Shown here: positions 1 through 64,000 of the stretch, one piece after another
How the letters are laid out: each line of letters opens with the position of its first letter
Numbering within the stretch: position 1 is the first letter of the stretch
Assembly: GCA_001661245.1 (NCBI GenBank)
Contig: KV454018.1
Span: 1 to 64,000, forward strand
Reading direction: 5' to 3'
Length of the DNA: 64,000 bases
Source of the DNA: Pachysolen tannophilus NRRL Y-2460
Taxonomy: Eukaryota
Made by a program: the position numbers and the translations under genes
The notes under the pieces: generated by a model
Told to the model about the DNA's origin: nothing
Databases searched by the model: none
The model's input: the letters and a program-made list of their open reading frames with translations, nothing else

Positions 1-368
1 CACTCACACCACTCACACCACTCACACCACTCACACCACTCACACCACTCACACCACTCACACCACTCACACCACTCACACCACTCACACCACTCACACC
101 ACTCACACCACTCACACCACTCACACCACTCACACCACTCACACCACTCACACCACTCACACCACTCACACCACTCACACCACTCACACCACTCACACCA
201 CTCACACCACTCACACCACTCACACCACTCACACCACTCACACCACTCACACCACTCACACCACTCACACCACTCACACCACTCACACCACTCACACCAC
301 TCACACCTCTCACACCACCCACACCTCTCACACCTCTCACACCTCTCACACCTCTCACACCTCTCACA
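1..368 (-). repeat. Telomeric repeat tract, 9-bp unit CACTCACAC (G-rich strand GTGTGAGTG)
   Basis: 34 perfect units at 1-306 at the sequence end, C-rich on the + strand as expected for a left telomere; variant units CTCTCACAC and CACCCACAC at 307-368. Confidence 0.95.
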
Positions 369-1287
369 GTCATCTCAATGTCATCTCATCTCATCAGCCA
401 TAGTAGAACCATTTTACTAAAAGATTCGCTTATATTACACTTCAAAGAACTATACTCAACTATACTCAACAGCTCTATTGGTGTCGTCTTTTATATCTAG
501 CTTAAATATTGGTAATTAGCATGTTAACACAAAAAAATGGCTCAGCTGCAATGATATAGTTATGGAATAACATAAGATAGTCTTATAATAGCATGCATTT
601 TTCTGATTTTGTTTTAACTTTTGCTGCATAATATCTTGGATAATATCTAACGTCAACTTCTGATCACTTTGTAATCCAAACAATTCTTAATGGTTGCGGT
701 CTTTTAGTCTTTTACTTGTTTCAACAATTCCCCCTGAATGAGGACCATTTGAGATGAGAACCTTGTATGCAGCATTATATGCCTTTATTGGTTCAAAAAT
801 GACTTCGTCAAAATCTTCCATTCTGTGTCATTTGCTGTTGTTAAAACACAATGAATGGAGGAGAGCCTTCTACTTTGTTCTTTTCTATTTTATGATGTTA
901 CTGTGACATCAAAGCTACTTTCATTTATACGCTGCACAATACTGTAAGAAGACTATTAATGCAAGACTTGCACTCGGAGTATTACTATATTGGTTCACAT
1001 TCTTGTGTATTGATTGAGGTTATCCTTAAATAAATATTTGAGTAATGTAGAACTTGAGTGATTATTTTCTAGATCCAAGTTTACTCAAAAGTTGAATATA
1101 AAAAGAGGTTTAAATCTACATCCGTCGTAATTTTTTTATATTATGACCCTTGTATCAATTCAAAAGTACATTTATTCCATAATATATATCATCAAAGTAA
1201 AAAAAAATCAGACTTTGATACCTGAACATAGAACTACACAAAGTTCGGCTTATAGAAAACACAACAGAAAATATGAAAAAATTAATT

Positions 1288-2148
1288 TCATTCCACAAAT
1301 CTGGCTTTAGCTTTCTCTTTTAAGGCCTTACATACTTCGTCGAACTTGAAAACTTTTGTAACAACGAAATTGAGAATTGGCATCGGTAGTAATCCCAAAA
1401 AATACAGCGTCGTTGCCCCAGCACCTCTGTAAATTTGACCAGACCCAGTACCATTCAAAATGTCATTAACAACCTTCGCAGCATATTTTTTTGAGTCCAT
1501 CCTTTTCTGATCACCTAAAATTTGTAGTGAGTTATTAGTGGCATCACAATAATAACGCGATGATTCCGGAAGAGATTGGAATTTTTCGAAAATTTCAGTA
1601 TCAACAGCTCCTGTGGAAAAATGTAGAACCCTGACATCAAATGGTCTCATCTCTAAAGTTAATATCTTACAATAATGTTTAAGAGCTGCTTTTGATGCCC
1701 CGTAAATGGACCCCCATGGTAAAGGAACGTCAGCAGCAACTGAACCTGTAAATGCAACACAGCCCTTGGAATTAATCAATAACGGAGAAAATTCTTTAGT
1801 CATATTAACGGCAGCAAAAAAGTTCACTTCAAAACAAGATCTCATATCTTTATTAGCAATCTCAATCGCCGGACTCGTACAGCCAATTCCTGCATTGTTA
1901 AACAAAATGTCCAACTTACCATTCGTCTTACTAGCAATCAACTCTCTAACCCTGGAAACCTCCTGCGCATTTGTAACATCTAATTGAATTATCTCAATTC
2001 CATACTGCTCCAAATCAGCTAACCTATCCATACGCCTTGCACAGGCATATACTTGGATGCCACGAGAAGCTAACTCTATTGATAAGTCCTTACCAATACC
2101 TGATGATGCTCCTGTTACCAAGGCATATCTCTTTTCAACTGCTACCAT
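1288..2148 (-). CDS. Short-chain dehydrogenase/reductase, Ayr1-like (1-acyl-DHAP reductase family)
   Basis: ATG at 2148 (MVAVEKRYALVTGASSGIG); TGxxxGIG, NNAG and YGASK catalytic motifs; VYACARR and GKLDILFNNAG typical of Ayr1-like SDRs. Confidence 0.85.
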   Translation of the reverse strand: MVAVEKRYALVTGASSGIGKDLSIELASRGIQVYACARRMDRLADLEQYGIEIIQLDVTNAQEVSRVRELIASKTNGKLDILFNNAGIGCTSPAIEIANKDMRSCFEVNFFAAVNMTKEFSPLLINSKGCVAFTGSVAADVPLPWGSIYGASKAALKHYCKILTLEMRPFDVRVLHFSTGAVDTEIFEKFQSLPESSRYYCDATNNSLQILGDQKRMDSKKYAAKVVNDILNGTGSGQIYRGAGATTLYFLGLLPMPILNFVVTKVFKFDEVCKALKEKAKARFVE

Positions 2149-2879
2149 ATTAACTACAAATATTACTACTGGAAATAAATTTACAAAAAAATTAAACTTA
2201 CTCAAGTATTCACCAGCTATTAGTCCGTAATTTATGTATCCAATAATTCCCTTATTTCCTGCTGATTTGTAAGCGCAATAATATATTACTTATTGTATAC
2301 ACTCCATCCGCATTTAATTTCGTACTCTTCACACTATTTACTTCCTGCTGGTATTTCTGCATCAAATACTTCTTCATTTAGATCAAAGATCAAAATTTAG
2401 ATGACTATATAAATTTTTTGAAAAGAAGTAAGGAGCTAATGTTTTAAGCGAAAATATTTACTGAACTTTAATTTGAATTTTGTAATATACTTTTGATTAT
2501 TTATATACAGAAAATTCAAAATTAATGTACTTTAAAGGTATCCCCGAATTTGTTTGGAAATTTTTCATTTACATTAATTTCTTATTGCTTTGAAAGTAAG
2601 ATGTAGATACTTCCGTATGTCGAAACCTCTAAATCAAATGATTCATAGATCGCATTTTTCAATTTCGAAATGCAAATCAAATGGAAATCTCACATATTCT
2701 GATATTTTTCTATTTAGTTGGTTGTTTCAAAGAATATTTATATTTCGAAGATTTGTAATTTACATTTGACATTATTGTGTCCACTTACTATGGTATACCT
2801 TAAAGCAAACAATTTTTATTTGTAGAAATTAATAGAAAAAAACCAAAAATTAAACAAAAAAAAAGCAATTCAAATTTAC

Positions 2880-4931
2880 TTAGCTATCTCTTTCAGTCTC
2901 TTCTTCTTCCTCATTATCTTCTAGATATGATTTTTTTCCCACCAAGTCTAAAAGCATTCTTGCCAAAGTTTTTCGAGATTCCATTAAAGGCCATATAATG
3001 GTAAAAGTGAATGTCACAAACAACCAAATTATTATGACAGCAACAACAAATGTAAGAAATCCTTTTGAAAACACATATGGAGCTGCTGATAGTGGAACTG
3101 GAATAATAATAGAGATAATTAAAGCTGTTACTGAACTCAAAATAATGTATTTTTTAAACTGCTTCTGTAAATACTGGTGATCAATATGAGAATCATCAAC
3201 AGGTAGATCTGATTCAGATGATTCTTCTGAATCTTTTGCTTGGTATTCAATTTCATTATTTTTTACATTGCCTTCAATCTCCTTACCTGAAGTGATAGGG
3301 GTTGGCTCTGCTTCATTGTAATAAATTTCACTAGCCTCAGCTCCATTAGAATCTGAAAGGATTGTTCTGTTCCGAGTTTTGTTGAAATCAAAATTTGCTG
3401 GTTTTATCAAAGAAATTGTTATTGATAAGACTCCACCCAACACAATAGCACATACATTACCTGTGAAGGAAACCCATTCATCTGATAAATTTGAAAGAGT
3501 TATCGAGCCTAAATATTTATAGCACATCACAAGCCAAGCAACTAAAGCTAAAATCATTCCTAAGATTGATCCTGCGATCGCTCCCGTCTTGTTCAAGTTA
3601 TTCCAAGTAAAAGTCAAAGCTATTGGAAACACCCCGGAGGCCGTTGATACTCCTAAAAAGTTGAATAACCATCCCATAGAAATTCCACCCGCGTGAAATG
3701 CAGAAGCTAAAGCAAAACTGAAAAGAGCCCAAAAAAAGACAAAATATTTGGCTGAGGTAACAACTTCTTCAGGTGAAGCTGATTTTCTAATATATTTCTT
3801 ATAAACATCATAGGATAACAATGTTGATGCAGCAATTAGCTCACCGCTGAAAGATGAAGTCACAGATAAAAATACCATAATAATTATAAGCACAGTACCT
3901 GCTTTTCCTAAAACATAACCAGCAGTAGCAACTGCTGCTAAGCCTGCTGTAACTTCGTCTGATGATAAACTTGGAAAGTCTGAATATACCGAAAGAGCTC
4001 TAGCACCTAATCCCAACGTTGTTCCCATAGCAAAAGGGATCACAAACCAACAAATACATGCCGTGAAATAAGCAGATGATGTTCGCAATGGATTTGATGC
4101 AATTGCTCTGGACCAGTAAGCCTGATCACAATTGACCAATCCAAATCCCGTAATAATTGATTGTATAGAAAATATACCACCTCCACTGGATCTAAAAGTA
4201 AGGTAAGAGCCATGGTAGTTGTTATCAACAGGCTCTAGTTGTGAAAGAAGTTCAACCATTCTGCCTGGTGACCCAATTTTATCATCTATCCCACTAGCAA
4301 AAATTGTGAAAACAAATATAATTAACATAATTAATAGAACAAATGTATGTGTAGCATCAGAAATAAAAGTTGATCTGAGCCCACCGAAATAAACATAAAT
4401 TGCAGTGGATAAAGGAATTAATAACAAAGAAGCATAAACATTCATACCAGTAGCTGCTGAGACAACGGCACTTCCTCCCAATAAAATACAAGAACTAACA
4501 ATTGCATTACAAACTAGTCCACACCAAAGAAATGATAGATGACCAGCGGTTCCAAATCTAAAATATGCCATTTCAGGAAATGTAGTTACCAAGTTGGCAT
4601 TGGATTTTACCTTAGCAGCTATTATACTGAAGACAGAAACTTGAATCAACCCTCCAACTGCATACCACCATCCACCAGAAATTCCTAAATTATAACTTTC
4701 TGTAGCACTTTGTAATAATGTTAAAGACCATGTCCAACTAGAAACAATTGACACTACCATCAAACCAAATGGAATGTTTCTACTAGCTGCAGAAAATTCA
4801 TCTGCTTTATTAGTGTTAAGCTTGGAAAATCTATTTTGAAAAAACGTGAAAATGTTTATCAAGAATGCAAAAAAAGCACCCATCCCAATTATAATGGCAT
4901 ATCCAGCGCCTTGGGGTAAATTTGGTTCCAT
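2880..4931 (-). CDS. DUR3-like sodium:solute symporter (urea/polyamine transporter family)
   Basis: Likely ATG at 4931 (MEPNLPQGAGYAIIIG); motifs VSSWTW, YFGGLRSTFISD, DQAYWSRAIA and SSFSGELIAASTLLSYDVYK; many TM segments. Confidence 0.9.
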   Translation of the reverse strand: MEPNLPQGAGYAIIIGMGAFFAFLINIFTFFQNRFSKLNTNKADEFSAASRNIPFGLMVVSIVSSWTWSLTLLQSATESYNLGISGGWWYAVGGLIQVSVFSIIAAKVKSNANLVTTFPEMAYFRFGTAGHLSFLWCGLVCNAIVSSCILLGGSAVVSAATGMNVYASLLLIPLSTAIYVYFGGLRSTFISDATHTFVLLIMLIIFVFTIFASGIDDKIGSPGRMVELLSQLEPVDNNYHGSYLTFRSSGGGIFSIQSIITGFGLVNCDQAYWSRAIASNPLRTSSAYFTACICWFVIPFAMGTTLGLGARALSVYSDFPSLSSDEVTAGLAAVATAGYVLGKAGTVLIIIMVFLSVTSSFSGELIAASTLLSYDVYKKYIRKSASPEEVVTSAKYFVFFWALFSFALASAFHAGGISMGWLFNFLGVSTASGVFPIALTFTWNNLNKTGAIAGSILGMILALVAWLVMCYKYLGSITLSNLSDEWVSFTGNVCAIVLGGVLSITISLIKPANFDFNKTRNRTILSDSNGAEASEIYYNEAEPTPITSGKEIEGNVKNNEIEYQAKDSEESSESDLPVDDSHIDHQYLQKQFKKYIILSSVTALIISIIIPVPLSAAPYVFSKGFLTFVVAVIIIWLFVTFTFTIIWPLMESRKTLARMLLDLVGKKSYLEDNEEEEETERDS

Positions 4932-5450
4932 TTTTCTTTTCTTTTTATTTTTTTTTCCGTTTTTCAGGTTAGAGAATCTTCCGAAAAATACCTTCATTCA
5001 AGAGAAAGCGACATATTTAAATAATCATGTTAAAGCTGAGTTCGACAAGAAAGTAAATTAAGGCTTCTAAATACTAGTTTCCATGTGACATTCATTATTA
5101 TAGCTTTGACATTCATTTTTTTCTAATCCATAACTAAGATGTAACTGTGTACCTTTTCTCAAGGTCTAGTAATTAAAAAAAAAAGTATGGCTTTTTCAAA
5201 ATATGCATAATTATGCATACGCATGGTGAATAAGAAATTATGGCATCTTCAGTTAATATCAATACTGGATTACGATGAAGTAATAGTTATTTATTTCTGA
5301 AAAAAAAATTTCATTGGAATATAATCGTACTATTTTACAGCTCTCTTACCTTGGCCTAATAATATAGCACAATTGTAATATATAAATGAAACCTTGTACC
5401 TTTTATTGGCAAAAAAAATCTCACGGTAAAAATTGTAAAACTCTGCGATA

Positions 5451-6869
5451 ATGGTTGGTAAGACGACAAATAATTGGGCTTTCATTGAATCTGAAGTGTC
5501 AAGATTGGGATTAATTAAGACACAACCGATTCCAGCTCCTAAAGATCCAAATAGTGAGATTGTGACTTTCAATGGTAGCGATGTTATTGATGAAATCGAA
5601 AACTTCAGAAAAACTTTTATACCAGAACTTGATGTAGATGAAGTTGATAAAAAGTACAATTTAAGAGAATTCAAAGAAGCTGATCCTTCAACATCTAAAA
5701 TTGAACCAATTTCTTTACAAGCAATTGACTTGAGTAAGTACATTGAAGGTGCTGAAGGTTTGCAATCAAGAAAGGATTTAGCAGCTGAACTTGAAAAATC
5801 AATTTCAACTTACGGTTTCTTCAATTTGATCAATATCGGTTACCCTCTAGAGGAATTAAATAAGTTGAGATCTATAGCACAATCGTTGTTAGAGTTGCCA
5901 AATGAAGAAAAGCTCAAATATTTAGCCGGTGCTACAGAGAGAACATTAGAAAATAAGAAAGTCTCGTTAGGTGGAGAAAGAGGACTGGGTTTCAAGCCAA
6001 AAGGTTATTGGACAATGCAAAATAAAGTTCGAGATTCTATAGAACATTACAATTTTCGTGATATGTGTCAGGATAATTATTTCTTTGACAAGAACAGAAA
6101 ATATCCTGAAATAGCAAAGGCTCATCTACCAGAAGTAGCTGCTTATTTTAGATATTTACATTTCAACGTCTTGAGAAAATTGCTCAATCTATGTGATTTG
6201 ATTTTGGAGTTGCCGGAGGGGTATTTATGGGAGAATTATTTCAAGGTTTACAAAGATGACTTGTATAATTCTGGTTCTGGATTTGGTCGTTTTATGCATT
6301 ACCTTGGCATGAGCTCTGAGGAAGAAAAAAAAACTAATAACAATTGGTTAAGAGGGCACTCAGATGGTACTGCCTTCACTTTCATTACATCTCAGCCAAT
6401 ATTGTCGTTGCAAATCAGAGATTATTATACTGGAGAATGGAGATATGTAGGACATAGGAAAAACTCATTGATTGTTAATATTGGTGATTCTATGGAATTC
6501 TTAACGGGAGGTTACTTCAAATCTTCAATTCATAGAGTTGTAGCACCGCCAGAAGATCAAAGAAAATTCAGAAGATTAGTTTTAATTTATTTCTGCAACT
6601 GCGCTCTTTCAACAATAATCGATCCCGAAGAAATAAACTCACCAAAGTTAAATCGTTTAGGTTACAAAAAGCCTGCTTCATGGGAAAAAATTACTTCATC
6701 TAGATGGGATGAAGAAAAAGGAAGACTTTTCGGTGATAAAGATTCTAATGACGTTTCTGGAGATGAGCCTAAAGCAGTTTTATTATTTGGCAGACTACAC
6801 GAGAGATGGCACCAAAATGACAATGGCAAGCCTCCTCACATCATCGAACAAGAAGCAACCAGAGCATGA
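5451..6869 (+). CDS. 2-oxoglutarate/Fe(II)-dependent dioxygenase (DIOX_N plus 2OG-FeII_Oxy, IPNS-like fold)
   Basis: IDLS...YGFFNLIN N-terminal signature; HSD iron ligands (LRGHSDG), LQIR, IVNIGDSMEFLTGG and SSIHRV distal His. Confidence 0.9.
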   Translation: MVGKTTNNWAFIESEVSRLGLIKTQPIPAPKDPNSEIVTFNGSDVIDEIENFRKTFIPELDVDEVDKKYNLREFKEADPSTSKIEPISLQAIDLSKYIEGAEGLQSRKDLAAELEKSISTYGFFNLINIGYPLEELNKLRSIAQSLLELPNEEKLKYLAGATERTLENKKVSLGGERGLGFKPKGYWTMQNKVRDSIEHYNFRDMCQDNYFFDKNRKYPEIAKAHLPEVAAYFRYLHFNVLRKLLNLCDLILELPEGYLWENYFKVYKDDLYNSGSGFGRFMHYLGMSSEEEKKTNNNWLRGHSDGTAFTFITSQPILSLQIRDYYTGEWRYVGHRKNSLIVNIGDSMEFLTGGYFKSSIHRVVAPPEDQRKFRRLVLIYFCNCALSTIIDPEEINSPKLNRLGYKKPASWEKITSSRWDEEKGRLFGDKDSNDVSGDEPKAVLLFGRLHERWHQNDNGKPPHIIEQEATRA

Positions 6870-7135
6870 AATGTTTTATGCTCTTCATTTTAAATCTAAT
6901 GTTCCCTTTTATTTTCTTTCATCGTCAAATTAGTTAAAATAAATATTATGTACCTACGTTTAAGTGAATAAATATATGAAACTATCACCTAATTTTTGTA
7001 TTTCATTTGATCCTAATCTAAAACACATCATATATAGCATACATAAAAAAGTCTTAATCAAAAAAACTTATAAGTTGAAAATAAAAAATGCTAAATGCTA
7101 AATGCTAAATTCATCCAATAATCATCAAATTATAA

Positions 7136-9349
7136 TTATTGAAGAAATTGTTGAATGTCTTCATCATCCAATGCATAATTTCCATCAAAGTTCAATATTC
7201 CGTCCATATTACTAAGGGCAGAAAAAAAATCTTTGTCATATTTCATATCCATTAGAGATGTATTTCTATCTGTATTCATTATATTCAAGCCTCCCATCAA
7301 AAATTTAGTAGGAACTGAATTAACGGTAGAAAAATCTGTAGGATTACAGAAATCCATAGATGGGACACATAAAGCTTCATCCCAGTCAAGAGGATCACCA
7401 TCATCATTATGGAATTTCTTAAATACTTTTGCTGTTTTATGTATGTCAATTTGCTTAAAGCTAATCTCTAAATTGTTTAGTTCATCATAAAAATGCCTTG
7501 CTGATATTGATCCGACAGAACTCAAGTATTTCAATACTTGAATTGATCTGCTAATCCGACTAGTAATCTCCATCTTAGTCCTTTCACTGAATTTTGTAAC
7601 TGTAGCAGACATTAAAATGATTACAGTGGAACTGAAACAATATTGTGCATCAAACCCCCCATATTTAGCAATTTTATCATTGTCATACAATGAGTTGATA
7701 GCAGAGTTTATCGAATAGGCCGATCTGATACAAGCTTCAGATATAGCCAAAGATGTTGGTGAAGGTACAAAATTGACATCAGATATAGCATTAATAAACA
7801 CATAAAGAAACAACGACCTTGTACTCAATATTATTAATTGGTTGTAATGATTATGGAAAGAGTATATATTTCTCAAAATTTTTGAAGTACTTTTATTCTT
7901 GTAATATTGAAGTCGTAAAGTTGGATCTAAATTGTTATAACAATCTCTCAATTCGGTTAACACTTCATGAACATTCTCAACAAACGAAGTATCTCTATTA
8001 TTACTTTGTTCATTGATACTATAAATTTTCTTTAAAATTAAAGAACTGATTTTTGCGATTTGGATTTGACCCAACATATATTTAGATTCTGGAAATTCTT
8101 TGTATTCACTTTCAGTAAAGAATTTTTCTGATGGCAACTCAGTATCTATATCTTCTACGGAAATCCCGTAAGGATGCCCTAACTTTGATGCAATCATTCT
8201 ATCAAATATGAAAACTGTCCACCAAAGCCTTCTCCTTCTTTCCTTTTCCTTTACATCTAAATCTGAGTTATTTGATAAAGATGCTTTACGATGTAAGCCT
8301 AAAAGCATTGAAATTCTTATTGCTAAACTGGCATACATAAATGCAGAATTGACACGGTTTAGAGAATAAGAATAGTATCCGATTTGAGTTAAAGCTTCAA
8401 CATATTCGACGGTCGGCTGTTCAAATTGATCTTGTAATAGGGAAATTGCATATTTGAAATAATCAATACCGGGAGAGCGACCATCAGGCATTATCTCATT
8501 TTTATATAATTCCCCTAAAGCCATCATTGCAAAAAATTGAACCATTTGAATTCTTGAAACTTCATTATTTGGAGTGTACAGTGTTCCGGGTTCATTATTC
8601 TCATATATCTTATCAATAAGTAAATTAAATGAGTCGAACATCACGAAATAATATTCAATTCCAACATAATTTTCAGCAACATAAGCCAACTCTTTTGCAG
8701 TTTTCTTATCTGGTAATATGCAATAGGTATTTATAAATGAATTATTCCAAACCAAGTCTTCATCGTCGTAATGTAAGAACTGATGAAGCTTATTGAAATT
8801 ATATTGATTAAAAGTTTCAGAACCTTTATGAGTAAGAACATATTGTTGTAATTTAATGTTGAATTTTGAACATGCTGAATCACCCATATGAATAAATCGT
8901 GATTTCTGAGTAGTGTAAGGAAGCTTTTGATCAATAACTAAAGGATTACCGTCAGGATCAGTTTTCAAAGGAACAGCATTAATAGCTTCATTTTGCTTTT
9001 TAATTATCCGAGTTCTCAAAGAAGGTGATTCCGCGATATAGTTAACATTCTGGACCAATTTTTCTTCATTCAAAGCTAATTTACTTCTCAAATCTCTTAA
9101 TTCTAATTCCAAATTCTCAACATAATCTTTTTTTATTGTAACATATTTTTCTTTTTTAACAACCGAATAAAAACATTCATAAGCTAGGTTTGAATTTTTA
9201 CACTTATCACATGGATGTTGAAAATTGCATTTGATTTTTTTCTTGTGACAACGTTCACAAGCTTTTCTTGACCTAACCCTACGGTTTCTATTCAAACCGT
9301 TATTGTATTTTAAAGCGTCGGCTTTAATAAGTCCTTCCTCCTTATTCAT
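7136..9349 (-). CDS. Zn(II)2Cys6 fungal transcription factor with Fungal_trans domain
   Basis: ACERCHKKKIKC...PCDKC...C binuclear cluster; LGLHR...ERRRRLWWTVFIFDR middle homology region. Confidence 0.95.
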   Translation of the reverse strand: MNKEEGLIKADALKYNNGLNRNRRVRSRKACERCHKKKIKCNFQHPCDKCKNSNLAYECFYSVVKKEKYVTIKKDYVENLELELRDLRSKLALNEEKLVQNVNYIAESPSLRTRIIKKQNEAINAVPLKTDPDGNPLVIDQKLPYTTQKSRFIHMGDSACSKFNIKLQQYVLTHKGSETFNQYNFNKLHQFLHYDDEDLVWNNSFINTYCILPDKKTAKELAYVAENYVGIEYYFVMFDSFNLLIDKIYENNEPGTLYTPNNEVSRIQMVQFFAMMALGELYKNEIMPDGRSPGIDYFKYAISLLQDQFEQPTVEYVEALTQIGYYSYSLNRVNSAFMYASLAIRISMLLGLHRKASLSNNSDLDVKEKERRRRLWWTVFIFDRMIASKLGHPYGISVEDIDTELPSEKFFTESEYKEFPESKYMLGQIQIAKISSLILKKIYSINEQSNNRDTSFVENVHEVLTELRDCYNNLDPTLRLQYYKNKSTSKILRNIYSFHNHYNQLIILSTRSLFLYVFINAISDVNFVPSPTSLAISEACIRSAYSINSAINSLYDNDKIAKYGGFDAQYCFSSTVIILMSATVTKFSERTKMEITSRISRSIQVLKYLSSVGSISARHFYDELNNLEISFKQIDIHKTAKVFKKFHNDDGDPLDWDEALCVPSMDFCNPTDFSTVNSVPTKFLMGGLNIMNTDRNTSLMDMKYDKDFFSALSNMDGILNFDGNYALDDEDIQQFLQ

Positions 9350-9874
9350 CTATCTGTTGATTTATCTTTTAATCTTGTCTCTCTTAACTATATTGCAGTC
9401 TTTTTTTCTTTTCGTATTTTTGGCAGTTTTCAATTATAAATTATATTATTGATAGATAGCATCGATACATATCTAAAAAGAATTTACGATAATAAAAACA
9501 AAAGGTAGTGGAGAATCAGTCCACTTAGATAAAGAAACTGCGTTAAGATAAAGAATTAAAAGACATAAATAATTCTTGGTGATATTTTTGCATTGTTGGC
9601 GATAAAGATTTCTTACCGCCGACTGGTTGTTATTCAATTTTTGAAAAACTTTCGCTAATTGGAGTCGCAATTGAATTTCCGGCGATAATATGTACCAATC
9701 ACCGATCTTCTCATGTCGAAGACTATCAATCCTGATATGAAAGATTTAGGTGCATAGGATAGCTTATCTAAAATCTGTAATGCATTGTACTTTTATATAA
9801 ATACCCATCCGATGAAGATGTGTAAAATGGTTTCAAGAGAGAACAACGAGACAAGTAAATCGTTAAAGATTAAA

Positions 9875-11386
9875 ATGAGTTTAAAAGAAGAACACCAAGT
9901 TCAAGAAATAGGAGAAGCAAAGGGGGATCCAACAGTACAAGTGGATTCATTCCCTGATGAATCGAGTTTAGATGGAATCAAGTTAGAAAATATGAGTCCT
10001 GAGGACTTGAAAAATTTTCAAATTGATCCTGAAGAAGAAGCTAAACTTACAAGAAAGTTGGATCGTTATTTGATTCCAATGTTTGCTGTTATGTATTTTC
10101 TTTCATCACTTGATAGATCAAATATTGGTAATGCTTATACTTCTGGTATGAAAGAAGATTTGGCATTAACTGCTACTCAATATTCAACTGCAGTTTCAGT
10201 ATTCTACTCTACTTATTTAGTTTCTGAACTACCTGCAACTTTATTTATGAAAAAATTAAAACCACATTATTACTTAAGTTTCTTAGTTTTCTCTTGGTCA
10301 ATGGTTTGTTTATTTAGTGGATTTGTTAAAAGTTATGGAAGCTTAATAGCAACTAGAGTTTTGTTAGGAACTTTTGAAGGTGGATTTTTTCCAGCTATAG
10401 TCACATATACAACAATGACTTGGAAATCAGAAGAACAAGCAAAAAGAATTTCATATTTTTTCGGTTCAGCCTCATTGTCTGGAGCATTTGGAGGTTTAAT
10501 TGCAACTGGATTAACAAAAGTTACTAGTTCTACTTTTGAAGGCTGGCGTTGGTTATACGTTATTGAAGGAATCATCTCTGTATTTGCTTCTCTTTGGTTA
10601 TTTTTTGGTTTACCTGATTCACCAGCAGATTTAAAATTTTTATCACCAAGAGAGAAAATGTTAATGAAAGTAAGAGCAAAGCAACGTGAACTTTATCTTG
10701 GTGATTTGGACCATATTAACTGGCAGGAAGTTAAATCAGCTGTTTTCGATATCAGAACTCACATCAGTTACTGTATTCAATTTTGTCAAGATACAATCTT
10801 ATATGGTTTCAGTACATTTTTACCATCCATTTTAAAATCTGGTTTAGGTTATGATAGTATGCAAGCTCAATATCTTTCAGTTCCAGTTTATTTACTAGCA
10901 GGATTAGTATTTTTAATATCAGCATGGATCAGTGATAGATATAAGGTTAGAGGTATTGTTTTCTTTTGTTACAACTTTGTTGGAGTTGCAGGTTTTATCA
11001 TCTTATTAGCTTGTGACAATGATGCTGTCAAATATTTCGCTTGTTATTTGATTACATTTTCATTATATACAGGTACTGGTTTGAACATTGCTTGGACTAC
11101 AAACAACTTTTCAGGCTTCCGTCGTAATACTCTGATTGGTTTAAATCAAACTTTTGGAAATCTTTCAGGTGCAATTGTTGGTCAGGTTTATAGGTCTTCA
11201 CCATACGTTTTAGGTAATTCTTTCTCATTAGGATGTATTTGCGTTTCAATGATTTTAACTGTTTCTCAACTTTTTTATTTGAGACATTTAAATCGTGAAA
11301 AAGAAGCTATCTTAAGAGGTGAAAAAGTCGATACCAAGAAAGACAGATTGGGTGACAGAGCCTTAGAATTTAAATACTGTTATTAA
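9875..11386 (+). CDS. MFS transporter, anion:cation symporter (Dal5/Tna1-like) family
   Basis: Likely ATG at 9875; KLDRYLIP, LDRSNIGNA, RVLLGTFEGGFFP, GWRWLYVIEG and C-terminal F.Y.Y motifs. Confidence 0.93.
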   Translation: MSLKEEHQVQEIGEAKGDPTVQVDSFPDESSLDGIKLENMSPEDLKNFQIDPEEEAKLTRKLDRYLIPMFAVMYFLSSLDRSNIGNAYTSGMKEDLALTATQYSTAVSVFYSTYLVSELPATLFMKKLKPHYYLSFLVFSWSMVCLFSGFVKSYGSLIATRVLLGTFEGGFFPAIVTYTTMTWKSEEQAKRISYFFGSASLSGAFGGLIATGLTKVTSSTFEGWRWLYVIEGIISVFASLWLFFGLPDSPADLKFLSPREKMLMKVRAKQRELYLGDLDHINWQEVKSAVFDIRTHISYCIQFCQDTILYGFSTFLPSILKSGLGYDSMQAQYLSVPVYLLAGLVFLISAWISDRYKVRGIVFFCYNFVGVAGFIILLACDNDAVKYFACYLITFSLYTGTGLNIAWTTNNFSGFRRNTLIGLNQTFGNLSGAIVGQVYRSSPYVLGNSFSLGCICVSMILTVSQLFYLRHLNREKEAILRGEKVDTKKDRLGDRALEFKYCY

Positions 11387-11771
11387 TTTTGTTTTATTAT
11401 CTTATACTTTTTGAAAAAAAAATTATTGTTATCAAAAAAAAAACTTCGTAGTAGAAACTTTGAACATCTGCATAGTACATGAGAATTAAAGCCGTAATTG
11501 TTTTCCTGGTATTAAAGGTTTGATTATGTACTAATTTTGAATTATGCATGCAAGTGTATTCTCATCAGTCATATTCTTTTATCTAACGAAAAACGATATA
11601 AACGATAACATTAATTTCGTATTTATATATACTCTATTATCTATAAATCTGTATATAATATTTATTGTATGTGACTATTGCATTTATGGTGGGTTAATGG
11701 GTAATTTATAATTCAAGTTACAATTATTACGTTAAAAGTATTATTAAATTAATAGATAATTTTTTTTACTA

Positions 11772-12596
11772 ATGAAAATAGATACTGTTGCTAAGCAATT
11801 TCGTTTGAGTTGCCGTTCTGAAGTTCATAATACACAAACTGCTGGACAAGCAGCTGGGTATGCTCAAGCAAATTTGGTTATCTTACCTACTGAAGTAGTA
11901 AATGATTTCAAAGATTTTTGTTTTAGAAACCCTGTTCCTTGTCCATTATTGGCTTATACCGAAGGTAATCCTAATAAAGTTAATAACATTAAAGTGATCG
12001 ATGATGATTATGGTAATTTTGACATAAGAACAGATTTACCAAAATATAATATCTATGAAAATGGAAAACTTATTAAGACTAAATCGAACATCTTGGAGGA
12101 ATGGGATTCTGATCGATATGTTGGATTTCTCATAGGTTGTTCATTTTCATTTGAGTATGAACTAGCTAAAAATGGTTTAACCCCGAAACATATTTTATTA
12201 AACACAAATGTATCCATTTATAAGACCACACTTCTGTTAAACCCAGCAGGAGTATTTGTTAATTGTAAATATGTTGTAAGCATGAGACCTTATAAAGAAA
12301 AAGATTTAGATAAAGTGAGAGAGATAACAAGACTGTTTAAAGTAACTCATGGGGAACCAATAGACTGGGGGTTTGATGCTGTCAAAAGATTAGGTATTAA
12401 TGATTTAAACTCTCCCGATTATGGAAGTTTTGTAGAAATGGAACCTGATGAAATACCTGTGTTTTGGGCGTGTGGTGTTACACCTCAATTAGCAATAGAA
12501 ACTGTAGGCGAAAAAATTGATGGAATAGTTATGACTCATACTCCAGGACATATGTTGATCTTGGATATAACAGATGAAGAAGTTGTTAATTTATAG
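11772..12596 (+). CDS. DUF1445 / D-glutamate cyclase-like putative hydro-lyase
   Basis: QANLVILP, RNPVPCPLL, DIRTDLPKY, FLIGCSFSFE, VVSMRP, HGEPI, PVFWACGVTPQ and THTPGHML family motifs. Confidence 0.9.
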   Translation: MKIDTVAKQFRLSCRSEVHNTQTAGQAAGYAQANLVILPTEVVNDFKDFCFRNPVPCPLLAYTEGNPNKVNNIKVIDDDYGNFDIRTDLPKYNIYENGKLIKTKSNILEEWDSDRYVGFLIGCSFSFEYELAKNGLTPKHILLNTNVSIYKTTLLLNPAGVFVNCKYVVSMRPYKEKDLDKVREITRLFKVTHGEPIDWGFDAVKRLGINDLNSPDYGSFVEMEPDEIPVFWACGVTPQLAIETVGEKIDGIVMTHTPGHMLILDITDEEVVNL

Positions 12597-12628
12597 AAAA
12601 GAAAAAAATAATTTTTTTTTTTTTTTTT

Positions 12629-12968
12629 NNNNNNNNNNNNNNNNNNNNNNNNNNNNNNNNNNNNNNNNNNNNNNNNNNNNNNNNNNNNNNNNNNNNNNNN
12701 NNNNNNNNNNNNNNNNNNNNNNNNNNNNNNNNNNNNNNNNNNNNNNNNNNNNNNNNNNNNNNNNNNNNNNNNNNNNNNNNNNNNNNNNNNNNNNNNNNNN
12801 NNNNNNNNNNNNNNNNNNNNNNNNNNNNNNNNNNNNNNNNNNNNNNNNNNNNNNNNNNNNNNNNNNNNNNNNNNNNNNNNNNNNNNNNNNNNNNNNNNNN
12901 NNNNNNNNNNNNNNNNNNNNNNNNNNNNNNNNNNNNNNNNNNNNNNNNNNNNNNNNNNNNNNNNNNNN
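12629..12968. other. Assembly gap (N run)
   Basis: Ns; the right flank 12969-~13050 repeats the 3' end of the DUF1445 gene with small indels. Confidence 0.99.
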
Positions 12969-13661
12969 CCAGGACATATGTTGTATCTTGGATATAACAG
13001 ATGAAGAAGTTGTTAATTTATTAGAAAGAAAAAATAAATTTTTTTNTTTTTTTTTTTTCCATTTTTCAATTTTTCTTCTTTTAGGGCAATAGTAGTTTCA
13101 TAATCTTATTGTACAGTTCTTATCTATTAAGATTTTCGAATTAGAGGTTTAGATTGGTTGATTTAATTATTTCCCCTTTTGTATTTTTGATATATACACA
13201 CGACCAAGTTGTTGATGTATATTTATACACCGACGTATATATACACTGATAAGAGTTAAATTGAATTTTTTTTCTTTTTAAGAGTTTTTCATCTTCAGCG
13301 AGGAAGTTCCTAAAGCTAATTAAAAAATCAAATTTTTTTTTAATAATAAATTTAATCAATGGGCTAGATGCTGTTTTATCCATCAATAGCCAAAATAAAC
13401 CAAAACTATTTTAGGTTGTCTATGCGGGATGTTTGCATAACTATATTTACCTGAGCATTCCAAAATTTACTATTGGCGCTGCTATCTGTTTATCTGAATT
13501 TCTTTTCCTAATTAGGAATCTCCATCATTAGTACCCATATCAGTATAATAAATCAAAAATGATATATAAACGAGAATGTTCAGTAGTTCATTCATTGATT
13601 TTATCTCAATCATTAGTCTTCCTTTAGATCGCTTATTGCTGATATTATTTTTTTCAAGACA

Positions 13662-15764
13662 ATGGAACGTTTACAACAAATTGCTTCTCAAGCCACAGGT
13701 TCTTTGAGTCCACCTCCAAGACCTGATCATCCTTTGGATCCATTATCTTCTGCTGAAATAAAAGCTGCAACTGATGTTATTAAAAACAAATATGCTGGTC
13801 ATAAAATTAACTTCAATACGGTAACTTTAAGAGAACCAACAAAGAAGGCTTTCTTGGAGTGGAAAGATAAGAATGGACCACTTCCTCCACGTTTAGCATA
13901 TTTTGTCATATTAGAAGACGGTGTTAGTGGTGTTCAAGAAGGTGTTATTGATTTAGGTTCATTGGCTATCACTAGCTTGAAAAACATTGTTGGTGTTCAG
14001 CCTATCTTAACCGTAGAGGACTTATGTTCTACTGAATCGGTTATCAGAAATGATCCTAAAGTCATTGAGCAATGTGTTCTTTCTGGTGTTCCAGCTAATG
14101 AAATGCACAACATTTATTGTGATCCATGGACTATTGGTTACGATGAACGTTGGGGTTCTTCAAAGAGATTACAACAGGCTTTGATGTATTATAGATCAAA
14201 CGAAGATGACTCTCAATATTCCCATCCTTTGGATTTCTGTCCAATTGTCGATATGGAGAAGCAAGAAGTCATCTATATTGATATTCCTAATCGTCGTCGT
14301 AAAGTTAGCAAACATAAACATGCCAATTTCTACCCAAAGGACGTTAAGGAAAAATATGGTAAGATGAGAGATGATGCAAAACCAATTAACATCACTCAAC
14401 CAGAAGGCGTCTCTTTTAAAATGGATGGCAATGTCATGAACTGGTCAAACTTTAAGTTCCACATTGGTTTCAATTATAGAGAAGGTATTGTCTTATCTGA
14501 TATTTCATACAATGATCATGGTAAAGAGAGACCAATTTTCCATAGAATCTCTTTGTCAGAAATGATTGTTCCATATGGCTCACCAGATTTCCCTCATCAA
14601 AGAAAACATGCCTTAGATATTGGTGAATATGGTGCAGGTTACATGACTAATCCGTTATCTTTAGGATGTGATTGTAAAGGTGTTATTCACTACTTAAATG
14701 CATGCTTTAGTGATAGGAGCGGTGACCCAATAACTATTAAGAATGCAGTTTGTATTCATGAAGAGGATGACGGATTATTATACAAACATTCAGATTTCAG
14801 AGATTCTTTTTCTACTTCCATTGTAACTAGATCTACAAAGTTGGTAATTTCTCAAGTTTTCACTGCAGCTAATTATGAATACTGTATCTATTGGAATTTT
14901 ATTCAAGATGGTACTATTAAATTAGATATTAGGTTAACGGGTATCTTAAACACTTATGTTTTAGGTGATGATGAAGATGCTGGTCCATGGGGAACTCAAG
15001 TTTACCCTAATGTTAATGCTCATAATCACCAACATATGTTTTCATTACGTATACATCCAAGATTAGATGGTGATCAAGGTAATTCAGCGGCTATGGTAGA
15101 TGCTCAACCTTCACCATTCCCATTGGGATCACCTGAAAATATGTATGGTAATGGATTTTACGCAAAGAAAACTACATTCAAGACTGTCAGTGATTCTTTA
15201 ACTAACTATGAATCATCTACTGGAAGATCATGGGATATTTTCAATCCTAATGTTATTCACCCATACTCTGGAAAACCTTCATCTTATAAATTGGTTTCTA
15301 CCATGTGTCCACCACTCTTAGCTAAACCAGGTTCTTTAGTTTACAAAAGAGCACCTTGGGCCAGCAAAACTATTCAAGTTATTCCATATCAAGAAGATAG
15401 ACTTTATCCTTCTGGGGTACATGTACCACAGTGGTCTGGTGATGGTATCAGAGGTATGAGAGAATGGATTGGAGATGGATCTGAAAAAATTGAAAATACT
15501 GATATTTTGATGTTTCATACATTCGGAATCACACATTTCCCAGCTCCAGAAGATTTCCCTGTTATGCCTGTAGAACCAATGTCATTATTGTTGAGACCAA
15601 GAAACTTTTTCCTAGAGAATCCTACATTAGATATTGTTCCATCTCATGCAACGACAACTAGTGAGGCAGTAAAAGCTGGTAATGCTCAACATAAAGCATC
15701 AGGAGATGGTGTTTCAAGATTGGCCTTTGAGAGTAGTCCAAGCTCATGTTGTAGCAGAAAATAA
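13662..15764 (+). CDS. AMO1: Peroxisomal copper amine oxidase (TPQ-dependent)
   Basis: HPLDPL N-terminal motif; TAANYEY TPQ consensus; HNHQH and THFP copper ligands; PTS2-like RLQQIASQA resembling the Ogataea amine oxidase N-terminus. Confidence 0.95.
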   Translation: MERLQQIASQATGSLSPPPRPDHPLDPLSSAEIKAATDVIKNKYAGHKINFNTVTLREPTKKAFLEWKDKNGPLPPRLAYFVILEDGVSGVQEGVIDLGSLAITSLKNIVGVQPILTVEDLCSTESVIRNDPKVIEQCVLSGVPANEMHNIYCDPWTIGYDERWGSSKRLQQALMYYRSNEDDSQYSHPLDFCPIVDMEKQEVIYIDIPNRRRKVSKHKHANFYPKDVKEKYGKMRDDAKPINITQPEGVSFKMDGNVMNWSNFKFHIGFNYREGIVLSDISYNDHGKERPIFHRISLSEMIVPYGSPDFPHQRKHALDIGEYGAGYMTNPLSLGCDCKGVIHYLNACFSDRSGDPITIKNAVCIHEEDDGLLYKHSDFRDSFSTSIVTRSTKLVISQVFTAANYEYCIYWNFIQDGTIKLDIRLTGILNTYVLGDDEDAGPWGTQVYPNVNAHNHQHMFSLRIHPRLDGDQGNSAAMVDAQPSPFPLGSPENMYGNGFYAKKTTFKTVSDSLTNYESSTGRSWDIFNPNVIHPYSGKPSSYKLVSTMCPPLLAKPGSLVYKRAPWASKTIQVIPYQEDRLYPSGVHVPQWSGDGIRGMREWIGDGSEKIENTDILMFHTFGITHFPAPEDFPVMPVEPMSLLLRPRNFFLENPTLDIVPSHATTTSEAVKAGNAQHKASGDGVSRLAFESSPSSCCSRK

Positions 15765-16027
15765 ATAGATTAAATACGTTTGATTTGTGATTAGCTTAAT
15801 TTTAATTCTTATTTTTATTTTTTATTTTTTTTTTTTTTGTGATATAAAATCTCTTGAATGAGTAATGTTTATTTGTTTATTTTCCTTCCTTCTAGTTTTA
15901 TATATATTTTTTTTTATCTTTTTTTTTCAACCATTCTATAGCTTTGGAATAAAATCATAATATTCGTTTTAAAAAAAAGGACAAAAAGGAAATAGTTTAA
16001 TAAAAAAAAAAATAAAAGAAGGTTTAT

Positions 16028-16945
16028 TTAGATTTTTTCAATAAATTGATCAACGTAGTACCAATAATTCTCTTGTACTATTGTATCATTATGAAACCCA
16101 TTTGGAAATTCCTTAAATGTTTTGTCTAGAGACTTTGACAACTTAAACAATTCCTTCATATGAATAGGTGGAACAATTTCATCTTTCAGTCCACTTAAAA
16201 ATAATATTGGTATATTGGATGGGATTTCAGGAATCAAGTTTTCAGAATTCCATTTTTCATGACATAAAAATGAAACATATTTTAAATATGGGAACAAATA
16301 AGGTATTAGTTTTGTTATACTTAAAAATGTATTTTCTAATATGATTCCACCTATTAAATTTGGATGAGAAGATGCAATATAAATAGCAACAGCTCCTCCT
16401 AATGAACGTCCATGTAAAATTATTTTTGAATTTGATATTTGATTATCTTTCATTATCCATTCACAAACAGATTCAGCATCTATTTTTAAACCTGCTTCTG
16501 AAGGAGTACCAGTAGATTTACCATATCCTCTATAAGAATATATAATAACATTACATTTCATATTAACATAAAATAATTGAGCAATTGGTAAAGAATGACC
16601 CATATTACCAGCATTTGGGCATAACATTAAAACTGTCTTATTAGAATAATCAATTTTACTTGAATCATTTCTTATTACAAACATCTTTATAGTTTCATTA
16701 TCTCGAGTCACAACATCTATATGTTCATAGTTATCCATGCCATAAACGTCCGGAGTATCAACTTTCCCATGACCATCAGCAATATAAGCTGGATAAACTA
16801 GCTTTGATTGGAACCAATATAAGCTACCTAGTCCCAAGACTGCAGCAGAACCTAATAAAGTAGACACGGTTTTAGTTAATTTAAAAAATGTATTTATAAT
16901 TGAAGACCGACTATCAGAAACACTAGAAAAAGAGGTAAAATCCAT
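16028..16945 (-). CDS. BEM46/ABHD13-family alpha/beta hydrolase (YNL320W-like)
   Basis: PNAGNMG, SYRGYGKSTG.PSE.GL, GRSLGG nucleophile, DEIVP and HNDT catalytic residues. Confidence 0.9.
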   Translation of the reverse strand: MDFTSFSSVSDSRSSIINTFFKLTKTVSTLLGSAAVLGLGSLYWFQSKLVYPAYIADGHGKVDTPDVYGMDNYEHIDVVTRDNETIKMFVIRNDSSKIDYSNKTVLMLCPNAGNMGHSLPIAQLFYVNMKCNVIIYSYRGYGKSTGTPSEAGLKIDAESVCEWIMKDNQISNSKIILHGRSLGGAVAIYIASSHPNLIGGIILENTFLSITKLIPYLFPYLKYVSFLCHEKWNSENLIPEIPSNIPILFLSGLKDEIVPPIHMKELFKLSKSLDKTFKEFPNGFHNDTIVQENYWYYVDQFIEKI

Positions 16946-17228
16946 AATCTTAATACCCTATCAAATTATTCAATAAATTGTTTAAAATTAATATTTATCG
17001 AACTTTGTATTTTTAAAGGGGAATTTTTCTTTTTTTATTAAAAGAATACACAAAATGCAAGTCAAAAAAGTATTTAATAGAAAACATTACTACACGACGT
17101 ATCACATTCATTTATAATTTAATTCATTAATAATAATAATATATATATACATAAAAGATATACCTATTAAGGTTCACCGGGAGGTTTCTATTGATGCTGG
17201 TTTCTATCTTAAGATACTAATTTTAAAC

Positions 17229-17708
17229 CTAGTACCAAGTTTTTTGCTCTTTTTCTTTTCTTTCTAATCTTCTCTTATATTTATTACCTCTAGCTTCAAT
17301 AATAATTTCATCAGCTCTTGCCACAGCTTCAGCAATTTTCTGTTTACGAGATTCATAAGTTCTTTCCCATTTATGTCCCTTAGGGTTAACTGCACCTTTC
17401 AAAGGTTTCAGATTATTATATCTTTCTTCATAAAAAACTTTTCCATTATTTAATTTAGGTAACAAATCTGCAACCCCAAATTTGTACGCCAACTTAAAGA
17501 GATCAGATTGCCTTCTCATAGAATATATCGGATCATGAATAGCATTTGTAACAGGGTGCTTATTTGGTAAAAATGGATTTGCATCATCTGCCGTCGTTAG
17601 TGTAGTTTCTGTAGCATATTGTTTAAAAGGTATAGGTGGGTATTGCGTGAAAAAATCAACTAATTTCTTAGGCAATTTCTTGAATGCCTGTTGTGCACTA
17701 AGTGACAT
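17229..17708 (-). CDS. MRPL25: Mitochondrial ribosomal protein mL59
   Basis: LP.KL..FF..YPP, NPFLPNKHP, YSMRRQSDL.K.A and PKGHKWE motifs. Confidence 0.85.
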   Translation of the reverse strand: MSLSAQQAFKKLPKKLVDFFTQYPPIPFKQYATETTLTTADDANPFLPNKHPVTNAIHDPIYSMRRQSDLFKLAYKFGVADLLPKLNNGKVFYEERYNNLKPLKGAVNPKGHKWERTYESRKQKIAEAVARADEIIIEARGNKYKRRLERKEKEQKTWY

Positions 17709-17959
17709 GATAATTATTCAACTATTGATGCTCTCAAATATAAATATATTGAATCACTAAATAGAAAAAAAAAGAAAGAAAAAGAGTTATCAAATCCTAT
17801 AAAACTATCGTTGAATTTCCTAGATTTTCCTCCCATAATTAATTATGTCCTGAAAAAAAAAAAAAAAGTAGAAAAAAAAAAAATTCAACTAAAAATGGCA
17901 GATTTTTTAATTTCTTTAACGTGTCACTAATAAATAGTAGTGCTCAGTATTTCATTTAT

Positions 17960-18008
17960 CCTAATTAGGAATTTTTTTAATTTTTTCGGTTTTTTTCGCT
18001 GTGACTCA
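17960..18008 (+). promoter_or_regulatory. ARG8 promoter: Mcm1-type CArG palindrome and Gcn4 site
   Basis: CCTAATTAGG at 17960-17969 and TGACTCA at 18002-18008, upstream of an arginine biosynthesis gene. Confidence 0.6.
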
Positions 18009-18226
18009 ATAATACCATATAAAATGAGGTGAAAAAAAGTTAAGAAAAACTATGGGCTACAGCTAGATAACTAGTAAAGATAGTTAAACAATACAATACA
18101 AATTTTTAGTTATTTTAGTTATTTTAATTGAGTTTGAAATAATTTTGATAATTTTTCATTTATATTGTTTTAAATTATCATTTTGTATAATTTTTTTTTT
18201 TTCTTTCTCAAAACTAAAAGATTGTT

Positions 18227-19658
18227 ATGTTTTGTGCAAATTTAAGTAAAAAATGTATTAGCCGTAATATCAGGTGTAATAACTTGATTTCACAAAGGCT
18301 GTTTTCATTGACTTCTAAGGTATTAAATGTGAGTATTAATTAAGATATGATGATTATGATGAGTTAAGAACTTTTTTTTTTTCTTTTTACTAACGTTATA
18401 ACTTGAAAATTCAAAAATTGATGAGACAAAGACCAAGACAACTGATTTTATTGATGGAATACTGCCTTATACAGTCACTACATATTCGAGACCAGATATT
18501 GTATTTGAAAAAGGTCAAGGTAGTTATATGTGGGATCTTGAAGGAAATAAATATCTTGATTTTACTGCAGGAATTGCTGTAACTGCATTGGGGCATTCAC
18601 ATCCTGAAATTGCAAAAATTATGTTTGAACAGGCAAATACATTAGTTCATTCTTCAAATTTATATCATAATTTATGGACTGGTGAATTATCAAAACAATT
18701 GGTAAAGGCAACAAAAGAAACTGGTGGTATGTTTAATGCTTCAAGAGTCTTTTTAGGTAATTCTGGAACTGAAGCAAATGAAGCTGCTTTGAAATTTGCA
18801 AGAAAATATGGTAAATCTATTGATGAAAAAAAGACTAAATTTATTACTTTTGAAACTTCATTTCATGGTAGATCTCTTGGTTCATTATCAGTCACACCAA
18901 ATCCAAAATATCAAAAACCTTTTAGCCCATTAATTGCAGGTGTATCTGTTGCAAAACCTAATGATATTAAATCTGTTGAAGCATTAATAGATCAAGATAC
19001 ATGTGGTGTAATTATTGAACCAGTTCAAGGTGAAGGAGGTGTTAGACCAATGGATACAAAATTTTTAATTGAATTGAAAAAATTATGTCAAGAAAATAAA
19101 GCTTTATTAATTTATGATGAAATTCAATGTGGTTTAGGTAGATCTGGTAATTTATGGTCACATTCTAAATTACCAAAAGAAGCTCATCCAGATATCTTAA
19201 CAATGGCAAAAGCTTTAGGTAATGGTTTCCCAATTTCAGCAACAATGATAACTGAACAAGTTGAATCAGTTTTAAAAGTTGGTGATCACGGTACTACTTA
19301 TGGTGGTAACCCATTGGGTGCAAGAATAGGTACTTATGTTTTATCCAAGATAGCAAATAAAGAATTTTTAGATTCTGTTCAAAGAAAATCAGAATTATTT
19401 AAAATTAAATTAAACGAATTAAAAGAAAAATTTCCTTCAAAAATAAATGAAGTTAGAGGTGAAGGTTTATTGCTTGGTTTGGAATTTACTGAAGATCCCT
19501 CCCCTGTTGTAAAGAAAGCATTGGAAAATAAATTATTAATCATCACAGCTGGTGGTAATGTCATTAGATTTGTTCCTGCTTTAAACATCTCTGATGATAC
19601 TATTATTGAAGGTTTAAAGATTTTAGAAAAAAGTTTGGAAGAAATTTTCTCAAAGTAA
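18227..19658 (+). CDS. ARG8: Mitochondrial acetylornithine aminotransferase, two exons (exon 1 18227-18328; exon 2 from ~18432)
   Basis: DFTAGIAV, NSGTEANE, FHGR, DEIQCGLGR, PDILTMAK and HGTTYGGNP motifs; exon 1 encodes a basic presequence; GTGAGT donor at 18329 and TACTAAC at 18388; conserved TTYSRP lies in frame upstream of the ORF-track ATG. Confidence 0.93.
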
Positions 19659-20122
19659 AAAAAACAAATAATAAACTATTAAACTAAACACTTTATAGAT
19701 TTGCTTATTTTAATCACTTCATATGTTGGCTTTCATTTCGACTATTTTTTTTTTTCACTTTTTTCATTTTTTTAATTTTTTTTCAAGTTTCTTGTTTTTG
19801 CTGTTGACTCGTCTTATCTCTGTATAAATAATTATGACAGTCATTTTATATTTTCAATTATTATTTTTGAATCAAATATTTATTAAAAAGTATTTTGTAG
19901 ATCAAATCTGATCAGTGGAAAAAAAAATAAAAAAAAAAAAACAAATGAACCGAATATGCTTGAAGTCTTTAGAAAAAAAACTAGTTGTATTAATTATTCT
20001 CAACAAAAAAATCAAAGTCATTAAACCAAAATTGAAAGTACATACACCTTCTTCGAAAAAAAAAAATAAATATGAGAATTATCCATTAAGATTTTAATCA
20101 AAGTATAAAATAAATAAGAAAG

Positions 20123-23100
20123 CTAAATTCCTTGAAGGTTAATTATGCCTGCAAAATAAAAACCTGTAATAACAACAATGTAAATTAGAATTAAAATAAA
20201 TCCTTTGAAATAATTCGATTTGCCTTCTGCATAAATGTAAGTAAATAAGAAAACAGAAATGACTGATGCAATAACATCCCATCTTGGGAAGATCAATGTA
20301 AACATTGAGTCTGTAGAATCTTTTTGGGTCTTCAACGTTGTAAACATTGAATATAAAACCAAAGTCGGAGTTTGTAACAAGCATACCTGTAGGGCATATG
20401 CTGATCCAATTTCCATGGATAAGGCAACATTACCATGCATTGCAAACGATATAGCATTAACAAACTCAGTGGTATTTGGAACCAAAGCAAAAACTGTCAA
20501 GCCTAAAAATTTAGGGTTTATTGGAAATTTAGTTAAAACAACATCTACTGTATCAACCAAAATTTCAGCAATTACGGCATAAAACCATGTTGCACTTAAC
20601 AAAATGATAGCAGATTTGGTTCTAGACCAGTTCGGTGAATCATGTCCATTAGCTAAAGGCTCCTCTTCCTTGTGAATATGCTGTGAATCATTCATCAAAA
20701 GATGTTGCTGTTGCTGTTGCTGTTGTTGTTGCTGCTGCTGCTGTTGCTGAGACTCCGGGTTGGCAGCCTTACGTAAGTTTGGAACAGTTTGTTTTTTATT
20801 TATATAATCACTAACATTTACAGATCTCAAACTTGGAGACAGTCCATCCGAAATTGTAGTACTATAACCAACAGCTGGATTGCCCTGCTCAATTAACTTC
20901 GGTTTCTCCGATACTGTTGGGGTAGTCCATATAAGGGCAGCATGTGTTCTCAAAGTAAACCACAACCCTATGATATACGCCAGAAATAAACTGAGAGCGC
21001 AAATAATTGAAAACGGCTTCAAAAAATCGGTATATAACTTGTCAATAACCAAAGGTGGTTGGAAAAAATGGCATCTCTGACAAGATGGAGATTTTGCTTT
21101 AGATTGCATATAAAAATCGTCATTCAGAGAATCGCAATCAAAACATTCTATTTGATATTGTCCGTAAATTTGATGAAATAAAGTAGGTGAAAACATAACA
21201 ACGACAGCAAATAATAACATTGTACAAGAAACTCCTGCAGATTTTGGGTTATAACGTTGAGTCTTTCTCTTTAACGCACCACCGCACATTGATAACCCTG
21301 GTAATAAAAGTACACCTGCTAATATTGATCCAATCATTGCACCTTCAACCAATGTGCCTTCACCTTGGTTTAAAGCCACACAGTATAAAAAAACTTCAAC
21401 TATTGTAGAGAAAAAAGCATTTATAACTGCAGCAACACCCATTGAGGTTTGTGCACTAATGGATGCAACAGCCTGACCAATGAAATAAGCCAATGGAATT
21501 ACAGAGATAAGACACATAAAGAAAATAAGTGATGAGTCTGTGATAAATATCTTTAGCCCCAAATATTCTTTGATAAAATAAAAATCAAAAATAACAAAAA
21601 GCACCAAAAACAATAGGTTTATGAAAAAGATATTAGTACCATCAACAGTATATTTGTAATAATGAGTACCAAAAGATCTATAAGTGCATAACAAGATAGA
21701 TTCGTTCAGATGAGGACGTTGCTGTCTCTTGGCACTATATTCGCGTTCCACTTGGAAAGACAATCCTAAAGGATGTCTTCTTAAATGTGAGCATAAAGCA
21801 GAGTTTAATTTGGCCATTGGAATTGTGAATACAAATATCCAAGCTGTGAAAATAACGAGAAACATTACTGGTTGCAATATTAAATAGTAGTACAAGTAAA
21901 ATGCTACTCTTCCAATATTCCAGCTACCTCTACCAAAATATCTTACTTTAAAACCACCTTCCTCATCATCAGAAATATTTCTATCAATTGATCCATTTCC
22001 ATCATTATCCACAGATGCATAATTTGAACTAGATATTGAATTCAACAAGGGTCTGGATTCATGATGAGAACTAGATTTTGGCCTGGGCCTAGGAGCATAA
22101 AATAATCTACCTTCGTCCTCTGATCTCCAACGCTGATATTCAGAAACAGATCTTCCTTCTCCAATATCTTCACGTATATAATTCAGATCCTTATATAATA
22201 AAACAATTTTACCAAATGGATTTAAACAGTAGAATCCAAAATTATATAGCAATTTTGTATATTTAAAAGAATCATTTTGTTTCAAATTTTGGAAAGATGC
22301 ACCTGAACTAAGAATTATGCAAAAAACTGTACCAACCATACAAATTAACCATAAAAAGAGACCACATGTTAAAATCCATATTAAATTTCCTATTTTTATT
22401 GCTAAAGAAAGATGTCTTATATTTTTAGTGATTGTTTCATGAATATCTGCTTCAGCATCTCTTTGGACCGATCTTTCTTTTTTATATAATGCTGGTTTCC
22501 AAATTTTAATACCAAAAGGATGAGTTTCATTAATTGCATCTTGTCTTTCTCTTAATGTGAAGCTTTCAACAGAGGAAAGGGATTCATTATCATTTTCACC
22601 TTCATCATTGTTCTCATTATTTTCATTTTCAGTATCTTCTGTTTCAGCACTTTTAATGCTTTTAATAGTATGTATATCAGCATCAGCTTCTCTTTCTTCT
22701 AATTCTCTTAAATCATGAGATGCTTGTAATAATTTCTGTTCAATTGCATTCTCTAATTCTGCTATTTCTGCATGATTTAAATTATTATTCATATCATCAT
22801 TTCCTTCTCTAATATCATTTTTAATAATACTATTATTATTATTTTCAAAAGATTTTGGAATACTTTTAAATTTTGAATTTTTTAAATTTGAAATTTGAGA
22901 TAAATTATCTGATGATTCAATTATTGGAGTTGATTTTTGTGATACTTGATGTCTCTTATTAAACTTATATCTCAATGCATCATTAAATCCTTCAAAATAT
23001 TCTCTATTCATATCTTCTTCAATTTCATTTTCATCATCATCTACACTAAATATATATTTAGAGTTAAGTTGTTTATGAGCTCTAGCCTTTTTCGATAATG

Positions 23101-23479
23101 AAGGATCAGGAGACATCGAAGGATTATTCGAAGATTGTGTCAAGTTAACATTAGATGCCAGTTTCGGATTAAGTAAGACATATTGCTTATGATGAGATTG
23201 TGAAGTTGGTGCTTGTGATGATGTTAAGGTATTAAGTGGTGAATTTGGTGAAACATTTTGAAGAAGCTTTCTTTGAGACTTAAGCGATCCAGTAGAAGTT
23301 AAAACAGGCCTAGTTGGATTCAATTGATTAGACGCCGATTGTTGCTGACACTGATGATCTTTTGTAGTATTTGAAAAATCTTCATTACTATAATTTGTTG
23401 TAGCCCTATTATCATCATTTATGATTCCATTATTATTATTTGATGTATCTTCGGTCTGCTCACCTATTGGATCCGTCAT
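20123..23479 (-). CDS. VNX1: Vacuolar monovalent cation/H+ antiporter (CAX family)
   Basis: Likely ATG at 23479; RERQDAINETHPFGIKIWKPALYKK, YYKYTVDGTN, GQAVASISAQ, PNTTEF and EGKSNYFKG motifs; polyQ at ~20704-20748. Confidence 0.92.
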   Translation of the reverse strand: MTDPIGEQTEDTSNNNNGIINDDNRATTNYSNEDFSNTTKDHQCQQQSASNQLNPTRPVLTSTGSLKSQRKLLQNVSPNSPLNTLTSSQAPTSQSHHKQYVLLNPKLASNVNLTQSSNNPSMSPDPSLSKKARAHKQLNSKYIFSVDDDENEIEEDMNREYFEGFNDALRYKFNKRHQVSQKSTPIIESSDNLSQISNLKNSKFKSIPKSFENNNNSIIKNDIREGNDDMNNNLNHAEIAELENAIEQKLLQASHDLRELEEREADADIHTIKSIKSAETEDTENENNENNDEGENDNESLSSVESFTLRERQDAINETHPFGIKIWKPALYKKERSVQRDAEADIHETITKNIRHLSLAIKIGNLIWILTCGLFLWLICMVGTVFCIILSSGASFQNLKQNDSFKYTKLLYNFGFYCLNPFGKIVLLYKDLNYIREDIGEGRSVSEYQRWRSEDEGRLFYAPRPRPKSSSHHESRPLLNSISSSNYASVDNDGNGSIDRNISDDEEGGFKVRYFGRGSWNIGRVAFYLYYYLILQPVMFLVIFTAWIFVFTIPMAKLNSALCSHLRRHPLGLSFQVEREYSAKRQQRPHLNESILLCTYRSFGTHYYKYTVDGTNIFFINLLFLVLFVIFDFYFIKEYLGLKIFITDSSLIFFMCLISVIPLAYFIGQAVASISAQTSMGVAAVINAFFSTIVEVFLYCVALNQGEGTLVEGAMIGSILAGVLLLPGLSMCGGALKRKTQRYNPKSAGVSCTMLLFAVVVMFSPTLFHQIYGQYQIECFDCDSLNDDFYMQSKAKSPSCQRCHFFQPPLVIDKLYTDFLKPFSIICALSLFLAYIIGLWFTLRTHAALIWTTPTVSEKPKLIEQGNPAVGYSTTISDGLSPSLRSVNVSDYINKKQTVPNLRKAANPESQQQQQQQQQQQQQQQHLLMNDSQHIHKEEEPLANGHDSPNWSRTKSAIILLSATWFYAVIAEILVDTVDVVLTKFPINPKFLGLTVFALVPNTTEFVNAISFAMHGNVALSMEIGSAYALQVCLLQTPTLVLYSMFTTLKTQKDSTDSMFTLIFPRWDVIASVISVFLFTYIYAEGKSNYFKGFILILIYIVVITGFYFAGIINLQGI

Positions 23480-24229
23480 TTCATAAATAAATACAAATTC
23501 AGCCAATGTCTTTATACAAATTATTAGCAAAAACCGCGATACTCCTTTACTTCAACTTTTAACTTTTACTAATACTATCTTTTAAGAGTCTAGTTCTTCA
23601 TTATTTACATTCATTTAAAAATCATTAACATTCTGTCTTGTCTCATAATAGTAATAATAATAATAATAAAACAAAATAATAATAATTTCCACGACTTTTC
23701 ATTTACACACTTCAAAATACACGTTCCTAACCATTTTCATTCAAGTATTTATCAAATCAACTAATTGTCTCAAGTGTTTTAAATCATGAATCTCAAACTA
23801 CATTTAGAAGAATAAGAGAGTAAGAAATTTTGTATTGAAAGGTTTTTTTATTTTGAAAGAAGAATAGTTTTTTTTTTTAAGATCAAAAAAAAAAAAAAAT
23901 ATGACAACTCTTTGTTTTTCCTTTACTTTAATATAATATATTATTAATCTGTACTCTTTCTTGAAAAGGATATAATGAACTTAAACTCAAAATTCAAAAA
24001 AAAAACAAAACAAAAATATGGATGAAAGAATTTTTTTATCAGTTGAAAAAAAAAAAAAAGAAAAAGAGAAAGAGAGAGTAAAAAAAAAAAAAATAAGAAA
24101 AAAAAGGGGAAAATAAAATAAGTTAAAAAAAAAAAATGGAAATGGAAATGGAAATGAAAAAAACGAATAATAATAATAATAATAATAAAAATTCAAGCTT
24201 ATCTTATACTTTGTCTAAGTTTTGTAAAA

Positions 24230-24754
24230 CTATGCAACAATTTTAACAGTAGCGTATGTTCTAACAGTACCAACTGTTCCTGAAATCGTGCCTAATCCAA
24301 TAGAACCAGTTGAAGGAGATGCAACAGTTGACCAAAATTTTGAAAATTTCTGAGTGTACAAAGACTCAACAGTTGCAACACCACCATCTGACATAGTTGT
24401 AGTGACCCAAACAGTTGTACCAGAAGAAGAACTTGAAGAAGAAGAGGAGGTTACTGATGATGTTGAATCTGTTGTGTCTGTTGATGATGAGCTTGTTGTT
24501 GTAGTTGTAGGTGTTGTTGTTGTTGTAGGTGTTGTTGTTGTAGTTGGTGTAGTTGTAGTTGTTGGTGTTGTTGTAGTTGGTGTAGTTGTAGTTGTTGGTG
24601 TTGTAGTAGTTGGTGTCGTTGTAGTTGTTGGAGTTGTTGTAGTTGGTGTAGTTGTAGTTGTTGGAGTTGTAGTAGTTGTTGGAGTTGTAGTTGTATCGTC
24701 AGCAAAGACAAACACAAGCCACGAAAGAAGCAATATTAAATTTGTAAATTTCAT
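24230..24754 (-). CDS. KRE1: Secreted Thr/Ser-rich Kre1-domain cell-wall protein
   Basis: Signal peptide, PTTTT(T) repeats, then VWVT...YTQKF...PSTGSIGLGTISGTVG Kre1 motif; adjacent to VNX1 as in S. cerevisiae (from memory). Confidence 0.7.
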   Translation of the reverse strand: MKFTNLILLLSWLVFVFADDTTTTPTTTTTPTTTTTPTTTTPTTTTTPTTTTPTTTTTPTTTTPTTTTTPTTTTTPTTTTTPTTTTTSSSSTDTTDSTSSVTSSSSSSSSSGTTVWVTTTMSDGGVATVESLYTQKFSKFWSTVASPSTGSIGLGTISGTVGTVRTYATVKIVA

Positions 24755-25702
24755 CTTTAACCAATATTCTTGAAATGAAAACTATAGTGAAAATAATTTT
24801 GTCTTGTTTTTATCCTATTTCTTCTATTATATTCAAAATAAGCAGTATGAGCTATCCTTTTTTTTTTTTTTTTTTCGTAGGGTGTTTGATATTATTCCAA
24901 GGATAATGTTTGAAAATAATATGAAAAAAAAGAAAAAATTAAAAATTTAAAAAAATTTCTAGTAAAAAAATAAAAACAAAGCGAAAGAACAAGAAATAAA
25001 ATTCAAATATATATATATAATATAATATGATATAATATATATATATATGTATATAAATATTCCACTAAAAGAAAGACAAAGCTAACTGCAAATATAAAAA
25101 TATAAAAGGTAATATACAGTATCTAAAAACGAAAAAATCGTATACCCAACTATTACCAATATAAAAATGAATTTATATTAATATTTGATTAAAAGAATAT
25201 TTTATTTATTATTATAAAAAAATAAAAATAAATATAAACTGGTTTAGAAAAAGAAAAGCATATATATTTTAATAAAAAAAAAATTTACTATAATTACTTT
25301 TGTTATGTGTTTACATCACAGCCTTAAACTGCGGTTCCTTTTTTTTAATCTTTTTTTTTTTTTGAACAAAAAAAATGATTTGGCGATTTTGAAGTACACG
25401 ACCTGACTAAGGTTACGGAAATCTCCTTATTAGGAAGGATAACGCCGGAAAAGGATAATTTAATAAAGAATTTTTATTTAAATCATATAAAATAAAGTTG
25501 TTAATAGTATAGTAGTAATAATAAAAATATATACTATTATTTTTTTGAAGTTTTTAATTTTTTTAATTTTTTAGTATACCAATCAGTTTACAATAAGATA
25601 TCAATAATAAAAATGAGATTTTAATTTGAATAATTATTTAAATCAAGACAGGGCTTATCTGCTTGTTTATGATATTCTCCCTTGGTCGTACACTTTCTAT
25701 CC

Positions 25703-25739
<37 letters not shown>

Positions 25740-25784
25740 ATAACTAAGGATTGAGAATCAGGTCTCCCTTCTAGCTTTTTTCTA

Positions 25785-25867
25785 GGATCCAAAAAATTGG
25801 ATCCAAATTTGGATCCAATCTGCCTCCATTTTTGGATCCAACTTTTTGGATCCAAAAAGTTGGATCC
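25785..25867. repeat. Palindromic GGATCC array (six sites; second copy at 26407-26489)
   Basis: GGATCC at 25785, 25799, 25811, 25834, 25848 and 25862; perfect palindromes at 25796-25819 and 25834-25867. Confidence 0.9.
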
Positions 25868-26008
25868 CTTATCTTCTTTCTATTATCATAACAACAATTA
25901 CAACTATAACTACAAATAATACTAGTTAAAATCAACTTATTTTACTTAATGCTCTGATTTACTTCAAATATGGTATCAAATGTACTCGCGTAAAATTTTT
26001 TTTTTTTC

Positions 26009-26338
26009 NNNNNNNNNNNNNNNNNNNNNNNNNNNNNNNNNNNNNNNNNNNNNNNNNNNNNNNNNNNNNNNNNNNNNNNNNNNNNNNNNNNNNNNNNNNN
26101 NNNNNNNNNNNNNNNNNNNNNNNNNNNNNNNNNNNNNNNNNNNNNNNNNNNNNNNNNNNNNNNNNNNNNNNNNNNNNNNNNNNNNNNNNNNNNNNNNNNN
26201 NNNNNNNNNNNNNNNNNNNNNNNNNNNNNNNNNNNNNNNNNNNNNNNNNNNNNNNNNNNNNNNNNNNNNNNNNNNNNNNNNNNNNNNNNNNNNNNNNNNN
26301 NNNNNNNNNNNNNNNNNNNNNNNNNNNNNNNNNNNNNN
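26009..26338. other. Assembly gap (N run) with ~300-bp duplicated flanks
   Basis: ~25706-26008 is repeated at 26339-~26630. Confidence 0.99.
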
Positions 26339-26953
26339 AAAAAAAAAAAAAAAAAAAAATAATAACTAAGGATTGAGAATCAGGTCTCCCTTCTAGCTTT
26401 TTTCTAGGATCCAAAAAATTGGATCCAAATTTGGATCCAATCTGCCTCCATTTTTGGATCCAACTTTTTGGATCCAAAAAGTTGGATCCCTTATCTTCTT
26501 TCTATTATCATAACAACAATTACAACTATAACTACAAATAATACTAGTTAAAATCAACTTATTTTACTTAATGCTCTGATTTACTTCAAATATGGTATCA
26601 AATGTACTCGCGAAAATTTTTTTTTTTTCTTTTTCAATTTTTTTTTTTGTTAATAATTTAATTTACTTTGTCGAGAAGATCTCTTTTGTGGTATTTAATT
26701 AAAACAAAGTAATTAGTAGTATATAGATTAGTTAAATTATAAACGATCTATCTGCATTTTTATTTCAGTCTCTAAGGTTTAAGGTATTTATTTGTTAAAG
26801 GGATACACTGAAATTACTTTAATTTATTAAAATAAAATAAAATAAAAAAAAAAAAGAAATTCTTGTTCTTTTTTTTTTTTTTTAAAATAACTCTCATTAA
26901 ATTTTTTTTTATATTTTTAATTTAAAAAATCTTTTTTTTTTTTTTTTTGAGCA

Positions 26954-27574
26954 ATGAGTACAGAAGAAATAACTAAAAAAGCAAATGAATTGTCATTAGA
27001 AAAAACAGCTTTAACATCTGCAGAGGAATTGGCTGTCAAACACCCTTTGAATAGCAAATGGACATTGTGGTATACAAAACCTCCGGTAGATAAATCTGAA
27101 AGTTGGTCAGATTTATTAAGACCAGTTATAACATTTGATACTGTTGAAGAATTTTGGGCAATTTATAATTCAATTCCAAAAGCTTCAGAATTACCAGTTA
27201 AATCGGATTATCATTTATTTAAAGAAGGTATTAAACCTGAATGGGAAGATGAATTAAATTCAAAAGGTGGTAAATGGTCTTTTCAATTTAAAAAACCAGA
27301 TGATATTAATGATTTATGGACAAGATCTTTATTAAGTGTTATTGGTGAAACTATTGAAGAAGATGATTCAGATGAAGTCAATGGAATTGTTTTAAATATT
27401 AGAAAAGGATTTATTAGAATCGGATTATGGACAAGAACTTGTGATGAAAATACTTTATTACCAATTGGTGAAAAATTGAAAAAAGTTTTAAAATTAACTG
27501 ATGATATGAAATTAGAATTTGCAAGTCATCAAGCTTCAAATATTAGAGGATCAAAACCTTTGTTAACCGTTTAG
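26954..27574 (+). CDS. CDC33: Translation initiation factor eIF4E
   Basis: KHPLNSKWTLWY, TVEEFW, DYHLFKEGIKPEWED and GGKW motifs. Confidence 0.97.
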   Translation: MSTEEITKKANELSLEKTALTSAEELAVKHPLNSKWTLWYTKPPVDKSESWSDLLRPVITFDTVEEFWAIYNSIPKASELPVKSDYHLFKEGIKPEWEDELNSKGGKWSFQFKKPDDINDLWTRSLLSVIGETIEEDDSDEVNGIVLNIRKGFIRIGLWTRTCDENTLLPIGEKLKKVLKLTDDMKLEFASHQASNIRGSKPLLTV

Positions 27575-28160
27575 GAGTAACTAATTTTTTTTTAAAAAAA
27601 AAAAAGAAATACTCCCCCCTCCCCTTCCCACTCTTCTTGCATCTATAACAATATATTATAAGGAAAGGTTGAAAGTTGGAATGTTTAAAAATGATTCAAA
27701 TAAAATTGAAAAAAAAAAAAATAAAAAAATAATAATGAAAAACATTTTACTTTTTTATTTGGCTCAAAAAAAAAAAAATGTTCTAACCACAATAATAACA
27801 CGAAATAGAATACTTTTCAAGTTTAATTTAATTTTCTTTTTTTCTTATTCTTTTCCTTTTTTTTTTTTTTTTAACAAGTTGTTTCTATTTCTTTGTCTTT
27901 TACATTGTTGTTTATTTTTTGATATAATTTTGTATAATTCAGGTTTTTTTTTCTTTTTTTTTTTTTTTGGTTATTGTTTCATAGCTTAAACATATATACT
28001 TATCTAACTTTACTACTTAATTGAAACTACAGGATTGAAAAAAAAAAAAAAGGTGTTCTACTCAACTCATATGTTACCATTACAAGTAAAATTTAAGTGA
28101 AAAACTCTTTTATTTATTTTTTTTAGTAGTACATAATATATATCTTATATCTATAATTTA

Positions 28161-28541
28161 TTAAAATGCTCTCAGTTGACCTCTTCCTCTTCCTCTTGTA
28201 CCTAATCTTCCACCTCTTGAACCTAAACCTCCTCTATTACTTCCAGTCATAGTCTTGGCAACTGGTTTAGAACTAATCTTTGGTTTACTTAAAGAATCTG
28301 TAAGCATACTATCTAAATTCAAATTATCAGGTAAAATAATTAATCTAATATTATTTCCTCTTATATTTAAAAAATCTAAGCTTACTGGATTTCTATTTCT
28401 TATTGTCATAGTCACCAGTTTTAAATTAATGTTCATTGATGGAGATACTGATATCACCGATCCTTTTATTAATGTTCCATTTTTCAATTCTATTTGAACA
28501 GTTTCCGAAGTCAATTTCATCAAAAAATGAACCAACTTCAT
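28161..28541 (-). CDS. SMD1: Small nuclear ribonucleoprotein Sm D1
   Basis: [28 protein letters not shown] and RG-rich tail. Confidence 0.96.
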
Positions 28542-28934
28542 CCTTCACTATGATTAATCTCTCTCTGTGTATAATATAATAACAAATTATAATTATAATA
28601 CTAAAAAAAAGTAAAAAATAAGATTACAATACTTTTATAATTTTTCAAATTCTTCCAATTCTTCCAATTACTACCATAAATATATCACAAGTAATCCTAT
28701 TATATATATTCCATTATAAAAAAAATATTAAAATAAAAAAAAAAATAAGAAAAAAACTTCAACTATAGTTTTAGTATATAAATACACACCATTTGTTTCT
28801 GATAATACAAATTATTATCAATATTAAGTAAAGAGATTATAAGTATATCTTTAATAAAGGGAAATTAAACCCCAGTAGGCATAAGAATGATCAAAGAAAA
28901 AAAAAAATTTTTTTTAAGGAGATTCCTGTTTACC

Positions 28935-29891
28935 TCAAATAACAAAAGGAACAAGTACTTTTCTATTTTTTGGGTATTGAGGAAACCTTTTTTTCAAATC
29001 ATTATGTTTTTTAACAGCCCAAAAATACATTTGAGTTGTTGATATGATTAAAAATAAAAAACTCGACCAATTACCATTTAAGAGAGCATAACTGAAAAAC
29101 AGAAGAATTTCACAAAGATAGTTTGGACAAGTAACATAATTGAATAAAAATCCTTCAGGAATTTTACGATCTTTAGAACCATCATTCCGTAAATCAGCTA
29201 AAATTTTATGACATTGAAAATTTGACAATTCGGCAATTAACCATAAAAATACTATTGCAATGATTTGATTGTTTGATCTTTCAGAAACGTGGAAAATATA
29301 ACTCCAAATACCACCTTTTTCTCTAAGTCTATCCGGAGAATATACTGTACCTGCAATTAAAACACCACTTAAGAAATAATAATGGAAACAATTTTTAAAT
29401 AAATTGAATAATGGCATTGTTGAATTACCGAAAACGTGAATAAAAAAAGTTTCATATTCTCTTTTCATAAAATGTAACATAATTAAGATATAAGAAAGTA
29501 ATGAAACTAAATTAAAACGTTCAGGTGGGAAAATCACAAAATAAAAAATTGGATGAATAATTAATGGTCCAAGATATTCAAGAAAAAATACTAATTTCCA
29601 ACTAATTTGAGGACCTAAATCTTTAGCATATACAATTGTTGCTTCTTTCTCATTTAAACATACCAAATTATTTTGTTGAACCGTTTTATCATTTTGTAAC
29701 ACAATTTGTTTAGGTCTCTTGGTAGATTCATCATCTTCTGATGAAACTGTTAATCTCACTCTATTTGGATTAATATTATTATTGACTTTAGCATACTCAT
29801 TGATAATGTCCTGTATAATCGTATTTGGAGTTGTATTAACTTTGATTTCACGCAAGTTTTTCGATCTTGGCTTTACATGTAACATAGTCAT
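28935..29891 (-). CDS. TSC13: Very-long-chain enoyl-CoA reductase
   Basis: KDLGPQISW, EYLGPL, HFMKREYETFFIH and CPNY motifs. Confidence 0.94.
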   Translation of the reverse strand: MTMLHVKPRSKNLREIKVNTTPNTIIQDIINEYAKVNNNINPNRVRLTVSSEDDESTKRPKQIVLQNDKTVQQNNLVCLNEKEATIVYAKDLGPQISWKLVFFLEYLGPLIIHPIFYFVIFPPERFNLVSLLSYILIMLHFMKREYETFFIHVFGNSTMPLFNLFKNCFHYYFLSGVLIAGTVYSPDRLREKGGIWSYIFHVSERSNNQIIAIVFLWLIAELSNFQCHKILADLRNDGSKDRKIPEGFLFNYVTCPNYLCEILLFFSYALLNGNWSSFLFLIISTTQMYFWAVKKHNDLKKRFPQYPKNRKVLVPFVI

Positions 29892-30137
29892 TTTAACTCA
29901 ATTTTGACTAAATTTTGACTCAATTTCAACAATTGACAATTGACTTATATAGATCAACCGAAAAATAACTTTTTTCAAATATTAAATTGATTTAAAACGA
30001 AAAAAAAAATAAAAATAAAAATAAAAAAAAATTAGCAGCAAAAATAAGAAGACCCCAAAGCGAAAACGAAGGCAAGAAAAGAGAAAAGAGAAAAAAAAGG
30101 AAAAAATAAAATTAAAAAAAAAAAAAATCTTTTTTTT

Positions 30138-30210
30138 TGGACGAGATCGGAATCGAACCAATGACCTTCTGCTTGCAAGGCAGACGCGCTACCAACTACG
30201 CCACACGCCC
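30138..30210 (-). tRNA. tRNA-Ala(UGC), intronless
   Basis: GGGCGTGTGGCGTAGTTGGTAGCGCG-TCTGC-CTTGCAA-GCAGA-...GGTTCGATTCC...CTCGTCCA; G3:U70 Ala identity pair; T-run terminator downstream. Confidence 0.97.
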
Positions 30211-30916
30211 TAATAAGATGTTTAGACAGGTACCGAGCATAACTATTTTGGTAAATCAGCAGTAGTATCTCATCTATGATATAATTATCTTTTTTATTAC
30301 ATTTGAGTGATAATCCTGATTGTAATTTGTAATGGTTTTCGAAATAACTCAAGTTCAAGTTTTCCATGTTTCTGGGTTTTGCTCTTCCAATAGGTACAAC
30401 GTTTCTTTATTTTTTTTTTTTTTTGTTGTTGAAAAACTTAAAGAGGATAAATAATTTTAACTGCTCAATTGTCGTATGTAGTTAGTTAGTTATGAAGCAG
30501 CTTTACAGCTACTAATACTTCATTGATGACTTTTTTTTTTTTTTTTTTTTTTTTTGAATTTGTAAGTGAAGGACAAAACAAATGCATTTTTCTATATATA
30601 AATGGCAATAGAAAAGGTCAATGCTTTATAATTAGAAAGTCAATTGATATTTTTGAGTAAGTTTCTGGGTGGTGCAAGCTACACCACCTACACCACCTAC
30701 ACCACGCACACCACTGATAGATAAAAAGTTTTCCTTTTTAGGCGCAATTGCTTAGACTATGCACTACCAAAAAGTTGATTCTATATGAAAAGTTGCAAAA
30801 AATGTTTTTTTGTTTTTTCCTATTTGAATACAACTTTGTAAGAGGAATCTCTTGACGAATTTGATAGTTTTAAAGTGCGACAACGAATCAATCTTAGCTT
30901 AGGATCATTATAGAGA

Positions 30917-32083
30917 ATGTCATATAGTCAAGAAATATTAGTTAACAAGTTTAGATCACTTGATGAAACTCAGGCGACAATAATTTCGATATCAGAATGG
31001 GTTTTATTTCACCAAAAATCTTCTTTGCAATCGGTTAAGACTTGGTCAAATTATATCAGTTCTCCAAAAACTTCACCAAGACAAAAATTACCATTATTTT
31101 ATCTATGCAATGAAGTGATACAAAAATCGAAAGCTACTAGGAAGTTTGAGTTTTTAAAACATTTTGGAGATGCCTTGCCGGGTGTATTGAGCAAGATCTA
31201 TCCGACATTGGATCCTACTGTTCAAAATAAATTTAAAAGAGTGATTGATATATGGAAGGACAGAGCAATATTTAATGAATCTGTTTTAAAAAATTTATAT
31301 AAATCAATCGATTCTAGTAGCGGAAATGTCAGCAAATCTGATCGTTTTAATAATAGTATTCCTGATATGGCACCTGAATTGTTACCTTTATCTAATGATT
31401 TTAACAAGATATCACAATTGAAATCAATTATATCGGCTGATAGTTTAAAATTTGAAAATATTTATAATGAATTGTTTGAAAATGAATATAATTTACCTGC
31501 TCCAGATATTTATTTGCAAAAATTATCAACTTTACAAAAATTGGATGATAAGTTGAATTTAAGTTTTAAAAATTATGTAGATATAAGGTTAAATTTAATC
31601 AATGAATTGAGTAAAATAATTGATATTCAAAAAGGTTTAATCAACAATGATAAATCAAAAATGGAGTCCATGTCAAGTAAGAGAAAACAAATTAATGAAA
31701 AGAAAGCCGAGTTAGAGGAATATATACATACTGCTGATGACGATAGAAATGAAGATGGAGAAGATGAAGACGATGAGGAAGTGGCTCCGGGTTATGATAA
31801 TTCTGAAAACGATAGCGAGGATGATAAAGATGAACCCGCTTTGAAAAAACAAAAAACAGAAGATAAAGAAGAAATAATATCGAAAACTGAAAATAAAATA
31901 GATGAAGGAATATCTTCTGATGAAAATAATAAAGTTGATAACGAGAATATTCAAAAAGAAGAATTCGATGAAGATGATGAAAATAACGAATATGAACCGC
32001 TGTATAACTCTTCTGATAATGTAAGTAAGACTAAAGTTATAAATCCTGATCTAGCTAATTTGTTATCGAAATTATCTCAATGA
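30917..32083 (+). CDS. RTT103: RNA pol II CTD-interacting domain protein
   Basis: N-terminal CID (L.ETQ.TI..ISEW..FH, KLPLFYLCNEVIQ, RVIDIWKDR), coiled coil, acidic tail ending LLSKL. Confidence 0.85.
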   Translation: MSYSQEILVNKFRSLDETQATIISISEWVLFHQKSSLQSVKTWSNYISSPKTSPRQKLPLFYLCNEVIQKSKATRKFEFLKHFGDALPGVLSKIYPTLDPTVQNKFKRVIDIWKDRAIFNESVLKNLYKSIDSSSGNVSKSDRFNNSIPDMAPELLPLSNDFNKISQLKSIISADSLKFENIYNELFENEYNLPAPDIYLQKLSTLQKLDDKLNLSFKNYVDIRLNLINELSKIIDIQKGLINNDKSKMESMSSKRKQINEKKAELEEYIHTADDDRNEDGEDEDDEEVAPGYDNSENDSEDDKDEPALKKQKTEDKEEIISKTENKIDEGISSDENNKVDNENIQKEEFDEDDENNEYEPLYNSSDNVSKTKVINPDLANLLSKLSQ

Positions 32084-32265
32084 AGAATGTATTTTTAATT
32101 CGGGATTTCGGGATTAGATAAAATGTGTACAATATGCTTTATTAAATGTCAAATACTATAAATAATCAAAACTTTCATTATATTTTTAAATATAGATTAA
32201 GTATATACAACCAGAAAAAAACAAAAAATAAGGAAAGCGGTTAGTAAAGTCCGGTTTTTCTATCT

Positions 32266-34815
32266 TCATAATAAACCTAATTTTTCCATTCTAATCTTAA
32301 CAGCATTTCTGTGGCCATCCAAACCTTCTACCGCAGCAAGACACATAACTGCTTTACCAATACTCTTCAATCCCTCAGGTGTAACATCTTGAGAGGTAAT
32401 GAATTTTTGGAAAGTAGCAGTGTTAACTCCAGAATATTGTCTGGCATAACCATATGTTGGTAAAGTATGGTTAGTACCCGATGAGTAATCACCACATGAT
32501 TCTGGAGAGTAGGCTCCAACAAATACACTTCCTGCATTGTCAACTTTGGAAACGTAAGATTTAGCATTTTCGATTTGTAAAATCAAATGTTCAGGAGCAT
32601 ATTTATTTGATAATTCCAAAGCTTGCTCATAAGAATCAACCAACAAAGTTGTAGAATGTGAAATACATTTTCTAACAATATCAACTCTTGGTAAAGCCAT
32701 AGCTTGTTCATGAACTGCATTATCGACAGCATCTAACTCCTTTTCAGTCATATTGACTGCTATGAAAATAACTTGTGAGTCGACCCCGTGTTCAGCTTGA
32801 GATAAAAGATCACTAGCAATGAAATCTGGATCAGCCTTACCATCACCAATAACCAAGACTTCTGATGGGCCTGCAGGCATATCAATTGAACATAACGCTG
32901 TAGTATCATTTTGAATGTACATTTTAGCTGCAGTGACAAATTGATTACCAGGACCCAATATCTTGTCACATTTAGGCACTGACTCTGTACCATATGCCAT
33001 TGCAGCAACGGCTTGAGCTCCACCTGCTAATACAATACATTTGGCCCCAACTTTATGAGCAACATATATCACTTCAGGAGTTAAAGTACCATCTTTTCTT
33101 GGTGGGGATGCAAATATTATATTTTTACACCCAGCTACCAATGCAGGAACACCAAGCATTAAGGAAGTCGAAGGCAAAACTGCAGTTCCTCCAGGAATAT
33201 ACAAACCTACATTTTCTATTGGTCTTGCAAATCTAGAACAAATAACACCAGGGCAAGTTTCTACATCCATTGTTTCAGATTGCAATTGGGCTTCGTGGAA
33301 TTTCTTAACATTATCAATAGACAAATCAATAGATTGTTTAATTTCATCAGAGACTTGCATCAACTCTGGAGGGAATGGAGCTTCAAGAATTGGCGATGTT
33401 AATCTAACTTTATCAAATTTTTCAGTCATTTCTATTAAGGCATTATCTCCACCTTTTTTAACAGCATCAACAATTGGCAAAACAAGCTTCATAATATCTG
33501 CAGTTTTCTGATTTGGCCTTTTTAAAGAGTTTTGAATTAGTTCTTCTGAATCTTTGTTAACATTAACTCTTTTCATCACGATTTTAGCATTTTTATCTAC
33601 AACTTCTTCTTTTTTCGTTTCCAGAGGTAAAAATTTTGATTTTGCATCACCTCTTCTTCTTGTTACTTTTAAGTGTTTTAATTTTAAGTTACTTTCAATA
33701 TCGCTTATGGTAACATTGTTTTGAATACATTTTGTTAAGGCGAAATATATCAAATCTGCAGCTTCCCAACTAATTTCTTCTTTTGTCTTTGCTTCAGTTA
33801 ATTCTTCAGCTTCTTCTTTAATCTTAGCATTCAATAATGTAGAATCATTAAATAATCTCTTAGTGTAGCTACCTTCTGGAGCATTTTGCTTTCTATCAAA
33901 CAATGTTTTTTCCAATTGAGTTAAACCAGATAAATTACCAAAACATGAATCTTGGTTTAAATGACAAAAACCAACTCCTGATTGTTCAACAACAAATTTC
34001 AAGCAGTCACTATCACAGTCTACATCAAGAGCCAATAATTTCTGAGTTGCACCTGAAGTTGCACCTTTATACCATAAACCATGACGTCTTGACTGATAAA
34101 CACCTGTTAAAGTTCTAATAGCTTCGTGAATGGATTCTTTAGATGAATAAACTAAGCCAAGAGAATGATCATACTTATCAACAACTAAAGAAGTGTATAA
34201 ACCGTCTGGTCTATCAGTTTTAATTGCACATAATAAAAATTCAGAAATGTTTAACAAGTCTGGATAATTTTTAGAATCATTGGTCAACTTCTCTTGGTTT
34301 ATAACTGGAATCAAGCCACTAGCAGCAATCGATGTATAATTCACCAATTCAGTTTTAGTAGCATGATCATAAGTTACGTAGACAAATCTAGTACCATTTC
34401 CAGAAAGTATTTTCAAATCACCTAAAGGAGTTGAAGAAGGTAATGATATATCAATATTTTGATACAGCTTGAATTCTTCCAACTCACTTAAAGATGATAA
34501 TTTTAAAACTATTCTTGAAGCTGGAATACCCACTTCAAGAAGCTCCAAGGCCAATTTAGATGAAATGAAAACTTTATTGACACCAGAATTCAAAACATCA
34601 ATAATTTGATCACTGGAAAACAATGAAACTTTTCCAGAAACATCCAAACTTAATTTCCCAACTAATTCAAGCTTCTTAATTATATTTTTCAAATGCTCAA
34701 TACCATTTGAATCATCTAGCTTAACTAAAAAATGATTAACAATAGAAACGTGTGATAAAGAATCACCATTCAACGATTCCAAAGATTGAAACACAGGCAA
34801 TAAAGGAAATGTCAT
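32266..34815 (-). CDS. HIS4: Trifunctional histidine biosynthesis protein (HisI/HisE/HisD)
   Basis: TDRPDGLY, WYKGATSG, DCDSD, KIKEEAEEL, GLYIPGGTA, DMPAGPSE, QAEHG and SGTNHTLPT motifs. Confidence 0.98.
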   Translation of the reverse strand: MTFPLLPVFQSLESLNGDSLSHVSIVNHFLVKLDDSNGIEHLKNIIKKLELVGKLSLDVSGKVSLFSSDQIIDVLNSGVNKVFISSKLALELLEVGIPASRIVLKLSSLSELEEFKLYQNIDISLPSSTPLGDLKILSGNGTRFVYVTYDHATKTELVNYTSIAASGLIPVINQEKLTNDSKNYPDLLNISEFLLCAIKTDRPDGLYTSLVVDKYDHSLGLVYSSKESIHEAIRTLTGVYQSRRHGLWYKGATSGATQKLLALDVDCDSDCLKFVVEQSGVGFCHLNQDSCFGNLSGLTQLEKTLFDRKQNAPEGSYTKRLFNDSTLLNAKIKEEAEELTEAKTKEEISWEAADLIYFALTKCIQNNVTISDIESNLKLKHLKVTRRRGDAKSKFLPLETKKEEVVDKNAKIVMKRVNVNKDSEELIQNSLKRPNQKTADIMKLVLPIVDAVKKGGDNALIEMTEKFDKVRLTSPILEAPFPPELMQVSDEIKQSIDLSIDNVKKFHEAQLQSETMDVETCPGVICSRFARPIENVGLYIPGGTAVLPSTSLMLGVPALVAGCKNIIFASPPRKDGTLTPEVIYVAHKVGAKCIVLAGGAQAVAAMAYGTESVPKCDKILGPGNQFVTAAKMYIQNDTTALCSIDMPAGPSEVLVIGDGKADPDFIASDLLSQAEHGVDSQVIFIAVNMTEKELDAVDNAVHEQAMALPRVDIVRKCISHSTTLLVDSYEQALELSNKYAPEHLILQIENAKSYVSKVDNAGSVFVGAYSPESCGDYSSGTNHTLPTYGYARQYSGVNTATFQKFITSQDVTPEGLKSIGKAVMCLAAVEGLDGHRNAVKIRMEKLGLL

Positions 34816-35133
34816 CCTTCTGAACTTTTATACTTGATACAAAAGAAACAAAAACAACGTTTTATAAAATGCACAAGAAAGCAGATCAAGCGATATAAAT
34901 AAGTTCCTCAAACCAAATTAATTTATATATTTTATTCTTTTTTTCTGATTGGCAGGTCTTTTTAATCAGCCAAAAGGGTGGTTTTCTTTAAAGAATATAT
35001 GGTTTGGGTGTTTTTATTTTTTTTTCTTCTTTTTTTTTTTCTTTTTGTTATTATTACTATCATCAAGACCAAAAAAGAAAAAAAAATGGTGTTGCTTCGT
35101 CTTATATATATTCGATACTGAAGTTTTGAATTT

Positions 35134-36744
35134 TCAAAAAGATTCACAGTCAATACTGTCGTGTCCAGGCTTTTCGCAAAGTCCACACCATTTTTTTCTT
35201 CCTGCACTTGGGTCGATTTTAGTTTCTGGTTTATAAACCAATAATTCTTTATCAATTACAGAATTAATTATTTTGTTTTCTTTTGTGAAACCATTGCTTT
35301 CATATTCGGCGTTTTTTCCAGTATCGTCTTGATTAGCTGGCTTGGAAGTCTGGACTTTCAATGCTGCAAAATTAGTTTCCAATTCTTGTGTTTCGTGGCA
35401 AGTTTTTTCGTTTCCTAGTTGTAATTCCTTTGTTTGTAATTTATTTTTTAATATATCTATCTCCATGTATAAGTCATTGGATGTATTCTCTCTTAAGCTT
35501 TTCTCCTTCTTGATCTGGGATTCCAATTCTTTAATTTTCAGTGTTTTCATGTCATTATCTTTTTTCAAAATTTCAAGTTCATTTTCCTGCAGTTGCGAAG
35601 AACTGAGTTGTTCCAATATTAAAGTTTTTTCATCTAACTCTTTTTGAACTTTCTGGTATGATTCAAGGTCATTTTCCTTTTGGAGTACAATTTTTTTCAA
35701 ATCATTAATTTCTTTTTCTCTTGATGACAGTAAAGAGTCTAATTCTTCGAATTTTTCAATTTTTCTTGAAAGTTCAGCTACTAACTCATTTTTTGATTCA
35801 ATTTCTGTTGTTAAAGATTTAATTTGTGATTTTAGTTGCAAAATCTCTTTTGAAGTGTTTTCGACATATATTTTATGTGTTTCTTTTAATTCGTTTAACT
35901 CTTTTTTATCATCATTTTGTGTAGTTGCAGCTTCCAATTTTTTTTGTAATTTTTCCAATTCCATATTATAAATTTTTTCAGATTCACTAGCTTGTAATTT
36001 CAAAGTATTTATTGCATCACGTAATTCCTTTCTTTGCTCTTCATATGCTTGTTTTTGTTTTAAAAGTTTTTCATCTTTTAAAATCATTTCCCTCTCTAAA
36101 TCATCTAATCCTTTTTGCAAGTCCACCAAGACATTATTCCGTTGTTCAATCTCTTGTTTATATTTATTTAATTGCAATTTCAATTCTCTTTCTTGATTCG
36201 ACTCGTTTTCAATTTCTTTAAGTTCTCCAGCATGACTATTTTTAACAGGAAAATTCAGTTTATCTAAATCATTAACAATTGGATTGTATACTTGATTTTT
36301 CTTATCACCATCCATAGAAGTTGGAAAATTTCTCCTACCATTCAAATTAATACTGTTTGCATTTAAAGGTCTTAGAGACCTTGCAGAGAGTGGTGATATT
36401 ATTTCAGTAGAAGTATGATTTTCAGAATTAACCGATGAATCTTGCGAGCGATGCTTATTTTGAGGTCTCGTTGGAGTATTCAATTTATCAATCAATGCTT
36501 GATTTGAAGCTACCAATTTCGGATAAGGCAAAAATAAACCGCTATTGGGAATCTTTGTAGTAAAATACCGAACACCATCAACATCACCACTATTTTTACC
36601 ATACCTAACACTATCCCCTATTAATTCTATACCTGCAAAAACACCATTCTTACCTTCAACCCTTCCAATAAACTTCAATATTCCAGCACTATCTGAAATT
36701 CCAGGAAGCTGCACTTTCAATCCAAGTGGGAGATCAAAATCCAT
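35134..36744 (-). CDS. BIK1: CLIP-170 homolog (CAP-Gly, coiled coil, CCHC zinc knuckle)
   Basis: GKNSGDVDGVRYF CAP-Gly motif; long heptad region; WCGLCEKPGHDSIDC at the C-terminus; adjacent to HIS4. Confidence 0.88.
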   Translation of the reverse strand: MDFDLPLGLKVQLPGISDSAGILKFIGRVEGKNGVFAGIELIGDSVRYGKNSGDVDGVRYFTTKIPNSGLFLPYPKLVASNQALIDKLNTPTRPQNKHRSQDSSVNSENHTSTEIISPLSARSLRPLNANSINLNGRRNFPTSMDGDKKNQVYNPIVNDLDKLNFPVKNSHAGELKEIENESNQERELKLQLNKYKQEIEQRNNVLVDLQKGLDDLEREMILKDEKLLKQKQAYEEQRKELRDAINTLKLQASESEKIYNMELEKLQKKLEAATTQNDDKKELNELKETHKIYVENTSKEILQLKSQIKSLTTEIESKNELVAELSRKIEKFEELDSLLSSREKEINDLKKIVLQKENDLESYQKVQKELDEKTLILEQLSSSQLQENELEILKKDNDMKTLKIKELESQIKKEKSLRENTSNDLYMEIDILKNKLQTKELQLGNEKTCHETQELETNFAALKVQTSKPANQDDTGKNAEYESNGFTKENKIINSVIDKELLVYKPETKIDPSAGRKKWCGLCEKPGHDSIDCESF

Positions 36745-37084
36745 TCCAAATCAACAATTTTTATCGTAACCGCCGTTGCCAAAACTTTTAAACCAATTGA
36801 TACTTTAATAGACTTCATACCAAGATAGTGTGAAAATCTGAAAGTAAACAAAGGAAAAAAGAAAAAAAAAGAGGTTCCATTACGGAGAACTTTTAATTTT
36901 TTAGTTTCCAAATAGGAGAACATTGGAGAAAACAATGTTCTCCGCCGCGGAGATTAAATTTTTTTTTTTTTTTTTTTTTTCCAAGTGAAAAATTATGAAG
37001 AAAAATGAGTCAAAATATGAAATCAGGCTACTAACTAGACTGAGCTTGATAAAAAAAAATAAAAAAAAACAATTTAAAATGACC

Positions 37085-37789
37085 TTACTCTACCAAATAT
37101 GGTATAGAACTACCTAACAAACCCTCAATATTTTTATGACTTTTGCTGTAATTAACATTATTTTTATTTTTATTTTTTTCATCGTACGAACCATTTTTCC
37201 CTCCGCTCACATCTAAATTATGGTGTTCAGCAATTTTTGGATCCAATGGTAAATCAAAGAATTGATGGAATTTCTCCCGAGTGAATTCAAGACTAATTTT
37301 TTTAGATCTCAGTTTCGACACTTTATTTGAAATATACTTAAATTTGTGCAATTCGGCTAAGGGTAACAATTTTTTCATAACTAGAATATCTTCTTCGGTG
37401 AAAAACGTTGGTTGAATATATTGATATTCTTGCGGGTAGTAATAATTGTTTAAGTTGTTGGTATGATGTTCCATTTTATTGGTACTATTGGCAACATAGG
37501 GGTGTGGCGGAGGAGTATTCAATTTCGGAATTACAGAATTGCTTTGAATACGAATATTGTCTAACGACTGCGAAGAAATTGATGACGACACAATGTTTGA
37601 TGTGCTACCAGCATATGAAGATTCATTACTGCTATGCCTCGAATAAGGTGGAGAATTGATCTGGTTTCTAGCCAATTGAGATTCAGAACTATTTGAAATT
37701 AAATTATTCACAATGCTAGTTCCAACAGAATCACCAATGGTATTATACATTGAATAAGTTTCATTAGCTGACAACTCAACTCCTGACAT
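37085..37789 (-). CDS. Hypothetical protein, Ser/Asn-rich, with a Myb/SANT-like segment (reminiscent of Candida Aaf1/Adf1)
   Basis: 234-aa ATG-initiated ORF; FTEEDILVMKKLL...KFKYISNKVS resembles a Myb-like helix pattern. Confidence 0.6.
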   Translation of the reverse strand: MSGVELSANETYSMYNTIGDSVGTSIVNNLISNSSESQLARNQINSPPYSRHSSNESSYAGSTSNIVSSSISSQSLDNIRIQSNSVIPKLNTPPPHPYVANSTNKMEHHTNNLNNYYYPQEYQYIQPTFFTEEDILVMKKLLPLAELHKFKYISNKVSKLRSKKISLEFTREKFHQFFDLPLDPKIAEHHNLDVSGGKNGSYDEKNKNKNNVNYSKSHKNIEGLLGSSIPYLVE

Positions 37790-38154
37790 TGGAGGGGATA
37801 AATGTAACTAGATCGCAAAAGCAGTATTATTCCGTTCAAAATCTTTTTAAGTCAATCAAATTCGTTCTTTATATACTCCATCCTAAAAAATAGTCTCTAT
37901 GCAAAGAAAACGTATGATTTTTAATCTCAGGATCTCCATTGCGTCAATCCCAAAAGAGATACGCTTTTTCATTCGTTTTTTTTCAACTTGCAGCGCGCAA
38001 TTGAATGCGCTTATAAAACGCACAAATGCGCACAAAGAGCGTATAATGTATATTATTACGTCTATTTAGTTAGAAAATTGGTGAAAAATTGGCAAGTCAG
38101 GTTTCTTGATAAAAAGTTGTTATATATACGGCAGCTTATATTCAAGACAACACA

Positions 38155-39039
38155 ATGGTCACAGCGTAAGTCAGTTTTATAAGGTTTTTGAATCATAGAT
38201 AAATTACTGAACTAACATAATTTCGATTTACTTTTTTTTTTTTTTTTTTGCGTTTTTTTGGTTTTTATAGAATTTTATTAGTTGAAAAAGCTTTACCAAA
38301 TTCTATAACTTCGTTTCATGATTTGTTATCAAATGAGCTACCCAAGACATCAGGTAAATGGTCGTTTGAGTTGAAAATTTACCTTAACAACAAGTATTCT
38401 AAGCCTGATAATTTTAATGTCCAGCAGGTTCCAAATAAATATTTGGTCACTTTGACTACTTCGTATTTGCCAAATAAGACAATTTCTATGATTAACAATA
38501 CTAAAGCTATAATGACTTCATCATATTTGAGTTCTAATGATGAAATTGACCATTTTGAGAAAGGGTGTTGTAATTCTACAAGTTTGGATCCATTTGATTT
38601 TATAATTTCTAACAAATTCCAAAATTTATGGAATTTAAAACAATCTATAAGAGGCGAAGGAGGAAATAGTTATGAAATAACAGTTAATAATTTAAACATA
38701 AATGACCCAAATATAATACAAAGTTTACCTAAGGAGCTTATTGAAGAAGTTAATAATACTTATGATACTTTCAGGATACGAACTGCAAACTGTTCGTTGC
38801 ATGGATCTTTTAAAGGGTTTTTAATTGAAATTGAGTATATTGATAAAGAAGAAGCAAAGGATAAGACCAGTGATTATAATGAAATTCAACAATTCCATAT
38901 CAAGATAAATAAGATAAAGGAATTGATAAAACAATACAAGTTTCCTAACGGTAAATTATGCTATAACGTTTTAAACGAAGATAAGCTTGATTATATAAGT
39001 GATTTGGTTCAACAATATTCCGAGGCTCTTCAATTTTAA
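38155..39039 (+). CDS. SRB2: Mediator subunit Med20, two exons (38155-38165, 38271-39039)
   Basis: ATGGTCACAGC|GTAAGT donor, ACTAAC branch at ~38211, TAG acceptor at 38270; splice restores frame (MVTAILLVEKA); GKWSFELK, W.LKQSIRGEGG and FKGFLIEIEY motifs. Confidence 0.85.
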
Positions 39040-39208
39040 ACTTTATATATTTTAAGCGAGCATATTTAGATATTCTAGAATAGTAATTTAAAATTTATTA
39101 GTTAGAAAATTGATCGATATTTTTTTGTAGATTCGAGCGAGGTCTTAAAAACAAAAAAAAAAAAAATAAAGTATGTACAGATAGATATAAATAATATATT
39201 AAATTTAA

Positions 39209-40285
39209 TCACTCAACCAAGTTTTTAACAGGTTCTAAACCAGTTAAAGATTTTACGATTCTTTCTTTTCTTCCGGCAACATTATAAAAGATATTAGAAT
39301 TCAATTGATTTTTAACAACTTGAGCATTCAATAACAACTTATCTGAACTAAATGCAGAATTATCAATTTTTAAATCATTCAATTTACCAAATACAGTATT
39401 ATTGAAGATTTCATTAACTTCCTCATCATTAAATTCAACATTAGAAACATTTTTCAAATGCGAAAATTTAAATCTTGGATCATTATATTTGATTTCCTTA
39501 TAAGGGTATGGTGATAATTTAACTTGTGGAATCTTGGAATATTCAACTGGGAATATAGAAGGCTTATCCTTTGTTAAAAAGACATTTTTATTTTCAAGCA
39601 ATTGTAAAGTAGCCCTAACAACTCTTGAATTAGCATCATATGACAATCTAGGTGAATATTTGATTAAAGAACCTAAAGATGGTACTGATGGAGAATATGA
39701 TCCAGCAACCTTAGTTACATCCTGTCTTTTCTCTGAAACTTTCATAGAAGTATTCAAACGTGGGGTTAAACTTCTTTTAGGTTTCTGAGTAACTTTCTTA
39801 TTGATAAAACGAGAAGTTCTTGGTGTATCTTGTAAATTTTTCCTATTTGAATTAAACGATTTTCTTGGTCTAGACTGATCATTATTTTTTTTCAGGTTAA
39901 ATGAATCCATAACATCTGTAAAACCTTCACCAATTTGACTATCTTTATTGAATTTTCTTGGACGTTGTTGCGGCTGTTGAGATTGCGAATTCAGATACTG
40001 AGAACTGTCTTGTTGCTGATTTGACAGCCGACTTTCCCTATTCAACGATGTATTCTTTTTATCAAATCTCTTAAAGTTTTTATTACCATTATTACCCTTA
40101 TTATTCTGTCTAGCTCCAGGTAACTTCTTATTCGAAGCAAACTTCTTTACTGGTTGTTGTTGTTGAGATTGAGTCTTTATAGCTTGAACTCTTGTCAACA
40201 AATCTTTTAAAAATGCATCAGAATTTGATTCAGTAGCATAGCTACGCTTAAAAGTAGAAACAAATTTCTGAGACCTCCTAAACAT
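39209..40285 (-). CDS. Basic mitochondrial-targeted protein, possibly a small-subunit mitoribosomal protein (Rsm28/mS46-like)
   Basis: MFRRSQKFVSTFKRSYA presequence with RSY cleavage motif; Lys/Arg/Asn-rich; family assignment is weak. Confidence 0.55.
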   Translation of the reverse strand: MFRRSQKFVSTFKRSYATESNSDAFLKDLLTRVQAIKTQSQQQQPVKKFASNKKLPGARQNNKGNNGNKNFKRFDKKNTSLNRESRLSNQQQDSSQYLNSQSQQPQQRPRKFNKDSQIGEGFTDVMDSFNLKKNNDQSRPRKSFNSNRKNLQDTPRTSRFINKKVTQKPKRSLTPRLNTSMKVSEKRQDVTKVAGSYSPSVPSLGSLIKYSPRLSYDANSRVVRATLQLLENKNVFLTKDKPSIFPVEYSKIPQVKLSPYPYKEIKYNDPRFKFSHLKNVSNVEFNDEEVNEIFNNTVFGKLNDLKIDNSAFSSDKLLLNAQVVKNQLNSNIFYNVAGRKERIVKSLTGLEPVKNLVE

Positions 40286-40537
40286 ATCCAATTTTTCAAC
40301 AATTTTTTTTAATTAGAGCAACTGATCATTTCTTAAGTGGTATTAAAGAATTATCTATGTTGAAAAGTTTTTTAAGACAAACTACAAAAAACGAGTTTCT
40401 TGGACATAATTTACTGACACGGGACACTGAGCCGTTTTTTTATTTATATAGCTAAATAATGGCAGATAGGGGAAACTCTATTAGTACTACTTAGATAGAG
40501 ATATGAATGAATAGTTAGTTGTTCATTCATATTCTTC

Positions 40538-42982
40538 TCAGATCAACTCTTCTTTATCGAGGCCAAATATTCTGAGGGAGCAGTCATCACTAGCACAGGC
40601 TAGAAGTATCTTGGAAGTGACAGTACTGAATCCTAATCTGTTTATTCTTCCATCTGGAACTATATCTGAATGGAAAGATTGTAACAATTTAAATTCTTTA
40701 TTCTCATCGACCGAGTATATCAGAATATCTCCTTTTTCAAAACCAATGGCCAAGATTACTTTGTTAAAGACCGTGTATGGTAGTGAAGCTATTGAAGTGA
40801 CTGCATCTGTTAATTTCAATTGAGCCAAAGATGAAGTACCTTCTGGTGTAGTTTCCCACATTTTAACAGATTTATCTCTTGAAGAAGTGAAAAACATATT
40901 TTCACTATAAGATGATGGTGGCCAACAGCAATCCCAAAGAATTCTAGAATGAGCTTTTTCTTGTAACGTAACCAATTCCAAATTTAATCCTTGTGGATCT
41001 TCTTCAGTGAAATTTCTTTTCCAAAGTGAGAATTGTCTATCTCTTGAAACACTTAATAAATATTTATTATTTGGAGAAAAAACTAACCTTGTTATTGTTA
41101 AATTATGACCTTTCAAAATTTGTAATTGCTGCCAAGTATCACAACTGAAAATTCGTATGATTGCATGCTGCAGTGAATTAGATCTACAAGCAGAAGCAAT
41201 CAATTTTTTATCTGGAGATGTTGCAACTGTGGTTATTTCATAACCATGCCCATAAAGTTTTTCAATTTCTGGGAACAATGTATGACGTTGTAAAATATCT
41301 TCTAAAGGTGGTTTCTCCAATGACGATATGACGTCGTAAGCAACATTTTCATGATCTTCATCATCTTCTAAATTTTGTCTTTCTGCTCCATCAATACTAT
41401 CTTCTCCTTTATCCAGTAGCTTATGTTCCCCATTTGAAGTTGAAGAAATGTTTTCAGCTTTATTAGACAATCCCAATACAGGTAAAGATGCACTTTGAGC
41501 CATACCTTCAGTATTTTCCTTTTTAATACCACATAATTTTTCCAACATCAATGAAATCGATTTTGGTTCTTCAAATGATCTCAATATCTTTTCATCAGCA
41601 CCAGAAATGAATCTTGTATTAGAAATAGTAGCTATGCATATCATATCATAACCATGAATCTGCGGTCTTGCAAATTCATGCCATGAAGAAAATTTTCCAT
41701 GCAACCATTTTGCAAATAATCTTGTTGTCTGATCTAAAGATGTAACTAATAAATAATCTCCATTTTCGGACCATGATAAATCAGTCACAGGTTTAATTGA
41801 ACCTGTTACTGCAAGCTCTTGATCCCAGATGATATCGTCTTCAGTAGTATTATTGACCCAACATCTAAATGATCCAGTTTTACCATTAGTTAAAATATAT
41901 TCTTTTCCTTCATTGAATATCCATAATCCAGACCAAAACCCACCAGAAGCACCAGTTGCAGTAGAAGCACCTTTAATACTGAGTTCACCTAATCTAACTT
42001 TGGAAATCCAAATTCCACTAATCGAATCAGGCTCCCATAACATAACTGAAGTATCTGAAGATGATGATAATAACTGTAATTTTGTTGGATGCCAAATCAA
42101 TGATGAAATCCAATCATCATGTCCCATAATTATAGCATCAAAATTTATAGCAACTTTTGAAGACTCTTGCTCAACATCAAACTTATATTGCTTGTTCGAT
42201 AAAAGTGTCAATTTAGAACTATCTTCATCCGAATTATCTATGGCATCATTAATTCTTAATTTCCATAATCTGATATATCTATCCTGAGAACCACTTGCGA
42301 TTAACCAATTATCCGCACTCTCTTTCTTGAAAGCAATCGCTTTAATCCAATCTTCATGACCATGTAATGCAGCTCCACGGTTAAATGAAAGAAGCCTTTC
42401 CCCATCATATGCAAAAGCATATACATGTAAAAAAGTATCAGTACCTCCAACTGTTAATACAAAAGAATTTTTTTCCAAATGTTCCATTGCCAATGCTAAA
42501 GGATAAAATCCTGTTTTAACTTTGAAAGTTTTCAATTTTTCAACTTCATTTGACTCATTTAACAGCCATATTATAATATCACCATTAGAATCACCAGTAC
42601 TGAAAATTTTATAATTTTTCACCACACTAATACAAGTTACACTATGAGTATGATCGGTTAAAGTCTTGATCAATTTAAAATTTGAACCTTGATTAAATTC
42701 AAATCCACCTGTAAACTCCCAAATATTAACAGTAGAATCCTCAGAAGTCGAAAGAAGAAAATTGGAATCTGGTATCCATTTAACAGCAATAACATTCTTT
42801 GTATGTTTTTTCAAAGTCAGCAAGACACCTCTATAATTCCCAAATGGATTCCATATTGAAATTGTATTATTAGAACCAAAGGCTACCAACTGTAATCTAT
42901 CATTATAATCAGAAATCTGCAACTGTCTATTACAACCAACAACTATAGATTCCACTTCCACCATCTTAGTTCTATTGACCAT
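40538..42982 (-). CDS. ELP2: Elongator complex subunit 2 (WD40)
   Basis: GHEDWI, ASGSQDRYIRLW, MGHDDWISS, HEFARPQIHGYD and FPEIEKLYGHGYE motifs. Confidence 0.97.
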   Translation of the reverse strand: MVNRTKMVEVESIVVGCNRQLQISDYNDRLQLVAFGSNNTISIWNPFGNYRGVLLTLKKHTKNVIAVKWIPDSNFLLSTSEDSTVNIWEFTGGFEFNQGSNFKLIKTLTDHTHSVTCISVVKNYKIFSTGDSNGDIIIWLLNESNEVEKLKTFKVKTGFYPLALAMEHLEKNSFVLTVGGTDTFLHVYAFAYDGERLLSFNRGAALHGHEDWIKAIAFKKESADNWLIASGSQDRYIRLWKLRINDAIDNSDEDSSKLTLLSNKQYKFDVEQESSKVAINFDAIIMGHDDWISSLIWHPTKLQLLSSSSDTSVMLWEPDSISGIWISKVRLGELSIKGASTATGASGGFWSGLWIFNEGKEYILTNGKTGSFRCWVNNTTEDDIIWDQELAVTGSIKPVTDLSWSENGDYLLVTSLDQTTRLFAKWLHGKFSSWHEFARPQIHGYDMICIATISNTRFISGADEKILRSFEEPKSISLMLEKLCGIKKENTEGMAQSASLPVLGLSNKAENISSTSNGEHKLLDKGEDSIDGAERQNLEDDEDHENVAYDVISSLEKPPLEDILQRHTLFPEIEKLYGHGYEITTVATSPDKKLIASACRSNSLQHAIIRIFSCDTWQQLQILKGHNLTITRLVFSPNNKYLLSVSRDRQFSLWKRNFTEEDPQGLNLELVTLQEKAHSRILWDCCWPPSSYSENMFFTSSRDKSVKMWETTPEGTSSLAQLKLTDAVTSIASLPYTVFNKVILAIGFEKGDILIYSVDENKEFKLLQSFHSDIVPDGRINRLGFSTVTSKILLACASDDCSLRIFGLDKEELI

Positions 42983-43044
42983 AAACCATTATCTTAAGTA
43001 CTAATTTTCAATCAGTTTTCATTTAAAAAATATCGAGAGATTAA

Positions 43045-43064
43045 AAAAATTTTCAAGAGATGAG
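43045..43064. promoter_or_regulatory. RRPE and PAC elements upstream of ELP2
   Basis: AAAATTTTCA (reverse TGAAAATTTT) ending at 43055 and GAGATGAG at 43057-43064, ~60-80 bp from the ATG. Confidence 0.65.
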
Positions 43065-43378
43065 CCAAATCCAGTAAAAACCAATTAATTTCATAAATTT
43101 CCTATTTAGGAAGTCAAAAGTAATTATTGGTATTATTCATCCATTGCACCAAGAAATTTCACCATTTACAACGGAAACAACTGGATTCAATATTGTATTC
43201 TGTTTTTTTTTTTTTTTGAAGCTTTAGTTATATCATTTAGTCATATGAAATCAAAAGATTAAAAGATTATATAAAACGGAGGGAAAAAAAAAAAAAAAAA
43301 AAGAAAAAATTTTTAAAATAAGATAAAACCTATAAACAAGATAAAATTTTGCTGCGAAATTTTCGATGTTCACAATGT

Positions 43379-45091
43379 TTAAAACATACCTGGCATGCCA
43401 CCCATGCCACCCATGCCACCTGCTGGTGGAGCTGGGCCCTTTGGTTCTGGAGCATCGACGATAGCACATTCAGTAGTAGCTAATAAGGAAGCAACACCTG
43501 AAGCATCAACTAAACCATTTCTGACAACTTTGAATGGATCAATGATACCTGCTTTAATCATGTCAACGTATTCACCTTTGGCTGAGTCATAACCTTTGTT
43601 GAAGTCTGCACCGTAGTCTTCGATGACTTTACCAACAATAACTGAACCTTCTTCACCTGCGTTATCAACAATTTTTTTAGCTGGTTTAGTGATTGCATTC
43701 TTAATGATATCAACACCTAATTTTTGGTCAAAGTTGTCGACTTGAACATCTTTTAAGATCTTGACAGATTTTAACAAAGCAGTACCACCACCTGGTAAGA
43801 TACCTTCTTGGACAGCAGCTCTAGTAGCGTTCAAAGCATCATCATAACGATCTTTCTTTTCGCTAACTTCAACTTCTGAAGAACCACCTACTCTAACAAC
43901 GGCAACACCTCCAGATAATTTAGCAAGTCTTTCTTGTAATTTTTCCTTTTCATATTCTGAAGTTGATGGATCTTCCAGAACACCTCTAATTTGTTCACAA
44001 CGTTGAGAAATCATATCTTTTGAACCTTCACCGTTTAAGATAACAGTATCTTCTTTAGTAATAGTTACTGAACCAGCACTACCTAATAATTCTAAAGTGG
44101 CACTTTCTGGTTTTAAATCTAATTCTTCTGTAAAGACGGTACCATTAGATAAGATGGCAATATCACCCAAGATATTCTTTCTGTTATCACCAAAACCTGG
44201 AGCCTTGACAGCAGCAACTTGAACTTGACCTCTTAACTTGTTCAAGATACAAGCAGCTAAGGCCTCACCATCGATATCTTCAGCAATGATGAGTAATGGT
44301 TTTCTTGTCTTATTTGATAATTCCAATGAAGGTAAGACATCTTGAATAGTAGAGATTTTCTTTTCAGATAATAAGATTAATGGATTTTCAAATTCAACTT
44401 TCCCTGATTTAGTATCAGTGATAAAATAAGGTGAAATAAAACCACGATCAAATCTCATACCTTCAGTAACTTCTAATTCATCTTCTAAAGTTTTACCTTC
44501 TTTAACAGTGATAACACCTTCCTTACCAACTTTTTCCATAGCCTTGGCCAATAACAGACCAATGTGAGTATCACCATTTGCAGAAATAGTAGCAACTTGA
44601 GCAATTTCTTCAGAAGTTGTAATTTCTTTTTTATTTTGTGATAAATATTTAACAATAGCATCAACAGCTTTTTGAGAACCTCTTCTTAAATCCATTGGAT
44701 TACAACCTGCAGCAACATTCTTAACAGATTCGGTGAAAATAGATCTACCCAAGACAGTTGCAGAAGTAGTACCATCACCAGCACTTTCATTAGTCTTGGA
44801 AGCAACATCTTGTAATAATCTTGCACCCAAATTTTCAAATTTATCCTTTAAAACAATCGATTTAGCAACAGTAACACCATCTTTAGTAATCTTTGGTGCT
44901 CCAAATGGCTGCTCAATCAAAACATTTCTACCCTTTGGACCTAAAGTGACTGCAACAGCATCACCTAAAGTTTCAACACCTTTTAATAAAGCAGCTCTAC
45001 CTTCAACACCAAATTTTAATTCCTTATGGGAATAATTACGGACTAAAGATAAAGAAACCTTCTTCAATTGGGGACGGGCAAATCTCAACAT
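43379..45091 (-). CDS. HSP60: Mitochondrial chaperonin 60
   Basis: [22 protein letters not shown] and GGM tail. Confidence 0.99.
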
Positions 45092-45254
45092 TATCTAAAT
45101 GGATCTTATACTTATATCTTCTTCTTTTTTTTTTTTTCTTTCTTTCTAATTCTATTTCGAAATTATTTCTCAATAGATTGGAATGAATATTTTTTAAAAT
45201 AATTATATTTTATATGTCAACCTTGGGGAAACGTTCAAATTTTTCAAAATGATC

Positions 45255-45267
45255 GAAACTTCTCGAA
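45255..45267. promoter_or_regulatory. Heat shock element upstream of HSP60
   Basis: Perfect GAAacTTCtcGAA ~165 bp upstream of the ATG. Confidence 0.75.
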
Positions 45268-45656
45268 ATCCGAAATTTTTCACTTCAAAATTTTTTTTTG
45301 AAAAATTGAGCGAAAAACCTATATTAACCGGAAACGATGAGTATATGAAAACAGAAGAGATACCAAAAGAGATACTAGAAGAAAGAGAGAGTTATTACAG
45401 TATATTTTCTAAAAAGTGTATTGTATATATGTTGTTCTATTTATGAATATATGCTAGAAGGCGGGATTCGAAAGAGAGTAATGGAGTATTGTTTTTTTTT
45501 AAATTGTAAAATTGTGATTTATAGCGACAATTGTCCAGAGTACTTCCAGCACTTTAACCACTTAGAAACAAATAATGGGTGTAGTGTAAAACGTGTGTGT
45601 ATGTGTGTGTGTTTTTTCTCTCTTTCTTTTTCAGGTTTAGAAGTTTGGGTATTAGA

Positions 45657-48008
45657 TTAAGTAATTCTCCAAGTTTTAATCCATTCAAGATGTTTATAGT
45701 TTTCCTTTTTCCCAACCATACCAAAACAAATTGGACTGAAAACCCAGAAACACCACACTACACTTGAAATTCCTATGGCATAAATTATTAACTTTAACAC
45801 AAAAAGATATCTGTTCTTTAGTTTATGTTTCAAGTTTTTGAAGAAATATTCAACCAAGAATGCATTTTCAAATATAGCAAAATAAAGTGCTGGTTCATAA
45901 TGATGAACATATGTAACTCTTGACATTATTGCAAAAGGGAAAAAATTTAAACTCCATCCTAATATTGGGAAAACACCTGCTATAATGTAAAACCATAATT
46001 CTTCTTCTGTATAATTCAAATTTTGTCTTTGCCATTGGAAAATTTTGTATAAAGTTAACAATGAAAATATTATTAAAGACAATGTTGAAGACCAAGTAGT
46101 TATTGGATTAGATAAGAGAAAATATCTTGTTGCAGAATTTGCCCATCCACACATTCTAAGACCAACATGTAATATTGGCCATTCCCATGCTGAACTTGCT
46201 AATTCATCTAATTTATCATAATCAGGGACCAATGCATTATTAGAAGCAGCCATTGCTAAATTTATCATTACAAAATCTCTCCAAAATTTAGATTTTGGTG
46301 GAGTATACAATAAATCTTTTTCTAAATTCATTTCAAATGCTAAATTTTCATGATCCTCAATATTCCACCAAGTTGATTTATCTCTTTTAAACCATGAGTC
46401 TTTACAAACAACTTCACCTTGAGAAAATCCCCAACTTGGATAAGCATACCCAGTTGTAGCTAAATAACAACCTAAAACCTTATTTCTTAATCTAAATGAA
46501 GTAGAAATTGGATGAACAATTTCATTAAATTCATCAGAATTTTCATATAATTTGGAATAAGTTTTATTTGGTGATTTTAATTGTTCTACAATTTCAATAA
46601 TCCAATCATCTTTTTCATCTCCAACCAATAAATTCCCATAACCAGAACATTCATAATATCTTTTAGAAATAGGTGCTTCAATAGCATGTGAATGTAAATT
46701 TGCCTTTGTATAATCATGATTTAATCTTATAATGCTACCTTCAACAATTTTTTCATATGATGTTAAATTTGCATAAGTATCTGGATTAATTTGAACTTTT
46801 GAAGTTCTTGGATAATGTATGATCCAATTATTATTATCATCTTTATAAGCATATGTTGTAATTTGTTGTTGATTTGAACCTTCTGGGTATGTTTGAACAT
46901 GTGAATGTAATAAATTTGGAGTTAAACCTTGAGATCTAATTGATATTTTAGAACCAAAATATAATTCTCTTGGCGATTTTTCAATATCATTATCTTCTAA
47001 ATTAACTTGGAAAAGTGTTGACATTGATTTAGAACCTTCGCCATTTTTATATAATAATGAAAAATGAATTTTGAAACAAAACAAATAAAACAAAATTGGT
47101 ATCAATATTAAAGTAAATATTCTTATTATCCAATGTAATAAATATTTTTTTCTTGATAATGTTAAATCATAATGTTTTGTTGCAAGATCTAAAATTGTAT
47201 ATAAACCAAATAATATGGTTACAAATAAACCAACCCATTTAACACTACAAACACATCCAACAGAAATACCAGATAAAATTAACCATGAATACCATTTAAA
47301 AGTAAATTCTTTATTAGATTTACGTAATTGATGAATTTTTGTAAGACAATAAAAAGTTGTTGCTGTGAAAAATAATAACATTGAATCCAATAATATAAAT
47401 TTTGATAATGCAACATAAGAAGTTTCATAAATAACCATTATTGCAACAAGCCAATTTGTTAATATACCAAAACCAAGAGTTTTCGAAGTATAATATGCCA
47501 ATGGAGCAACAAATACACTAAATAAAGAATTAAATTTTCTCATTGCTACAAAATCAACATATTCTGGATAAGCTTTACCTGATTCAAAATCAAATGAACC
47601 ATTATAATTTGCTAAATACCCACTAAGACCAATCAACATCTTCCCTAAAACTGGATGAACATCATGATAAAAAGTATGTTTCAAATATTGAGATCCAAAT
47701 TTCCCAAAATGGGCCTCATCCCAAACAACATTTTTAGATTTATCAATTTCGAAAAATCTAACTTGTAATGATAAATACGTTATTAATATAGGAGCAATTA
47801 CTGATTCCAAAAATTTCATTATTTTACACAACTGGCTACTATGCCCCAACTTCAATTTCTCAATTTTTTTCTCCCCATTTGAAATTTCTTGAGAATTGAT
47901 CGTCCCCACATCTTCCTGATAATTATGTCTTTTTCTCAAATGTGAAGAATTACCAATCATAGACACACCGGTAGATAAATTAAAATCATCATTATTTTGT
48001 AAAGACAT
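45657..48008 (-). CDS. PMT6: Dolichyl-phosphate-mannose protein O-mannosyltransferase, PMT2 subfamily (PMT6-like)
   Basis: VVWDEAHFGKFG, HDVHP.LGKML, SVKWVG, MIR repeats (LHSH) and RVTYVHHY; subfamily call partly from proximity to ELP2. Confidence 0.8.
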   Translation of the reverse strand: MSLQNNDDFNLSTGVSMIGNSSHLRKRHNYQEDVGTINSQEISNGEKKIEKLKLGHSSQLCKIMKFLESVIAPILITYLSLQVRFFEIDKSKNVVWDEAHFGKFGSQYLKHTFYHDVHPVLGKMLIGLSGYLANYNGSFDFESGKAYPEYVDFVAMRKFNSLFSVFVAPLAYYTSKTLGFGILTNWLVAIMVIYETSYVALSKFILLDSMLLFFTATTFYCLTKIHQLRKSNKEFTFKWYSWLILSGISVGCVCSVKWVGLFVTILFGLYTILDLATKHYDLTLSRKKYLLHWIIRIFTLILIPILFYLFCFKIHFSLLYKNGEGSKSMSTLFQVNLEDNDIEKSPRELYFGSKISIRSQGLTPNLLHSHVQTYPEGSNQQQITTYAYKDDNNNWIIHYPRTSKVQINPDTYANLTSYEKIVEGSIIRLNHDYTKANLHSHAIEAPISKRYYECSGYGNLLVGDEKDDWIIEIVEQLKSPNKTYSKLYENSDEFNEIVHPISTSFRLRNKVLGCYLATTGYAYPSWGFSQGEVVCKDSWFKRDKSTWWNIEDHENLAFEMNLEKDLLYTPPKSKFWRDFVMINLAMAASNNALVPDYDKLDELASSAWEWPILHVGLRMCGWANSATRYFLLSNPITTWSSTLSLIIFSLLTLYKIFQWQRQNLNYTEEELWFYIIAGVFPILGWSLNFFPFAIMSRVTYVHHYEPALYFAIFENAFLVEYFFKNLKHKLKNRYLFVLKLIIYAIGISSVVWCFWVFSPICFGMVGKKENYKHLEWIKTWRIT

Positions 48009-48850
48009 ATCTCCTCCAACTCAAAAAAAAAAAAACTTTTTTTGAAAATTCAAACTCTATCTCTAATTGAAAACAACAACTTTCACCTACAGTCTATTTT
48101 CCCAACGGTCTCCAAGAAATTATAACATCAATCTCGTAAAGATTGCATGTATAGTAGTATATAATTCACTGTAAAGAGATCTTCACTATACTACGTGTTG
48201 TCGAGTGACAGAGCGACATACGCCTACTTTTTTTTGTATGACGAAATCCTTTTTTTTTCTTCCTATTTCAAAACTTGGAAACGCTTATCTTCTCCTACTA
48301 GGCAATGGCTCTTATACATCTTCTCCAGGCGGAAAAGTTCCAATTTTTTTTTAATTTTTTTCAGTTTTTTGTTGATTTCAGACACGATAAGGCCAAAAAA
48401 AGCGGACAAAAAGAAAAAGATAAAGACAAAAAGAAAAAGGTACATACATACATGAATAAGCTCATCTCTTACATATGTGCACATATTTAATACCCCAAAT
48501 GCATTTAAGAATCAAGAAGCAAGAATCGAGATTTATCTTGTTTATTGGTATTTAAAATTTCAATTATTCAACAAAGTTTTATGAATTTGAATGACGCTGC
48601 AAAAGGGGGAAGCACGTAGTGTCATATATAATTTTTCTTACTTTTTATTTTTTTTCTTGTTTCTTTTTGTCCGCTTTTATTCCTTAGCTTTTTAGACAGT
48701 GCCTGAATTGTAAATTTAAAAAATCATCAGATTCTTTTTTTTTTTTTTTTTAGGCTTTTGTATAGCTTATAGTTAGTTTTACGCAAACACTGCTCCGAAA
48801 GTTTAAAAATGGAATAATAAAATTGAGGTTGCCCACGATGGGGTTATTAA

Positions 48851-48881
<31 letters not shown>

Positions 48882-49275
48882 TAATAATTATTTCATTAAT
48901 TGTTGTCGGAACAATGTGATGCCGCATTTACCGACTACTGTAAAACTTTTTAATAACCCTAGAACTTTCTGTTATATTACGTGTTACCCACATCATGCTA
49001 TCTCCTTTATCCGGTCTCTTGGTCTCTTGACTAAACCCAATTTCCATTAGCTTTGTTTTCCTTTGGTTTAAGGTACTAAGTTTTTCAAACCACCAAGGTA
49101 ATTGGTAAGCAGTATTTTGAAATATAAAAGGAACCAATTATATCGTATTTGGTATAAAGTAATTTCAATTTGTTTTTTTTTAAAATTCTACAAAGACTTA
49201 CTTATCTTATATATAAATATATATAAAATATAGAATATAAAGTATAAAATATTATTTTTTTGAAATTAATTTTAA

Positions 49276-50283
<1,008 letters not shown>

Positions 50284-50888
50284 ACTCAAAATTTTTTTTC
50301 TTTTCTACTTTTTCATTAATGCTTTTTTTTTTTAATTTAATTTAATTCTCTCAACTTTTATTTTTTTTTTTTTTATTCTTTTATATTCTTTTTTATCTTC
50401 TTTTTTTTTTTACAAGTCTTTAGGGTTTTACAATTCATTCATACTAATAAAGTGACATTTTTTTATTATTTTTCACATCTTTTGTTATCAATTGTAGATC
50501 ATATAGATAGTATATAAAGCTAAAAGAATGAAATGGTGCTGAAAATGGAACTGGTGCTGCAAAATGATGCACCATTTGGAACATCCTTCATATAAGAAAG
50601 AAAACAGCAACAAAACACAGTCGTGCACAAAAGATCAAATTTGAGGTTTCATCAAATCTTTTCATAGAATTGATTGGGTAAGTTTTTAGGTGTGGCCACG
50701 AAACATCAACTTTTAGTACTAATAATTAATAAAATAAATAGTTATATCAGGAATTCAAATTGTTGATTGCATCAATTCATATTGAAGGATAGGATTCTTG
50801 TAAAGTATTGATTGATTGATTGATTGATTCAATATATTAGAAAAAAAAATTGAATAGAGGATAGAAGATTTAATAGAAAAGTGAACTG

Positions 50889-51572
50889 ATGTCAGAAAAA
50901 TTTCCTGCTTTACAAGGAGTTGGAGATGAAAATCTAGACCAAGAAGATTCAACTCAGTCTGATTTTCTTTCAAGAGAAAAACAATTACTTGGTGATGAAT
51001 TTGCAACAGATAAGGATGCGGATTTGATTAAGCAAGCGCAGGATGATGAAGAAGAAGATGATGAAGAAGTTCGAAATTTCGAAAATCAATTTCCGGATGT
51101 TAATGGTGAAAATCAACATGCTGAAGCTGAGCAAGATGATGATGAATATGATGATTTTAAAGGTGAAAAAGGTCTGGAGAGTAATACTTTCCAACATTCA
51201 TCCCAGATTTTGAATAAAGAAGATTCAATTCCGTTAAAAGAATGGAAAGAAAGAAGAGATTTGGAAATATCTAAAAGAGATGAAATTGCAAAGGCAAAAG
51301 CACTGGATATTAAGAAAAAAGCACAACAAGGAATTGATGATTTTTATGAAAGCTATAATAACAAGAAACAAGTTGGTATTGAAAATACGAGGAAAAGAGA
51401 AACTGAATTCTTGGAAAAAAGAGATAAATTTATTGAAAAAGGTACTATTTGGTCAAGATCAGTTGAATTATTGGAATTGAAAAGTGATAAGAAAGATGAT
51501 GATAGATTTAAACAATTGTTATTAAAATTAAGCAAAGACGAAAATGCACCAGGTGCTGCTGGTTACCAATGA
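50889..51572 (+). CDS. CLC1: Clathrin light chain
   Basis: MSEKFP, DFLSREKQLLGDEF, KEWKERRDLEI, GTIW and APGAAGY motifs. Confidence 0.93.
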   Translation: MSEKFPALQGVGDENLDQEDSTQSDFLSREKQLLGDEFATDKDADLIKQAQDDEEEDDEEVRNFENQFPDVNGENQHAEAEQDDDEYDDFKGEKGLESNTFQHSSQILNKEDSIPLKEWKERRDLEISKRDEIAKAKALDIKKKAQQGIDDFYESYNNKKQVGIENTRKRETEFLEKRDKFIEKGTIWSRSVELLELKSDKKDDDRFKQLLLKLSKDENAPGAAGYQ

Positions 51573-51897
51573 TATATATCAATATATATTTATATATATA
51601 TATATATATATATATTCGTTTTGTAATTGCAGTAATTTAACTAGTTGTATTGTTTATGTTTAGGGTTACTTTTTTTTTTTTCTTTTGTTCTTGTTTTCTC
51701 CTCAGTTTTCACACTTGTTATAAAGCTAATGGATTCTTTGTTGTGTTAGTGTTATTTTCATTTTGAAACCATCGTAGATTTTACCGTTTTTTTTTCTCTC
51801 TTTTTCTTTTTGATTATGATAACATAGTCTGAATTTCAAAAAGTATATATATTTATTTATAGCATAAAAAAAAAGAAAAAAAAAAAAAAAAAAAAAA

Positions 51898-52337
51898 NNN
51901 NNNNNNNNNNNNNNNNNNNNNNNNNNNNNNNNNNNNNNNNNNNNNNNNNNNNNNNNNNNNNNNNNNNNNNNNNNNNNNNNNNNNNNNNNNNNNNNNNNNN
52001 NNNNNNNNNNNNNNNNNNNNNNNNNNNNNNNNNNNNNNNNNNNNNNNNNNNNNNNNNNNNNNNNNNNNNNNNNNNNNNNNNNNNNNNNNNNNNNNNNNNN
52101 NNNNNNNNNNNNNNNNNNNNNNNNNNNNNNNNNNNNNNNNNNNNNNNNNNNNNNNNNNNNNNNNNNNNNNNNNNNNNNNNNNNNNNNNNNNNNNNNNNNN
52201 NNNNNNNNNNNNNNNNNNNNNNNNNNNNNNNNNNNNNNNNNNNNNNNNNNNNNNNNNNNNNNNNNNNNNNNNNNNNNNNNNNNNNNNNNNNNNNNNNNNN
52301 NNNNNNNNNNNNNNNNNNNNNNNNNNNNNNNNNNNNN
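51898..52337. other. Assembly gap (N run) with duplicated flanks
   Basis: ~51806-51897 is repeated imperfectly at 52338-~52420. Confidence 0.99.
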
Positions 52338-52437
52338 CTTTTTGTATTATGATAACATAGTCTGAATTTCAAAAAGTAATATATATTATTTATAGCATAA
52401 AAAAAAAAAAAAAAAAAAAAAAACGTTTTCTTACAAA

Positions 52438-53355
52438 CTAGTCAAGCCATTTATTACCGGTTAAAGCTTCATAAGCTTCAACGTATTTCTCTCTGGTTTT
52501 TTTTGCAATTTCCAGTGGCATAGAAACACCTTCCTTACCTTTCAAGTTATTTGAGGTTAACCAGTCTCTTAAAAATTGTTTATCATAACTATCTTGTGAT
52601 CTACCAACAGCATAAGTTGAACTTTTCCAGAACCTTGAAGAATCAGGTGTTAAAGCCTCATCAACCAAGACAATTTCATTATTTTCATCCAAACCAAATT
52701 CAAATTTAGTATCTGCTATTATAATTCCTTTTGTTGTAGCATAATCTCTAGCTTTTGTATATAATTCAATAGCAAGTTTACCAACTTTTTCAGCAATCTC
52801 CTTGCCTGCTATTTCTGCAGCTTTTTCAGGTGAAATATTCTCATCATGTTCTCCTTGTTCAGCTTTAGTTGATGGAGTGAACAATGGTTTTGGAAATTGT
52901 TCACTTTCAACTAAATTTTCATTTTCAATTTTTAAACCATGAACAGTTTTAGTTTTCTTATATTCACTCCAAGCACTACCTGTGATATAACCTCTAACAA
53001 TAACTTCCAAAGGAATCAATTTCAACTTTCTTACTAATAATGATCTACCTTCTAATTGACTCTTGTATTTTGGTTCACTTAATTCTTTTGGTAACTTTGC
53101 AAAAATTTCATCATCCGTAGTTGCAATAATATGTGTAGGAACATATGGTGACAAAAAATTAAACCAAAATGCAGATAACTTGGTTAAAATCTTACCCTTC
53201 AGAGGAACACCATTTTCCATAATAACGTCATAAGCAGAAATTCTATCTGTTGCAACGAATAATAAACTTTGTTCATCTACTTGATATATATCTCTAACCT
53301 TACCTCTAGCAATTAGAGGTAAAATATTATCCAAATCCGTTTTCGCAATTGACAT
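52438..53355 (-). CDS. ADE1: SAICAR synthetase
   Basis: ATG at 53355; GKVRDIY, TDRISAYD, ADTKFEFG, TPDSSRFW and DKQFLRDW motifs; TGACTC at 53498 upstream. Confidence 0.98.
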   Translation of the reverse strand: MSIAKTDLDNILPLIARGKVRDIYQVDEQSLLFVATDRISAYDVIMENGVPLKGKILTKLSAFWFNFLSPYVPTHIIATTDDEIFAKLPKELSEPKYKSQLEGRSLLVRKLKLIPLEVIVRGYITGSAWSEYKKTKTVHGLKIENENLVESEQFPKPLFTPSTKAEQGEHDENISPEKAAEIAGKEIAEKVGKLAIELYTKARDYATTKGIIIADTKFEFGLDENNEIVLVDEALTPDSSRFWKSSTYAVGRSQDSYDKQFLRDWLTSNNLKGKEGVSMPLEIAKKTREKYVEAYEALTGNKWLD

Positions 53356-53592
53356 TTCTTCTTCAACAAAAAACCTCTTAAACCTCAAATACCTGATATC
53401 AAACAGATATGATCAAAGTTGAAAAATTCTTATACTGATCATCAATTTTATAATACCCTCTTTTCTCTATATTATGAAAAATTGCATAAATTTGAATTGA
53501 CTCTGGAAAAACAAAAAATAAAAAAAAAAAATCACAAAAGGTAGTGCTGACAAAATCAATTTTACCGATTTTTACAGCAAATAATAATGTTT

Positions 53593-53615
53593 CCTCTTTA
53601 GGAAAGAAGTAAACA
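53593..53615 (+). promoter_or_regulatory. Composite Mcm1-forkhead (CLB2-cluster-type) element upstream of KIN3
   Basis: CCTCTTTAGG (53593-53602) followed by GTAAACA (53609-53615). Confidence 0.65.
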
Positions 53616-53826
53616 GCCCATTAGAGTTCTTCTTTTGCAGAGTTGCTTAACATGACATCTATTTCTTAAAGTAATGATAAAAATAAAGAGGGAAAAGTTG
53701 ATGAGATACTTTTACTTTTGATTAACATTTTTTTGTGCTTATTTGAAGAGAGAGAAGAAGAAGAAAGAAAAAAAAAAAAAAAAGTCATAGTAGAGTAAAG
53801 ACAATTCATTATTCTTCATTTCGTAA

Positions 53827-55449
53827 ATGTCTCAAAGCATATCAGACCAGTTTGAGATTTTGGAGTTGATAGGAAGAGGGTCCTTTGGAAATGTGAGAAA
53901 AGTGGTACGGAAAATGGACGGAAAGTTGTTTGTTAGGAAGGAGATTTCGTATATTTCTATGAATCCAAAGGAAAGATCCCAGTTGATTGCAGAATTCCGA
54001 ATATTGAGAGAATTAAAACATCCAAATATTGTACAGTACATACACCATGATCATATTCCAGAAGATCATATGGTTCACCTTTACATGGAGTACTGTGATG
54101 GTGGAGATCTTGGAGGAATCATAAGAAAATGCAGGAATAACGGAGAGTATGTCCCAGAAGAAATTGTATGGTCTATATTTACACAAATCTTATTGGCACT
54201 TTATCGTTGTCACTATGGAACTGAATCCCCACCAGTAGGATTGAATAATCTTTTCAATAGTAATGGTGATCCACCTCCTTCTACAATAGATCAAAGAAAT
54301 GTTGTCATTCATAGGGATATTAAACCCGACAATGTATTCTTATTAAAAGATAATTTTGTTAAATTAGGAGATTTCGGCTTGGCAAAGATGTTAAACCATG
54401 AAAATGATTTTGCTAAAACTTATGTCGGAACCCCATATTACATGTCACCAGAGGTTTTGCTGGACAAGCCTTATGACCCAGTTTGTGATATTTGGTCTTT
54501 AGGTTGCGTCATTTACGAATTATGCTCTTTACATCCTCCTTTTCAAGCTAAATCACATGTTCAACTACAAGAAAAAATTAAAGAAGGTATATTTTCACCA
54601 ATGCCAGATCACTACTCGAATAAGTTGAAAAAAGTTATAAGTGCATGTATAATGGTTAACCCTCAAGACAGACCTTCCGCATATCAGTTACTTCAAGATA
54701 CTTCCGTCAAAATTTTTAGAAAGGATTTGGAATTCAAATATAAAGAAATTGCATTACGTGAATACGAGAAAGAATTATTAAACAGAGATCAACTGCTTTT
54801 AAGAAGTGAAGAAGATTTAAATTCAAAATTAGCAGAAGAATTAGATTATCAGAGGAAAGCAGTCGAGCAAGAAGTTGAAGAAATAAGGAGAGGATATCAA
54901 AATGAGTTTGAATTTGTTGTAGAAAAAGAAGTTGAGACACGTTTTAACAAATTGTTGAATTCTAAGAAACTTACAAGAGCAAATAGTGGGGGAAGCGATC
55001 ATGACTCTGAATACTCACATAAGCCAAAACAGCAGCATCAGCAATCTCCAGCGATGGCCGACATATCAATGACTGTCTCTCCTTCTCCTACAGGCAATCA
55101 AAATATTTTGAAAATAAAAGGTCCTAGGGAACTATCTTTTGAAACACCTTTAAAATTCAGGCAACCTTTAAGGTTAATAAACCAAGATCTAGTTCCAGAG
55201 ACCACTCCAATTCCAAATAAGAACCTCAAAAGATTGCAACTGCATATTCAAACCCCAGTACCCATTAAGCACAGTGGTGGCAATGATATTATCAGACAGC
55301 TGCATCATGCTCGTTTGACAAACACACCAATTATGAACACCAAGAAGATGATAAATAACAATAAAAGGGGAGGAGGACTCAACCCCGGTCTCAACGATGT
55401 TAGTCCATACGACGATCAAAATAGAAGATATGGTGGTCATGTTTATTAA
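53827..55449 (+). CDS. KIN3: NIMA-family Ser/Thr kinase
   Basis: GRGSFG, RKEISY, LYMEYC.GGDL, ALYRCHYG, HRDIKPDN, DFG and TYVGTPYYMSPE; coiled coil after the kinase domain. Confidence 0.93.
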   Translation: MSQSISDQFEILELIGRGSFGNVRKVVRKMDGKLFVRKEISYISMNPKERSQLIAEFRILRELKHPNIVQYIHHDHIPEDHMVHLYMEYCDGGDLGGIIRKCRNNGEYVPEEIVWSIFTQILLALYRCHYGTESPPVGLNNLFNSNGDPPPSTIDQRNVVIHRDIKPDNVFLLKDNFVKLGDFGLAKMLNHENDFAKTYVGTPYYMSPEVLLDKPYDPVCDIWSLGCVIYELCSLHPPFQAKSHVQLQEKIKEGIFSPMPDHYSNKLKKVISACIMVNPQDRPSAYQLLQDTSVKIFRKDLEFKYKEIALREYEKELLNRDQLLLRSEEDLNSKLAEELDYQRKAVEQEVEEIRRGYQNEFEFVVEKEVETRFNKLLNSKKLTRANSGGSDHDSEYSHKPKQQHQQSPAMADISMTVSPSPTGNQNILKIKGPRELSFETPLKFRQPLRLINQDLVPETTPIPNKNLKRLQLHIQTPVPIKHSGGNDIIRQLHHARLTNTPIMNTKKMINNNKRGGGLNPGLNDVSPYDDQNRRYGGHVY

Positions 55450-55708
55450 ATATGAACTAACTTGAATTCTTATAGGTATTTTAAAATTAGATATCGTTTT
55501 ATCAAGGAACGATGAATATACATATATGTATCTCACACTTAATATTCTTAATAATTTACTTACAAATAAATATTTATCAAAGTACAAAAATTAATCATCC
55601 AATTATTAAAAGTCTACTTATAAAAGCGAGCATTAAATCATTATTTGAAAAATATAATGAACACAGATAAAACAATAAAAACGAACAGAAACACAATTCT
55701 TCAGAAAT

Positions 55709-57356
55709 CTAAAAAATATCACCAACACCTTTTAAATCTTTAGCAGCTCTCCTTTTCCAGTAATCACCGTGAAATTGCCAATATTCAGCACCTGTCACAG
55801 GATGCGTTTTCTTACTAAACCAAACAGGTTCATAAACTTCATTATTAATTTCTCTGTGTTTTCTAGCCTGTCTCTGCTTAACTTCAACCCGATTTTTCTC
55901 AACAGCTGCATCATCATACCTTCCTTCTTCCATTGCTCTTTGATCTGGCCTAAATCTTGTATCAGTAGGAGCCAACCACTCAATTAAGTGAGGCTGAAGA
56001 GCATTTAAAGATGTAACAAACTCCGTTAAATTAAAAGGAATCTTTGGTCTTGGATTTACCTGCCAAACCAAAAATTTACTGGAATCCGTGAGATTATCAG
56101 ATATATTTTTAGCATAAATCTTTGAGTTCCAATGTCCTCCTATCTGCCATCTTGGACGTTTCTTAGAATCTAAAATAGTACCTTTAACTTCGTAGGCTGA
56201 AGATTCTCTCCAGCCTCTTGGTTTGAAACTCAATACCACAGTGTCACCAGTGTTATGATTCACGATTTCCATATCACCATAATTATCCACAGTAGGATTA
56301 CCAACGATAATTCCTATAACGGAACTAGTGACTTTTTTCCAAGTATATAATTCTTCCTTGGTTCTGACTCCACTCTTTATATTCAATGAACCATTCTTAG
56401 GCCTTAAATTTAAAAACCAGTCACCCAATGGTTTGATATCAAACGATCTACCATAGAATTTGGACTTGACAGCACTTTCACCATAATAATCCCATAATGG
56501 ACTTTCAGCCATTGCAGCACCAATTGGTGGATTATGGGAAACCTGTTCTACAAAGAAACGATATCCTTTATCAGGCCTCGAATACTCGTAAGTTTCTCCA
56601 AGTAATGGATTGAATGGTTTGGCTATTCTATTTGTGGTAGATGCGTATTCCGAAGCGGCAAACGCTGCAACATAAACCATTCTCAAAGTTGAATCGTCAA
56701 TAGAGGCAGCCTGATCCAAAAGATCTGAATATTCCATATCTTCGGCAACTCTTTGTAACAAAGAAGTAGGCTCGTTAAAGGAAACAGGTAATGTAATCCT
56801 AGTCATATCTTTCCCAACCATTGATTTCAAAATGCTCCATAACGAAAGTTTAGGCCTATTATCTTCCTCCATGGCTAATCTTTTCCTAATAGGATCTTCG
56901 TATCCTAAAAAGGAACCTTCCTTCTCCAACAATTCCTTTTTGATCTTCTGTGCTTGAGTCAAACTTGCTTCATCAATCTGTGATTGGGTATTAAAAACAT
57001 TGTTTGAAGCATCTTTAGACGCATCTAATTTCTTTCCTGGGTCATTTGAAGCCGATTCATCTTTAGTAGATCCATTTGGTACAGAAGATGATGAAGAGCC
57101 TTCAGTAGTCGCTTGAAGATTAGGTTTCAGCTCCTCTCTTCTTTTGCTATTTTTCGTATTTACTGCTACTGTGTTATTGGTGTCATTTTCAGGTGGAATC
57201 GCAGATGTTGCAGCAGTTTCAGTTTCATCGTTATTTTCCACATCAAAAAATTCTTCATCAGAATCATCATCCTCTTCTTCCTCCAAAAATTTTACAATTT
57301 CAGCATCATTCATATTCTTTGGGATATTGGTTTTTTCTGGAATCTCAGAAGGTATA

Positions 57357-57393
<37 letters not shown>

Positions 57394-58539
57394 CAACAGT
57401 CTGAGATCGCATATTACCTTGATCTTGTTCTTGATGCTGTTGCTGTTGGCTTGCTTCTTGTTTCTGCTGTTGATTCAGAAGTGTAATTAATCTGGAACTA
57501 TCTTCACTATCTGCTCTTGACATCAATGGATTACCATCCTGTAAAAATTTTTGCTTCAAAATTTTCTTCAAATGTCTTTGTTTATCTTCCAACAAAACAA
57601 TCTTATTTTCTCTTTCTTGAATCTCCATTTCTAAACTTTTTATAGAATTTTCCCATAAAGTTGAGATTTCTGTTTGTCTATCAAATTTCTTGATCATTTT
57701 AGCATCTCTCATTACAATAACTTCAGCTAATTCATTAAATAGCTTTTCAATTGTGGATACTGTAATAGAAGACACTTGTAATAGTTGTTCAAAGTTTTCC
57801 TGGATATTGCCGGGATCATTTTTAGAATGTGCTAAAAATTCTTTTAAACTTTGAATTTCGATTTTCAAATTATTTTGTAAAACTATTAAACGAGAACCAT
57901 ATGGACCCGTTCTCTTTTCAATTATATCACCAGTGACGGGATCAACCTGTTGGATATAATCGTCGTCCTCTTCTTCTTCATCTATTTCTGTTTCGTCAGG
58001 ACCTGCGGCATTGCAATTACCACCAGCATTGGCCGATTCATTCGAACTAATTTCTTGAGATGGAGGAGAAGACAGCATAGATGGTGTTCTCGAGACAAAA
58101 CTTGCATTTGAAGAGTTCACTCCCATTTGATTTTTTGAATCTAAATTTAACCTGTTATATTCATTAATTTCTTCTAATTTGTTCCTTGATTTTCCAGATG
58201 ATATTGGATTTAAACGATTTTTAATTCTTTTAAACTTTGAAGGCTTTGTGGAATTTGGTTGCCTATGTTGATAATCCGCATCACCATCATTATCAGACAT
58301 CGAAGACATCGAGATTGAAGATGCACCAGATGAAATTCTTTGATGACTCTGATATGAACTCGAAACACTTTGCAGTGAACTTGGATATTGTTGTTGTTGT
58401 AATTGTTGTAATTGCTGTTGCTGTTGCTGCTGTTGTTGAGTAAGATTGAACGTATCATTAGTTCTAGCTATATCAAAACTTTCTCTATTTCTTTGAGTTT
58501 GCTTTTGAGTGTTTGAAGTTACACCATTCCAATGATTCG

Positions 58540-58578
<39 letters not shown>

Positions 58579-60123
58579 TATTGCTATTATTACTATTATT
58601 ACTGATGATAGGAGATGTAACACTATTACCACTATTATTGGTAGCAATACTTAAACTATGGGTAAGTATATTTTCATTAATATTATTAGATTGTTGTTGT
58701 TGATGATGATGATCTAAAAGTTGTTTTTTTTGAACATCTTTTGCATATCTAATAGCATTCTGTAAAAACCAAACCCATCTATTTGTTTCAATATAGTGAT
58801 TTGATTTTAAATGCCATTTAATTGATGTTGTATTACCTGCAGGAATTTCAATTTCAAATTTTGATTTTTCAGAACTATCCATTTTTAATCTTGCATTAAC
58901 TAAATTAATAGCACCACGACAATTTTTATTTATATCATTTGGTGATTTATAATAAGATAATCTACCTTCAGAATCTAATATAAACCAACGTAATTTATAA
59001 CCTCCTGCAAAATTTGTCCATTTTTTTAAAAAACCTTTATAAGTTGGAGGTTGATCTGAAGAAGTATTACCATTACCCATTGGATCAATAATTGATTGTT
59101 CTTTTGAACTTTCTTTTAATAATTTTTTTAAAGGTGAATTAGATGAAGAAACTAAATCAACTGGTAATTTACCACTAGTATTTCTTTTAAAAGGATCACC
59201 ACCATGATCTAATATGAATTTACACATTTCCAAATCATTTTTTTTAACAAATTCATGTAATACACCATCACCAGTAATTGGATCAGTACCATTTATATCC
59301 AATAAATCCATAACTCTTGGATTTAAAAGTAATTTTTCCAACAGATTAAAATTTCTAGTTTCAAAAGCATTTCTTAATTCATTTGATTTAATTTCTACAA
59401 ATTTTGTTCTTAAATTTGACATTAATTGAATAACTGATAAATCTGAAGTTACTTCTATTGGATATTTATTTTTAATATTTGAAATACAATCATTAATATT
59501 TGGTAAACACATCAAATAATGAATGATATCATAACGAGAACTTTGTACAGCCAAATGTAAAGGTGTATTACCATCATTATCCTGAGTATTAATATCTTCT
59601 ACAAGGTTATTATCCACAATGAATTGTACAATTGACAATTGACCAACTTGAACTGCATAGTGTAAAAGTAATCTTGTTACATTTTGAATTTGTGGGTCTT
59701 TTTTATTAATTTCATTAGAGGCCTCATTTAATAAACTTGTTAATCTATTTGTATCATTATTTCTCAAACAATCTAAAAGCTTCAACCTTAATAAAGATGC
59801 ATTTAATTTTGGAATTGGCGCTTGCGCCTGTGTTGGCACTGGCGCTACTGTAGGTGATTCAACGGTTATTTCTGGAACATTATTATCAGCGCTAAAAATT
59901 GGAAAAAAAAAAAGAAAAAAAAAAAAAAAAAATGTTAGTATTACTAAACTTATTTAAAACATATCATCAAACAAAAGTGATCCATTGAACAGCTATCTAA
60001 CCTAGTGCTAACCTAGCTCTAACTAGCTCTAACTAGCTCTAGCTAGCAGTAAATAATTGTAAATAGCTCTAAATAGATGTAAATTTAAACATACTTGGAA
60101 CTATCAATTACTTCTGGAGACAT
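55709..60123 (-). CDS. Oxysterol-binding protein with ankyrin repeats, PH domain, FFAT and ORD (Osh1/Osh2 type), two exons (60123-60095, 59891-55709)
   Basis: GNTPLHLA ankyrin, KKWTNFAGGYKLRWF PH, EEFFD FFAT, EQVSHNPP signature; intron with GTATGT at 60094, TACTAAC at 59940-59934 and TAG ending 59892 joins in frame. Confidence 0.93.
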
Positions 60124-61010
60124 AATCCAGTAGATAGATTCTTTAACTTTAAATTCCACTTTTTATTAAAGAATTAAAAAATTATTAATTTATTGAAAAT
60201 AACCTCGAACTAAATGGATTAAATATATATATATATATTAGTTTAAATAATTTGCTAAATTGCTACTTTGTGATAACTAACTAAAGAGAAAGACAGACAG
60301 ACACACACACACATACACACACACAGTTTTTACCTCTTCTAGAAAAGATCATATTCAGTTTCCGAAAACAGATATTTTAGTAGCACAGTGCACTATAACA
60401 CAATCTAATAAGAACAGCAGCAGCAAAAATAACAGCAAAACAACAAGAACAAAAACGACTTGAAAGAAAATAATGTCTGTCAATTAAAAAAAAAAACCCC
60501 TGTGTTCAAGAATTGCCCGAGATTAGCTGGTACACTACCATTTAGCAAATGCACTACTTTGTTTCTTGTAAAAACTATTTTTGGTAAATAAGAGCACTAC
60601 TGTTTGTTCTATAAGATTTTTATTTTTTAATTTTTATTTTTTTTGAGTCGTTGAGCACTACTGCAAGTGTTTGCACTACTGCAAGTATTTGCACTACTCT
60701 GTATTTTGTTTTGCTTTAGTGTTACACTACTTTTTTTGTAAGTTTTTAGGAGATGATGGCATTGTAATATTTATCCGTAATTAAATCAATCAAAAAAATA
60801 AAAAATAAAAAAGAAAAATCTCTCCTTTTGTTTTGAACAGCTTTACTAAATATGAATAATTTAAACCACGTCATTATTCATTCATTTAAGAAGAAATTGA
60901 AATAAATTTTATCTTAAAATTAAAAAGATTTGAAATTAGAAAAGATTAATAAAAAAATTTTTTTTTTTTATTTTTCTTTTCTTTTCTAATTATTTAAAAT
61001 AAAGTAAAGG

Positions 61011-61794
61011 ATGTTTTTCCAATTACTTTCATATTTTGGAATTGTTGCAGGTTTTGTATCGGTAACGCTTGCAATAGGTAAGTTATTTTATCAATAATAA
61101 TAAAAAATAAAAAACAAGAGATTAGATAATTGTGATACTAATATTAATGGTTTATGTTTAATATAAAATTTTTTTTGTTTTAGCTTCTGGATTATACTAT
61201 TTATCAGAATTAGTTGAAGAACATACTGAATTTACCAAAAGAATTTTGAAAAGATCAATTTTAGCAATTATAATAATTTATATATTATTATGGTTATTTG
61301 ATTCATTCCCATTTAAATTAACAATTTTTTCATTATTTACTTATTACATTTATTATCAAAATTTAAAACATTTTCCTTATATTAAATTATCAGGTTCTAC
61401 ATTTATTGGATCATGTATTTTGGTTATACTTAATCATTATTTATGGTTTAAACATTTTGCAAATCCTTATCTTCCGTCAATTGAAGAAAGATTAAAAGCA
61501 GATTATAAACCTCCTCATGTTGCTACTTTTGCAGAAATTGCAAGTTTTTTCGGAATATGTGTATGGTTTGTACCATTTGCTTTATTTATATCATTAAGTG
61601 CAAGTGAAAATTATTTACCAAGTAATTTAGCTGATGTAAACAGAATTAATGGAATTGATGATAATAATGAAAAAAGAAAAAATAAAGGAGTAGGATTAGT
61701 TAAATTGGTTATTGGGTTTTGTCTACAAAAATATTATGAAATTGGAAGAACTCTTGGATATGAATTAGATCCAAATCATGGAAGAATAATTTAA
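61011..61794 (+). CDS. SVP26: ER-Golgi cargo adaptor Svp26/Erv26, two exons (61011-61077, 61184-61794)
   Basis: G|GTAAGT donor, TACTAAT branch at ~61136, TAG acceptor at 61183; splice gives TLAIASGLYYLSELVEEH; NHYLWF and FGICVWFVPFALFISLSA motifs. Confidence 0.9.
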
Positions 61795-61829
61795 TTTAAT
61801 CTAAATTAATTGATTGTATTTTATAGACC

Positions 61830-61860
<31 letters not shown>

Positions 61861-62177
61861 ACTATTCTCTTCTTTTATTTTATTTCTACTTTTTTTTTCT
61901 ATTTCTCTATCCCTCTTTCTCTTTAAAAATACTGATATCATAACTCCAGGTATTTTTGTTCAACACTAATTCACATCTCTTGTAATTATTAAATAAACCA
62001 TATTTCTATTAAAAATTGATAGCTCAATTTCACGCTTAGCTTAATAGTGGAGAAAGTACCTAAAAAATAAATGAAAAAGATAACTAAATTATATTTCATA
62101 TTATATTATTTATTCATATATTGATATATTGATATATTAAGACGAGGTGGGTGTTTATCATTAGGAAGTAATCGATA

Positions 62178-64000
62178 ATGGGTCACTTGATAACTTTAGC
62201 AACTTGTAATTTGAATCAATGGGCTTTGGATTTTGAAGGAAACAGAGATAGAATTGTGGAAAGTATTAAAATTGCAAAATCAAAAGGTGCAAGATTAAGA
62301 GTTGGACCTGAATTAGAAGTCCCCGGTTATGGTTGTTTAGATCATTTTTTAGAAAATGATACTTATCTACATTCATGGGAAATGTATGCTTCTATATTAA
62401 CAAATGAAGATACTTATGATATTGTATTGGATATTGGTATGCCAATTGTACATAAAAGTAGAAAATATAATTGTAGAATCTTATCTTATAATGGTAAGAT
62501 TTTATTTATTAGACCAAAAATTTTTTTAGCAAATGATGGTAATTATCGTGAAATGAGATTTTTCACTCCATTTTTGAAAACAAATACTTGTGAAGAATAT
62601 GTTCTTCCAAGATTAATTCAAAAAATTACTGGACAAGTTTGTGTGGATTTTGGTGATGCTGTAATTAGTACTTTAGATACCGCAATTGGTTGTGAAACTT
62701 GTGAAGAATTATTTACACCTCTGTCACCTCATATTGCATTATCATTGGATGGTGTGGAGATTATTACTAATTCTTCTGGTTCTCATCATGAATTGAGAAA
62801 GCTTAATACTAGAATGGAATTAATTTCAGAAGCTACTGCAAAATGTGGTGGTATTTATCTTTACGCTAATCAAAAAGGTTGTGATGGTGATAGATTATAT
62901 TATGACGGTTGTGCATCAATTGCTGTCAATGGTAAGATTGTTGCTCAAGGTAGTCAATTTTCATTAGATGATGTTGAAGTTGTTACAGCAACAGTTGATT
63001 TAGAAGACGTTAGAGCTTATAGATCATCTATTTCTCATGGACTTCAAAGTAGAGAATCACCAAAATATAAAAGAATTCATGTTCCAATTGAATTGACACC
63101 TTCTTCAACTACTTTTGATATCAAGTTAAAACCAACAAAGATTAGAGAAATTAAGTATTATTTGCCAGAGGAAGAAATAGCTTATGGTCCTGCTTGTTGG
63201 TTGTGGGATTATGTTAGACGTTGTAAAGGTTCTGGATTTTTTTTACCGTTAAGTGGGGGTATTGATAGTTGTGCAACTGCTGTTATCGTATACAGTATGT
63301 GCTGTTTAGTAGTAGATGCAGCAAACAATGGAAATGCTCAAGTAATCGAAGATGCCAGAAGAATCGCCAATATGGAAGATGACAAAGATTGGAAACCAAC
63401 CGATCCTACTGAATTGGCAAATAAAATTTTCCATACTTGTTTTATGGGAACTACAAACTCTTCAAATGATACAAGGTCTCGTTCAAAAGAGTTGGCTTCC
63501 AAAATTGGTTCTTATCATGTTGATCTTAATATGGACTCATTAGTTACTGCTATCGTATCTATATTTGAAGTTGCCACCGGTAAGAAACCTGTTTTCAAAA
63601 TATTTGGAGGTTCAAACATTGAAAATTTGGCTTTACAAAATATTCAGGCCAGATGCCGTATGGTTCTAGCTTACTTGTTTGCTCAACTTTTACCTTGGAC
63701 CAGAGGTAGAACTAACACAGGTGGACTATTAGTTCTAGGTAGTGCAAACGTAGATGAACAATTACGTGGTTATTTGACTAAATATGATTGTTCTTCTGCA
63801 GATATTAACCCTATAGGTGGAATTTCTAAGACCGATTTGAAAAAGTTCATTAAGTTTGGCGTGAAAAGATTCGATCTCCCTATATTGCAGAGCTTTTTGG
63901 ATGCAACTCCTACTGCTGAGTTGGAACCTATCACGGAGAACTATGTTCAATCAGATGAGATCGATATGGGAATGACGTACGAAGAATTATCAATATTCGG
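62178..64000 (+). CDS. QNS1: Glutamine-dependent NAD+ synthetase (runs off the window end; absent from the ORF track)
   Basis: Own translation: [62 protein letters not shown] and [18 protein letters not shown]. Confidence 0.97.

What the first reader, a model, noticed from the sequence alone, without database searches (positions are those of the whole stretch)
2880..15764. Candidate subtelomeric nitrogen-scavenging cluster: two transporters, a Zn2Cys6 regulator and three catabolic enzymes
Seen: six contiguous accessory genes between the telomere and the core genome. They are a DUR3-like symporter divergent from a 2OG/Fe dioxygenase, a Zn2Cys6 TF divergent from a Dal5/Tna1-type MFS, a DUF1445 protein and a copper amine oxidase, with an SDR distal to them. 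Known: DUR3 proteins import urea/polyamines, ACS-family permeases import allantoate/peptides/anionic N-compounds, copper amine oxidases release NH3 from primary amines, and the mammalian DUF1445 enzyme converts D-Glu to 5-oxo-D-proline. Inference: this is a co-regulated pathway, or two adjacent mini-clusters, for using unusual nitrogen sources. I know of no characterized yeast cluster with this composition.
Basis: partly seen in the sequence, partly recalled or inferred. Interest (0 to 1): 0.8.

Follow-up and report, generated by a model that had tools for sequence, protein, structure and literature searches.

The report
Yeast chromosome-end nitrogen genes, one conserved pair
The six genes at this yeast chromosome end are real, but only the transporter and the DUF1445 enzyme are shown to travel together in other fungi, which points to a small undescribed module for importing and converting a pyroglutamate-like or D-glutamate-like compound.

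Summary
Observation confirmed. Behind a telomere array (1-368) lie an SDR, a DUR3-family symporter divergent from a 2OG/Fe oxygenase, a Zn2Cys6 factor divergent from a Dal5/Tna1-type MFS, a DUF1445 protein and a copper amine oxidase. Core genes follow (mL59, acetylornithine aminotransferase, HIS4).

The reading as one co-regulated six-gene pathway is not supported.
- **Conserved linkage** was found for only one pair, MFS-DUF1445. The two sit two gene slots apart in 4 Lachancea species. They share contigs in 8 unnamed assemblies, against about 0.18 expected by chance, spread over four clades of the DUF1445 tree.
- **GATAA sites** are densest in the window in the promoters of this pair. The symporter/oxygenase and SDR promoters have none.
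- **The MFS** is 60% identical to ORF B26 of wine-yeast Region B, which sits beside a 5-oxoprolinase.
- **Bacterial DUF1445 genes** neighbour 5-oxoprolinase genes in 11 of 38 loci.
- **The amine oxidase** is a close relative of the solved Ogataea peroxisomal enzyme.
- **The SDR** lies in a repeated end element.
- **The transcription factor** has no budding-yeast relative among the 20 best hits looked up.

Best reading: an ordinary subtelomeric collection holding one undescribed transporter-enzyme module. Expression could not be tested.

The parts
1..368 (.). Telomere-like array, 40.9 copies of the 9-base unit CACTCACAC, at the contig end
1288..2148 (-). Short-chain dehydrogenase/reductase. It lies in the distal stretch that has diverged copies elsewhere in the genome, and I do not count it as part of a pathway.
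   Evidence: Pfam adh_short 7.5e-45. Only generic SDR hits among solved structures. Diverged contigs and joints are confined to about 371-2407.
2880..4997 (-). DUR3-family solute symporter (urea/polyamine type). Substrate unknown. Divergent from the oxygenase.
   Evidence: Pfam SSF 1.3e-24. 370 bits, E 2e-109, to solved 'Urea-proton symporter DUR3' chains.
4998..5450 (.). Shared divergent promoter of the symporter and the oxygenase. It holds no GATAA and a single CGG.
5451..6869 (+). 2-oxoglutarate/Fe(II) oxygenase (DIOX_N + 2OG-FeII_Oxy), 472 aa. Substrate unknown.
   Evidence: Pfam. Only weak hits to plant DOXC enzymes, TropC and thymine dioxygenase. Atlas clusters are Ascomycota Fe2OG dioxygenases.
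7136..9349 (-). Zn2Cys6 transcription factor, divergent from the MFS. Presumed local regulator, inferred from position only.
   Evidence: Pfam Zn_clus + Fungal_trans. Best relatives are 30-37% identical; all 18 named of the 20 looked up are Pezizomycotina proteins.
9350..9811 (.). Shared divergent promoter of the factor and the MFS. It holds 7 GATAA sites and 5 CCG triplets.
9812..11386 (+). Dal5/Tna1-type (anion:cation symporter) MFS permease. The database model starts at residue 61 (base 9992). Proposed importer of the substrate of DUF1445.
   Evidence: Pfam MFS_1 7e-44. Orthologues are 63-67% identical in Lachancea, and it is 60% identical to the Z. bailii / S. cerevisiae Region B permease cluster.
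11387..11771 (.). DUF1445 promoter, with 6 GATAA sites in 385 bases
11772..12596 (+). DUF1445 / UPF0317 / YcsI-type 'putative hydro-lyase' (Pfam D-Glu_cyclase), 274 aa, single domain
   Evidence: Pfam 1.8e-55. Solved UPF0317 proteins 2pif and 3db9 at 2e-50. 61 invariant columns shared with 12 fungal relatives.
13662..15764 (+). Copper amine oxidase, a close relative of the Ogataea (Hansenula) polymorpha peroxisomal primary-amine oxidase
   Evidence: Pfam. 1325 bits over residues 1-698 to chain 3sx1_A. The N-terminal RLxQIASQA and the NYEY and HNHQH motifs are kept.

Best explanation
This is an ordinary chromosome-end collection of accessory nitrogen-related genes, in a yeast that reads CUG as alanine. 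It contains one real, conserved functional module rather than a six-gene pathway.

**The module.** It is the Dal5/Tna1-type MFS permease plus the DUF1445 hydro-lyase. In this lineage a Zn2Cys6 factor sits divergently beside the permease.

**Proposed mechanism (inferred).**
- The permease imports an acidic, cyclic or D-configured glutamate derivative, most likely 5-oxoproline (pyroglutamate, D- or L-) or D-glutamate.
- DUF1445 interconverts the open and lactam forms (D-Glu and 5-oxo-D-proline, or a close analogue), so that the nitrogen can enter glutamate metabolism.
- The pair is switched on under poor nitrogen supply through GATA-factor sites. The neighbouring factor possibly adds substrate-specific induction.

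**The other genes act on their own.**
- The copper amine oxidase is the peroxisomal primary-amine (methylamine) oxidase.
- The DUR3-family symporter and the 2OG oxygenase share a promoter, but their relation is untested.
- The SDR belongs to a repeated subtelomeric element.

**Shown:** gene identities, conserved MFS-DUF1445 linkage, GATAA enrichment, and the association of both families with 5-oxoprolinase genes elsewhere.

**Inferred:** substrate, direction of the reaction, regulation by the factor.
For: **1. Linkage in named species.**
- The DUF1445 orthologues LAME_0C00386g, LALA0_S01e00276g, LAMI_0D00210g and LADA_0B11562g each lie exactly 44 tag units from the best MFS orthologues LAME_0C00430g, LALA0_S01e00320g, LAMI_0D00254g and LADA_0B11518g, which are 63-67% identical to the window's MFS.
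- Every Lachancea tag in both outputs is congruent to 12 mod 22. So 44 units means two slots, with one feature between.

**2. Linkage on shared contigs.**
- 13 of 120 'longest contig' lengths in the DUF1445 hit list recur exactly in the 120-row MFS list.
- They comprise the window's own contig, the 4 Lachancea chromosomes and 8 unnamed contigs of 4,529 to 128,093 bases.
- About 0.18 such matches are expected by chance.

**3. Breadth.** On a FastTree of 119 DUF1445 proteins the linked cases fall in four clades: the window's own, a Saccharomycetaceae clade, a Pichia-like clade, and one case in the clade holding Aspergillus, Penicillium and Knufia.

**4. Promoters.**
- The factor|MFS promoter has 7 GATAA in 462 bases (shuffle mean 2.44; 13 of 1000 shuffles reach 7).
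- The DUF1445 promoter has 6 in 385 bases (mean 1.70; 6 of 1000).
- At 15.2 and 15.6 per kb these are the densest of the 29 upstream regions in the window; the others are at most 8.6 per kb.

**5. Association with 5-oxoprolinase.**
- The MFS is 60% identical to the 90% cluster holding Z. bailii ZYBA0S13-00518g and the S. cerevisiae copies.
- This cluster corresponds to Region B ORF B26. B26 is listed next to B25, a 5-oxoprolinase, and B24, a transcription factor (passages of PMC13447093 and PMC7212421).
- In 38 bacterial DUF1445 loci, chosen by me from 80, the two nearest ORFs on each side include PxpA/B/C-type 5-oxoprolinase subunits in 9, hydantoinase/oxoprolinase in 2, the DUF4392 domain in 7 and TRAP carboxylate transporters in 8.

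**6. S. pombe.**
- SPAC5H10.01 (DUF1445), the Tna1-like SPAC11D3.18c and the 5-oxoprolinase SPAC11D3.15 are named together among 9 genes specifically down-regulated by high copper (PMC1929147; enzyme name from PMC5983419).
- The first two also fall together in a klf1 deletion (PMC3805531).
- Both Tna1-like permeases rise under nitrogen limitation (PMC4614384).

**7. Open question.** A 2026 paper states that the yeast 5-oxoproline transporter is not known (PMC13398684 passage).

**8. The amine oxidase** matches solved O. polymorpha amine oxidase at 1325 bits end to end.
Against: - No 5-oxoprolinase lies in the window. The only two ORFs over 1000 aa are a Na/Ca exchanger and an oxysterol-binding protein.
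- MFS and DUF1445 are unlinked in Z. rouxii (ZYRO0G00352g against ZYRO0C00308p).
- In L. nothofagi only a 56% paralogue, on another chromosome, was listed.
- The feature between the two genes in Lachancea is unknown.
- The best S. pombe match of the window's MFS is SPBC1683.12, not SPAC11D3.18c. That SPAC11D3.18c and SPAC5H10.01 are physical neighbours is my recollection only.
- DUF1445 on its own has no demonstrated activity. The mammalian cyclase carries a second domain, which the window's protein lacks.
- The bacterial neighbourhoods are mixed. 3 of 38 hold amidases, and in at least 9 of 38 none of the listed partner families was among the four nearest ORFs.
- No motif beyond GATAA ties the factor to the DUF1445 promoter. 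One shared 9-mer is within the number of such matches seen among the five promoters.
- Same-contig evidence rests on equal contig lengths, not on the DNA itself.
- Both gene families are subtelomeric in many yeasts (low tag numbers). That alone raises the chance of co-location within a species.
Confidence: 0.55

Rival explanations
1. One reading: all six genes (symporter, oxygenase, factor, MFS, DUF1445, amine oxidase) form one co-regulated pathway for an unusual nitrogen source, controlled by the Zn2Cys6 factor.
For: - The genes are contiguous, with two divergent promoter pairs.
- All have plausible roles in nitrogen scavenging.
- The amine oxidase promoter also holds 5 GATAA, including 2 GATAAG.
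Against: - No CGG-pair or other motif is shared by the five promoters.
- The symporter/oxygenase promoter has 0 GATAA, against 13 in the two promoters of the MFS-DUF1445 module.
- The amine oxidase enrichment is not significant: 205 of 1000 shuffles reach its count.
- The amine oxidase is a close relative of an enzyme that works alone.
- The factor has no relative in the yeasts that keep the MFS-DUF1445 pair.
- No known chemistry joins these six activities; this last point is my own judgement.
Confidence: 0.07
2. There are two or three true mini-clusters. The symporter and oxygenase are a functional pair: import of a urea-, polyamine- or guanidino-type compound followed by its oxidative breakdown. 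Factor, MFS and DUF1445 form a second unit, with the amine oxidase as a third or as part of the second.
For: - The symporter and oxygenase share a 453-base divergent promoter, a layout typical of yeast catabolic pairs (the review PMC2784038 says so for MAL, GAL and DIT clusters).
- The oxygenase is intact: Pfam matches both of its domains.
- S. pombe induces a 2OG-Fe(II) oxygenase, isp7, under nitrogen limitation (PMC4614384 table).
Against: - No linkage data for this pair could be obtained.
- The known partner of DUR3 in yeasts is DUR1,2 (PMC2784038), which is absent here.
- The oxygenase has only weak, uninformative relatives among solved structures.
- No GATAA lies in their promoter.
Confidence: 0.22
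3. There is no functional coupling at all. Every gene here, including MFS and DUF1445, is an independent accessory gene. The repeated co-location reflects inheritance or transfer of a subtelomeric block.
For: - Both families sit within the first 6 to 18 features of chromosomes in several yeasts (tags).
- They are unlinked in Z. rouxii.
- Region B shows that such blocks move between species (PMC7212421).
Against: - Linkage recurs in four separate clades of the DUF1445 tree, including one among Pezizomycotina-type sequences.
- It occurs on contigs as short as 4,529 and 4,998 bases.
- The pair keeps its relation although the flanking genes differ.
- Its two promoters share the strongest GATAA enrichment in the window.
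- S. pombe co-regulates members of the two families.
Confidence: 0.12

Closest known systems
Region B of wine and other S. cerevisiae strains, acquired from Zygosaccharomyces bailii (ORFs B24 factor, B25 5-oxoprolinase, B26 TNA1-like MFS, B27 flocculin, B28 factor)
   Same: The window's MFS is 60% identical to the protein cluster holding the Z. bailii and S. cerevisiae copies of this permease. In both places the permease sits beside a fungal zinc-cluster factor and an enzyme tied to 5-oxoproline chemistry.
   Different: Region B carries an ATP-dependent 5-oxoprolinase and no DUF1445. The window carries DUF1445 and no 5-oxoprolinase. Whether the factors are related was not tested. In the passages I read, B26 is annotated as a nicotinic acid or sugar-phosphate permease, not as a 5-oxoproline carrier.
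Bacterial ycsF-ycsG-ycsI-kipI-kipA type operons (PxpABC 5-oxoprolinase with YcsI = DUF1445). The operon name is recalled.
   Same: The same enzyme family, 40-46% identical, sits next to a transporter and to 5-oxoproline-opening enzymes. The loci with LamB_YcsF, Nramp, CT_C_D or CT_A_B neighbours are L008, L028, L031, L032, L035, L039, L057, L062 and L069, 9 of 38.
   Different: The bacterial transporter is of the Nramp or TRAP type, not an MFS of the Dal5 family. The genes form an operon rather than separate promoters. PxpABC is absent from the window.
Mammalian D-glutamate cyclase (DGLUCY, 9030617O03Rik)
   Same: It shares the PF07286 (DUF1445) domain. The enzyme converts D-Glu to 5-oxo-D-proline (PMC5339696, abstract and passages).
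   Different: The mammalian enzyme also carries DUF4392 (PF14336) and a coiled coil, and it is mitochondrial. The passages I read do not say which domain is catalytic. The window's protein has PF07286 only. In 7 of 38 bacterial loci PF14336 is a separate neighbouring gene; none is seen next to the window's gene.
Ogataea (Hansenula) polymorpha peroxisomal primary-amine (methylamine) oxidase, solved as 3sx1, 2oov, 1a2v
   Same: End-to-end match of 1325 bits over 698 residues, with the same three domains. The N-terminal RLxQIASQA is kept; I recall this as the PTS2 import signal. The NYEY site of the topaquinone tyrosine and the HNHQH copper histidines are also kept.
   Different: Nothing of note. 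It is an ordinary member. Its place at a chromosome end beside DUF1445 is not known to matter.
DUR3-DUR1,2 urea cluster of budding yeasts
   Same: A DUR3-family symporter sits next to a catabolic enzyme gene (PMC2784038 passages).
   Different: Here the partner is a 2OG/Fe oxygenase, not urea amidolyase. The orientation is divergent rather than the tandem one listed for P. stipitis.
S. pombe left end of chromosome I: SPAC11D3.14c and .15 (5-oxoprolinases), .17 (C2H2 factor), .18c (Tna1-like MFS), SPAC5H10.01 (DUF1445)
   Same: The same three families appear, with co-regulation reported in two studies. The permeases respond to nitrogen limitation.
   Different: The window's MFS matches SPBC1683.12 best. 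Physical adjacency of .18c and SPAC5H10.01 is recalled, not checked. The nearby factor is C2H2, not Zn2Cys6.

Membership tests
DUR3-type sodium:solute symporter family | SSF fold and close similarity to characterised DUR3 urea-proton symporters | tested here: met
   Pfam SSF 1.3e-24 over profile positions 4-406 of 406. 370 bits, E 2e-109, over residues 27-547 to solved DUR3 chains.
DUR3-type sodium:solute symporter family | Transport of urea or polyamines | not testable with these tools
   Needs uptake assays. Which DUR3 paralogue group it belongs to was not resolved.
Copper amine oxidase (peroxisomal AMO/HPAO type) | N2, N3 and catalytic domains, the NYEY topaquinone precursor and the copper histidines | tested here: met
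   All three Pfam domains are present. 'AANYEYC', 'HNHQH' and 'HTFGITH' are in the translation and aligned to chain 3sx1_A. The role of these motifs is recalled.
Copper amine oxidase (peroxisomal AMO/HPAO type) | N-terminal PTS2-like signal | tested here: met
   RLQQIASQA in the window aligns to RLRQIASQA in the solved enzyme. The consensus R-L-x5-Q/H-A/L is recalled. Import itself was not tested.
Zn2Cys6 fungal transcription factor | Six-cysteine binuclear cluster plus the fungal-specific middle homology region | tested here: met
   Zn_clus 8.5e-08 and Fungal_trans 8e-33. The CX2CX6CX5CX2CX8C pattern is visible.
Dal5/Tna1 (anion:cation symporter) subfamily of MFS | MFS fold with closest named relatives in the allantoate/nicotinate permease group | tested here: met
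   MFS_1 7e-44. Named hits are 'allantoate permease family MFS transporter' and 'high-affinity nicotinic acid transporter'. These names are annotations, not assays.
D-glutamate cyclase (mammalian DGLUCY type) | PF07286 (DUF1445) domain | tested here: met
   1.8e-55, profile positions 1-143 of 143
D-glutamate cyclase (mammalian DGLUCY type) | Second domain PF14336 (DUF4392), in the same protein or in a neighbouring gene | tested here: not met
   The 274-aa protein has one Pfam family only, and none of the 30 window ORFs scanned carries PF14336. It is therefore filed as a YcsI/UPF0317-type single-domain protein, not as a DGLUCY-type enzyme.
D-glutamate cyclase (mammalian DGLUCY type) | Conversion of D-Glu to 5-oxo-D-proline | not testable with these tools
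   Needs an enzyme assay.
Fungal catabolic gene cluster (factor + transporter + enzymes, co-regulated and conserved) | Linkage conserved across species | tested here: inconclusive
   Met for MFS-DUF1445: 4 Lachancea species and 8 unnamed contigs. Broken in Z. rouxii. Not tested for the symporter, oxygenase or amine oxidase. No orthologue of the factor was found in the linked species.
Fungal catabolic gene cluster (factor + transporter + enzymes, co-regulated and conserved) | Co-expression or a shared regulatory motif | tested here: inconclusive
   GATAA is enriched only in the factor|MFS and DUF1445 promoters. No motif is common to all promoters. No expression data were available.
Region B-type 5-oxoprolinase module | An OXP1-type 5-oxoprolinase (Hydantoinase_A/B) next to the permease | tested here: not met
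   No Hydantoinase domain occurs among the 30 ORFs scanned. The only ORFs over 1000 aa are a Na/Ca exchanger and an oxysterol-binding protein.

The most novel reading that the evidence does not exclude
The Dal5/Tna1-type permease subfamily found here, in Region B of wine yeasts and in many other fungi is the fungal importer of 5-oxoproline (pyroglutamate) or D-glutamate. A 2026 paper says this transporter is still unknown in yeast. [quoted passage not shown] Together they would form an ancient, undescribed, nitrogen-regulated two-gene module across Ascomycota for salvaging D-glutamate-derived or pyroglutamate nitrogen, for example from bacterial cell walls and decaying protein. The module would be interchangeable with, or complementary to, ATP-dependent 5-oxoprolinase.
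Probability: 0.3. Interest if true: 0.6.

Novelty: new member of a known kind. Interest (0 to 1): 0.42.

Why it matters
As a six-gene "nitrogen cluster" the finding is ordinary. Yeast chromosome ends commonly collect permeases, zinc-cluster factors and catabolic enzymes.

What is worth keeping is the permease-DUF1445 pair. It recurs in distant fungi, and I found no account of it in the searchable literature. A full-text search for DUF1445 returned 5 papers. I read passages of one of these (PMC3805531), and by title and abstract start none of the five concerns a fungal gene pair.

The pair gives a concrete candidate for the yeast 5-oxoproline transporter, which a 2026 paper calls unknown.

It also offers a first physiological handle on a domain family that is widespread in bacteria and fungi. 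Its only assayed representative is a two-domain mammalian enzyme.

Finally, it suggests re-reading ORF B26 of the horizontally acquired Region B of wine yeasts. B26 is currently discussed as a nicotinic acid transporter.

Tried and rejected
- **Whole genome:** none is held for this window, so paralogues and a 5-oxoprolinase elsewhere could not be sought.
- **Earlier notes of this scan:** nothing by place, sequence or words.
- **Expression:** no RNA holder listed. All runs laid were contigs. Expression was therefore not assessed.
- **Runs X6 and X7,** from other organisms of the same study, gave only pieces of 18 to 38 bases at 80% likeness. They carry no information.
- **Metagenome scan with DUF1445:** one partial locus at 37% identity at a contig end, not followed.
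- **Word-indexed homologue search with the factor:** only 6 hits, swamped by the candidate limit. It was replaced by the exhaustive representative search and two name look-ups.
- **Motifs:** CGG/CCG pair scan and shared k-mers among five promoters gave nothing common to all. The 9-mer shared by the factor|MFS and DUF1445 promoters occurs only at these two places in the window. However, 9 such two-region 9-mers were found among the five promoters, and the flanks do not align. I treat it as chance.
- **My recollection** that S. cerevisiae Dal5 carries 5-oxoproline found no support in the passages read and was dropped.
- **My recollection** that the window's MFS would match SPAC11D3.18c best was wrong. 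The best S. pombe hit is SPBC1683.12.
- **Class-III aminotransferase at 18528-19658:** considered as a GABA or putrescine link to the amine oxidase and rejected. It matches acetylornithine aminotransferases best.
- **Nicotinate and pyrimidine catabolic clusters:** considered from memory as models, then dropped for lack of the defining enzymes in the window.
- **tRNA scan of 1-20000:** none found.
- **One literature search** failed on term syntax and was not repeated.
- **Supplementary tables** of the S. pombe papers were not opened. They may hold coordinates and fold changes that bear on the co-regulation claim.

Full report
**What is there**

The window begins with 40.9 copies of a 9-base unit, CACTCACAC, at 1-368. 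This fits a chromosome end.

The database copies of three window proteins differ from a standard translation only by Leu to Ala at CTG. So the organism was annotated with CUG read as alanine, and I used table 26 afterwards. Pfam results do not depend on this choice.

- SDR, 1288-2148 (-).
- SSF symporter, 2880-4997 (-).
- DIOX_N + 2OG-FeII_Oxy oxygenase, 5451-6869 (+).
- Zn_clus + Fungal_trans factor, 7136-9349 (-).
- MFS_1 permease, 9812-11386 (+).
- PF07286 (DUF1445) protein, 11772-12596 (+).
- Three-domain copper amine oxidase, 13662-15764 (+).

An alpha/beta hydrolase comes next, then core genes. These are mL59, an aminotransferase that matches acetylornithine aminotransferases best, HIS4, eIF4E, TDH, ADE1 and others.

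A contig of 10,713 bases, assembled from a run of another study, covers 1921-12594 with no other letters and two gaps. The gene order is therefore real.

**Gene by gene**

- **Symporter.** It scores 370 bits against solved DUR3 urea-proton symporters and is a DUR3-family member. Its substrate is unknown.
- **Oxygenase.** It has only weak solved relatives: plant DOXC-class enzymes, TropC and thymine dioxygenase, at E 2e-14 and weaker. Its Atlas neighbours are Ascomycota Fe2OG dioxygenases. Nothing indicates a substrate.
- **Amine oxidase.** It aligns end to end, at 1325 bits over 698 residues, with the Ogataea polymorpha peroxisomal primary-amine oxidase. It keeps the N-terminal RLxQIASQA, the NYEY site and the HNHQH histidines. 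It is a close relative of a well-studied enzyme that needs no partner genes.
- **SDR.** It is generic. It lies in the distal stretch where the laid contigs include diverged copies and joints to other sequence. 28 of the 38 contigs laid from run X1 were under 95% alike. All 40 listed differences, of 129, lie at 553-2133. This stretch is therefore a repeated chromosome-end element.
- **Factor.** The word-indexed search failed, so I used the exhaustive search over representatives. The best relatives are 30-37% identical. I looked up the names of 20 of them; all 18 that carry a name are Pezizomycotina proteins and 2 are unnamed.

**The conserved pair**

The homologue lists for DUF1445 and for the MFS carry locus tags. 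In four Lachancea species the best MFS orthologue, 63-67% identical, and the DUF1445 orthologue lie on the same chromosome, exactly 44 tag units apart:
- L. meyersii: 00386 and 00430.
- L. lanzarotensis: 00276 and 00320.
- L. mirantina: 00210 and 00254.
- L. dasiensis: 11562 and 11518.

All Lachancea tags in both lists are congruent to 12 mod 22. The numbering step is therefore 22, and one feature lies between the two genes.

Beyond named species, the 'longest contig' lengths of the two 120-row lists coincide exactly 13 times. These are the window's own contig, the four Lachancea chromosomes, and eight unnamed contigs of 4,529, 4,998, 8,009, 10,393, 13,934, 18,392, 24,043 and 128,093 bases. 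From the density of near-misses, about 0.18 exact matches are expected by chance.

On a FastTree of 119 of the 120 DUF1445 hits (one of under 230 aa was left out), the linked cases fall in four clades:
- the window's own clade;
- a Saccharomycetaceae clade;
- a clade with Pichia inconspicua;
- one case inside the well-supported clade that holds Aspergillus, Penicillium and Knufia.

Counter-examples exist. In Z. rouxii the two genes are on chromosomes G and C. In L. nothofagi only a 56% paralogue, on another chromosome, was listed.

The same-contig inference rests on equal lengths, not on the DNA, because the tool that returns such contigs is closed.

**Regulation**

No CGG/CCG pair or other word is shared by all five promoters.

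GATAA, the core site of nitrogen-catabolite GATA factors in S. cerevisiae (established knowledge; its use in this yeast is inferred), gives a clear split:

| Promoter | GATAA sites | Length (bases) | Shuffle mean | Shuffles of 1000 reaching the count |
|---|---|---|---|---|
| Factor / MFS | 7 | 462 | 2.44 | 13 |
| DUF1445 | 6 | 385 | 1.70 | 6 |
| Amine oxidase | 5 | 611 | 3.23 | 205 |
| Symporter / oxygenase | 0 | 453 | 1.82 | – |
| SDR | 0 | 731 | 3.26 | – |

The first two are the densest of the 29 upstream regions in the window, at 15.2 and 15.6 per kb. All others are at most 8.6 per kb. The promoters therefore divide the stretch as the linkage data do.

**What the pair may do**

Three lines point to 5-oxoproline or D-glutamate chemistry.

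1. *Region B.* The window's MFS is 60% identical to the 90% cluster that holds Z. bailii ZYBA0S13-00518g and many S. cerevisiae copies. This corresponds to ORF B26 of the horizontally acquired Region B. B26 is listed beside B25, a 5-oxoprolinase, and B24, a transcription factor (passages of PMC13447093 and PMC7212421).

2. *Bacteria.* These hold DUF1445 genes 40-46% identical to the fungal ones. I took 38 of the 80 loci returned, chosen by eye to avoid repeated genera, and scanned the two nearest ORFs on each side (143 ORFs). The neighbours were:
   - PxpA/B/C-type 5-oxoprolinase subunits in 9 loci;
   - hydantoinase/oxoprolinase in 2;
   - the DUF4392 domain in 7;
   - TRAP carboxylate transporters in 8;
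   - amidases in 3;
   - unrelated or unassigned genes in the rest.

3. *S. pombe.*
   - SPAC5H10.01 (DUF1445), the Tna1-like SPAC11D3.18c and SPAC11D3.15 are named together among nine genes specifically down-regulated by high copper (PMC1929147).
   - SPAC11D3.15 and .14c are 5-oxoprolinases (PMC5983419 and PMC12610034 tables).
   - The first two also fall in a klf1 deletion (PMC3805531).
   - Both Tna1-like permeases rise under nitrogen limitation (PMC4614384).

The only assayed relative is the mammalian D-glutamate cyclase, which makes 5-oxo-D-proline from D-glutamate. That enzyme carries DUF1445 and DUF4392, and the passages I read do not assign the activity to either domain (PMC5339696). 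The window's protein has DUF1445 only.

I therefore propose, as inference, that the permease imports 5-oxoproline or D-glutamate and that DUF1445 interconverts the lactam and open forms. I put about 0.3 on that specific chemistry. I put about 0.55 on the wider statement that the stretch is an ordinary subtelomeric collection with this one functional module.

**Comparison and novelty**

The stretch as a whole resembles many yeast chromosome ends and is not a new kind of system.

The pair resembles Region B and the bacterial YcsI/PxpABC operons in its logic: a carrier next to an enzyme of 5-oxoproline chemistry. It differs in its parts, with a Dal5-family MFS, DUF1445 instead of a 5-oxoprolinase, and separate GATA-rich promoters.

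A full-text search for DUF1445 returned 5 papers. I read passages of one of these (PMC3805531), and by title and abstract start none of the five concerns a fungal gene pair. A 2026 paper states that the yeast transporter of 5-oxoproline is not known.

I rate the finding as a new member of a known kind, the small fungal catabolic cluster, with moderate interest.

**What stays open**

- Linkage of the symporter, oxygenase and amine oxidase in other genomes.
- Any expression data.
- The identity of the feature between the two genes in Lachancea.
- Whether the factor regulates the pair.
- The substrate.

Noticed in passing
window 1-368: The telomere-like array has a 9-base unit, CACTCACAC, in 40.9 copies at 98% matches. 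The last copies degenerate to CACCTCTCA-type units before unique sequence starts.
   Followed up: partly
window 7136-12596 (proteins P0001, P0121, P0241): The database copies of three window proteins differ from the standard translation only by Leu to Ala at CTG codons. The genome was therefore annotated with CUG read as alanine (table 26).
   Followed up: partly
window, between 12597 and 13661: A run of N lies between DUF1445 and the amine oxidase. It is followed by a near-duplicate, with small indels, of the last 80 or so bases of the DUF1445 gene and its poly-T tail. This looks like an assembly join with overlapping ends. The ORFs at 12574-13092 (+) and 12591-12977 (-) are artefacts of it. 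I did not try to read the N run.
   Followed up: no
window 371-2407: The distal stretch, including the SDR gene, is matched by several diverged contigs (85-95% alike). There is also a joint that replaces 990 bases by 540 others (1281 to 2272) in runs X1 and X5. From about 2.4 kb inward a single perfect contig covers the rest. The chromosome end proper is a repeated element with SDR paralogues.
   Followed up: partly
window 9812-9991: The database model of the MFS starts at residue 61 of the ORF (464 aa against 524 aa). The first 60 codons, rich in Lys, Glu and Ser, may not be translated.
   Followed up: no
window 7136-9349: The 20 best relatives of the Zn2Cys6 factor that I looked up are at most 37% identical. 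All 18 that carry a name are Pezizomycotina proteins, none from budding yeasts. This could mean fast divergence or foreign origin.
   Followed up: partly
window 13662-15764: The amine oxidase is far more conserved towards Ogataea (1325 bits over 698 residues) than DUF1445 is (54-56% identical to the Ogataea proteins).
   Followed up: no
window 18528-19658: The acetylornithine aminotransferase ORF starts at profile position 21 of 403 and at about residue 23-35 of the solved bacterial enzymes. The true start, a mitochondrial presequence or a small 5' exon, probably lies upstream of the first ATG of this ORF.
   Followed up: no
loci L007, L016, L019, L025, L035, L048, L067 (about 6800-7850 in each, 5030-5968 in L025): In 7 of 38 bacterial loci a separate PF14336 (DUF4392, 'D-glutamate cyclase-like C-terminal') gene lies directly beside the DUF1445 gene. 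The two domains of the mammalian enzyme thus exist as a two-gene pair in bacteria.
   Followed up: partly
loci L010, L014, L018, L037, L054, L070, L078 (about 4900-8600): A recurring bacterial arrangement is a LysR regulator, DUF1445, and TRAP transporter DctP and DctQ genes. (The regulator was not among the nearest ORFs scanned in L054.) This suggests a carboxylate substrate taken up from outside.
   Followed up: no
window 9598-9690: Two of the GATAA sites in the factor|MFS promoter share the longer form GGCGATAA (at about 9598 and 9681). One lies 8 bases upstream of, the other directly beside, a CCG/CGG-rich patch (CCGCCG and TCCGG).
   Followed up: no

Follow-up and report, generated by a model that had tools for sequence, protein, structure and literature searches.

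The window, which is the whole 64-kb stretch of DNA that was analysed, carries three intact open reading frames between positions 7136 and 12596 when translated with table 12. A Zn(2)Cys(6) binuclear-cluster transcription factor of 737 aa is encoded on the minus strand (7136..9349). On the plus strand follow an MFS permease, probably of the DAL5/TNA1 type (anion:cation symporter family) and 524 aa long when counted from its first ATG (9812..11386), and a stand-alone DUF1445 protein of 274 aa (11772..12596; also UPF0317 or PF07286, 'D-glutamate cyclase family'). The spacer of 385 bp between the last two genes (11387..11771) holds no ORF that reaches 80 aa and presumably contains the DUF1445 promoter. 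These results confirmed the factor/permease/DUF1445 trio of the original prediction, including the position of the 274-aa gene behind the permease gene. The divergent promoter region between factor and permease was read from the sequence as 9350..9874. Its predicted length of about 525 bp holds if the permease starts at Met22 (9875) and falls to 462 bp if the first in-frame ATG (9812) is used; Met22 is the likely start, as it agrees better with the N-terminus length in homologues.

The factor and permease genes contain one CTG codon each and the DUF1445 gene two. Leucine was found at neither DUF1445 position in any of 17 aligned homologues, which is compatible with CTG being read as serine. 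The DUF1445 stop codon occupies 12594-12596, and a gap of Ns (12630-12968) begins 33 nt later. Beyond the gap lies a second, indel-bearing copy of the last ~70 nt of the gene. The reading before the gap is the version that matches homologues through the C-terminus, and it showed no differences over 11500-12594 in 10,713-bp contigs from three runs of two studies, one of which may itself be the source.

The permease was recognized by MFS_1 (150.7 bits against a Pfam cut-off of 33.4; E 6.6e-44). Its best NCBIfam match was TIGR00893 2A0114, at 207 bits and under the cut-off of 395; the anion:cation symporter family carries the number TC 2.A.1.14. Yeast permeases that have a DUF1445 gene on the same contig share 59-67% identity with it. 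Among the matches listed, permease and DUF1445 genes share a contig in 12 other cases. Four are Lachancea pairs recognized by neighbouring locus tags, namely L. meyersii (0C00386g/0C00430g), L. lanzarotensis (S01e00276g/00320g), L. mirantina (0D00210g/00254g) and L. dasiensis (0B11562g/11518g). The tag numbers imply that one feature lies between the two genes in Lachancea. The other eight cases are further contigs of 4,529 to 128,093 bp, recognized by identical lengths in the DUF1445 and MFS matches. Linkage is not universal in yeasts, as the best MFS match (ZYRO0G00352g) and the DUF1445 gene (ZYRO0C00308p) of Z. rouxii are on different chromosomes, and no MFS gene was co-located with DUF1445 in Yamadazyma, Ogataea, Metschnikowia or Zygotorulaspora among the 120 matches listed. 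Given the 12 shared contigs, we regard the permease and DUF1445 genes as a conserved unit whose pairing is not due to chance.

Phylogenetic analysis placed the permease inside a clade of 30 rows (FastTree local support 99), together with eight DUF1445-linked permeases and a cluster (P0133) that includes Zygosaccharomyces bailii ZYBA0S13-00518g and Saccharomyces cerevisiae EO220_1840. Identity to the Region B / Z. bailii permease is 60% over 500 columns. EO220_1840 is gene E of Region B, which wine and bioethanol strains of S. cerevisiae acquired from Z. bailii, and it stands 481 bp from, and divergent to, the oxoprolinase gene D (PMC8082247). Of 44 Brazilian bioethanol strains, 41 carried Region B, compared with 365 of 976 others (PMC8082247). 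The Region B permease has a 5-oxoproline enzyme as its divergent partner, and its cluster carries two transcription factors of the Zn-cluster type. The partner there is an ATP-dependent oxoprolinase, whereas the yeast locus has DUF1445; Region B also differs in its flocculin gene and its mobility, and in the literature searched its function is described from annotation only.

The DUF1445 protein covers all positions (1-143 of 143) of the PF07286 D-Glu_cyclase profile (189.9 bits, cut-off 25; E 2.6e-56) and is a single-domain protein in the Pfam scan. Against NCBIfam NF003969, 'putative hydro-lyase', its score of 281.6 bits fell short of the 324 required of an equivalog; judged by the NCBI threshold, the protein is a relative rather than a member of this bacterial group. 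It matched PDB entries 2pif (PSPTO_5379) and 3db9 (Atu3911) at E 9e-51 and 38-40% identity. The predicted model (pLDDT 91.4) superimposed on 2pif_A with a Z score of 31.0 and an rmsd of 2.3 over 249 aligned residues (Foldseek E 6.2e-27), so that the fold is shared over the whole length. Both are structural-genomics entries titled UPF0317 only and therefore add no function. In an alignment of 119 fungal-side and 80 bacterial sequences, 47 columns were at least 95% conserved in both sets, and the yeast protein retains all 47. Among these are Q32, N34, N53, Y92, C123, S124, R172, H193, C234, T237 and H256.

The DUF1445 family is large, with more than 7,800 protein matches at an E value of 0.001 and at least 601 stretches matched in genomes of prokaryotes. 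The original prediction placed stand-alone members in bacteria, which is true and incomplete, as they are widespread in fungi as well. It knew of none in S. cerevisiae; no S. cerevisiae protein is named among the best 120 of the more than 7,800 matches, which agrees with this view and does not prove it. A horizontal origin had also been raised as a question for DUF1445 phylogeny. The fungal proteins form one branch separate from the bacterial ones, and this, with their wide distribution in fungi, makes vertical fungal descent the simpler reading and does not point to a recent transfer from bacteria.

The only family member with measured activity is the mammalian D-glutamate cyclase (DGLUCY, C14orf159, 9030617O03Rik; EC 4.2.1.48), which converts D-glutamate to 5-oxo-D-proline and has no glutamate racemase activity. 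DGLUCY is a mitochondrial protein of two domains, DUF1445 and DUF4392, and the paper describing it does not assign the activity to either half. The yeast protein belongs to the same Pfam family by its DUF1445 domain and has no second domain, and DUF4392 (PF14336) was not matched, fused or adjacent, among the 30 ORFs scanned in the 64-kb window. No assayed stand-alone DUF1445 protein was found in the literature searched.

The original prediction described bacterial DUF1445 genes as lying near 5-oxoprolinase genes. We surveyed 80 bacterial loci with flanks of roughly 6 kb, and PxpA/B/C 5-oxoprolinase genes were present in 18. A YcsG/PxpT-like NRAMP-fold gene, the 5-oxoproline transporter type, was near DUF1445 in eight loci, a DUF4392 gene in 17, and an adjacent LysR-DUF1445-TRAP DctP arrangement in 13, two of which continue into PxpABC (L002 and L076). 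In nine more, a LysR gene or a distant TRAP gene was the sole partner, and 27 had none of the probed partners in their flanks. A Pfam check of 109 neighbouring ORFs from 28 loci agreed with these counts (Pxp 12, DUF4392 five, LysR with TRAP five, Nramp five, none of these in seven). According to an excerpt of a recent study, 5-oxoproline use requires YcsG/PxpT, and PxpR is the 5-oxoproline sensor (PMC13274462).

The yeast locus resembles pxpR-pxpTABC of Corynebacterium glutamicum and pxpA-ycsG-ycsI-pxpB-pxpC of Bacillus subtilis, in that a regulator diverges from a secondary transporter that is followed by one or more converting enzymes. In the B. subtilis-type operon the DUF1445 gene ycsI adjoins the transporter gene, an arrangement also seen in three of the surveyed loci (L049, L065 and L079). 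The components differ: a Zn2Cys6 regulator stands in the place of GntR or LysR, an MFS transporter, probably of DAL5 type, in that of an NRAMP-fold or TRAP system, and the yeast genes are monocistronic eukaryotic genes. Unlike the pxp loci, the yeast locus has no ATP-dependent 5-oxoprolinase, and none of the LamB_YcsF, CT_C_D, CT_A_B or hydantoinase/oxoprolinase families was found among the 30 scanned ORFs of the window. No D-amino-acid oxidase gene was found among these ORFs either. We read the locus as a eukaryotic variant of the known bacterial loci for pyroglutamate uptake.

We examined both promoters for regulatory motifs. The divergent region contains seven GATAA motifs in 525 bp (window mean 2.3 per 525 bp, 99th percentile 7), and the DUF1445 spacer six in 385 bp (15.6 per kb vs 4.3 per kb in the window). 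This is an enrichment of about 3-fold in both promoters, as in nitrogen-regulated genes. The divergent region also has six CGG triplets (11.4 per kb vs 4.5 per kb in the window) and two copies of CCGNCGA, at 9616 and 9679. This motif occurs four times in the window against 1.2 expected, and 2 of 100 shuffles reached four; the signal is weak. In an excerpt of work on Aspergillus fumigatus, deletion of gprK lowered expression of a DUF1445 gene together with nitrate, ammonium and peptide transporters (PMC5008803). Likewise, the excerpted data for a Schizosaccharomyces pombe klf1 deletion list a DUF1445 gene and a TNA-like MFS gene as both down (PMC3805531).

The position of the Zn2Cys6 factor suggests that it might regulate both neighbours. 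Residues 31-59 form a CX2CX6CX5CX2CX8C motif that fits the Zn(2)Cys(6) pattern CX2CX6CX5-12CX2CX6-8C, and Zn_clus (8.5e-08) and Fungal_trans (3.6e-33), the fungal-specific middle domain, both exceeded their Pfam cut-offs. The original prediction made the factor part of the unit, and its relatives did not support this claim. The nearest are 30-37% identical, all named ones belong to the Pezizomycotina, and all 16 of the best 20 phmmer matches that carry organism names are from these filamentous ascomycetes; none of the relatives could be tied to a DUF1445 or MFS neighbour by contig or tag. A word-based search returned five weak relatives, and a metagenome scan for fungal neighbourhoods of the locus returned one weak locus. 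The functional link may thus join permease and DUF1445 only, with the factor an unrelated neighbour that regulates other genes, as is also suggested by the single CGG and the absence of CCGNCGA in the DUF1445 spacer. Against this stand the divergent regulator-transporter pairs that are usual in fungal and bacterial catabolic units, such as pxpR/pxpT and the LysR/DUF1445 loci above, and the two transcription factors of Region B. Zn2Cys6 factors also evolve fast, so that untraced orthologues are weak evidence. We give an unrelated factor a substantial chance, a little short of even.

On balance, we think it somewhat probable that the locus serves a CTG-clade budding yeast as a small unit for scavenging nitrogen, which combines import of a pyroglutamate-type acid with its conversion by DUF1445. 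Three observations point to 5-oxoproline: the Region B permease clade, the bacterial DUF1445 context and the GATAA-rich promoters. The original prediction named D-glutamate or 5-oxoproline as the permease substrate; it is plausible and partly supported, for a 5-oxoproline-type substrate, by two independent neighbourhood arguments, one from the Region B permease beside a 5-oxoprolinase and one from bacterial DUF1445 beside PxpABC, YcsG/PxpT and TRAP importers. Its further claim, that the stand-alone enzyme interconverts the two compounds, gained no such support. Judged by the neighbours of these relatives, pyroglutamate (5-oxoproline) is the most likely substrate of the permease-DUF1445 pair. 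The permease, as a proton symporter, would import a pyroglutamate-type lactam acid, either D-glutamate or 5-oxoproline, the latter most plausibly in its D form as well, and the adjacent hydro-lyase would convert it in the cytosol. The candidate reaction that we favour is that of EC 4.2.1.48 (5-oxo-D-proline + H2O = D-glutamate, reversible), by which DUF1445 would take the enantiomer that the ATP-dependent 5-oxo-L-prolinase refuses. Enzymes encoded outside the locus would pass the product on to general nitrogen metabolism. Expression would probably be under GATA-factor nitrogen control, with the divergent factor possibly acting as substrate sensor. Ring opening without ATP is thermodynamically unfavourable, which counts against this reading.

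The pair may instead serve a different carboxylate, such as a related lactam or cyclic acid (the six-ring aminoadipate lactam, or a hydantoin or pyrrolidone derivative) or a pyridine acid, for example nicotinate. Relatives of the permease are named 'high-affinity nicotinic acid transporter' or 'allantoate permease family' in databases, the 27 bacterial loci mentioned above show no 5-oxoproline gene in their flanks, and in some loci DUF1445 accompanies other enzymes, including amide enzymes: DUF2848, an amidase and a ureidoglycolate-lyase-like gene in one (L014), an FAD oxidoreductase and a PLP enzyme in another (L052). The permease names, however, are transferred annotations, and the literature searched reports no assayed member of the clade. 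In the 28 Pfam-annotated loci no nicotinate-catabolic gene stood beside DUF1445, and the only recurrent enzyme partners were 5-oxoprolinase subunits and DUF4392. We hold a different carboxylate to be unlikely.

DUF1445 could also be a racemase or epimerase of 5-oxoproline (or a glutamate lactam) that turns the imported D form into 5-oxo-L-proline for an ATP-dependent 5-oxoprolinase of the OXP1 type. C123 (in GCS) and C234 (in ACGVT) are invariant in 199 of 199 sequences, and such a feeder role fits the 18 loci with ATP-dependent, L-specific 5-oxoprolinases. C. glutamicum grows on 5-oxo-L-proline by pxpTABC alone, in an excerpt that does not mention ycsI (PMC13274462), which suggests that DUF1445 is dispensable for the L form. 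The fold differs, however, from known two-cysteine racemases: beyond UPF0317, the best match was the NrpR-like domain 3nek_B (Z 8.6, rmsd 4.2, 168 residues), followed by ferredoxin/PII-like folds at Z 4.3 or less. The mammalian relative, moreover, makes 5-oxo-D-proline without racemase activity. We consider a racemase quite improbable. In a detoxifying role, DUF1445 would cyclise incoming D-glutamate to the inert 5-oxo-D-proline, as happens in mammalian mitochondria, while the MFS protein moves substrate or product. This reading has the thermodynamically favoured direction on its side and is very unlikely: there is little reason to place a dedicated importer beside an enzyme that detoxifies, the DAL5 family is known for its importers, and the GATAA-rich promoters and the excerpted A. 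fumigatus co-regulation fit nutrient use better.

A yeast 5-oxoproline transporter is not known, according to the excerpted text of a 2026 paper (PMC13398684). This locus and Region B point to a specific permease clade as a candidate, and the two-gene yeast unit offers a simple genetic system for finding the substrate of DUF1445/YcsI. We propose tentatively, as a rather unlikely extension of the nitrogen-scavenging reading, that the yeast MFS clade of this permease and that of Region B supplies the missing pyroglutamate permease of fungi, and that stand-alone DUF1445 works on the D branch without ATP, as a hydro-lyase of 5-oxo-D-proline/D-glutamate or as a racemase of 5-oxoproline. Musts and molasses are rich in pyroglutamate. 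Should the permease clade carry it, Region B, which is characteristic of the S. cerevisiae strains used for wine and bioethanol, would gain a function in pyroglutamate use. If the proposal holds for both proteins, yeasts could feed on D-pyroglutamate or D-glutamate shed from bacterial cell walls, by an undescribed eukaryotic route for D-glutamate-derived nitrogen.

The original prediction of a transcription factor, permease and DUF1445 trio at 7136-12596 was borne out, as each gene is an uninterrupted open reading frame at the predicted coordinates under the alternative yeast code. The 737-aa transcription factor (7136-9349, minus strand) carries a Zn(2)Cys(6) cluster and a fungal-specific transcription-factor domain, and the permease (open reading frame at 9812-11386, plus strand) was assigned to MFS_1 by Pfam. 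The third protein (11772-12596, plus strand; 274 aa) matched the whole profile of PF07286 (D-Glu_cyclase, formerly DUF1445) at 2.6e-56. A divergent promoter of approximately 525 bp had also been proposed; this length is correct if the permease starts at Met22 (525 bp) but not if translation starts at the first ATG, which leaves 462 bp. Judging by the N-terminal lengths of homologues, Met22 is the more likely start. CTG codons are scarce in the three genes (1, 1 and 2), and at the two CTG positions of the DUF1445 gene leucine occurred in 0 of 17 aligned homologues, an absence compatible with CTG being read as serine.

An N gap (12630-12968) opens 33 nt past the DUF1445 stop codon. Beyond the gap, within the region 12630-13055, the last ~70 nt of the gene recur in a second copy that is 92% identical and carries single-base indels and an N in a poly-T. 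The pre-gap reading matches homologues up to the last residues and is identical in 10,713-bp contigs from three runs of two studies, one of which is possibly the source. We therefore consider the DUF1445 gene to be whole and the duplicate to be an assembly artefact at the poly-T tract. The contigs of the three runs likewise terminate in the same poly-T, and the region has the appearance of two scaffold ends left unmerged at a homopolymer.

Relatives of the DUF1445 protein, 55-62% identical, were present in many fungi. Among its best 120 matches, 27 were named by organism and all 27 were fungal, including Lachancea, Zygosaccharomyces, Zygotorulaspora, Yamadazyma, Ogataea, Metschnikowia, Aspergillus and Penicillium. 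The top permease matches share genomes and contigs with these DUF1445 matches. Locus tags of the permease and DUF1445 genes are 44 apart in four Lachancea species, which presumably places one annotated feature between them, as we take the tag step to be 22. Eight more contigs, from 4.5 to 128 kb, were size-identical in both match lists. Linkage is not universal: in Z. rouxii the pair is split between chromosomes, and the 120 permease matches listed included no co-located one for several named species. We consider it very likely that the permease and the DUF1445 enzyme work together. Metagenome contigs were also tried as a source of fungal neighbourhoods and were set aside, as the one locus they yielded was weak (37% identity) and lay at the end of its contig.

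Both promoters contain GATAA at roughly three times the density of the window, the divergent promoter holding 7 copies in 525 bp, at the 99th percentile for stretches of this size, and the DUF1445 promoter 6 in 385 bp, although AT-rich spacers raise counts of this kind. No GATAA was present in two nearby spacers, those beside the 2OG-Fe(II) oxygenase gene. Such richness is typical of nitrogen-catabolite-controlled yeast genes. The candidate Zn-cluster word CCGNCGA was considered as a shared site; two copies lie in the divergent promoter and none upstream of DUF1445, the window's count was attained by 2 of 100 shuffles, and this statistically weak word was not accepted as a site. In two expression studies, the DUF1445 gene was within the 20 most down-regulated genes of an A. 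fumigatus gprK mutant, in a list that also held nitrate, ammonium, uridine and oligopeptide transporters (PMC5008803), and it was the sole transcript reduced more than 6-fold upon vegetative klf1 deletion in S. pombe, where a TNA-like MFS gene was one of two other reduced transcripts (PMC3805531).

We infer a possible role for the transcription factor in this unit from its divergent layout with the permease, which is typical of such units. That it is a mere neighbour of the permease-DUF1445 unit is nonetheless a substantial possibility. Its closest relatives are 30-37% identical, and the orthologue search returned 5 weak matches when word-based and 5,957 with phmmer. Sixteen of the best 20 of these 5,957 were named, and all 16 were from filamentous ascomycetes (Pezizomycotina); none of these named relatives had a contig or tag series in common with the DUF1445 or permease matches. 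Relatives this distant are odd for a budding-yeast gene, and no budding-yeast protein was among the named ones of the best 20.

In gene content, the leftmost 16 kb of the window resembles a nitrogen-scavenging region. Other nitrogen or amine genes, any of which may belong to the unit, flank the trio at 1288-6869 and 13662-19658. Genes for a short-chain dehydrogenase (1288-2148, minus strand), a sodium:solute symporter-family protein (2880-4997, minus) and a 2OG-Fe(II) oxygenase (5451-6869, plus) precede it, and those for a copper amine oxidase (13662-15764, plus) and a class-III aminotransferase (18528-19658, plus; the frame begins at profile position 21) follow. An alpha/beta hydrolase gene also lies within the left 16 kb. 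Housekeeping genes make up the remainder of the window, among them those for histidinol dehydrogenase, Cpn60, GAPDH, SAICAR synthetase and NAD synthase. No member of the 5-oxoprolinase, DUF4392 or D-amino-acid oxidase families was seen among the 30 window open reading frames scanned.

In a tree of 120 permeases, the window protein fell within a 30-member clade (local support 99) that includes eight DUF1445-linked permeases. Also in this clade is a cluster of yeast permeases, P0133, 60% identical to the window permease and comprising Z. bailii and Z. parabailii proteins and a protein that recurs across hundreds of contigs from S. cerevisiae, among them strain PE-2, where it is EO220_1840. EO220_1840 is gene E, on the complement strand, of Region B, a cluster of wine and bioethanol S. 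cerevisiae transferred from Z. bailii; the oxoprolinase-family gene D lies 481 bp away on the opposite strand (PMC8082247, Supplementary Table 13). Gene E is the annotated 'nicotinic acid permease', and genes D and E form a divergent pair. Members of a single permease clade thus have a 5-oxoprolinase as partner in one lineage, and DUF1445 in other lineages. Region B may accordingly be a pyroglutamate-utilisation cassette; we found no paper testing it as such.

Prokaryotic genomes were scanned with a fungal DUF1445 alignment, which gave at least 601 matches; the 80 best (39-46% identity) were retained. Pfam annotation covered 109 neighbouring open reading frames at 28 loci (36 were chosen, and the DUF1445 frame was missed by a crude caller in 8). 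All 80 loci were classed by tblastn with probes from the annotated loci, other oxoprolinase types being outside the probe set. PxpA/B/C 5-oxoprolinase genes were present inside ~6-kb flanks at 18 of the 80 loci, a YcsG/PxpT-like NRAMP-fold gene at 8, and a gene for DUF4392, which makes up the remaining half of the mammalian enzyme, at 17. At 13 loci the DUF1445 gene directly adjoined genes for a LysR regulator and a TRAP binding protein, and PxpABC followed in two of them; 9 loci had a LysR gene alone or a distant TRAP gene alone, and 27 had no probed partner. The two extended strings, in a Ferrovibrio MAG (L002) and in Enterovibrio (L076), run LysR, DUF1445, TRAP transporter and PxpA/B/C in the same direction, a complete regulator, enzyme, importer and 5-oxoprolinase set. 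In Secundilactobacillus (2882-7396 of its locus), biotin carboxyl carrier and biotin carboxylase genes lie directly upstream of DUF1445-PxpA-NRAMP. A differing, amide-pathway context was seen in an Agrobacterium MAG (3932-7349), where the flanking genes of DUF1445 are for DUF2848, an amidase and a ureidoglycolate-lyase-like protein rather than for 5-oxoprolinase.

According to PMC13274462, growth of B. subtilis and C. glutamicum on 5-oxoproline needs YcsG/PxpT, and 5-oxoproline is bound by the divergent regulator PxpR. The NRAMP-fold importer is thus tied to 5-oxoproline experimentally, and the TRAP importer via its neighbours only. The importers found beside DUF1445 thus belong to three unrelated types: NRAMP-fold and TRAP in bacteria, and MFS in yeasts. 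We regard another lactam or carboxylate as an unlikely substrate, though one to be kept in mind.

The predicted DUF1445 model (pLDDT 91.4) superposed on 2PIF and 3DB9, two entries from structural genomics (Z 31.0 for 2PIF). Outside UPF0317, the NrpR-like nitrogen-repressor domain 3nek_B stood out (Z 8.6, 168 residues aligned, 11% identity), and the other matches were ferredoxin/PII-like at Z 4.3 or lower; the fold is therefore uninformative about mechanism. Fungal-side and bacterial sequences have 47 columns in common that reach at least 95% conservation on both sides, and all are present in the yeast protein. Two of them are invariant cysteines, which suggested a racemase, but fold searches returned no racemase-like match. 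The only measured activity of the family is that of a mouse two-domain protein, which converts D-glutamate to 5-oxo-D-proline, showed no racemase or oxidase activity, and whose activity is not attributed to either domain (PMC5339696). The label 'D-glutamate cyclase' is therefore hypothetical for the single-domain yeast protein. A racemase feeding an ATP-dependent prolinase appears improbable.

Horizontal origin of the gene had been raised as a question for phylogeny. In a tree of 119 fungal-side proteins (27 named) and 80 bacterial ones (best matches, not a full sample), the fungal side formed one side of a branch (SH-aLRT 99) and the window protein fell within a supported 84-member fungal set; there was no sign of recent bacterial transfer within the tree sampled.

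Our literature searches found no paper on what DUF1445 proteins do in fungi or on a 5-oxoproline permease from yeast, and the yeast transporter is stated to be unknown in a 2026 paper (PMC13398684). We propose that the permease would import a pyroglutamate-type acid and that DUF1445 would convert it, the best guess being a D-specific 5-oxoproline/glutamate interconversion, with the remaining steps performed by enzymes encoded elsewhere. Expression would track nitrogen status and perhaps also the neighbouring transcription factor. D-glutamate detoxification is a very improbable role, and we favour the 5-oxoproline/D-glutamate assignment as a whole, with modest confidence. Among bacterial loci, the yeast transcription factor, permease and DUF1445 trio has its counterpart in LysR-DUF1445-TRAP, and the yeast locus repeats the architecture of bacterial pyroglutamate-uptake loci with non-homologous parts.
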